Source: Rhodocyclaceae bacterium (lineage in GTDB: Bacteria > Pseudomonadota > Gammaproteobacteria > Burkholderiales > Rhodocyclaceae). Taken from it: DNA of 34,624 nucleotides. This document shows positions 1 through 34,624 of this stretch, one piece after another. The position numbers and the translations under genes are program-made. A model generated the notes under the pieces. That model was not told the DNA's origin. It searched no databases and saw only the letters and a program-made list of their open reading frames with translations. The stretch lies in the NCBI GenBank assembly GCA_035283885.1, contig DATETD010000466.1:1-34624 (forward strand). Direction: 5' to 3'. Every line of letters starts with the position of its first letter. Position 1 is the stretch's first letter.

Positions 1-1
1 G

Positions 2-643
2 GGTTTCGCGCGCAATGTCATCGTCGGTTTTGCGCGAATTTCCGGTGTGGTGGTCGGCGTGGTGGCGAATCAGCCGATGGTGATGGCCGGGGCGCTCGAT
101 TTGAACGCCGCCGACAAAATCGCGCGCTTCGTGCGTACCTGCAACGTATTCAATGTGCCGTTGGTGACCTTCGTCGATGTGCCGGGCTTCCTGCCGGGCG
201 TCGAGCAAGAGCGCAGCGGGATTATTCGTCATGGCGCGAAAATGCTGCATGCGTTCGCTTCGTGCACCACGCCGAAACTGACGGTGATTTTGCGCAAGGC
301 ATATGGCGGCTCGTATCTGGCGATGTGCAGTCAGGAACTTGGCGCGGATATGGTGTTTGCGTGGCCTACGGCGGAAATCGCCGTGATGGGCGCCGAGGCG
401 GCGGTGAAAATCCTGTATCGCAAAGAACTCGAACAGGCCGAGGATAAGCCTGCGCGCGCGGCGGAGCTGGCCGATAAGTATCGTCATGAATTCGCCTCGC
501 CCTATCTATCCGCAGGTAATTTTTACATTACCGATGTGATCGCCCCCCAGGATACGCGCTGGACCTTGGCCTTGGCCTTGCGCAAGACCTTGGGCAAGCG
601 CGAACTGCGCCCGGCGAAGAAACACGGCAATATGCCGCTTTAG
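2..643 (+). CDS. Acyl-CoA carboxyltransferase (alpha) subunit of a Na+-translocating methylmalonyl-/glutaconyl-CoA decarboxylase, 5'-truncated at the window edge
   Basis: The frame is open from nt 2 (GFARNVIVGFARISGVVVGVVANQP...), so ORF 47..643 is only its Met-trimmed tail. It has blocks typical of the C-terminal half of PccB/MmdA/GcdA carboxyltransferases: PLVTFVDVPGFLPG, IIRHGAKML, KAYGGSY and the C-terminal KKHGNMPL. OadG-like, biotin-carrier and OadB-like genes follow. Confidence 0.8.
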   Translation, partial: GFARNVIVGFARISGVVVGVVANQPMVMAGALDLNAADKIARFVRTCNVFNVPLVTFVDVPGFLPGVEQERSGIIRHGAKMLHAFASCTTPKLTVILRKAYGGSYLAMCSQELGADMVFAWPTAEIAVMGAEAAVKILYRKELEQAEDKPARAAELADKYRHEFASPYLSAGNFYITDVIAPQDTRWTLALALRKTLGKRELRPAKKHGNMPL

Positions 644-656
644 ACGGAGACCGCTT

Positions 657-1010
657 ATGATCGACTCGACGCTTTACAAATTGTTTCAAGTGAGCGCCAT
701 TTCCATCGTGGTTTCGATGGGGGTGGCGGTGGTGATCAAGTTGTTGGTGATGCTGACCGCGCGACTGGAGCGCGCTACGTCCGCCCCCGCCATGTCCGAC
801 GTGCCCGAGGGCAAGATCTGTCCGGTAAATTTCGGCATTCCCGAAGAAGATATCGCCGCCTTGTCGGCGGCGATTTTCGTTGCGATGGGGCCGCACAAAA
901 TTCTACATATCGCCGAGGCTCGTTCCGGTTGGGCGAACGAGGGGCGAGCGGCGCAGCACAGTTCGCATTCGACGCATTCCCATAGCGCGCCTGTGCGCAC
1001 CCGACATTAA
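657..1010 (+). CDS. OadG/MmdD/GcdD-like small membrane subunit of the Na+-pumping decarboxylase
   Basis: 117-aa ORF with GGAG just upstream. It has one N-terminal TM helix (ISIVVSMGVAVVIKLLVML) and an IPEEDIAALSAAI segment like OadG-family subunits. It sits between the carboxyltransferase and biotin-carrier genes. The tail is His/Ser-rich. Confidence 0.6.
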   Translation: MIDSTLYKLFQVSAISIVVSMGVAVVIKLLVMLTARLERATSAPAMSDVPEGKICPVNFGIPEEDIAALSAAIFVAMGPHKILHIAEARSGWANEGRAAQHSSHSTHSHSAPVRTRH

Positions 1011-1043
1011 TTTTTCACATTCAATCGTTCCAAGGAACTTATT

Positions 1044-1442
1044 ATGCCAAGAAAATTCAAGGTCACCGTCAACGGTCGCGAGTACGATGTCGCGGTATTG
1101 GAAGTCACCACACCCGGCGCAGCGAATGTCGTCGCTGCAGCGCACCCTGCACACCCTGCGCCGACTGCCGTGCAGACGGCTGCGCCGACCGCACCGGTTG
1201 CGGTTGCAGCGACTCCCGCCGCTGCGGGCGCCGGCGACGAAATCGCGCAAATGGGGGGGGTGGTGGTGCAGATCGAGGTGAAAGTCGGTCAGACGGTGAA
1301 TCAAGGAGATCGCTTGTTGGTGCTGGAAGCGATGAAGATGAAAAGCGCCGTCGTCTCGACGCGTAGCGGACAGGTGACGCGCATTCTGGTGGCGGTCGGC
1401 GATGCGGTGGATGGCGGTCAGGCGTTGCTGACGATCGCTTGA
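1044..1442 (+). CDS. Biotin carboxyl carrier subunit of the decarboxylase (biotinyl/lipoyl domain)
   Basis: AAGGA ribosome-binding site upstream. N-terminus KFKVTVNGREYDV, an Ala/Pro-rich linker, and a C-terminal biotinyl domain with the EAMKMK biotinylation motif. Confidence 0.85.
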   Translation: MPRKFKVTVNGREYDVAVLEVTTPGAANVVAAAHPAHPAPTAVQTAAPTAPVAVAATPAAAGAGDEIAQMGGVVVQIEVKVGQTVNQGDRLLVLEAMKMKSAVVSTRSGQVTRILVAVGDAVDGGQALLTIA

Positions 1443-1547
1443 ACATCGGCGATAACGCGAACGACGTCGATAATCGATCGACGATTCTTCTTAATGCTAT
1501 TGCACTCGGGCCGTTAAGTCCAGCGGTCCGGGGCGGAGACTATTTTC

Positions 1548-2753
1548 ATGGAAACGCTAAATATTCTTGAGTTGTTCCAGGGGATCGCAACGCTGGTCGC
1601 CGCCGAACCTAGTGTGATGTTCGGGCGCATCTTCCTGATGTTGTTGGGTTTTTTGCTGATTTATTTGGGAACGCGCAATGTGCTGGAGCCGTTGCTGATG
1701 ATACCGATGGGCTTGGGGATGTCGTCGGTCAATGCTGGAGTAATGTTTCTCGACGGACGCAAGGCCGGCACGCTGTTTGTCGATCCCCTCTTGTCCGACC
1801 CGGTCGATCTGATCAATACGATGCAAATCGATTGGTTGCAGCCGGTGTATACCCTAGCTTTCAGCAATGGTCTGATTGCCTGTTTGGTGTTTATGGGCAT
1901 CGGCGTGCTGCTGGATGTCGGCTATGTCATGGCGCGGCCGTTTCAAAGCATGTTTATCGCCATCTGCGCCGAACTCGGCACGTTTGTCGTGTTTCCGTTT
2001 GCCGTTTGGCTGGGCATGACCGAAAAAGAGGCCGCCGCCGTGGCGACGATCGGTGGCGCCGACGGACCGATGGTGCTATTTACCTCGCTGATACTCGCAA
2101 AGCATATTTTCGTACCGATCACCGTCGTCGGCTATCTCTATTTGGGATTGACGTATGGTGGATATCCGTATTTGATCAAGTGGTTGGTGCCGGAGCGTTT
2201 GCGCGGCATCAGCATGGCCGAGGATCGTGCTCCGAAAATCAGCCGTTCGCAAAAGATGGTGTTTGCCGTGGTCGCCTGTACGCTGCTGTGCTTATTGTTC
2301 CCGGTGGCGGCGCCCTTGTTCTTTTCGCTGTTTCTCGGGGTGGCGGTGCGCGAGAGCGGCATCGAGCCATTTACCAAGCTCTTGAGCGAAACCTTTCTGT
2401 ATGGGGCGACGTTTTTCCTCGGCTTGACCTTGGGCATACTGTGCGAAGCGAATACCTTACTGGATCCGACCGTGCTTAAACTGCTGTTGTTGGGGATGTT
2501 GGCCTTGCTAATCTCGGCATTGGGGGGGCTGGCCGGCGGTTATATTCTGTATTTTGCAACGGGCGGCAAGTACAACCCGATCATCGGCGTGGCCGGCGTC
2601 AGTTGCGTGCCGACGACAGCGAAAGTGGTGCAGAAGATTGCGGCGGACGCCAATCCGCGCGCGATTATTCTGCCGCATGCGCTAGGGGCGAATATCAGCG
2701 GGGTGATTACATCGGCTATCATTGCCGGGGTATTTATCGCGATGTTGCGCTAA
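1548..2753 (+). CDS. Na+-translocating decarboxylase beta subunit (OadB/MmdB/GcdB family)
   Basis: 401-aa polytopic membrane protein. It has family-like blocks (IGGADGP, GVAGVSCVPTTAKV, LGANISG) and is the last gene of the decarboxylase operon. Confidence 0.8.
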   Translation: METLNILELFQGIATLVAAEPSVMFGRIFLMLLGFLLIYLGTRNVLEPLLMIPMGLGMSSVNAGVMFLDGRKAGTLFVDPLLSDPVDLINTMQIDWLQPVYTLAFSNGLIACLVFMGIGVLLDVGYVMARPFQSMFIAICAELGTFVVFPFAVWLGMTEKEAAAVATIGGADGPMVLFTSLILAKHIFVPITVVGYLYLGLTYGGYPYLIKWLVPERLRGISMAEDRAPKISRSQKMVFAVVACTLLCLLFPVAAPLFFSLFLGVAVRESGIEPFTKLLSETFLYGATFFLGLTLGILCEANTLLDPTVLKLLLLGMLALLISALGGLAGGYILYFATGGKYNPIIGVAGVSCVPTTAKVVQKIAADANPRAIILPHALGANISGVITSAIIAGVFIAMLR

Positions 2754-2763
2754 TGCTGTCGAA

Positions 2764-2788
2764 GACGGGGCGACCGATCCGTCCCGTC
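2764..2788 (+). terminator. Hairpin downstream of the decarboxylase operon (possible terminator or REP-like structure)
   Basis: gacggggcg-accgatc-cgtcccgtc forms a 9-bp stem (one G-U pair) with a 7-nt loop. There is no immediate U-tract. The right arm belongs to the 22-nt dispersed repeat copy at 2779-2800. Confidence 0.3.
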
Positions 2789-2800
2789 AGCGCCGAGTTT
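2779..2800 (-). repeat. 22-nt dispersed intergenic element, copy 4 (inverted): aaactcggcgctgacgggacgg
   Basis: The reverse complement of ccgtcccgtcagcgccgagttt matches the copies at 11763, 14684 and 18096 at 21/22, 20/22 and 20/22 positions respectively. Confidence 0.8.
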
Positions 2801-2895
2801 CATATCATCGTCGCGGTTTGTCGGCATGCGAAGCCTGTCGAGCGATTTATTTTCGAGTTATTTCGATTGATTGATTTAGGACGCTGGGAGCGTAG

Positions 2896-3753
2896 ATGTT
2901 CCTGATTATCGGTTATGTGATTATTTTGCTGGCTTCGGTCGGCACCTATGCGGTGCATGGCAGCTTGGCGGCGTTGTTCGTGCCTATGGAATATCTGGCG
3001 ATCGTCGGTTTGACGATAGGCGGTTTTGTTGCGGGCAATGGCACCAAGGCGATCAAGGCGACGCTCGCGGCCTTGCCGACAGTGCTGAAAGGCTCGCATC
3101 TCAACAAGGCCTTGTATATGGACCTGCTGGCGATGTTGTACGAGATCTTGGCCAAGGTGCGCAAAGAAGGCTTGATGTCGGTCGAAGGCGATATCGAAAA
3201 CCCCGGCGCCAGTCCGATTTTTTCCAAGTATCCGGCGATTGCCGGCGATCATCATTTGGTCGAGTTTATTTGCGATTATTTGCGCATGATGGTGGGCGGC
3301 AACCTGAACGCGTTCGAAATCGAGAATTTGATGGATCTGGAAATCGAGACTCACCATCAGGAAGCGCATTTGCCGGCGCACGTCGTCTCCAAGGTTGCGG
3401 ACGCCGTGCCGGCGTTCGGGATTGTGGTGGCGGTGATGGGGGTGGTCAACGTCATGGGTTCGGTCGGTCAGCCGCCGGCGGTGCTCGGTAAGATGATCGG
3501 CGGCGCCTTGGTCGGCACCTTTCTGGGGATTCTGGTTTCGTATGGTTTCGTCGCGCCGGTCGCCGGGCAATTGGAGCAGAAAGTGGAGGAAGAGGGCAAA
3601 ATTTTCCAGGTCGTTAAATCGGTGCTGCTGGCCAGTATGAATGGCTATGCGCCGCAAGTGGCGGTCGAATTCGGGCGTAAAGTGTTGTTCGCCGGCGACC
3701 GACCGACGTTTACCGAGCTTGAGGCCGATCTTAAAGGGCGCAAAGGCAAGTGA
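2896..3753 (+). CDS. motA: Flagellar stator protein MotA
   Basis: 285 aa with a GGGAG ribosome-binding site. It has four TM segments and a large cytoplasmic loop. It is close to E. coli-type MotA along its whole length (e.g. PAFGIVVAVMGVV, GALVGTFLGILVSYGFV). Confidence 0.9.
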   Translation: MFLIIGYVIILLASVGTYAVHGSLAALFVPMEYLAIVGLTIGGFVAGNGTKAIKATLAALPTVLKGSHLNKALYMDLLAMLYEILAKVRKEGLMSVEGDIENPGASPIFSKYPAIAGDHHLVEFICDYLRMMVGGNLNAFEIENLMDLEIETHHQEAHLPAHVVSKVADAVPAFGIVVAVMGVVNVMGSVGQPPAVLGKMIGGALVGTFLGILVSYGFVAPVAGQLEQKVEEEGKIFQVVKSVLLASMNGYAPQVAVEFGRKVLFAGDRPTFTELEADLKGRKGK

Positions 3754-3782
3754 TTTTCAACTGCTATATCTTTGTGTGATCG

Positions 3783-4799
3783 ATGAGCGACGATACCCAA
3801 CAGCCGATAGTCGTCAAGAAAATCAAGAAAGGCGGCGCCGGGGCGCATGGCGGCGCCTGGAAGATCGCCTATGCCGACTTCGTGACGGCGATGATGGCCT
3901 TTTTCTTGTTGATGTGGCTGCTGGGGTCGACCGCTCAGGGCGATCTGCAAGGGATTGCCGATTTTTTCAATCAACCGCTGAAGGTGGCGATGTCCGGAGG
4001 GACAGGGGCCGGGGATGCGACGTCGATCATTCCGGGGGGCGGCAAGGACTTGACGGCCTCGCATGGGCAGGTCAAACGCGGCGAAGTGCAAAAGAGCACC
4101 AAATACACGATCCCCAAAGACATGACGGCCGAGATGAAGGCCGAGTTCGAAAAGCAGGAAAAGAAACTGCTGGCCGAACTGAAAACGGTGTTGGAGCAGA
4201 TGATCGACGCCACGCCGGCCTTGGCGCAGTTCAAAAGTCAGTTGCTGCTCGATCTGACCACCGAGGGCTTGCGGATTCAGATTGTCGACGAAAAAAATCG
4301 CCCGATGTTCGATTCCGCCAGTTCCGAATTGAAGCCTTATACGAGGCTGATATTGCGCGAAATCGGCAAGGTGCTGAACAATGTGCAATATCGTGTGAGT
4401 TTGTCGGGACACACCGATGCCCAGCCTTATGCCGGTGGCGATAAAGGCTTCGGCAATTGGGAGTTGTCGACCAATCGCGCCAACGCTTCGCGGCGCGAAT
4501 TGATTGCAGGTGGCATGGTGGATTCGAAAGTCATGCGCGTGGTCGGCTTGGCGGATACCGTGCTTTGGAATAAGAACGATCCCTACGACTCGACCAATCG
4601 GCGCATCAGCATTGTGGTGATGAATAAACGCACCGAAGAAGCCATCATGGCGGATGGTCAGATGACCGAGGTCGCAACGGCGGGCGACGTGGATGCTCAA
4701 GCGGTGAATGCGCAGGTGTCGAGTATGATGGATGCAGCGCCGGTCGCCCGCGGCGCGCCTGCGCCCGCCGCTGCTCCGGCTCCTGTCGGTCGCCACTGA
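3783..4799 (+). CDS. motB: Flagellar stator protein MotB (OmpA-like peptidoglycan-binding C-terminal domain)
   Basis: N-terminus [22 protein letters not shown] carries the conserved channel Asp, as in E. coli MotB. The C-terminus has OmpA-like blocks ([28 protein letters not shown]). Confidence 0.9.
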
Positions 4800-4821
4800 A
4801 TTTTATTTCGATGCCTTGTAT

Positions 4822-6042
4822 ATGAATGTCCCGATGAAGAATTGTGTGTTTGGCGCGCTCTGGCTGCTGTCGATTACCGCCGTTTTTTACGGCGTATTGG
4901 GCGACAAGTTCGGCATGCACGATGCCTTGGCGCTGTCGTTCGCCGCCGTGGGTGGCCAGTCGATCGCTTATCTGATCGGGCGCAAGGCCCTAATCGACAG
5001 TGCGTGCGAATGTCAAATGCGCGAGGAGGAGCGGCAGTTGCTTGCCGAATTCCATCGCTTGCTGGCGGAATGCTCGTCGCAATTTTCGCGGCAAATCGAA
5101 ATTATGCGTGGCGAAATGGCGCGCGTACAGAAGTTGTTGGTCGACGCCATCGACACCTTGATGTCGAGCTTTCAAGGCATGCACGACAACACCACGCGAC
5201 AACGCGACTTGACGGTGGCGGTCACTTCCGGCGCCGAGGGCGCGGAAACTTCGCAGCAATTCGATTTATTTGTTAAGAATACCGCCGACGTGATGCAGAA
5301 GGTGGTCGATAGCGTGATCGGCAACAGTAAACTGGGGATGGAGTTGGTCGATTTGACCGAAAGTATCGCGCAACGCACGCAGAGCGTGCAGGCGATTCTT
5401 TCCGAAATCGGCGCGATCGCCAAGCAAACCAATTTATTGGCCTTGAATGCGGCGATCGAGGCGGCGCGCGCCGGCGAAGCGGGGCGCGGTTTTGCGGTTG
5501 TCGCCGACGAAGTGCGCGATCTTTCGGGACGCACCACGCAATTCAGTCAGCAGATCAACGGATTGATGCAAAATATGAAGACTTCGGTGCGTCAGACCGA
5601 AGTGGCGTTGCAGCGCATGGCCGGGCAGGACATGAATTTTGCGCTCGAATCCAAAACCCATGTGGACGATATTATTCGCACCATGGAGGCGCAGAATGCG
5701 ACGCGCTTGAAGGCCTTATCGAGTCTGGGCGATATTGCGGGCGAGGTGGATATGCAGGTGACGCGTGCGGTCACCGCCTTGCAGTTTCAGGATATGGTCG
5801 ACCAGTTGTTGGGCCATATGGGGCGGCGGATGGAGGCGATCGACGATGTTTCGCATCATTTGGGCGCCTTGGCCGAGAGGCTGAAGAGAGACGCGGTCGA
5901 TGTTGCGGCCGCGGATGCATTGAGTTCCTTGCGAGAAGAGACGGCGCGCGTCGCCGATCGTCTCAAGGGGATGGAAGAAGTGACGGCGCACAATCCTGTC
6001 AGCCAAAAAGCGATGAATCAGGGTAGCATCGACCTTTTCTAA
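4822..6042 (+). CDS. Methyl-accepting chemotaxis protein, 406 aa, two TM helices, no periplasmic sensor domain and no recognisable HAMP
   Basis: Signalling hairpin [33 protein letters not shown]1 and TM2 are separated by only ~7 residues (DKFGMHD). The start is placed at the ATG at 4822 because the 4732 start of the ORF track overlaps the motB 3' end. The C-terminus is GSIDLF, with no xWxxF pentapeptide. Confidence 0.85.
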
Positions 6043-6080
6043 TTTTTAACTGTTTTTGAGTTTGTTGATCGGAGTTTTTA

Positions 6081-6446
6081 ATGGCTAAAACCATTCTTGC
6101 TGTTGATGATTCGGCTTCCATTCGCCAAATGGTGGCTTTTACCCTGAAGAGTTCGGGATACGAGGTGGTCGATGCGGTGGATGGCATGGACGGGCTGGAG
6201 AAGGCCAAGACGAAGAGCTTCAGCTTGGTGATTACCGATCAGAATATGCCGCGCATGGATGGTCTGACCTTGATCAAGAGCTTGCGCGCCATGGCGCAGT
6301 ACAAGACGACCCCGATCCTGATGTTGACGACCGAGTCGTCGGACGCGATGAAGCAGCAAGGTCGGGCGGTCGGCGCCACCGGCTGGCTGGTCAAACCTTT
6401 CGACCCGCAAAAGCTGGTCGAAGTGGTCAAAAAGGTGATCGGCTGA
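6081..6446 (+). CDS. cheY: CheY-like single-domain response regulator (module 1)
   Basis: 121 aa with a GGAG ribosome-binding site. Receiver motifs are present: DD (AVDDS), the phospho-acceptor Asp in ITDQNMPRMDG, T in LTTES and K in LVKPF. It lies directly upstream of cheA. Confidence 0.85.
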   Translation: MAKTILAVDDSASIRQMVAFTLKSSGYEVVDAVDGMDGLEKAKTKSFSLVITDQNMPRMDGLTLIKSLRAMAQYKTTPILMLTTESSDAMKQQGRAVGATGWLVKPFDPQKLVEVVKKVIG

Positions 6447-6505
6447 ATCGCCCTTAAGCTGAATCGCTGCATCTTTTCTCGCCACGACTACGACAAGGAG
6501 GCGCC

Positions 6506-8764
6506 GTGTCCATCGACATGAGCCAGTTTTATCAGGTGTTCTTCGAAGAAGCGCAGGAGCACCTTGCCAGCATGGAATCGCTATTGCTCGGGTTGGATGT
6601 GAACGATCCCGATTCCGAACAGTTGAATGCGGTGTTCCGCGCGGCGCATTCGATCAAGGGTTCCGCCGGCACGTTCGGCTTTACCGACTTGGCCGATGTC
6701 ACCCATATTCTCGAAAATCTGCTCGACCGGATCCGCAAGGGCGAGCTGGCGTTGCGCGTGGAAATGATCGACGCTTTTTTGGATGCGGGCGATATTCTCA
6801 AGGCCTTGCTGGCGGCGCATCGCGGCGAAGGCGAAGCCGACCTGGCGCAAGTCGGCGCGATTTGTAAGCGCTTGTCGCAATTGACGGCGACCGATGCCGT
6901 CGTCAATGCGGCGGCGGAACCGGCGGCGGGCAGCGATATCGTTTTTATCCTCGAAATGGACGCCGAGGCCGCCGGGCAAGCCGTGGACAATCTGGTGACG
7001 GATCTTTCGCAACGCTGGTCGGTGATCGTGGTGCGCCGCGCCGACGCCGACGATGCCTACTGGCGCCTGAGGGTGGGGCTGGACGGCGATGCGGATGTCG
7101 TCCGCACTATGCTGGAATTTATCGCGCGCAGCGACAGCATACGCATTTTGCCGGCCGGCGGTTCGCTGCACGACGCCGACGATAGCGATGGCGCCTACGG
7201 ATTTTTCGATACGCCCGAGCCGCCCTCGGCTCGACCCGATTCGCCCTCGGCTCGGCCCGCGCCGGCTCAAGAGGAAGCGTATGGCTTTTTCGAGCCGTTG
7301 CCGGCGCCTGCCGCAGCGGAGGAGGAGGCGTCACCAGACGCAGCCGCAGACGCAGCCGCAGCCGTCTCTCCAGCGCCGACTTCTGCGGCGTCGCGTCAAC
7401 CCGGCAGCGAAGGCGAAGGTTTCGGCTTTTTTGTCGATTTGCCCTTACCGCCGCCCGAAGCCGCTACATCGTCGTCGGAAGCTAATTCCTCTGCGGCGGA
7501 AGCGACTAAAGCCCCATCCTCGGCTAAGGCTCTCAAAGACGTTAAGCCCGCCAAAGCCGCCAAAGCATCGACGGTCGGCGAAACGTCGATTCGCGTCGAT
7601 GTCGATAAAGTCGATCAATTGATCAATCAGATCGGCGAGTTGGTGATTACTCAGGCGATGCTGGCGCAGTCGGCGTCGGTGCTCGATCCGGTGCAGTTCG
7701 AACGTCTACATAACGGCTTGGCGCAATTGGAGCGCAATACGCGCGACTTGCAGGAATCGGTGATGTCGATCCGTATGATGCCGATTTCCGTGGTGTTTTC
7801 GCGTTTCCCGCGCGTGGTGCGCGACCTGTCGCAAAAACTCGGCAAACAGGTGGAATTGCAGACCATCGGCGAAGGCACCGAACTCGACAAGAGCCTGATC
7901 GAACGCATCAGCGATCCGCTGACGCATTTGGTGCGCAATAGTCTGGATCACGGCATCGAAATGCCCGACGAACGCGCCGCCAAGGGCAAGCCGCCGCTCG
8001 GCACGATTACGCTCAAAGCCTATCACCAAAGCGGTAACATCGTGATCGAAGTCGGCGACGATGGCGCGGGACTGAATCGTCAGAAGATTCTCGAAAAGGC
8101 CAAGGAACGCGGCATGGCGGTGCACGATCAGATGACCGACAACGAAGTCTGGATGCTGATTTTCGAAGCCGGTTTTTCGACCGCCGACCAGATTACCGAA
8201 GTCTCCGGTCGTGGCGTTGGCATGGATGTGGTCAAACGCAATATCGGCGAAATGGGCGGACGGGTCGAAATCGAATCGATGCCGGGTATCGGCACGCGCA
8301 TGACAGTTAGATTGCCGCTGACGTTGGCGATTCTTGACGGCATGTCGATCGCCGCCGGCAAGGAAACCTATATTATTCCTTTGGGGTATGTGATCGAGTC
8401 CTTGCAAGCCGAGCCGGGCATGATCAAGAGCGTGTCGGGCGTGGAGCGCTTGATTCAGGTGCGCGGCGAATATCTGCCGGTCGTCGCTTTGCACGAGATT
8501 TTCAAAATTCCCGACACCATCACCCGCCTCGATCAAGGGATTATGGTGATCGTCGAAGCCGATGGCGTCAAGGCGGCGTTGTTTATCGATGCGCTGGTCG
8601 GTCAGCATCAAGTCGTCATCAAGAGCCTGGAATCCAATTATCGTAAGGTGGCCGGCGTCGCCGGGGCGACGATTATGGGCGACGGCCATGTCGCTTTGAT
8701 CCTCGATGTCGTCGCTTTAGTGCATATGGCGCGCAATGCGATGAAATCTAAAGGGATTTTTTAG
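6506..8764 (+). CDS. cheA: Chemotaxis histidine kinase CheA (P1-P2-like-linker-P3-P4-P5)
   Basis: GTG start with AAGGAG 6 nt upstream. Hpt motif AAHSIKGSAGTFGF. P3 ETSIRVDVDKVDQL. HATPase N, G1 and G2 boxes (HLVRNSLDHG, DDGAGL, GRGVGMD). The C-terminus is a CheW-like P5 domain. Confidence 0.95.
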   Translation: MSIDMSQFYQVFFEEAQEHLASMESLLLGLDVNDPDSEQLNAVFRAAHSIKGSAGTFGFTDLADVTHILENLLDRIRKGELALRVEMIDAFLDAGDILKALLAAHRGEGEADLAQVGAICKRLSQLTATDAVVNAAAEPAAGSDIVFILEMDAEAAGQAVDNLVTDLSQRWSVIVVRRADADDAYWRLRVGLDGDADVVRTMLEFIARSDSIRILPAGGSLHDADDSDGAYGFFDTPEPPSARPDSPSARPAPAQEEAYGFFEPLPAPAAAEEEASPDAAADAAAAVSPAPTSAASRQPGSEGEGFGFFVDLPLPPPEAATSSSEANSSAAEATKAPSSAKALKDVKPAKAAKASTVGETSIRVDVDKVDQLINQIGELVITQAMLAQSASVLDPVQFERLHNGLAQLERNTRDLQESVMSIRMMPISVVFSRFPRVVRDLSQKLGKQVELQTIGEGTELDKSLIERISDPLTHLVRNSLDHGIEMPDERAAKGKPPLGTITLKAYHQSGNIVIEVGDDGAGLNRQKILEKAKERGMAVHDQMTDNEVWMLIFEAGFSTADQITEVSGRGVGMDVVKRNIGEMGGRVEIESMPGIGTRMTVRLPLTLAILDGMSIAAGKETYIIPLGYVIESLQAEPGMIKSVSGVERLIQVRGEYLPVVALHEIFKIPDTITRLDQGIMVIVEADGVKAALFIDALVGQHQVVIKSLESNYRKVAGVAGATIMGDGHVALILDVVALVHMARNAMKSKGIF
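7221..7259 (+). repeat. In-frame 21-nt tandem duplication in the cheA linker (PSARPDS/PSARPAP)
   Basis: cgccctcggctcgacccg (7221-7238) and cgccctcggctcggcccg (7242-7259) differ at 1 of 18 positions, with a 21-nt period. Confidence 0.7.
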
Positions 8765-8817
8765 CCGGCGAACGATGTAGCGAATATCCGTAAATTATTG
8801 GAACAAGGAGCGAGAAC

Positions 8818-9324
8818 ATGATGAAGGATTATGCGGCAAAGAGCAACGACGCTGCGATCGAGGGTGGCTTTTCTCAGGAATATCTGACCTACACGCTGGG
8901 GCCGGAGGAATATGCGATCGATATTCTCAAGGTGCAGGAAATTCGCGGTTACGAGCCGCCGACGACAATCGCCAATGCGCCGACGTTTCTTAAAGGCGTG
9001 ATCAATCTGCGCGGCACCATCGTTCCCATCGTCGATCTGCGCATCAAATTCAACGTCGGTAAGGCGGATTACACTCCGTTCACCGTGGTGATTATTTTGA
9101 ATATCGGCAGTCGCGTGGTCGGGATTGTGGTCGATAGCGTCTCGGATGTCACCATGCTGCGCCAGGATCAGATTCGCCCGGCGCCCGAATTCGCCGCAAC
9201 CGTCGACGCCAAATATATCAATGGCTTGGGCACGCTGGGCGAGCGCATGCTGATTGTGGTCGATATCGAGCGCTTGATGCTATCGTCGGAAATGGCTTTG
9301 GTCGAGAGTGCGGTTCACGCCTAA
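8818..9324 (+). CDS. cheW: Chemotaxis coupling protein CheW
   Basis: 168 aa with an AAGGAG ribosome-binding site. CheW-domain blocks are present: [30 protein letters not shown] and [10 protein letters not shown]. Confidence 0.9.
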
Positions 9325-9339
9325 TGGGTTGACTCAAAA

Positions 9340-11754
9340 ATGGGGCAGGGTATGTGGAATTGGAATAATTGGAGGGTGGGAACGCGCCTGGGTGTTTTGG
9401 CGTGTATCGGCGTGTTCGGTTTGATCCTGATGGAACTCATCGGCATGGTCGAAAGCAAAGACCGGCATATTGCGCAGGAGCATTTCTTTCATCACAACCT
9501 GGGTGGGCTCGATAAGATTTCTCAGGCGCGGTTTCTGATGGGCGATAGCCGCGCCCAGGTCTTGTTGGGCTTGCAGCACGACCCTGCCGGAAAATACGCC
9601 AGCGCCCATGATCATGAATTGAGCATGCATATGGATCTGGTGGCGAAAAACCGCGATCAGTTGCTGGCGGTCATCGACGAGATCAATAAGCAGGTGATGG
9701 ACGAAGAGCAGAAAAAGCTGACGGCGTCGGTTATGGACTCGGTTGATCGCTACGTCAAGGAGGGGCTGAATCCGGCGCGCGAGGCGCAGGCGGCGGGGAA
9801 GTTCGACGAGTCCAATATCATCCTGTTGAAGAAAATCAATCCGTTGTACCGCGAATCCGCAGAAAAACTCGAGGCGATACGCGTTTTCCTGAACAAGGAT
9901 GCGACGCAGGATATTCTCGACGATACGGCGGCTTACGAGCGCATGCAGAAAATCATGTTGAGTTTGACGGCGCTGATTGCTGGCTTGTCTTTGTTCGGCG
10001 GTTGGCGCATCGCGCGTAGCGTTACTCGACCGCTGGCGCATGCCGTCGAGGTCGCCGATTCGATTGCACAAGGTCGGCTCGACAACCAGATCGATTACGC
10101 AGGCGATAACGAAATGTCGTCGTTGTTGCAGGCGCTGGAGCAGATGCAGGCGATCTTGCAGCAGCGCATCGCCACTGAGAGTCGGCAGGCGGCGGAAAAT
10201 CTGCGTGTCAAGATCGCTTTGGATCATGTGTCGACCGGCGTGATGATTGCCGATACCGATCGCACCATCATTTATTGCAACGAAGCCGTCAAGCGCATCC
10301 TCAAAGCGGCCGAAGGCGAAATTCGTAAAGCCTTGCCCGGATTCAGTGCGGATCGTTTGATGGGCAGCAATATCGACAGCTTTCACAAAAATCCGCGTCA
10401 TCAGGCCGATTTGCTGGCGAGATTGACGTCGACGTATTCCGCTAATTTGCAGTTGGGTTCGAGGCATATGACGGTGACCGCCAACCCGGTAATCATGGAG
10501 AATGGCGAGCGCGTCGGTTCGGTGGCGGAGTGGCGCGATCGCACCGCCGAGGTGAATGCGCAGAACGAGATCGGCGCTTTGGTCTCCGCCGCGGCGGAGG
10601 GCGATTTTTCGCGGCGCTTGAGCATGGATGGTAAGGAGGGATTCTTCCGCGAATTGGCCGAACGTCTCAATCAGCTCGCCGAAACGACGGCGACCGGCTT
10701 GGCCGATGTCGCGCGCGTGTTGCAATCGCTCTCGGCGGGCGACCTGACGCAGCAAATCGAGCAAGATTATGCCGGGGTATTCGGCCAACTCAAGGACGAC
10801 ACCAACGCCACGGTGTTCCGACTGCGCGAAGTGATCGGCAGGATCAAAGCGGCGACGGTGACGATCAATACCGCCTCGCAGGAAATCGCCGCCGGCAATG
10901 CCGATTTATCGAGCCGCACCGAGGAGCAGGCCAGCAGTTTGCAGCAGACCGCCTCTTCGATGGAGGAATTGAATGCTACCGTCAAACAGAATTCGGCGAA
11001 TGCGATTCAGGCGCAGACTTTGGCGCAAAGCTCGAATTCGATCGCGGTGCGTGGCGGAGAAATGGTCAAGGGCGTGGTCAGCACCATGGGCGCGATCCAG
11101 GAAAGCTCGCGCAAGATCTCGGACATTATCGGCGTGATCGACAGCATTGCGTTCCAAACGAATATTCTGGCGTTGAATGCCGCGGTCGAGGCGGCGCGGG
11201 CGGGCGAGCAGGGACGCGGTTTCGCCGTGGTCGCCACTGAAGTGCGCAGTCTGGCGCAGCGTAGCGCGACCGCCGCCAAGGAAATCAAGATGTTGATCGC
11301 CGAATCGGTCGAGAAGGTCGATGGCGGCGCGCGTCTGGTGCAGCAGGCCGGCAGCACCATGGACGAAGTGGTGCATAGCTTCCAGCAGGTGGCGAATTTC
11401 GTTACCGATATCGCCGGCGCGAGTCGCGAACAAAGTTCGGGGATCGAGCAGGTGACGCAGGCGGTGAGCCAGATGGACGAGGTCACCCAACAAAACGCCG
11501 CCTTGGTGGAGCAGGCGGCGGCGGCGGCGGAAAGTCTCGAAGAGCAGGCGTGCGGCTTGCAGCAGGCGGTGTCGATGTTCAAACTGGCGGAACATGCGGC
11601 GATCCCCGCAGTTGCCACGGCGATTACTCCGGCGCTTGCAGCCGTTCCGTTGCGCACGCTCGCCGATGTGCGTAGACCTTCGGGCAAGGCGGTCGCGCGC
11701 CGCGCGCCGCCGGCGCATTTGGATGCCGACGAAGATCAGTGGGCCGAGTTTTGA
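9340..11754 (+). CDS. MCP: TM1, helical periplasmic (4HB-like) domain, TM2, HAMP, Aer2-type PAS, di-HAMP-like region, MA domain, C-terminal QWAEF
   Basis: 804 aa. The start could be 9340 or 9352 (MGQGM). Signalling hairpin [31 protein letters not shown]. The PAS carries [12 protein letters not shown] and VAEWRDRT. It ends DEDQWAEF. Confidence 0.9.
10201..10554 (+). other. Cytoplasmic PAS domain, Aer2-like (putative heme-binding), in MCP 9340-11754
   Basis: The PAS sits between HAMP-like segments. A His (codon 349, 10384-10386) lies in the FHKNP motif and a Trp (codon 398, 10531-10533) in EWRDRT. These positions are analogous to the proximal His and O2-stabilising Trp described for P. aeruginosa Aer2. 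The assignment is from memory of the family, not from an alignment. Confidence 0.55.
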
Positions 11755-11762
11755 TGAGTAAA

Positions 11763-11784
11763 AAAGTCGGCGCTGACGGGACGG
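11763..11784 (+). repeat. 22-nt dispersed intergenic element, copy 1: aaagtcggcgctgacgggacgg
   Basis: It begins 9 nt after the MCP stop codon. The flanks are not conserved among copies. Confidence 0.8.
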
Positions 11785-11848
11785 TAGCGGAGCTTGCGTA
11801 GTCGCTTGTCCGCTTACCTTACGGACGATTAACCACAGATAACGATAC

Positions 11849-12208
11849 ATGCGTACTAATTTGCCGGTCACCCAGAAGGAAGTCGTGCTCGACGAAACGC
11901 GGCTGATCGTTTCCCGCACCGATTTGCAAGGAGCGATTACCTATGTCAACCGAGACTTCGTCGAGGTCAGCGGGTTTACCGAAGCCGAGTTGATCGGCGC
12001 GCCGCACAATATCGTGCGTCATCCCGATATGCCGGTCGAGGCGTTCGCCGATCTGTGGGCGACCTTGAAGGCCGGACGGCCTTGGGTGGGTTTGGTGAAG
12101 AATCGCTGCAAAAACGGCGATTACTATTGGGTGTTGGCGAATGCCGCGCCCGTGGTCGAGCAGGGACAGGTCACCGGGTATTTGTCGGTGCGCCGCCGCG
12201 CGTCGCCT
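11849..12208 (+). other. Aer-type (FAD-binding family) PAS domain
   Basis: The motifs TDLQGxITYVN, PHNxVRHPDMP, FADLW, [12 protein letters not shown] and GYxSVRR match the E. coli Aer N-terminal PAS. Confidence 0.75.
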
Positions 12209-14671
12209 GCCGCGATCGCCGCGCATGAAAGCGTTTACCGTCGATTTCGCGAAAAGCAAGCGGGAGGCTTGGCGATACGTTTCGGTCAGGCGGTCGAGGG
12301 CGGTTGGCGCGCTCGTTTGCATGGGCAAAATTTAAGCATAGGCGCGCGCTTATGGCTGGCGATCGCCAGTATTGTCGCTATCGCCATGGTGGCGATCGGC
12401 AGCGCATGGTGGGGAATGAACGAGTCGCAACAGCGCTTTAGCGGCTTTATCGCACAGGAACAGAAACTGCTCGACAGCTATTCCGGCATGTATGCACAGG
12501 GCTTGCAGGTGGGGCAGGCGATACGCAATATCGCGCTCGATGCGGAGAATCGCAAGGCGTATGACAATCATCAGCAGGCGAAGAAGGATTTTCAGGCGGA
12601 GTTGGCGACCGCGCAATCCGTGCAGCGTATCGATCCCGCCATCGGCAAATCCTTGCAGCGCATCGCCGAACTGAGTTCGCGTCAGTTCGAACTGCACGAC
12701 AAGATTTTGGAAGCCGTCAAATCCGGCGATGCGGCGGCGGCGCGACGTATGCTGAACGAGAACGATACGCCGCTGTGGCGCGACTATAAGAAAATCTTGC
12801 TCGACGATCGCCTGACGTTGCGGCAACAGGCCAAACGGGGGCAGGAGGACGTCCAGGCGATGGTGACGCGCACCGAACGGATTTCGGCGCTGGCGATGCT
12901 CGGCACCTTGCTGGCGGCTATCGTCACGGCGGTGCTGTTGTCGCGCTCGATTCGTCGCCCGATGGCGAAAATGAACGAGACCTTCGACGGAATTTTGCAG
13001 GGCGACTATTCGAATACAATCGAGATCGCGCGTAACGACGAAATCGGCAAGGCGTTGCAAGGCTTGCAGGTATTGCAGACGCGTATGGGATTCGAGGTGT
13101 CCGAAGCGCGCCGTCAAGCCGAGGAAATGACGCGGATTAAATTTGCCTTGGATACGGTGACCATGCCGGTGACCGTATCCGACGAGAAGAACGCCTTGAT
13201 CTATTTGAATCGTTCGGCGCAGGCGCTGTGGTCGGCGATGGCCGACGGCATCCGGCGCACGCACGCCGGATTCGATGCATCGAAATTGTTGGGCGCGCGT
13301 CTCGCGGATTATTTCGACGACGACGATACGCGCACAGCGTATCGCGCCGAATTGGTCGATTCGCGCACCTTGGACACCGAGTTGGCGGCGCATGCCTTGC
13401 GCGTGACGGCCAGTCCGGTGCGCGATTCCCAAGGGAAATATCTCGGTCGCGTGTCGCAATGGATGGATAGGACGCTGGAGATTCAAGTCGAGAAAGAAGT
13501 CGCCGAGATCGTGCGCGCGGCGGCGGCGGGCGATCTGGAGCAGCGCATGACGACCGACGACAAGAGCGGGTTTTTCGCGACGCTAGGCGTCGAATTGAAC
13601 CGCTTGTTGGCGACGACGCAGCAAGCGTTGGCGGCGACTTCGTCGGTGCTGGAGCGCATGGCGCAAGGCGATTTGACGCAGCGCATCGAGGGCGACTATG
13701 CCGGAATTTTCGGGCGCTTGCAAAGCGACGTCAATGCGACCGTGGAGCGTTTGCGCGAGGCGATCGGACGCATCAAGGAGTCGACCGGCGCGATCGACAC
13801 GGCGGCGCAGGAGATCGCCTCGGGCAATACGGATCTGTCGTCGCGCACCGAGCAGCAGGCCAGTAGTTTGGAGCAGACGTCGAGTTCGATGGAGCAGTTG
13901 AATTCCACCGTCAAGCAAAATGCCGATAGCGCGCGCCGTGCCAACGAGTTGTCGCATCGGGCGAATAGCGGCGTAATGCGTAGCGGCCAGGTGGTCAAGC
14001 AGGTGGTGGCGACGATGGGGGCGATTCAGACCAGTTCGCGCAAGATTGCCGACATCATCGGCGCGATCGACGGGATTGCCTTTCAGACCAATATCCTGGC
14101 TTTGAATGCCGCCGTCGAGGCGGCGCGCGCGGGCGAACAGGGGCGCGGTTTTGCGGTGGTGGCGACCGAAGTGCGCGCCTTGGCGCAGCGCAGTGCGCTT
14201 GCCGCCAAAGAAATCAAGGCGCTGATCGCCGAGTCGGTCGATAAGGTCGAAAGCGGGGTTAAACAAGTCAGCGAGGCGGGCGGCGCCATCGACGACGTCG
14301 TGGTCGATTTTCAGCAGGTGGCGACCTTGGTCACCGATATCGCCAACGCCAGCCGCGAGCAGAGTTCCGGCATCGAACAGGTGACGCAGGCCGTCAGCCA
14401 GATGGACGAGGTGACGCAGCAGAATGCGGCGTTGGTCGAGCAGGCCGCGGCCGCGGCCGAAAGTCTGGAAGAGCAGGCGCGCGGTTTGATGCAGGCGGTG
14501 GCGATGTTCAAAATACTCGATGCGGATAGTCGGATCGCAATTCCGTCGGTGCCGACGCCGATGCCGAGAATTGTTCCCGACCCGCGTAAGGCGCTCACTA
14601 AGGCGCTTACAGGGCGCAAGACGCCGCCCGCTTACATGGACGACGAAGGCGATCAATGGGCGGAGTTTTAA
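11849..14671 (+). CDS. MCP: N-terminal Aer-type PAS, TM1, helical periplasmic domain, TM2, HAMP, divergent PAS, di-HAMP-like region, MA domain, C-terminal QWAEF
   Basis: 940 aa. The N-terminus is collinear with the E. coli Aer PAS ([43 protein letters not shown]). It has two TM segments ([20 protein letters not shown] and [20 protein letters not shown]). The MA domain is near-identical in protein sequence to that of its neighbours. Confidence 0.9.
13130..13483 (+). other. Cytoplasmic PAS domain paralogous to the Aer2-like PAS but lacking the FHKNP His
   Basis: It is collinear with the PAS of the flanking MCPs and the Trp is kept (SQWMDRT, 13460-13462). The segment NIDxFHKNPxHQ is replaced by [12 protein letters not shown], with Asp at codon 490 (13316-13318). 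Confidence 0.55.
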
Positions 14672-14683
14672 GCTTGGGAGTGA

Positions 14684-14705
14684 AAAGTCGGCGCTGACGA
14701 GACGG
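14684..14705 (+). repeat. 22-nt dispersed intergenic element, copy 2: aaagtcggcgctgacgagacgg
   Basis: It begins 13 nt after the MCP stop codon and matches copy 1 at 21/22 positions. Confidence 0.8.
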
Positions 14706-14826
14706 GTCGAAGCGCGGATAGCAGCGCGGATCGTAGCGATTTCTCCTAGCGGCGCCTTAGTGGCGTCTATGTTTTTACCGTATGATGTTACCGTTGGCGA
14801 TGGTGGATCTTTAGAAAGAGAGCGAT

Positions 14827-15186
14827 ATGCGAAGCAATTTGCCTGTAACCCAGAAGGAAGCCCTGCTCGACGATGCGACCATGATCGTGTCGAAAACCGA
14901 TTTGCAGGGGCGGATTACCTATGTCAATAAAGACTTTATCGACATCAGCGGTTTTACCGAAGCGGAGTTGATTGGACAGCCGCATAATTTGGTGCGGCAT
15001 CCCGATATGCCGGTCGAGGCTTTCGCCGATCTGTGGAGCACGCTGAAGGCGAATCGCCCATGGATTGGGTTGGTTAAAAATCGCTGCAAAAACGGCGATC
15101 ACTATTGGGTCGAAGCGCACGCGGCGCCGATTTGGGACGGGGGCAGCGTCGTCGGTTATATGTCGGTGCGTCGCAAGCCGAGTCGA
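14827..15186 (+). other. Aer-type (FAD-binding family) PAS domain
   Basis: Same motif set as 11849-12208. Confidence 0.75.
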
Positions 15187-18081
15187 CAGCAGGTCGAGGC
15201 GGTCGAAAGCGCGTATCGCGCATTTCGCGACAACCGCGCCAAAAGTCTGGCCGTAGAGAATGGCGAGGTGGTGTCGCGCGGTTGGCTGGCGCGCGTCAAG
15301 CATCGTTTGCGCGACTCCGGTTTATCGACCAAGATGATTATCGGTTGTGCGTTGAGCGCCGTCGTCGTTATGACAGGGTCGACGACGTTCTTGGCGAAGC
15401 ACCTCGGCGGCATGCTGGAGGAGCAGGGGCTGGCCGAACTCAATCAGAATCTCAAGTTGATTAAGGGCATGGTCGAGGTGCGCGCCAAGGCGATGACGGC
15501 GGATGCCGCACGCTTGAACGATATCTTCGTGCATGATTTTCAGGGCGGATTCAGCGTCGAAGATGCGGGCGGCGAGACGCCGATTTTGAAGGTCGGCTCA
15601 ACCGTGCTCAACGGGCGCACCGAGGAGGTCGATCATTTCACCGAGATATCCAAGGCGGTGGCCACGGTGCTGGTGCGCAAGGGCGACGACTTTATTCGTA
15701 TCGCAACCTCGGTCAAAGACGAGAAAGGTCAGCGCGCCGTCGGCACGCGGATTACCAAGGATCATCCCGCGCATGCGAAGTTAATGGCAGGCGAGAATAT
15801 TTCGGGTAAGACCAATTTATTCGGCAAAGATTATTACGCCTCCTTCCGCTCGATTAGGGGGAAAGACGGTCAAGTGATCGGCGGTTTATTCATCGGCTTG
15901 GATGTTTCCGCCGAAGTGGCGGATTTGCGTCAGCACATCAAATCCGTCAAGGTGGGACAAACGGGATATTTCTTTGTTGTTAACGGTGAGCCGGGCAAGG
16001 ACTTAGGGCAGACGTTGGTCCATCCCGCCAAAGAAGGCGCGAATTTACTGGGCGCGAAGGATGCCGCGGGACGCGAATTTGTTCGCGAGATGATCGATAA
16101 AAAGCAAGGCGCGATTCGTTATCCTTGGGCGAACAAAGAGTTGGGCGATACCGAACCGCGCGAGAAAGTCGTCGTATTCGACACCTTCGCCGATTGGCAT
16201 TGGATCATCGGCGGCGGCACCTATCTCGACGAGTTCGAGGCGGTGGCGCGCACCATGCAGAAATTCTTGTGGATTACCTCGGCGGTGGTGGTGGCGGTGT
16301 TGATCGCGATGATTTCCTGGCTGGTGCGCATCCTGATCCGTAATCCGCTGCAGAACGAAGTTCTCCCGGCGTTCCGCGCCTTGTCGGGGGGGCGATACGA
16401 TACGCAGATGAATGTGGCGCGCAACGACGAGATCGGTCGGGTAATGCAAGGGCTGGAATCGATGCAGAATCGATTAGGCTTCGAAATCGCCGAGCAACAG
16501 CGCGTGGCGAACGAAAATCTGCGCATCAAAACGGCCTTGGATAACGTCAGCACCGGGGTGATGATTGCCGACACGAATCGCACCATTATTTACGCCAATC
16601 ATTCGGTGCAGCGCATCCTTAAAAACGCCGAAAGCGCGATTCGTCGGCAACTGCCGAATTTCGATGCGGAGCATATGCTGGGCGTCAATATCGACACCTT
16701 CCATAAGAACCCGTCGCACCAGGCGAATTTGCTGGCGACGTTTACCTCGACCTATGTGGCGAATATGGAGATCGGCGGGCGACATTTGCGCGTCACCGCC
16801 AGCCCGGTATTCAACGAGCGTAAGGAGCGCTTGGGCGCGGTGGCGGAGTGGTTGGATCGCACGGCGGAAGTTCAAGTCGAGCGCGAAGTGGCGGATATCG
16901 TCGATAGCGCACAGATCGGCGATTTCGACAAGCGTTTAAGTTTGGAGGGTAAAGAAGGCTTTATCCGGCAACTGGCCGAGGGATTGAACAGCTTGTCCGA
17001 GGTCACCTCGTCGGGATTGAAGGATGTGGCGACCGTATTGCAGGCCGTGGCGCAAGGCGATTTGACGAAGACGATCGATAAGGATTACCAAGGCATTTTC
17101 GGCCAGTTGAAGGACGATACCAATGCCACGGTCGAACGTTTGCGCGAAGTGGTGGGCCGCATCAAGGAAGCCACCGAAGCGATCAATACCGCATCGCAGG
17201 AAATTGCCGCCGGCAATCAGGATTTGTCGAGCCGCACCGAACAGCAGGCCAGCAGCCTGGAGGAAACGTCGAGTTCGATGGAACAGCTCAATGCGACCGT
17301 CAAGCAGAATGCGGATAGTGCGCGCCAAGCCAACGAGTTGGCCAAGACCTCGAATGCGGGCGTCACCCGCGGCGGTCAAGTGGTCAAGCAAGTGGTGGTG
17401 ACGATGGGCGAAATCCAGGCCAGTTCGCGCAAGATTTCCGACATTATCGGCGTGATCGACAGCATCGCCTTCCAGACGAATATCCTGGCGCTGAATGCGG
17501 CGGTCGAGGCGGCGCGCGCCGGCGAGCAGGGGCGCGGTTTTGCCGTGGTGGCGACCGAAGTGCGTAGCCTGGCGCAGCGTAGCGCGACGGCGGCGAAGGA
17601 GATCAAGGCCTTGATTGCCGAGTCGGTGGATAAGGTCGAGGGCGGCGCCAAGTTGGTGCAGCAGGCGGGGGCGACCATGGATGAGGTCGTGGTCAGTTTC
17701 CAGCAGGTGGCGGATATCGTCACCGATATTGCCGGCGCCAGCCGCGAACAGAGTTCGGGTATCGAGCAGGTGACTCAGGCCGTCAGCCAGATGGACGAAG
17801 TGACGCAACAGAATGCGGCCTTGGTCGAGCAGGCGGCGGCGGCGGCGGAAAGTCTGGAAGAGCAGACGCGCGGCCTGGTGCAGGCCGTCAGTATGTTCAA
17901 GCTGTCGGATACGCAACGACACCTACAACCGGTGGCGGCGACGCCGTTGCGCCACGCCGCCCCCGCTGCGCCTAAATCATTACCGAGCGCCCGCCCGTCG
18001 GCGCCGTCGGTGAGATCGTCGGGGAAAAAGCCGGTGCCGTCGCATTTGGTGGACGATGGCGAGCAATGGGAGGAGTTCTAA
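14827..18081 (+). CDS. MCP: N-terminal Aer-type PAS, TM1, large periplasmic Cache-like double sensor, TM2, HAMP, Aer2-type PAS, di-HAMP-like region, MA domain, C-terminal QWEEF
   Basis: 1084 aa. Aer-like PAS ([43 protein letters not shown]). The ~290-aa periplasmic region has Cache-like blocks ([64 protein letters not shown]). The PAS carries [12 protein letters not shown] and AEWLDRT. Confidence 0.9.
16519..16872 (+). other. Cytoplasmic PAS domain, Aer2-like (putative heme-binding)
   Basis: His codon 626 (16702-16704) lies in FHKNP and Trp codon 675 (16849-16851) in EWLDRT. Confidence 0.55.
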
Positions 18082-18095
18082 GCCATGCAACGCTG

Positions 18096-18117
18096 AAAGT
18101 CGGCGCTGGCGGGACGG
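18096..18117 (+). repeat. 22-nt dispersed intergenic element, copy 3: aaagtcggcgctggcgggacgg
   Basis: It begins 15 nt after the MCP stop codon and matches copy 1 at 21/22 positions. Confidence 0.8.
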
Positions 18118-18172
18118 ATCGCCAAAATCGAGCTTATCTCGTAGTATAACTTTGGTTATCTTCGGTCTAGCG

Positions 18173-18201
18173 TTGACAGCGTGTCTTTGTCCCTTTATTG
18201 T
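18173..18201 (+). promoter_or_regulatory. Candidate sigma70-type promoter upstream of cheR (TTGACA-N17-TATTGT)
   Basis: ttgaca at 18173-18178, a 17-nt spacer, and tattgt at 18196-18201, inside a 261-nt AT-richer gap between the third large MCP and cheR. This is a motif match only. Confidence 0.3.
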
Positions 18202-18342
18202 CGATAGCCTTGCTTGAAATGGATGATATCCTGTCGTTGATAGAGTGACAGCTTTGTTGAAGCCGACGCATGAGTCCGACGGCGGGATGCGCCATGAATC
18301 CACTTAACCTATAGCCCTGCAACCTGTGTCCGTAGAAAAAAA

Positions 18343-19203
18343 TTGACTGATCCGACTCGCGAATTCAACTTCACCAGCGCCGATTTCGAACGGGTGCGCA
18401 CGCTGATTTATCAGCACGCCGGCATTTCCTTGGCGCCGGTCAAGCAAGACATGGTGTATAGCCGCCTGGCTCGGCGATTAAGGGCGCTGGGCTACGCCAC
18501 GTTCGAGCAGTATTTGTCCCATCTGGAGTCGAACGACGCCGAGGAATGGGAGATTTTCGTCAATTCGTTGACGACGAATTTGACCTCGTTTTTCCGCGAG
18601 GCCCATCATTTCGAAATATTGACGCGCTATGTGCGCGAACTGCGTCAGCGCCCCATTCGCATTTGGTGCTCGGCAGCCTCGACCGGCGAAGAACCGTATT
18701 CGCTGGCGATTACCGCGTGCGAAGCTTTCGATTCGATGACGCCGCCGGTCGAGATATTCGCCAGCGATATCGACACCAACGTGCTGGCGACGGCGGAAAA
18801 AGGCATTTATACCCTGGAGCGGGTGAGTCAATTGAGTACGAATCGCTTGCAGCGATTCTTTCTCAAGGGAACGAAAGATCAAGCCGGATATGTGCGCGTG
18901 CGCCCCGAGCTGCAAAAGATGATCCGTTTTATGAGAATTAATTTATTGGATGCGCGCTGGGCGGTTCAGGGGCCTTTCGACGCGATTTTCTGTCGTAACG
19001 TGATGATTTATTTCGATAAACCGACGCAATACGCGATTTTGAAAAAATTTATGCCGTTATTGCGCGAAGACGGCTTGCTGTTTGCGGGACACTCGGAGAG
19101 TTTTTTACATGCCGCCGATATTTTTCGCTCGATCGGTCGCACCGTCTACGAACGCGCGGATCGCCGCTCGACCGAACCGGTATTGCCGGCAATAAAGAGA
19201 TAG
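18343..19203 (+). CDS. cheR: Chemotaxis protein methyltransferase CheR
   Basis: 286 aa and collinear with E. coli CheR (DMVYSRLARRLRALG, LTTNLTSFFREAHHFEIL, WCSAASTGEEPYSLA, FCRNVMIYFD). It appears to use a TTG start, because there is no in-frame ATG before the conserved N-terminal helix region. Confidence 0.9.
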   Translation: MTDPTREFNFTSADFERVRTLIYQHAGISLAPVKQDMVYSRLARRLRALGYATFEQYLSHLESNDAEEWEIFVNSLTTNLTSFFREAHHFEILTRYVRELRQRPIRIWCSAASTGEEPYSLAITACEAFDSMTPPVEIFASDIDTNVLATAEKGIYTLERVSQLSTNRLQRFFLKGTKDQAGYVRVRPELQKMIRFMRINLLDARWAVQGPFDAIFCRNVMIYFDKPTQYAILKKFMPLLREDGLLFAGHSESFLHAADIFRSIGRTVYERADRRSTEPVLPAIKR

Positions 19204-19207
19204 TGCA

Positions 19208-19810
19208 ATGGATGTCGGTTACGTAGAACATCTTGCCGGCAATCGTTACTATGACCGCACCTTCGATTCCGAGGCGGTCAAGGTGCTGCCGGGGGAATAT
19301 TTCGTCACCACGACCGAAATGGTGTTGGTGACTGTGCTTGGGTCCTGCGTATCGGCGTGTATCCGCGATCGGGAGAAGGGTATTGGCGGCATGAATCATT
19401 TCATGTTGGCCGAGACGACCGAAAAAAGCTCGGTATCTCCATCGGCGCGTTATGGGACTTACGCCATGGAGATTCTGATCAATCATCTGCTCAAGTTGGG
19501 CGCTAGACGCAATAATCTGGAAGCCAAGGTGTTCGGCGGCGGGCGAATCATGGCGACGCTGTCGTTGTCGAATGTCGGCGACCGCAACGCCAGTTTCGTG
19601 CTGGAGTTTCTCAAAACGGAAGGGATTTCGGTGATGGCGCAGGATTTGCTCGACGTGCATCCGCGCAAAGTCTACTTTTTTCCCAGCACCGGGCGGGTAT
19701 TGGTCAAGAAACTCACGCGCATGCATAACGACACATTGATGCGGCGCGAAACCGAATACGCCGCGCGTCTTACGGAAGCGCCGGTTTCGGGCGACATCGA
19801 ACTTTTCTAG
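19208..19810 (+). CDS. cheD: Chemoreceptor glutamine deamidase CheD
   Basis: 200 aa with CheD blocks: [10 protein letters not shown] (catalytic Cys region), GGMNHFMLA and KVFGGG. It starts 4 nt after the cheR stop. Confidence 0.9.
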
Positions 19811-19818
19811 GGGAATTC

Positions 19819-20925
19819 ATGCCAATCAAGGTACTTGTGGTTGACGATTCCGCGCTGATGCGCGCTTTGCTGTCGGAAATCATCAATGGCGCGCCCGATT
19901 TGGAAGTGGTCGGCACGGCGCCGGATCCGATCGCCGCGCGCGAGATGATCAAGGCGCTCAACCCGGACGTATTGACGCTCGATGTGGAAATGCCCCGCAT
20001 GGACGGCCTGGAGTTTCTGCGGCATTTGATGCGCTTGCGTCCGATGCCGGTGATTATGATATCGGCCTTGACCGAGCGCGGCTCGGAAGTGACCTTGCAG
20101 GCGCTGGAAATCGGTGCGGTCGATTTCTTGGCCAAGCCGCGGGCGGAAAACGTCAGTCAACTGCTGGGTTATGCGGATGAAATTCGCGACAAAATTCGCA
20201 TGGCCAAATCGGCGCGCTTGAAGACGGGAGCGGTCAAATCGGTGGAAGGGCGCGGTGCGGCATCGGTAGTTGCAGCGGCGGCGCCGATCTCGGCTGCTGC
20301 ATCGGCAGCGCTTTCGTTAGGCGGCGGTGCGTCGCGCAATTTGAAAGATCGGGTGGTCGCCATCGGCGCCTCGACCGGAGGCACCGAAGCGATTAAGGAC
20401 GTGTTGAGTCGGCTGCCCGCCGAGATGCCGCCGATCGTAATGGTTCAACATATGCCAGAAACCTTCACCCCTTCGTTTGCGCGGCGTTTGGACACCGTCG
20501 GCCCCTTGCGTGTCGTCGAAGCGCAGGGCGGAGAGCGTTTGCAATCCGGGACGGCGTATTTGGCGCCGGGCCACTCGCATATGTCCGTCAGACGCAGTGC
20601 GGGCGGGTATGTGTTGGAATTGGCCAAGTCGGAGCCGGTCAATCGACATCGGCCTGCCGTCGATGTCTTGTTCCATTCGGTGGCGGAACAGGTGCGAAAT
20701 CATGCGCTAGGGGTGATTTTGACCGGTATGGGCAAGGACGGCGCGCAAGGGATGTTGGCGATGCGCAAGGCGGGCGCTTGGAATATCGGTCAGGATCAGG
20801 CTTCGTGCGTGGTGTATGGCATGCCGAAGGAAGCGGCGCAGGTCGGTGCGGTGGACGAGGTGGCGGCTTTGCCCGATATCGCAGCGCGCATCGTCGCTCG
20901 TTTGCGTGCGGAGCCACGCGCATGA
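19819..20925 (+). CDS. cheB: Chemotaxis response regulator protein-glutamate methylesterase CheB
   Basis: N-terminal receiver ([23 protein letters not shown]), an Ala-rich linker, and a C-terminal esterase domain ([28 protein letters not shown]). Confidence 0.95.
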
Positions 20926-21079
20926 TCGCGGCTATACTGGTGTAGGATGGTGCGACTCGACGAGCGCTTGGCGTCATCGGCGGCGGATCGGGTTCATTGG
21001 GTTGTAAATGGGATAATCAACCTTGGGGTGCGAAGCGAATCGCATCGGTGGGTATTTTGATCGAATAGGAAGACGATAT

Positions 21080-21382
21080 ATGCAAGCGACAGTGACAATG
21101 ACGGAAGGGCGTGCGGTGATTCATCTCCAGGGACGCTTCGATTTTAACGCCCATCGCGAATTTCGCGAGGCGGTGGATAATGCGACGACCAACACCACGG
21201 GCGAAATCGCCGTCGATTTGGCGCGCGTCGAATATCTCGACAGTTCTGCTCTAGGCATGCTGTTGATGTTGCGCGATAAGGCGAAAGGCTTGGGGCGCGA
21301 AGTCGCGCTGGTCGGTTGTCGCGGCGCCGTGAAGCAGGTTATCGACATCGCCAACTTCGGCAAGTTATTCCGTATCGACTGA
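21080..21382 (+). CDS. STAS-domain protein (SpoIIAA-like anti-sigma-factor antagonist family)
   Basis: 100 aa from the ATG at 21080, with AGGAAG 8 nt upstream. The ORF-track start at 21023 adds an unlikely leader. It has the SpoIIAA-like pattern GEIAVDLARVEYLDSSALGMLLML, with the conserved DSS serines at 21242-21247. Confidence 0.75.
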   Translation: MQATVTMTEGRAVIHLQGRFDFNAHREFREAVDNATTNTTGEIAVDLARVEYLDSSALGMLLMLRDKAKGLGREVALVGCRGAVKQVIDIANFGKLFRID

Positions 21383-21427
21383 AGCGGCGATGTCCCCAGG
21401 TATCGAAAATTTGGACGCGAACGAAGG

Positions 21428-22648
21428 ATGACTAGAATGAGCGGACCCATACGGCATATGTCGTGGGTAAGGGCGGCGGGAGGATTCCTATTCGGGTTGG
21501 CGATATCCGGCGGCGCGGCGGCGATCGCTTCATACGCTGGAGGCGCTCTTTCCGTCGATGTCGTGGCGATGGCGGTGGCGTTAGGCCTTGCGTCGGGACT
21601 TATTCCGCTTATCTACGCGCACGCCGCGATCACCGGCGATGCGGCGCGCGTTGTCGATTTTATCGGCATGATCGGCGCCGCTGGCGATCCGCAGCGTCCT
21701 CTTGAACCTATCGGTCTGCCCGAAGATTCGCCTTTGTCTTCGATAGCGCAGTCCTGCATCGAATTGGCGTCGCGTTTGCGGAATGGGACGACGCAACTGG
21801 CGGCGAGTGCGGCTCGGTTGAAACGCACCGTCGAGGGGTTGGTCGGCGATATGCATAACGCCTCCGATGGGACGAGTCGGCAAATCGGCGTGGCGGAGTC
21901 CGCCGCTGCGGCCTTGGCGGCCTTGGCGTCCGATGTGATGGATGCGGCGCAACGCTCCGAGGAGACGGCGCGGATTGCCCAGGCGGCCTGTCGGCATTCC
22001 TCGCGAGGGGCGGAAATCGTCGAGGAGGCTTCGGCGGAGATCGAGCGCATTGCGCGCACCGTGGAGCAATCGGCTCAGGTCGTGGCGGAACTCGGAGAGC
22101 GATCCAAAAATATTTCGGGAATCGTTAAAGTGATTCACGATATTGCCGATCAAACCAACCTACTGGCGCTGAATGCGGCGATCGAGGCGGCTAGAGCCGG
22201 GGAGCAGGGGCGCGGATTTGCGGTTGTGGCGGACGAAGTTCGCAAACTCGCCGAGCGCACGACCGCTGCGACGAGCGAAATCGGCAAAATGATCGCGGAT
22301 ATTCAAGCGGAAACCGGCAGCGCGATCGCTACGATACGCGTCGGTTCGGCGCAGGCGAACAACGGCTCGATGCTGGCTAGGCAGGCGGCCGAGTCGCTTA
22401 AATCGATCAATTCGGGAGCGCAGGATACGTTGGATAAGGTATCGGCGATCGCCAATACCATGGCGCAACAGAGCGATAAGACGCAGGTAATTACAGGGCA
22501 TATACACGACGTAATCGACTCGACGCGGCGCCAGCGCGAATTTGCTCGGGAGGCTTTGTCGAAGGTCAATAATCTCGGGCTGTTGTCGAGGGATTTCGAA
22601 CAGCTTGGGGTTTTGACGTCGGGGAGCGAACGGCCGCTAGCGTCCTGA
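21428..22648 (+). CDS. Methyl-accepting chemotaxis protein, 406 aa, two TM helices with a minimal periplasmic loop and no sensor domain
   Basis: Signalling hairpin [31 protein letters not shown]. The TM helices are [19 protein letters not shown] and [20 protein letters not shown]. There is no C-terminal pentapeptide. The start could be 21428 or 21437. Confidence 0.85.
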
Positions 22649-22658
22649 CGCTTGGGGC

Positions 22659-22685
22659 TGAAGTTTTTACCGAGCTTGCCGGTTA
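22659..22685 (+). promoter_or_regulatory. Candidate sigma28 (FliA) promoter upstream of cheV: TGAAGTTT-N11-GCCGGTTA
   Basis: It matches the enterobacterial consensus TAAAGTTT-N11-GCCGATAA at 7/8 and 6/8 positions with exact 11-nt spacing. It lies in the 128-nt gap, ~90 nt upstream of the cheV start. Confidence 0.5.
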
Positions 22686-22776
22686 TCGAGGCGTGTTCCA
22701 GCGAAGAAATCGCGTAATATTGATGCACATGTTAACGTGTTTGAGTTTTCCAGCTATTGTGCCGAAAGGTCTATGA

Positions 22777-23748
22777 ATGTCCGATTTATTGAAAAATATT
22801 GATGCTCGAACCCGGCTTGCGGGAACCAATAAGCTCGAAATATTGCTGTTCGCCTTAGGCAAGGATAATCGCACCGGACGTTGTGAGCCTTTTGGCATCA
22901 ACGTGTTCAAGGTGCGCGAAGTGATGCGCACGCCGCCGATCACCAGTGCTCCGGAAATGGTGGCGGCGGTTAAAGGCATGGTCAGCCTGCGAGGTTCTTT
23001 GGTGCCGGTGGTGGATCTGGCCGATTACATCGGTATGGTGCCGGAAACGCCGCGCGACATCATGATCGTGACCGAATATAACGGACATACTCAGGGTTTT
23101 CTGGTCGAGTCGGTGGATACTATTTTGCGTTTGGATTGGTCGCAAATGCGGGTTCCGCCGGATATGTTGACCACCAATCTCGGCGGCTTGGTGACGGCGG
23201 TGACCGAACTGGCCGATAATCGCTTGGTAATGATGCTCGATGTCGAGCGCGTTTTGGCCGAAACCGCGAAATACGACGATCATTTAGTGTTCTCCAATAT
23301 CAGGCCGCTGGAAAAAGAGGGAATGACAGTGTTGTTTGCCGACGATTCGCAGGTGGCGCGGGGGCAAATCGAACGTACTCTGACGGCGATGGGCGTCAAT
23401 CAGATCGGCGCGATCAACGGTCGCGCCGCCTGGGACGAACTGCAACGGATTGCCGCTTTTGCCGAAAGCGCCGGCAGATCGGTCAAGGATTATGTTCAGG
23501 TGATTTTGACCGACGTGGAAATGCCGGAGATGGACGGTTATATTTTGACGAAAAACGTAAAGTCCGATCAACGCTTCGAGGGAATTCCGATAGTAATGCA
23601 TTCGTCGTTGTCTTCGATGTCGAATCAACAATTGGGACGTTCCGTCGGCGTCGACGAATATGTGCCGAAATTCGAACCCAATCGCTTGTCGGAGACCTTG
23701 ACCCGTCTGCTGCTGCATAAGCCGACGAATTTGGTCAGACCGCGTTGA
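22777..23748 (+). CDS. cheV: CheV (CheW-like domain fused to a receiver domain), copy 1
   Basis: 323 aa. CheW-like N-terminus (FGINVFKVREV, VSLRGSLVPVVDL) and a C-terminal receiver with the acceptor Asp in ILTDVEMPEMDGY and the Lys in VPKF. Confidence 0.9.
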   Translation: MSDLLKNIDARTRLAGTNKLEILLFALGKDNRTGRCEPFGINVFKVREVMRTPPITSAPEMVAAVKGMVSLRGSLVPVVDLADYIGMVPETPRDIMIVTEYNGHTQGFLVESVDTILRLDWSQMRVPPDMLTTNLGGLVTAVTELADNRLVMMLDVERVLAETAKYDDHLVFSNIRPLEKEGMTVLFADDSQVARGQIERTLTAMGVNQIGAINGRAAWDELQRIAAFAESAGRSVKDYVQVILTDVEMPEMDGYILTKNVKSDQRFEGIPIVMHSSLSSMSNQQLGRSVGVDEYVPKFEPNRLSETLTRLLLHKPTNLVRPR

Positions 23749-23827
23749 TTCTATTATTCCTTTATGACTTTTTTGCCGATGCTTTTTTTCGCGTCGTAGT
23801 TTCGCTCAATTCGGAGAGTGTGCTGAA

Positions 23828-24802
23828 ATGAATTCAGTTGTGGTTGCTTCAGATATTCAACGCAGGGATGGTACTCTGCTTGAGACTGTGGATGCGCGAA
23901 CTAAGCTCGCGGGTTCGAACCGAATGGAAATTCTGTTGTTTTCATTGGGAACGCATGAAACCTTCGGCATCAATGTGTTCAAGGTGCGCGAAGTCAGCAA
24001 GACGCCCGCGATCACCAAAGCCCCGAATATGCCTAGCGGCGTGGAAGGATTGATCAGCTTGCGCGGCAATGTCATTCCCGTGGTTTCGTTGAGCAAGGTG
24101 ATGAATCTGGCGGATGCGCCCTCGAAGCTGGGGGCGTCGATGATGGTGACCGAGTACAGCAAGCGCACTTTGGGATTTTTGGTGCATGGCGTGGACCGCA
24201 TTATTCGAGTCGAATGGGACCGAGTGCGCGCTCCCGAATCGGTGACCAGCGGCACGCATGTTTTGATTACGGCGATCACCGAGCTGGCCGACGGTAAATT
24301 GGTGTCGATCCTCGATGTCGAGCAGATTATGGCGAATACGTTTGGCGAAAGCGTGGTCGGCCAGATCGAGCCGGTGCAGGTGATCGAGGATATCAACGTA
24401 TTTTTTGTGGACGATTCCGGGATCGCGCGCAAGAAAATCGCCGAAGTGTTGGAAAAACTTAGGGTCAAGCATAAACATGCGCAAAACGGTAGCGAAGCCT
24501 GGACCCGCTTGTCGGGTATGGCGGCGCATGCGCATCAATCGGGCAAGAGCCTGCGCGACGAGTTGAGTCTAATACTGGTCGATGCGGAAATGCCGGAAAT
24601 GGATGGTTATGTGTTGACCAAACATATCAAATCGGATTCGCGTTTCGATGGGATTCCGGTGGTGATGCACTCATCGTTATCTTCGGAGGCCAATCGGGCG
24701 ATGGGTAAGAGTGTGGGCGTTGACGCCTATGTGGCGAAATTTGATGCGGATATTTTGGCGGATACGTTGCGTCCGCTGTTGAATAAATCCGCTCGCGAAT
24801 GA
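23828..24802 (+). CDS. cheV: CheV (CheW-like domain fused to a receiver domain), copy 2
   Basis: 324 aa with a GGAGAG ribosome-binding site. By eye it is roughly 50% identical to copy 1 (FGINVFKVREV, ISLRGNVIPVVSL, ILVDAEMPEMDGY, VMHSSLSS). Confidence 0.9.
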   Translation: MNSVVVASDIQRRDGTLLETVDARTKLAGSNRMEILLFSLGTHETFGINVFKVREVSKTPAITKAPNMPSGVEGLISLRGNVIPVVSLSKVMNLADAPSKLGASMMVTEYSKRTLGFLVHGVDRIIRVEWDRVRAPESVTSGTHVLITAITELADGKLVSILDVEQIMANTFGESVVGQIEPVQVIEDINVFFVDDSGIARKKIAEVLEKLRVKHKHAQNGSEAWTRLSGMAAHAHQSGKSLRDELSLILVDAEMPEMDGYVLTKHIKSDSRFDGIPVVMHSSLSSEANRAMGKSVGVDAYVAKFDADILADTLRPLLNKSARE

Positions 24803-24817
24803 TCGGCAGGAGAGAAT

Positions 24818-25210
24818 ATGGCAATTGATCCGAGTAAGCTCAGGATTCTTGTGGTTGACGATTTTTCGACAATGCGCAGAATTGTGCGGAATCTTCTTAA
24901 AGAGTTGGGCTATACGAATGTCGATGAGGCCGAAGACGGCGCCGTCGCGTTGCAAAAGCTCAAAGGTGGCGGCTTCGAGTTCGTGGTGTCGGATTGGAAT
25001 ATGCCCAATATGGATGGCTTGACGCTATTGCAGTCCGTGCGCGCCGATCCGAATTTAAGGCGTTTGCCTTTCTTGATGATTACCGCCGAGGCCAAAAAGG
25101 AAAATATCATTGCGGCGGCGCAGGCGGGGGCTTCGGGGTATATCGTAAAACCATTTACTGCCGCGACTTTGGCCGACAAGCTGACAAAAATTTTCGAGAA
25201 GATGGGCTGA
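24818..25210 (+). CDS. cheY: Chemotaxis response regulator CheY (E. coli-type)
   Basis: 130 aa with an AGGAGAG ribosome-binding site. It is near-collinear with E. coli CheY ([62 protein letters not shown]). Confidence 0.95.
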
Positions 25211-25265
25211 GACGTCGCTGAGGCGTTGACATATTGGCGGCATAGGTTCGACAGGAACGGGTACG

Positions 25266-26453
25266 ATGGCAAAACCGATATTATTTGACGAGAGCGGAGA
25301 TTCGAGCGACCTGCAAGCGTTGTTCGACCAGATTGCGGCGGGCGCTCCGCCGAGTCCGCCTTCCCCACCGCCAGCCCCTCCGCCTGCACGTTCGAGCGGC
25401 GCCGGCGATAATGACGAATTGCAGGCTTTATTCGATAACGTTGCGGCGGCAGCGGCAGTTTCGGCGGCGCCTGCTCCTTCGGCGCCTACCAAGGGGCGCG
25501 CCCCCGCAGGCGATACGCCCGATCTCGAAGCCTTGTTCGATAGCGTCGCCGCTTCGGTTCAAGCGTCGGCCCCGTCGGTGCCGCCTGTAGCCGTTGCGTC
25601 GCCGCGAGCCAGTGCGATGGGGGATAGCGACGAGCTTCAGGACTTATTCGATAGTGTGGCGGCAGCCGCTGCGCCGCCGGTGCCCCCAGCGCCTCCTCTC
25701 CCCCGTGCGGTCGCTACCACGAACGATTCTCAGGATTTGCAGGACTTGTTCGATAGCGTGGCGCAACAAAGCGCCGGTGCGGACGATGTCGAGGAGGCCG
25801 CCGAGGAGGAGTCCTTCGCTCAAATGAGTGATCACGACGGTGCGAGCGTATTCAATCAACTGGGGCAGCTTGCACGTAAATTGCATAATAGCTTGCGCGA
25901 GTTGGGCATCGACAAAATATTGGAGCATACGGCGCGCAATCAGATTCCCGATGCGCGTCAACGCTTGACCTACATCGCCAAAATGACCGAGCAGGCCGCC
26001 TCGCGGGTGTTGAATGCGATCGATATTGCCTCGCCCTTGCAGGATCAATTGATCGAACGCTCCAATACGCTGGCCAAGCGCTGGGACAAAATGTTCGACA
26101 ATCAATTATCGGTCGAAGAATTCAAAACCCTGGCGGCGGACTCGCGATCTTTTTTCAAAGAGTCGCCGGAAAAGCTCAAGGCGACCAACGAACAATTGAC
26201 CGAAATCATGATGGCGCAGGATTTTCAGGATTTGACCGGTCAGGTCATCAAAAAAGTGGTCGAGATGGCTCAGGAAATGGAAGGCCATTTGTTGAGCGTA
26301 TTGATCGAAGCGATGCCCGAAGACAAAAAGGCCGAAGCGCCGATGGCGATGGCCGGTATGATGAACGGGCCGGTGATCGACCCGAACGCGCATACCGATG
26401 TGGTGACTAGTCAGTCTCAAGTCGACGATCTTTTGGAAAGTCTGGGTTTTTGA
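25266..26453 (+). CDS. cheZ: CheY-P phosphatase CheZ with a ~185-aa N-terminal repeat-containing extension
   Basis: The C-terminal ~210 aa are a canonical CheZ: IPDARQRL, the MMAQDFQDLTGQ catalytic block and the C-terminal VDDLLESLGF CheY-docking peptide. The N-terminal part has five motif repeats separated by Pro/Ala spacers. Confidence 0.9.
   Translation: MAKPILFDESGDSSDLQALFDQIAAGAPPSPPSPPPAPPPARSSGAGDNDELQALFDNVAAAAAVSAAPAPSAPTKGRAPAGDTPDLEALFDSVAASVQASAPSVPPVAVASPRASAMGDSDELQDLFDSVAAAAAPPVPPAPPLPRAVATTNDSQDLQDLFDSVAQQSAGADDVEEAAEEESFAQMSDHDGASVFNQLGQLARKLHNSLRELGIDKILEHTARNQIPDARQRLTYIAKMTEQAASRVLNAIDIASPLQDQLIERSNTLAKRWDKMFDNQLSVEEFKTLAADSRSFFKESPEKLKATNEQLTEIMMAQDFQDLTGQVIKKVVEMAQEMEGHLLSVLIEAMPEDKKAEAPMAMAGMMNGPVIDPNAHTDVVTSQSQVDDLLESLGF
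25296..25766 (+). repeat. Five protein-level tandem repeats GDxx[DE]L[QE]xLFDx[VI]AA in the CheZ N-terminal extension
   Basis: aa 11-25, 47-61, 82-96, 119-133 and 153-167. Synonymous codon usage differs between copies. Confidence 0.85.
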
Positions 26454-26487
26454 TCCAGTTATATAGAATAAGACAGGGAGGCGGTTA

Positions 26488-28455
26488 ATGAGTGACTTTC
26501 AAGGAATGGAAGACCTGCTCCAGGATTTCCTGGTGGAGGCGGGCGATCTGCTGTCGGGTGTCGATAACAAACTGGTGGATCTCGAACAAAATCCCAGCGA
26601 TCATGCGCTGCTAAACGAGATATTTCGCGGTTTTCATACGATCAAAGGTGGCGCAGGATTTTTGAATGCGGCGGAGCTGGTTACTCTTTGCCATTTAACC
26701 GAGAATTTGTTCGACCGTTTGCGTAACGGCGAGATGAGTATTTCGGGCGAATTGATGGATGTGATTATGGCGGCGACCGCTGGGGTGCGCGAAATGTTTG
26801 CGCAGCTGGAGTTCGGCACCCAGCCGGATGCGGCAGACCCTGTCGTCTTGTCGAAACTTAAAGCGGCATTGGCTGGACAGTTGGGCGCTGCCCCTCCGGC
26901 GGCGGCGTCCGAGCCTGTGGCAACGTCCAAGCCTGCAGCGACGTCCCCTGTTGCGTTGGCGCCGACGCCCTCTGCGGCAGAGCCGACGGGCCCCGACTGG
27001 AACAATTTGTATGCGGCGGTTACCGGCGCAGCGCCGGTGGCCGCCAGTGTCCCATCCGCGCCGCCGCCGCCGCAAGCGCCCGTAATCGCCGCCGCGCCGC
27101 CACCGCCACCGCCTTTGCCTGCCGTCGCCAGCGGCGAACCCGAGCAGATCATTCAAGCGGCTGTCGGTCGTCGTGCTGCGGATAAACCCGGCGCGGTGGC
27201 GCCCGTTGGGCGTCGCGATGTCGAAAAGACGCGCGATAACTCCATCCGTGTGGATACTTCGCGACTCGATCAGGTGCTGAATTTGTCGGGCGAAATCGGC
27301 TTGACCAAGAATCGTCTGAATGCCTTACGTTCCGACATTCTGAGCGGTCGCTCGGATACCGACACCTTGCATGCGCTGGACCAGGCGGTTAGCCAACTGG
27401 ATTTGCTGGTGTCGGATTTGCAGAACGCAGTCATGAAGACGCGGATGCAGCCTATCGGTCGCTTGTTTCAGAAATATCCGCGTATCGCCCGCGATTTGGC
27501 GCGTAGTTTGGGCAAGGACGTCGAACTGGTGCTGGTCGGCGAAGACACCGAAATCGACAAGACGATGATCGAAGACTTGTCGGACCCGATCATCCACCTC
27601 ATACGCAACGCCGTCGATCATGGCGTCGAATCGACCGAAGAGCGTCGTTCCATGGGGAAATCGGAAAAATCCCAAGTGCGTTTGGAGGCGCGTCAGGAAG
27701 GCGATCATATCGTTCTGATCGTTGCCGACGACGGTAACGGGATGAACGCCGAGCGTTTGCGCGCCAAGGCCTTGGAAAAAGGCCTGATTACCGACGAAGA
27801 AGCCAACACCATGGACGAAAGACAGAGTTTCAATCTGATCTTTATGCCAGGTTTCTCGACCAAGGACGTGGCGTCCGATGTGTCGGGGCGCGGCGTCGGC
27901 ATGGACGTGGTCAAAACCAATATTCAGAAATTGAATGGTTCGATCGAAATCAAATCGGTGATCGGCAAGGGATCGACATTCGTGATTTCCTTGCCATTGA
28001 CGCTGGCGATTTTGCCGGTATTGTTGGTGCAGTTGGGTTCTCAGCCGTTTGCCGTACCCTTGTCGATGGTGCGGGAAATTTTGCCGATCCATCCGAGCGG
28101 GGTGCAAGAGGTCGGCGGTTGCGCGACCATGGTGGTGCGTGGCGAAGTCATGCCGATCTATCCGCTGACCTATCTTTTGGGCTGGGAAGCCGAATTGGTG
28201 CCGGAGTACGGCGTGCTGATGCAAACCTCGGATTGCACCTTTATTTTGGCGATCGACGGTTTCATGGGGCGCGAAGATGCAGTGATCAAATCCTTGGAGG
28301 ATTTCCGTCCCAAGGGCGTGGCGGGGGTGACGACGCTGTCGAACGGGCAGATCGTCTTGATTCTCGATATGAAGGAAGTATTGGGCAATCTCGGCGAGTT
28401 GCGCGGCGTGCCGCGCTCCGTCTTCTTGCGTCCGGAGGATGCCATGGCGGCTTAA
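26488..28455 (+). CDS. cheA: Chemotaxis histidine kinase CheA, second copy, without a recognisable P2 domain
   Basis: 655 aa with a GGGAGG ribosome-binding site. Hpt motif GFHTIKGGAGFLNA. A ~120-aa Ala/Pro/Ser linker includes PPPPPPLP. P3 NSIRVDTSRLDQVLNL. Kinase boxes HLIRNAVDHG, DDGNGM and GRGVGMD. A P5 CheW-like domain follows. Confidence 0.9.
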   Translation: MSDFQGMEDLLQDFLVEAGDLLSGVDNKLVDLEQNPSDHALLNEIFRGFHTIKGGAGFLNAAELVTLCHLTENLFDRLRNGEMSISGELMDVIMAATAGVREMFAQLEFGTQPDAADPVVLSKLKAALAGQLGAAPPAAASEPVATSKPAATSPVALAPTPSAAEPTGPDWNNLYAAVTGAAPVAASVPSAPPPPQAPVIAAAPPPPPPLPAVASGEPEQIIQAAVGRRAADKPGAVAPVGRRDVEKTRDNSIRVDTSRLDQVLNLSGEIGLTKNRLNALRSDILSGRSDTDTLHALDQAVSQLDLLVSDLQNAVMKTRMQPIGRLFQKYPRIARDLARSLGKDVELVLVGEDTEIDKTMIEDLSDPIIHLIRNAVDHGVESTEERRSMGKSEKSQVRLEARQEGDHIVLIVADDGNGMNAERLRAKALEKGLITDEEANTMDERQSFNLIFMPGFSTKDVASDVSGRGVGMDVVKTNIQKLNGSIEIKSVIGKGSTFVISLPLTLAILPVLLVQLGSQPFAVPLSMVREILPIHPSGVQEVGGCATMVVRGEVMPIYPLTYLLGWEAELVPEYGVLMQTSDCTFILAIDGFMGREDAVIKSLEDFRPKGVAGVTTLSNGQIVLILDMKEVLGNLGELRGVPRSVFLRPEDAMAA

Positions 28456-28519
28456 TCGAACCGGGCCGCGGTGTCGATGATCCCGGTATCATTTCCCGTA
28501 GTATCCTATCGTCCGCCAT

Positions 28520-28541
28520 CCGTCTCGCCAGCGCCGACTTT
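28520..28541 (-). repeat. 22-nt dispersed intergenic element, copy 5 (inverted): aaagtcggcgctggcgagacgg
   Basis: It is the reverse complement of ccgtctcgccagcgccgacttt in the cheA2-flhB gap and matches copy 1 at 20/22 positions. Confidence 0.8.
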
Positions 28542-28625
28542 TAATCGCGCCGGCAATTACGACTGATCGATTGGACGATATCTAGAGTTCTTTCTGCCGA
28601 ATAGGCGGGCAAACGATGGCGTGTT

Positions 28626-28641
28626 TGGTGGTTTGTCTGCT
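28626..28641 (+). promoter_or_regulatory. Candidate sigma54 promoter upstream of flhB (TGGtgg-N5-cTGCt)
   Basis: tggtggtttgtctgct has GG and GC with the canonical -24/-12 spacing (consensus TGGCAC-N5-TTGCW), 41 nt upstream of the flhB GTG. A 9-bp inverted repeat gcggcaat-a-attgccgc follows at about 28645-28661. This is a motif match only. Confidence 0.3.
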
Positions 28642-28681
28642 TTAGCGGCGGCAATAATTGCCGCTATGAGAAAGAACGACC

Positions 28682-29830
28682 GTGGCTGACGACAGCGATC
28701 TGGAAAGAACCGAACCCGCGTCTTCGCGGCGCCTGGAACAGGCGCGCGAGGACGGCAATGTACCGCAGTCGCGCGAACTGGCGGCGTTCATGATAATGGC
28801 GACGGGGGTCGCTGTTTTCTGGATTTTGGGCGGCTGGCTGACGCAGCATTCTTCGAATATTCTGCGTTTCGGCCTCGCCTTTCCGCGCGCCGCCGCCTTC
28901 GATGTGGTCCTCGTCTACGCTTCGGTTTTGGCGATGCTGGAGGAAGCCGCGTATATCCTGGCGCCGATATTCGGTTTGACGATCGCCGCCGCGCTGGTGA
29001 CGCCGTTCATGATCGGCGGCGGGGTGTTTGCGCCGAATGCCTTGCGCCTCGATTTCACGCGGATCGATCCGCTGGCGGGATTCGGTCGCATGTTCTCGAT
29101 CCATAGCCTGGCCGAGTTGGTCAAGGCGATCCTGAAAGCCGTGTTGATCGGAGTGGTGGTGTATTGGGTGCTCAAACGCGAACAAGGCAGCGTGTTCGGC
29201 TTACTGGCCCAACCCATCAACAGTAGCTTAGTTTCCTTTGCCGACCTCTTGATTTTTAGCTTGATGGCGCTGGCGGCGGCGCTCGCCGTCATCGCCGCGT
29301 TGGATGTGCCGTTCCAGCTATGGCAATACTATGATCGACTGAAGATGACCTTGGAAGAGTTGAAGCAGGAATCCAAGGAAAGCGAAGGCGATCCGCATCT
29401 TAGGGCGCGCATCCGCAGTCAGCAGCGGGAGATGGCGCGCAATCGCATGATGTCCGAGGTGCCTAAGGCCGACGTGGTCGTGACCAACCCGACGCATTTT
29501 GCCGTCGCGCTGAAATACGACGCCGATAGCATGGAAGCGCCGGTGGTGTTGGCGATGGGGATCAATTTGGTGGCGCAACGCATTCGCGACATCGCTACCG
29601 AGCATCGTATTCCGCTCTTGGAGGCGCCGCCGCTGGCGCGCGCCTTATACCGCCATGCCGAGATTGGCGATGCGATTCCGGCGCCGTTGTATTCGGCGGT
29701 GGCCGAAGTGATGGCGTATGTCTATCAACTGAACCAGTTTATGGCGTCGTCAGGCGGTTTGCTGCCGCCGACGCTGCCGACGGCGATTGCGGTGCCGACA
29801 GGCATGGATCCGGGAGTAGCTGAAGAATGA
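28682..29830 (+). CDS. flhB: Flagellar type III export gate protein FlhB
   Basis: GTG start giving MADDSDLERTEPASSRRLEQAREDGNVPQSRELA, the hallmark FlhB N-terminus. The NPTH autocleavage site is present (VVVTNPTHFAVAL). 382 aa. Confidence 0.95.
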   Translation: MADDSDLERTEPASSRRLEQAREDGNVPQSRELAAFMIMATGVAVFWILGGWLTQHSSNILRFGLAFPRAAAFDVVLVYASVLAMLEEAAYILAPIFGLTIAAALVTPFMIGGGVFAPNALRLDFTRIDPLAGFGRMFSIHSLAELVKAILKAVLIGVVVYWVLKREQGSVFGLLAQPINSSLVSFADLLIFSLMALAAALAVIAALDVPFQLWQYYDRLKMTLEELKQESKESEGDPHLRARIRSQQREMARNRMMSEVPKADVVVTNPTHFAVALKYDADSMEAPVVLAMGINLVAQRIRDIATEHRIPLLEAPPLARALYRHAEIGDAIPAPLYSAVAEVMAYVYQLNQFMASSGGLLPPTLPTAIAVPTGMDPGVAEE

Positions 29831-31932
29831 ATAACAACATCTTGATGTTGCAGGGAATCGTAGGGCGACTGAATATCCGCCAGATGATGGCGCCGATGCT
29901 CATCTTCCTGATTCTGTCGATGATGGTGCTGCCGTTGCCGCCCTTCCTGCTCGACATCTTCTTTACCTTCAATATCGCCATCTCGATCATGGTGTTGTTG
30001 GTGGCGATGTATACCCTGAAGCCGTTGGATTTCTCGATTTTCCCGACGGTGCTGTTGGTGACGACCCTGTTGCGCTTGTCGTTGAACGTAGCGTCGACGC
30101 GGGTGGTTTTATTGCATGGCCATACCGGGCCGGATGCGGCGGGCAAAGTGATCGAGGCGTTCGGTCATTTTCTGGTCGGCGGCAATTACGCTGTGGGTAT
30201 CATCGTTTTTATTATTCTGACATTGATCAATTTCGTGGTGATCACCAAGGGCGCCGGACGGATCGCCGAAGTGACGGCGCGTTTCACCTTGGACGCGATG
30301 CCGGGCAAGCAGATGGCGATCGACGCCGATTTGAATGCGGGGCTGATCGGCGAGGACGAGGCGCGCAAACGTCGCTCGCAGGTGGCGCAGGAAGCGGATT
30401 TTTACGGTTCGATGGACGGCGCCTCGAAATTCGTGCGCGGCGACGCGATCGCCGGCATCTTGATTTTATTCATCAATATCATCGGCGGTTTGATCGTCGG
30501 CATTATTCAGCACGATATGTCGGCGGGGGATGCGGGCGCGACCTACACCTTGCTGACGATCGGCGACGGTTTGGTGGCGCAGATTCCTGCACTGATCATT
30601 TCCACGGCAGCGGGTCTGGTGGTGACGCGGGTGGCGACCGGACAGGATATCGGCCAGCAGTTCGTCGCTCAATTGTTCGGCAATCCGACCATACTGGCGT
30701 TGACCGCCGGGATACTCGGGATACTCGGTTTGATTCCGGGGATGCCGAATCTGGTTTTTCTCAGCTTGGGTTCGGCTTTCGGCTATTTGGCCTGGAGGAT
30801 GGCGCGCAAGCCACCGATTACCGAAGCGCAGAAAGCGGCCGAAAAAGCCGCCGCCGAACCCGCGCCGGCGGTTGCAGCGCAAGAAAACGTCGAAGCCAGT
30901 TGGGCCGACGTACAACCGGTCGATGTGCTGGGTCTGGAAGTGGGGTATCGCTTGATCCCCTTGGTGGATCGCGGCCAGGATGGCGATTTGTTGAAGCGTA
31001 TCCGTGGGCTACGCAAGAAATTTGCGCAGGAAGTCGGTTTTCTCTCGGCGCCGGTGCATATTCGCGACAATCTGGAGTTACGCCCGAATGCCTACAGTCT
31101 GACGCTGAAGGGCGTTTCCATCGGCAACGGCGAAGCGTATCCAGGCATGTATTTGGCGATCGATCCGGGGCGCGTTTCCGGTTCCTTGCCCGGAACGCCG
31201 ACCACCGATCCGGCGTTCGGTTTGCCGGCGGTATGGATCGACTCCAGTTTGCGCGAACAGGCGCATGTCTTCGGCTATACCGTGGTCGACGCCAGCACGG
31301 TGGTGGCGACGCATTTGAACCACATCATTCTGTCGCATGCCGCCGAACTGCTCGGACGGCAGGAAACCCAGGCCTTGCTCGATCATGTCGCCAAGGACGC
31401 GCCTAAGCTCGTCGAGGATTTGGTGCCGAAACTATTGCCGCTATCGACCTTGCAACGCGTTTTACAAAATTTGCTCGAAGAGGGCGTGAATATTCGCGAT
31501 ATGCGCACCATTATCGAAACCTTGGCCGAGCATGCGCCGCGCAATCAGGATGCGCTCGAACTGACGGCCAAAGTACGGATTGCTTTAGGTCGCGCGATCG
31601 TGCAGCAACTTTATCCGGAAGGAAGCGATATGCAGGTGATGGCGATCGAGCCGGGGCTGGAGCGTTTGCTCGGACAAGCGCTGCAAGCGGGCGGGGATGC
31701 TTCGGGGATTGAACCGGGTCTGGCCGATACCTTGCTGCGTGAAACGGCGGCGGCTTCGCAACGACAGGAGGATCAAGGTTTGCCGGCGGTATTGCTGGTG
31801 CCGGGACATCTGCGCTGGCTGCTCTCGCGCTTCTTGCGTCGTGTCGTGCCGCAATTGAAGGTGATCGCCAATGCGGAAGTTCCGGATTCCAGAACGATCA
31901 AAGTGACGACGATTATTGGAGCCGCTAAATGA
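29827..31932 (+). CDS. flhA: Flagellar type III export gate protein FlhA
   Basis: 701 aa. An ATGA overlap with the flhB stop suggests translational coupling. Family blocks are present: AEVTARFTLDAMPGKQMAIDADL, FYGSMDGASKFVRGDAIAG and a C-terminal cytoplasmic domain. Confidence 0.95.
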   Translation: MNNNILMLQGIVGRLNIRQMMAPMLIFLILSMMVLPLPPFLLDIFFTFNIAISIMVLLVAMYTLKPLDFSIFPTVLLVTTLLRLSLNVASTRVVLLHGHTGPDAAGKVIEAFGHFLVGGNYAVGIIVFIILTLINFVVITKGAGRIAEVTARFTLDAMPGKQMAIDADLNAGLIGEDEARKRRSQVAQEADFYGSMDGASKFVRGDAIAGILILFINIIGGLIVGIIQHDMSAGDAGATYTLLTIGDGLVAQIPALIISTAAGLVVTRVATGQDIGQQFVAQLFGNPTILALTAGILGILGLIPGMPNLVFLSLGSAFGYLAWRMARKPPITEAQKAAEKAAAEPAPAVAAQENVEASWADVQPVDVLGLEVGYRLIPLVDRGQDGDLLKRIRGLRKKFAQEVGFLSAPVHIRDNLELRPNAYSLTLKGVSIGNGEAYPGMYLAIDPGRVSGSLPGTPTTDPAFGLPAVWIDSSLREQAHVFGYTVVDASTVVATHLNHIILSHAAELLGRQETQALLDHVAKDAPKLVEDLVPKLLPLSTLQRVLQNLLEEGVNIRDMRTIIETLAEHAPRNQDALELTAKVRIALGRAIVQQLYPEGSDMQVMAIEPGLERLLGQALQAGGDASGIEPGLADTLLRETAAASQRQEDQGLPAVLLVPGHLRWLLSRFLRRVVPQLKVIANAEVPDSRTIKVTTIIGAAK

Positions 31933-33485
31933 CTGTAAAACGCTTTGTGGGCGCATCGGCGCGCGAATGTTTTCGCCGCGTCAAGGAAGAGTTGGGGCCG
32001 GATGCGATCGTGATTTCAAATAAGCCATTGGACGACGGTTCGGTGGAAATCGTCGCCAGTTCGCCCGAAAGCCTGGATGCATTGTCGGCGCAAGCCCATG
32101 CGCCGCGCGGCGCGGCCTTGACTTCGCGTATGCCCTCGTGGGCCGAGTCGCCGGCGGGTAAACATCGAGCGCCGCCTAAACCGGCGGCCCATCCTGCGCC
32201 GCCGCCGACCGAGGACGATTACACCGTCACCTTGTCGTCTAAAGGCGCGTTGAAACCGGCGTTGGTGCGACCCTGGACGCCGTATGCGATCAATTCGGCG
32301 CCGGCGCCGGCGCCGGCAGCGCCGATGGCGGAACCGCGCGCTTCGGTGCGTCCCGCAGCGCGCAAAGCGGCGGCGCCCGCCGACTTCGGCGCGCCCGGCG
32401 GACGCCCAGGCGTCAGAGCAGCGACGCCGCGTAGCGACGAGTATCGGGAGACGCCGCTTAAGGAGCCGGCAAGTCGCGCCAGAGAAGGCGTTCGCGACGC
32501 GCCTCGGCAAGCGACCGACCCGCAGGTGAGCCCGCAGGTGAGTCAGTTGATGGAAGAGATGCGGGTGATCAAAAGCTTGCTGGAGCATCAATTGTCGGGT
32601 TTTGCTTGGGGGGATATGATTAAGGAAAGCCCGATGAAAGTGCAATTGCTCGGCGAAATGATAGAAGCCGGTTTTTCAGGACAATTGACTCGACGCCTGA
32701 TTCAGGAAATGCCGGAAAATCCGAACCAGTCCGAAGGGCTGAAATGGATGATGGCGGCGGTCAATCGGCGCTTGCGCACCTTGCCGACCGAATCCGATTT
32801 CATCGACCGCGGCGGGGTGTATGCCTTGGTGGGACCGACGGGCGTCGGTAAGACGACGACGACGGCCAAGCTCGCCGCGCGTTGCGTGGTGCGTTACGGC
32901 GCCGAGCGTCTGGCCTTGATGACGACCGACAACTTCCGCATCGGTGCGCACGAGCAGTTGCGCGTTTATGGCCGCATCCTCGGCGTGCCGGTGTTCGTGG
33001 TGCGCGACGGCGAGGATTTGCGCCGCACCTTGGCGGATTTGCGCGATAAGCATATGGTGCTGATCGATACGGTGGGCATGAGTCAGCGCGATCGCATGGT
33101 GGCCGAGCAGGCGGCGATGCTGACGCGCAGCGGCGAGGTGAATCGCCTGTTGTTGCTGAACGCCGGTTGCCGCGGCGACACCTTGGACGATGTGATACGC
33201 GCGTATTCGGGCGAAGATCTGGCGGGATGTATTCTGACTAAAGTCGACGAGGCGACGGCGTTGGCGCCGGCGTTGGATTGCATTATTCGCCATGGCTTGA
33301 CCTTGAGTTATGTGGCGAACGGTCAACGCGTGCCCGAAGATCTTCATTTGCCCAACCGCAATTACATTCTGCACCGGGCTTTCAAAGTCGGCGCCGGCGA
33401 GACGGCTCATCGCCTAAAACCGGACGAATTGGCGATGACCTATTCCATGAACAAAGAAACCAGGGAAGGGGCCTCGCATGCTTGA
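31929..33485 (+). CDS. flhF: Flagellar placement SRP-type GTPase FlhF
   Basis: ATGA overlap with the flhA stop. N-terminus MTVKRFVGASARECFRRVKEELGPDAIVIS, a basic Pro/Ala-rich B region, and an NG domain with GPTGVGKTTT, DTVGMS and TKVDE. Confidence 0.9.
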   Translation: MTVKRFVGASARECFRRVKEELGPDAIVISNKPLDDGSVEIVASSPESLDALSAQAHAPRGAALTSRMPSWAESPAGKHRAPPKPAAHPAPPPTEDDYTVTLSSKGALKPALVRPWTPYAINSAPAPAPAAPMAEPRASVRPAARKAAAPADFGAPGGRPGVRAATPRSDEYRETPLKEPASRAREGVRDAPRQATDPQVSPQVSQLMEEMRVIKSLLEHQLSGFAWGDMIKESPMKVQLLGEMIEAGFSGQLTRRLIQEMPENPNQSEGLKWMMAAVNRRLRTLPTESDFIDRGGVYALVGPTGVGKTTTTAKLAARCVVRYGAERLALMTTDNFRIGAHEQLRVYGRILGVPVFVVRDGEDLRRTLADLRDKHMVLIDTVGMSQRDRMVAEQAAMLTRSGEVNRLLLLNAGCRGDTLDDVIRAYSGEDLAGCILTKVDEATALAPALDCIIRHGLTLSYVANGQRVPEDLHLPNRNYILHRAFKVGAGETAHRLKPDELAMTYSMNKETREGASHA

Positions 33486-34326
33486 GGGAATGGGCTATAT
33501 CGCCGGGGATCAGGCCGACGGCTTGCGTCGGCTATTCGGGGTTCCCGATCCCCAGGTGTTGGCCTTCGTCGCGGGAGGCGAGTCGTGCGGGCGCACCACG
33601 TTGTTGGCGCAAACCTCGCTGGCCTTGGCGCATGCCGGGCAAGGGGTGGTGGCGATCGACGAAAACTCCGGCCCGGATAATCTATTCGACGCTCTTGGCC
33701 TCAAGCCGCGTGGCGATTTATTGGACGTGGTGCAAAACGGTCGAGCGCCGCAGCAGGCGATGTTGCCGGCGGCGCCGTTGTTGACGATGGTGGCGGCGTC
33801 GCGTTTGGCCGAATGTTTGCAGTATGTCGATGTCGAAGCGGCGGATCGTCTCGACGATGGGCTGAGAGAGATTCATCGGGGATCGTCGTTCGTATTGATC
33901 GATAGCGCGATCGGGCGGGGCGGTTATCTTTCGCCGTTGACGCTGGCGGCGCGCCATATCGTGGTCGTGCTGACGGCGCAAGGTTCGTCGATTACGCAGA
34001 CGTATTCGTTCGTCAAGCGATTGGCGCGAGAAAGCGGGCGCGACGAATTTCAGGTGGTGATAACCCGTGCGCGTAACGAACACGAGGCGGCAGCGATCTT
34101 CGAGAATATCCGCCATACGGCCCATCGTCATCTGGGGGTGCGTCTGGAGTATCTCGGCGCCTCGCGCGTACCGGTGACCGACGATCTGTCCGGGGTGTTG
34201 ACGCGTCGCTGGTCGTCGATGTTGAGCGAGCATCGACCGGGCGGCTTTTTGCAATTTCGCACCCATTCGCTGCAAGGCGAGGCATACACCCGGCAGACCG
34301 AGGAATTTTTGGAAACAGTGGTATAG
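33478..34326 (+). CDS. flhG: FlhG/FleN-like MinD/ParA-family protein with a degenerate Walker A motif
   Basis: It overlaps the flhF 3' end by 8 nt. It is collinear with P. aeruginosa FleN (VLAFVAGGESCGRTTLLAQTSLALAHAGQGVVAIDENSGPDNLFDALGL versus [49 protein letters not shown], the latter from memory). The N-terminus carries DQADGLR. The position between flhF and fliA supports the call. Confidence 0.75.
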   Translation: MLEGMGYIAGDQADGLRRLFGVPDPQVLAFVAGGESCGRTTLLAQTSLALAHAGQGVVAIDENSGPDNLFDALGLKPRGDLLDVVQNGRAPQQAMLPAAPLLTMVAASRLAECLQYVDVEAADRLDDGLREIHRGSSFVLIDSAIGRGGYLSPLTLAARHIVVVLTAQGSSITQTYSFVKRLARESGRDEFQVVITRARNEHEAAAIFENIRHTAHRHLGVRLEYLGASRVPVTDDLSGVLTRRWSSMLSEHRPGGFLQFRTHSLQGEAYTRQTEEFLETVV

Positions 34327-34378
34327 TTGATATCGATGGATGTCATAACCTTTAGATTCGATAGAGCCGATAGAACCG

Positions 34379-34624
34379 ATGTACACCGCACAGGGCGTAC
34401 TTACCAAAGACAAGCTGGTTTCCCGATACGCGCCCCTCGTCAAGCGGGTCGCTTTTCATTTGATGGCTAAACTCCCGGCGAGCATCGATGTCGACGATCT
34501 TATTCAGAATGGCATGATCGGCTTGTTGGACGCGATGGATCGATATGAGGAGGGCTTAGGCGCGCAATTCGAGACGTATGCCGTGCAACGGGTGCGCGGC
34601 GCTATGCTGGATGGTTTGCGTGAG
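34379..34624 (+). CDS. fliA: Flagellar sigma factor FliA (sigma28), 3'-truncated at the window edge
   Basis: It is not in the ORF track because it is open-ended. Manual translation from the ATG at 34379 gives MYTAQGVLTKDKLVSRYAPLVKRVAFHLMAKLPASIDVDDLIQNGMIGLLDAMDRYEEGLGAQFETYAVQRVRGAMLDGLRE. This is collinear with E. coli FliA region 2 (TYAVQRIRGAMLDELR). Confidence 0.9.
   Translation, partial: MYTAQGVLTKDKLVSRYAPLVKRVAFHLMAKLPASIDVDDLIQNGMIGLLDAMDRYEEGLGAQFETYAVQRVRGAMLDGLRE

Follow-up and report, generated by a model that had tools for sequence, protein, structure and literature searches.

The phosphatase CheZ is among the best-studied signalling phosphatases, and its cellular placement is understood only for E. 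coli, via the enteric-restricted CheA-short. The window analyzed here (the whole stretch of 34,624 nucleotides from a Rhodocyclaceae bacterium, contig DATETD010000466.1) encodes a CheZ with a long N-terminal arm bearing five copies of a short acidic motif, which raises the question of what this arm does. The features considered are listed in Table 1.

Table 1. Coordinates of cheZ, its parts and the neighbouring chemotaxis genes in the window.
Feature	Position	Strand	Remarks
Two tandem cheV	22777..24802	+	22777-23748 and 23828-24802; CheW-like + receiver (Pfam CheW + Response_reg); candidate partners
cheY	24818..25210	+	130 aa; Pfam Response_reg; substrate, candidate partner
cheZ	25266..26453	+	395 aa including N-terminal arm; ORF, Pfam and NCBIfam
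Acidic Pro/Ala-rich arm, predicted disordered	25266..25844	+	aa 1-193; no Pfam/NCBIfam coverage
Motif copy 1, GDSSDLQALFDQIAA	25296..25340	+	aa 11-25; orthologous to first copy of all relatives; predicted helix 12-24
Motif copy 2, GDNDELQALFDNVAA	25404..25448	+	aa 47-61; predicted helix 49-66, block pLDDT ~85
Motif copy 3, GDTPDLEALFDSVAA	25509..25553	+	aa 82-96; predicted helix 88-99
Motif copy 4, GDSDELQDLFDSVAA	25620..25664	+	aa 119-133; aligns with second copy of two-copy relatives; predicted helix 121-134, block pLDDT ~83
Motif copy 5, NDSQDLQDLFDSVAQ	25722..25766	+	aa 153-167; predicted helix 155-168
CheZ catalytic helical core	25845..26411	+	Pfam, 1KMI_Z alignment, long predicted helices
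CheZ catalytic D322	26229-26231	+	Equivalent to E. coli D143 (1KMI_Z alignment)
CheZ catalytic Q326	26241-26243	+	Equivalent to E. coli Q147 (1KMI_Z alignment)
CheY-P-binding C-terminal peptide	26412..26450	+	aa 383-395, ...SQVDDLLESLGF; canonical
cheA	26488..28455	+	Pfam Hpt, H-kinase_dim, HATPase_c and CheW only; no recognisable P2
CheA P1-P3 linker island, GPDWNNLYAAVTG	26989-27027	+	Pro/Ala-rich linker; conserved in about 70 orthologous CheA
CheA second linker island, PEQIIQAAVGRRAADKPG	27139-27192	+	Conserved in about 70 orthologous CheA

Matches to known CheZ families were confined to the C-terminal part of the protein. Pfam PF04344 (CheZ) matched residues 194-395 only (252.6 bits vs. 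a cut-off of 30.7), the NCBIfam CheZ equivalog NF008368 matched residues 180-395 (287.6 bits, cut-off 257), and the alignment with E. coli CheZ (1KMI) spanned residues 185-395, in agreement with the preliminary description, which had placed the beginning of the core near residue ~185. Long helices were predicted by AlphaFold2 for the core (227-277 and 283-349, pLDDT up to 98), and the columns of D322 and Q326, in the block MAQDFQDLTGQ, were both invariant in an alignment of 85 sequences. The protein ends in VDDLLESLGF (26421-26450), with the same pattern as E. coli QVDDLLDSLGF; 11 of the 13 columns of the C-terminal peptide were at least 95% conserved across 61 loci, and a helix was predicted at residues 383-392 (AlphaFold2). 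The window CheZ shares its core, its catalytic D and Q and its C-terminal peptide with canonical CheZ proteins (214 aa in E. coli, 262 aa in Pseudomonas). Comparison with both of these sequences also bore out the earlier claim that they have no N-terminal extension: in E. coli CheZ the aligned core is preceded by only 6 residues, with no counterpart of the arm, and the Pseudomonas N-terminus (GD[FL]ESTLK...) leads directly into predicted helices 6-27 and 31-67, without Pro/Ala arm and without repeat. The GD[FL]ESTL segment was aligned with the motif by MAFFT, but homology was not adopted, given a pairwise score at chance level (12, p = 0.53) and the position of the segment at the start of a long predicted helix. 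Since the N-terminus MAKPI.FDESGDS of the window CheZ is common to its orthologs, the annotated cheZ start codon is right.

The arm is rich in alanine and proline (A 44, P 27, D 22, S 22) and has a net charge of -25. Its five copies of the 14-residue motif G-D-S-x-[DE]-L-[QE]-x-L-F-D-x-[VI]-A were located at 25296-25766, exactly where the preliminary description had put them, with copy-to-copy spacings of 36, 35, 37 and 34 aa. Residues D12, L16, L19, F20 and D21 of copy 1, and D120, L124, L127, F128 and D129 of copy 4, correspond to invariant columns of the 85-sequence alignment. No strict motif outside these five copies was detected in the six-frame translation of the window. At the DNA level, no repeat of the motif period was found by Tandem Repeats Finder, the 45-nt motif units showed 53-73% pairwise identity, and among the 8-12 identical residues shared by each pair of copies, 2-7 were encoded by different codons (about half overall). 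This supports the preliminary description in its view that the peptide, rather than the DNA, is conserved and that the copies are not a recent DNA duplication. When a 17-column motif profile was searched against 1.84 billion proteins, the window CheZ was the top scorer (130 bits, E = 1e-33), a value that excludes a chance occurrence of the array.

The same search yielded 129 matches at E <= 1e-3, 55 of them with a CheZ core. In 72 of the other 74 the motif lay within the first 35 residues, and these matches were mostly short N-terminal fragments; the sole matches longer than 200 aa without a CheZ core (P0130, P0190 and P0200) were chimeric or frameshifted and were rejected as non-CheZ carriers, as was P0197, which contains an unrelated 8-aa tandem repeat. 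Across the 1.84 billion proteins scanned, the motif is found on CheZ only, and as judged by the sequences recovered it marks a large betaproteobacterial CheZ subfamily that includes Rhodocyclales, Nitrosomonadales and Chromobacteriaceae. Among the best 120 database matches, all of them CheZ, one copy was present in 14, two in 88, three in 16 and four in 2. Conservation of the extension in orthologs, on which the preliminary description had made its reading depend, was found throughout: at least one motif copy was present in all 79 genome loci where a CheZ ORF was found. On these counts, two copies are the norm and one is common, while numbers from three to six arose several times, for a range of 1 to about 6. 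Cultivable relatives whose CheZ has two copies include Azoarcus, Thauera, Dechloromonas and Methyloversatilis. The rarity implied for the extension did not hold, given that the arm itself is a family trait and the window CheZ, with its five copies, is extreme in copy number only. In the literature that could be searched, no paper was found with the motif in print or with an N-terminal repeat described in CheZ.

The motif was far more constrained than its surroundings. Across 286 unique motif copies taken from relatives, the D at position -3, the two core L and the core F were invariant and the D after F was present in 98%, while the CheZ cores of the same loci had a mean identity of 57% (42-74% across lineages). 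Consecutive motifs were spaced by a median of 33 aa (range 25-55), with low-complexity spacers (P 28%, A 27.5%), and in single-copy lineages the motif was located at the extreme N-terminus. Four near-identical metagenome versions of cheZ (that of the window and those of three other contigs) differed by a sole amino-acid change, S104P, which falls within a spacer. These alignments indicate that the motif is under strong peptide-level selection.

A short helix was predicted on each of the five copies in the AlphaFold2 monomer model (block pLDDT ~57 to ~85), with the linkers between copies at pLDDT <50, and the known C-terminal docking peptide had the same signature as the N-terminal copies. AlphaFold2 confidence within disordered regions has been reported as a marker of conditional folding (bioRxiv 10.1101/2022.02.18.481080). 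The arm shows the pattern by which a MoRF is recognized, i.e. conserved islands with predicted helices amid a variable, low-complexity and low-confidence sequence, and in the model its copies look as expected of fold-on-binding docking motifs in a disordered region. The arm is thus very probably a functional array of docking motifs. In the preliminary description it had been considered a CheY-P capture or tether module, or a docking array for CheA or a polar landmark; the selected, conserved peptide and the predicted helix on each copy fit docking, while the likeness to CheY-docking peptides on which that proposal drew did not rise above chance (see below).

As to the partner, we tentatively prefer to read the arm as a possible multivalent tether to the baseplate of the polar receptor array, with the partner only a candidate. 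The first 193 residues would be disordered, each motif copy would fold into a short amphipathic helix on binding and dock the same conserved chemotaxis partner, with avidity arising from the multiple copies and their flexible spacers. The preferred partner would be a repeating element of the baseplate, the first candidate being the CheW-like domain found in both CheV proteins whose genes lie just upstream, followed by CheA-P5 and CheW. Elsewhere the window also encodes a CheW (8818-9324) and a further CheY (6081-6446). The arm would keep the phosphatase beside the kinase, and copy number would set the tightness or density of CheZ on the array. In the chemotaxis operon cheZ adjoins cheY (gene order cheY, cheZ, cheA), and the order cheV-cheV-cheY-cheZ-cheA was observed in nearly all related loci whose contig extends far enough upstream. 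An earlier study reported that CheV.I and F6-class CheZ are strongly coupled in their phyletic distribution (bioRxiv 10.1101/2022.05.07.491037). Conservation was tried as a means of choosing among partners and was set aside: the mean identity in the loci was 81% for CheY, 80% for the CheV_a CheW-like domain, 73% for CheA P1 and 71% for CheA P5, so that all fell within 70-81% and CheV was not singled out. Between the last motif and the core, the linker has a median length of 35 aa, which matches that of the linker leading to the CheY-binding peptide at the C-terminus (~34 aa); such a length would also suit delivery of CheY to the active site, an observation that runs against an array tether.

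In a serious rival reading, only somewhat less likely than the tether and the first option of the preliminary description, the copies could be extra binding helices for CheY-P, or for the phosphorylated receiver of CheV, on the alpha4-beta5-alpha5 face, in which case ten sites per CheZ dimer would widen the capture radius, supply substrate to the catalytic site and rival the motor in binding CheY-P. The motif has the pattern acid-hydrophobic-x-small-L-hydrophobic in an acidic amphipathic helix, like EIDALL of FliM and VDDLL of CheZ; FliM_N and the CheZ C-terminal peptide are likewise short, acidic and conditionally helical on flexible tethers, and the latter lies in the same protein as the array, with the same AlphaFold2 signature. 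The alpha4-beta5-alpha5 region of the window CheY is canonical, almost identical to that of the enterobacterial CheY of 2FKA, and keeps the equivalents of K91/K92, Y106, K119 and K122 (window numbering +2). The match between the last linker and the C-terminal tether length, and the position of single-copy motifs at the extreme N-terminus, like FliM_N, also favour this reading.

The resemblance itself, which the preliminary description had stressed, was at the level of chance. In gapped comparisons with the window repeat, the CheZ C-terminal peptide gave p = 0.21 against random protein 19-mers and p = 0.36 against composition-matched shuffles, and E. coli FliM_N gave p = 0.10 and p = 0.34, respectively. 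With an ungapped PSSM, FliM_N was the best among the candidate peptides (17.5, p = 7e-4 per sequence window scored), but this score was discarded as evidence, being driven mostly by the non-conserved GDS, and folded CheA P3 helices scored 24-26, above any of these peptides. The strict motif HMM gave about -2 bits for FliM_N, LID, the CheZ C-peptide and the CheA island alike, a softer HMM showed the same lack of discrimination, and the motif matched neither LSQxEIDALL (FliM_N) nor DDLLxSLGF (CheZ C-peptide). Unlike these terminal, single peptides, the window motif is internal and multi-copy, with its own invariant G-D-S prefix and L-F-D-S core.

Two further points bear on CheY-P as the partner. 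No P2, the CheY-docking domain, could be recognised in the neighbouring CheA; over half of all CheA lack P2 (PMC10542144), hence its absence is no special pointer to CheY-P binding by the arm. The CheY columns most tied to the Q/E variant of the motif were window residues 119 and 123 on alpha5, which flank K119 (E. coli numbering), but this covariation was weak (MI/H 0.60 and 0.44), with phylogeny as a confounder, copies of the Q and E variants occur together in one protein (types EQ and QE), and covariation was not retained for choosing a partner. Moreover, CheZ already has an invariant C-terminal tether for CheY-P, which as many as six additional CheY sites would in part duplicate.

Docking elsewhere, i.e. 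to CheA P1, to a component of the flagellar switch or export apparatus, or to a polar landmark (FlhF/FlhG-type, FimV/HubP-like), is improbable on present evidence; it would place CheZ at the flagellated pole, not on the array lattice. It agrees with the position of cheZ in one gene string with flhB, flhA, flhF, an flhG-like gene, fliA and motAB, which follow 3' of the module, with the occurrence of lineage-specific localisation partners in other CheZ lineages (e.g. CheA-short in E. coli), and with the conserved islands that the CheA linker has of its own. This flagellar synteny, however, is not universal, since unrelated genes follow cheA in many loci, and no motif-bearing or obviously motif-binding candidate was identified. 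The window does not contain fliM.

It is very unlikely that the helices serve intramolecular regulation, in which they would fold onto either the CheZ bundle or the site of the C-terminal peptide and so auto-inhibit the enzyme or control its oligomerisation. E. coli CheZ oligomerises with CheY-P, and the helices were predicted (pLDDT ~57-85) even in a monomer model, both in line with such a role, but variable copy number and long, floppy, low-confidence linkers would be unusual for a defined latch. A functionless low-complexity linker expansion, which the Pro/Ala spacers and varying copy number might suggest, is effectively refuted by the near-invariance of the motif beside much more divergent cores, the diverged codons between copies, the constrained spacing and the location of S104P in a spacer.

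Whatever the partner, a near-invariant, CheZ-private peptide of variable copy number in a large and environmentally abundant group (Rhodocyclales, from wastewater and groundwater, Nitrosomonadales and Chromobacteriaceae) offers a handle on phosphatase positioning or CheY-P routing where CheV scaffolds and P2-less CheA occur, on the meaning of the reported CheV-CheZ co-occurrence, and on how multivalency tunes a signalling enzyme. If the partner were CheY-P, nature would have provided in this arm an antenna for substrate or a decoy that competes with the motor, also new for CheZ. More speculatively, and with a low likelihood, F6-like modules may share acidic helical plug peptides in Pro/Ala arms for CheW-like baseplate sockets, as CheA LID-ParP in gammaproteobacteria and as CheZ motif-CheV in betaproteobacteria. 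Evolution could then adjust the amount of phosphatase on the array through copy numbers from 1 to 6, and the reported CheV-CheZ phyletic coupling would find its long-sought physical basis in CheV.

Among known systems, the nearest to the window array are the LID (localization and inheritance domain) repeats of F6-class CheA, although the sequence match is marginal. The LID of Pseudomonas and Vibrio CheA (core EFExLLD, DEITDAEFESLLDQLHGKG) binds the CheW-like AIF domain of ParP; in Vibrio it is reported to be sufficient for ParP binding, and AlphaFold3 maps the ParP contacts to the repeats (bioRxiv 10.1101/2025.10.27.684771; PMC5706961). In P. putida CheA, a linker rich in Pro and Ala carries four such acidic repeats (SGDITDDEFEALLDQLHGK and similar). 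Like the window motif, they are acidic and amphipathic, with the pattern sGD..[DE][DE]-hydrophobic-[EQ]-x-L-hydrophobic-D-x-hydrophobic, and like the copies in the arm they are repeated, here 3-4 times at intervals of ~40 aa, within a disordered, Pro/Ala-rich part of an enzyme central to chemotaxis. The best LID/window repeat pair reached a score of 30, the highest of all candidates and clearly above those of FliM_N and the CheZ C-peptide (p = 5.5e-4 with random 19-mers as background, p = 0.003 with composition-matched shuffles); as it was one of 20 pairs, the corrected p is about 0.01-0.06. In turn, the CheZ motif profile found no LID repeats and the profile of the four LID repeats found no CheZ motif. 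Alignment of the whole arm with the P. putida CheA linker was rejected as evidence: it scored 106 (z = 3.4 vs. simple shuffles), but the reversed linker scored 113 and block shuffles reached the observed score in 16/500, so the region-level similarity is compositional.

The LID also differs from the window array in its location in CheA (between P1/P2 and P3), not CheZ, in a two-residue indel after GD, and in its C-terminal LHGKG tail, which the CheZ motif does not have; the island GPDWNNLYAAVTG in the linker of the window CheA differs from LID repeats as well. Furthermore, the LID has been described as occurring only with ParC/ParP (PMC5706961), whereas both are absent from the window module: parC, parP and cheW were not detected among the genes downstream of cheA, nor did parC/parP turn up in the ~10 kb that follow the flhG-like gene or in any other part of the window, which is the scope of this search. 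In P. putida, parC/parP are located after motCD. The marginal LID similarity, the unlinked profiles and the lack of parC/parP around the module are observations that weigh against an array tether.

Placement of CheZ at the polar array by lineage-specific means, as proposed here for the arm, is known from E. coli and A. caulinodans. CheA-short recruits E. coli CheZ to the pole, and the region mapped for polar localisation of A. caulinodans CheZ comprised its N-terminal 70 residues, with N-terminal deletions reducing this localisation (PMC8563088). Neither protein has repeats or a Pro/Ala arm, and placement in E. coli relies on the folded bundle, through its apical hairpin, and on a truncated form of the P1 domain, with no linear motif. 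The binding of E. coli CheZ to CheA-short would thus be the functional parallel of the proposed CheZ tether, and LID-ParP binding in gammaproteobacterial CheA, which keeps an enzyme on the receptor array, its architectural parallel.

Every defining CheZ feature tested was present in the window protein, and it is a true CheZ. PF04344 was matched at aa 194-395 (252.6 bits, Pfam) and the NF008368 CheZ equivalog at aa 180-395, over its cut-off (NCBIfam), the CheZ domain being confined to the C-terminal half of the protein. The only solved structure that aligned was E. coli CheZ (1KMI), spanning aa 185-395; just six residues precede the aligned part in E. coli, in contrast to the long arm found here. 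By this alignment D322 and Q326 correspond to the catalytic E. coli residues D143 and Q147. VDDLLESLGF, the peptide that docks CheY-P, is kept at the C-terminus.

The arm (aa 1-193) was rich in Ala, Pro, Asp and Ser, with a net charge of -25, and contained five copies of the motif GDSx[DE]L[QE]xLFDx[VI]A, spaced 36, 35, 37 and 34 residues apart and all recovered where the preliminary description had placed them. Its argument that the peptide rather than the DNA is conserved was confirmed, since Tandem Repeats Finder detected no DNA repeat with the motif period, pairwise identity of the five 45-nt units was just 53-73%, and different codons were used at about half of the identical residues. Directly ahead of copy 4 lies an in-frame ATG (Met118, ..ASAMGDSDELQ..); a start there would yield a 278-aa, two-copy CheZ, the usual family size, and sequence inspection showed no obvious ribosome-binding site upstream of it.

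Coordinates of the features discussed (window positions unless locus L085, a fetched P. putida genome locus, is named)
Feature	Position (nt)	Strand	Remarks
cheZ ORF	25266-26453	+	395 aa
Motif copy 1	25296-25340	+	aa 11-25, GDSSDLQALFDQIAA
Motif copy 2	25404-25448	+	aa 47-61, GDNDELQALFDNVAA
Motif copy 3	25509-25553	+	aa 82-96, GDTPDLEALFDSVAA
Motif copy 4	25620-25664	+	aa 119-133, GDSDELQDLFDSVAA
Motif copy 5	25722-25766	+	aa 153-167, NDSQDLQDLFDSVAQ
Met118 ATG of cheZ	25617-25619		
Tandem cheV paralogs	22777-23748, 23828-24802	+	CheW-like + receiver; upstream of cheY-cheZ-cheA
cheA next to cheZ	26488-28455	+	no recognisable P2 domain (Pfam)
CheA linker island 1	26989-27027	+	GPDWNNLYAAVTG; Pro/Ala-rich P1-P3 linker
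CheA linker island 2	27139-27192	+	PEQIIQAAVGRRAADKPG; Pro/Ala-rich P1-P3 linker
flhG-like gene	33478-34326		flhG/fleN position, between flhF and fliA
Second chemosensory cluster	4732-22648		directly upstream of the cheV-cheV-cheY-cheZ-cheA module
cheY of that cluster	6081-6446		
cheA of that cluster	6506-8764		likewise no Pfam P2 match
STAS-domain protein	21023-21382		
Oxaloacetate-decarboxylase (OAD)-type genes and extra motAB	47-4799		
OAD beta subunit	1548-2753		
Extra motA/motB pair	2896-3753, 3783-4799		
P. putida CheA	L085 10801-13038		
P. putida CheZ	L085 10001-10789		

In an AlphaFold2 model built with an 85-sequence alignment, one helix was predicted per motif copy (12-24, 49-66, 88-99, 121-134 and 155-168), with pLDDT of about 57 to 85 in these blocks, highest at copies 2 and 4, and below 50 in the linkers between copies; the C-terminal docking peptide gave the same picture (helix 383-392). 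Stretches of high confidence in an otherwise disordered region have been reported to mark segments that fold upon binding (bioRxiv 10.1101/2022.02.18.481080). Across the family, spacers were 28% Pro and 27.5% Ala, inter-copy spacing was constrained (median 33 aa, range 25-55), and the last copy preceded the core by a median of 35 residues.

The motif is conserved as a feature of a subfamily of CheZ and occurs on no protein other than CheZ. An arm-only search returned 1241 proteins at E<=1e-3, of which the best 120 were all CheZ, with one copy in 14, two in 88, three in 16 and four in 2. Eighty genome loci were fetched, mostly from Rhodocyclales (Methyloversatilis, Dechloromonas, Azonexus, Azoarcus, Thauera, Zoogloea, Sulfuritalea and others), the remainder including Nitrosomonadales, Hydrogenophilales and Chromobacteriaceae. 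A CheZ ORF was found in 79, all of them with the motif, so the extension is not the singular oddity implied earlier; copy number was one in 19, two in 59 and three in one, typically two within Rhodocyclales and one outside. Among 286 distinct motif instances, the D of the GDS prefix and the core L, L and F were invariant and the D after the core F was 98% conserved; the CheZ cores of the same loci shared a mean identity of just 57%. An exhaustive motif-profile scan of 1.84 billion representative proteins gave 129 matches at E<=1e-3, headed by the window CheZ (130 bits, E=1e-33, five stretches). The CheZ core was present in 55, and 72 of the 74 core-less matches, most of them short N-terminal fragments, had the motif in their first 35 residues. 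Three long core-less matches were rejected as non-CheZ carriers, being chimeric or frameshifted.

What distinguishes the window CheZ is its copy number, the most extreme seen. Its nearest relative in the genome collection (FlhA 86% and CheZ core 74% identical) carries two copies, and the five-copy cheZ recurred in three other metagenome assemblies with 0-2 nt differences, the sole amino-acid change falling within a spacer. Expanded arrays also occurred in distant CheZ lineages among the scan proteins (P0122, 368 aa, and P0213, 328 aa, with four copies each; P0194, 477 aa, with about six degenerate copies such as ELEALFDRAT and ELDALFETNA), and expansion therefore happened repeatedly and independently. 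P0184 (405 aa) has three good copies and several decayed ones (DADLFFDAPP, FDGLFFENAP). These four expanded arms would be useful for mapping essential motif positions.

The claimed resemblance of the motif to the CheZ C-terminal tail and the FliM N-terminal peptide (FliM_N) was not supported. Ungapped PSSM scores were 17.5 for E. coli FliM_N (p 7e-4 per window), largely from its non-conserved GDS, 10.6 for a repeat of the P. putida CheA localization and inheritance domain (LID; p 4e-3), 9.7 for the CheZ C-peptide (p 6e-3) and 7.9 for the CheA island (p 9e-3), all meaningless because internal helices of folded domains reach 24-26. In gapped comparisons of window repeat AGDNDELQALFDNVAAA, FliM_N scored 17 (p 0.10 against random 19-mers, 0.34 against composition-matched shuffles) and the CheZ C-peptide 15 (0.21 and 0.36), whereas LID repeat SGDITDDEFEALLDQLHGK scored 30 (5.5e-4 and 0.003), a value limited by its being the best of 20 pairs compared. 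CheA island 1 showed no significant similarity to the motif by either method.

The order cheV-cheV-cheY-cheZ-cheA was found in nearly all of the related loci with enough upstream sequence on the contig to show it. After cheA, the window and many Rhodocyclales have flhB, flhA, flhF and an flhG-like gene, and other lineages an EAL-HDOD gene or unrelated genes; near-identical contigs continue past the window end with fliA, motAB and then divergent flgNMA and flgB onwards. Neither parC nor parP was found in the window or these contigs, and the module lacks a cheW of its own. Both linker islands of the neighbouring CheA ([GE]PDWxxL[HFY]xAVTG and PEQIIxxAxGRRxxDKPG) are kept in about 70 orthologs, the remaining linker varying freely, and they look like docking motifs for some partner. 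The flhG-like gene retains an N-terminal DQAxxLR helix and has GGESCGRT in place of the Walker A KGGxGK[ST]; no Pfam match was obtained at E<=1e-3, and MinD matches were weak. Since its relatives keep the degenerate form G.[ED]..GR[ST], the sequences suggest that FlhG in this clade is a variant without hydrolytic activity. The complete upstream chemosensory cluster (MCP, cheY, cheA, cheW, three large MCPs of 804, 940 and 1084 aa, cheR, cheD, cheB, STAS-domain protein, 406-aa MCP) recurs in many related loci. Further upstream, genes of a Na+-translocating OAD-type complex (carboxyltransferase, biotin carrier, beta subunit) adjoin the extra motA/motB; as another motAB pair follows fliA just past the window end, a sodium-linked stator set is possibly encoded here.

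The arm carries an array of motifs that are under selection, private to CheZ and conditionally helical, with a copy number that varies, within the fixed cheV-cheV-cheY-cheZ-cheA module. This partly supports the earlier, still plausible proposal of a multivalent docking module, and we infer such a device. Tentatively, we favour docking of CheZ to some recurrent component of the receptor-array baseplate, for which the CheW-like domains carried by the two CheVs encoded just upstream are the most plausible choice. The analogy with LID and ParP would favour this, as would the natural fit of multivalency to a lattice, the strong phyletic coupling reported between CheV and F6-class CheZ (bioRxiv 10.1101/2022.05.07.491037) and precedents for lineage-specific CheZ recruitment, including an N-terminal localisation region in A. 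caulinodans (PMC8563088). The other serious candidate, somewhat less likely, is CheY-P or a phosphorylated CheV receiver, which the arm would then capture: an acidic helix would face a basic CheY surface that is canonical here (alpha4-beta5-alpha5 almost identical to enterobacterial CheY of 2FKA), the neighbouring CheA lacks P2, the N-terminal tether equals the C-terminal one in length, and CheY alpha5 gives a weak hint of covariation. CheA without P2 is, however, common generally (PMC10542144), and further CheY sites would be redundant given the invariant CheY-P tether of CheZ. Partner conservation does not separate baseplate docking from CheY-P capture, the CheW-like domain of the first CheV (mean identity 80%) and CheY (81%) being equally conserved. 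Binding to some other partner at the pole or motor seems unlikely, regulation of CheZ by its own arm very unlikely, and a functionless expansion of this selected array can be dismissed as highly improbable.

Database labels for these proteins are plain CheZ, and a literature search found no paper printing the motif strings or describing an N-terminal repeat arm in CheZ; the docking module is apparently extra and undescribed. The question it raises is a clear one: by what route the phosphatase is connected to chemotaxis systems that include CheV.

Pseudomonas CheZ (262 aa) differs: it lacks a Pro/Ala arm, and the N-terminal sequence GD[FL]ESTLK... passes directly into predicted helices; GD[FL]ESTL echoes the LID core EFESLL, yet is the predicted start of a long helix. 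The Pro/Ala-rich linker of P. putida CheA (aa 125-360) holds four acidic repeats (SGDVTDNEFEMLLDSL, QGDEITDAEFESLLDQLHGKG, SGDITDDEFEALLDQLHGKG and SSDLISDHEFESLLDELHGKG), the first of which, at about aa 151, is a more divergent LID-like repeat upstream of the three in the LID preprint. AlphaFold3 models recently led to the proposal that LID repeats touch ParP at its CheW-like domain (bioRxiv 10.1101/2025.10.27.684771), and the LID region, which they overlap, has been reported to be enough for binding ParP in Vibrio (same preprint; PMC5706961). Profiles of the CheZ motif and LID made no connection in either direction, and region-level homology of arm and CheA linker was rejected, the similarity (score 106) being compositional since the reversed linker scored 113. 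LID is therefore treated as an analogue and lead rather than a demonstrated homologue. It nonetheless comes closest to the CheZ array among known systems, in motif because its gapped score exceeds those of FliM_N and the CheZ C-peptide, and in architecture: in both, acidic helices are repeated along a Pro/Ala-rich arm, and the chemotaxis enzyme that bears it is CheA in one case and CheZ in the other.
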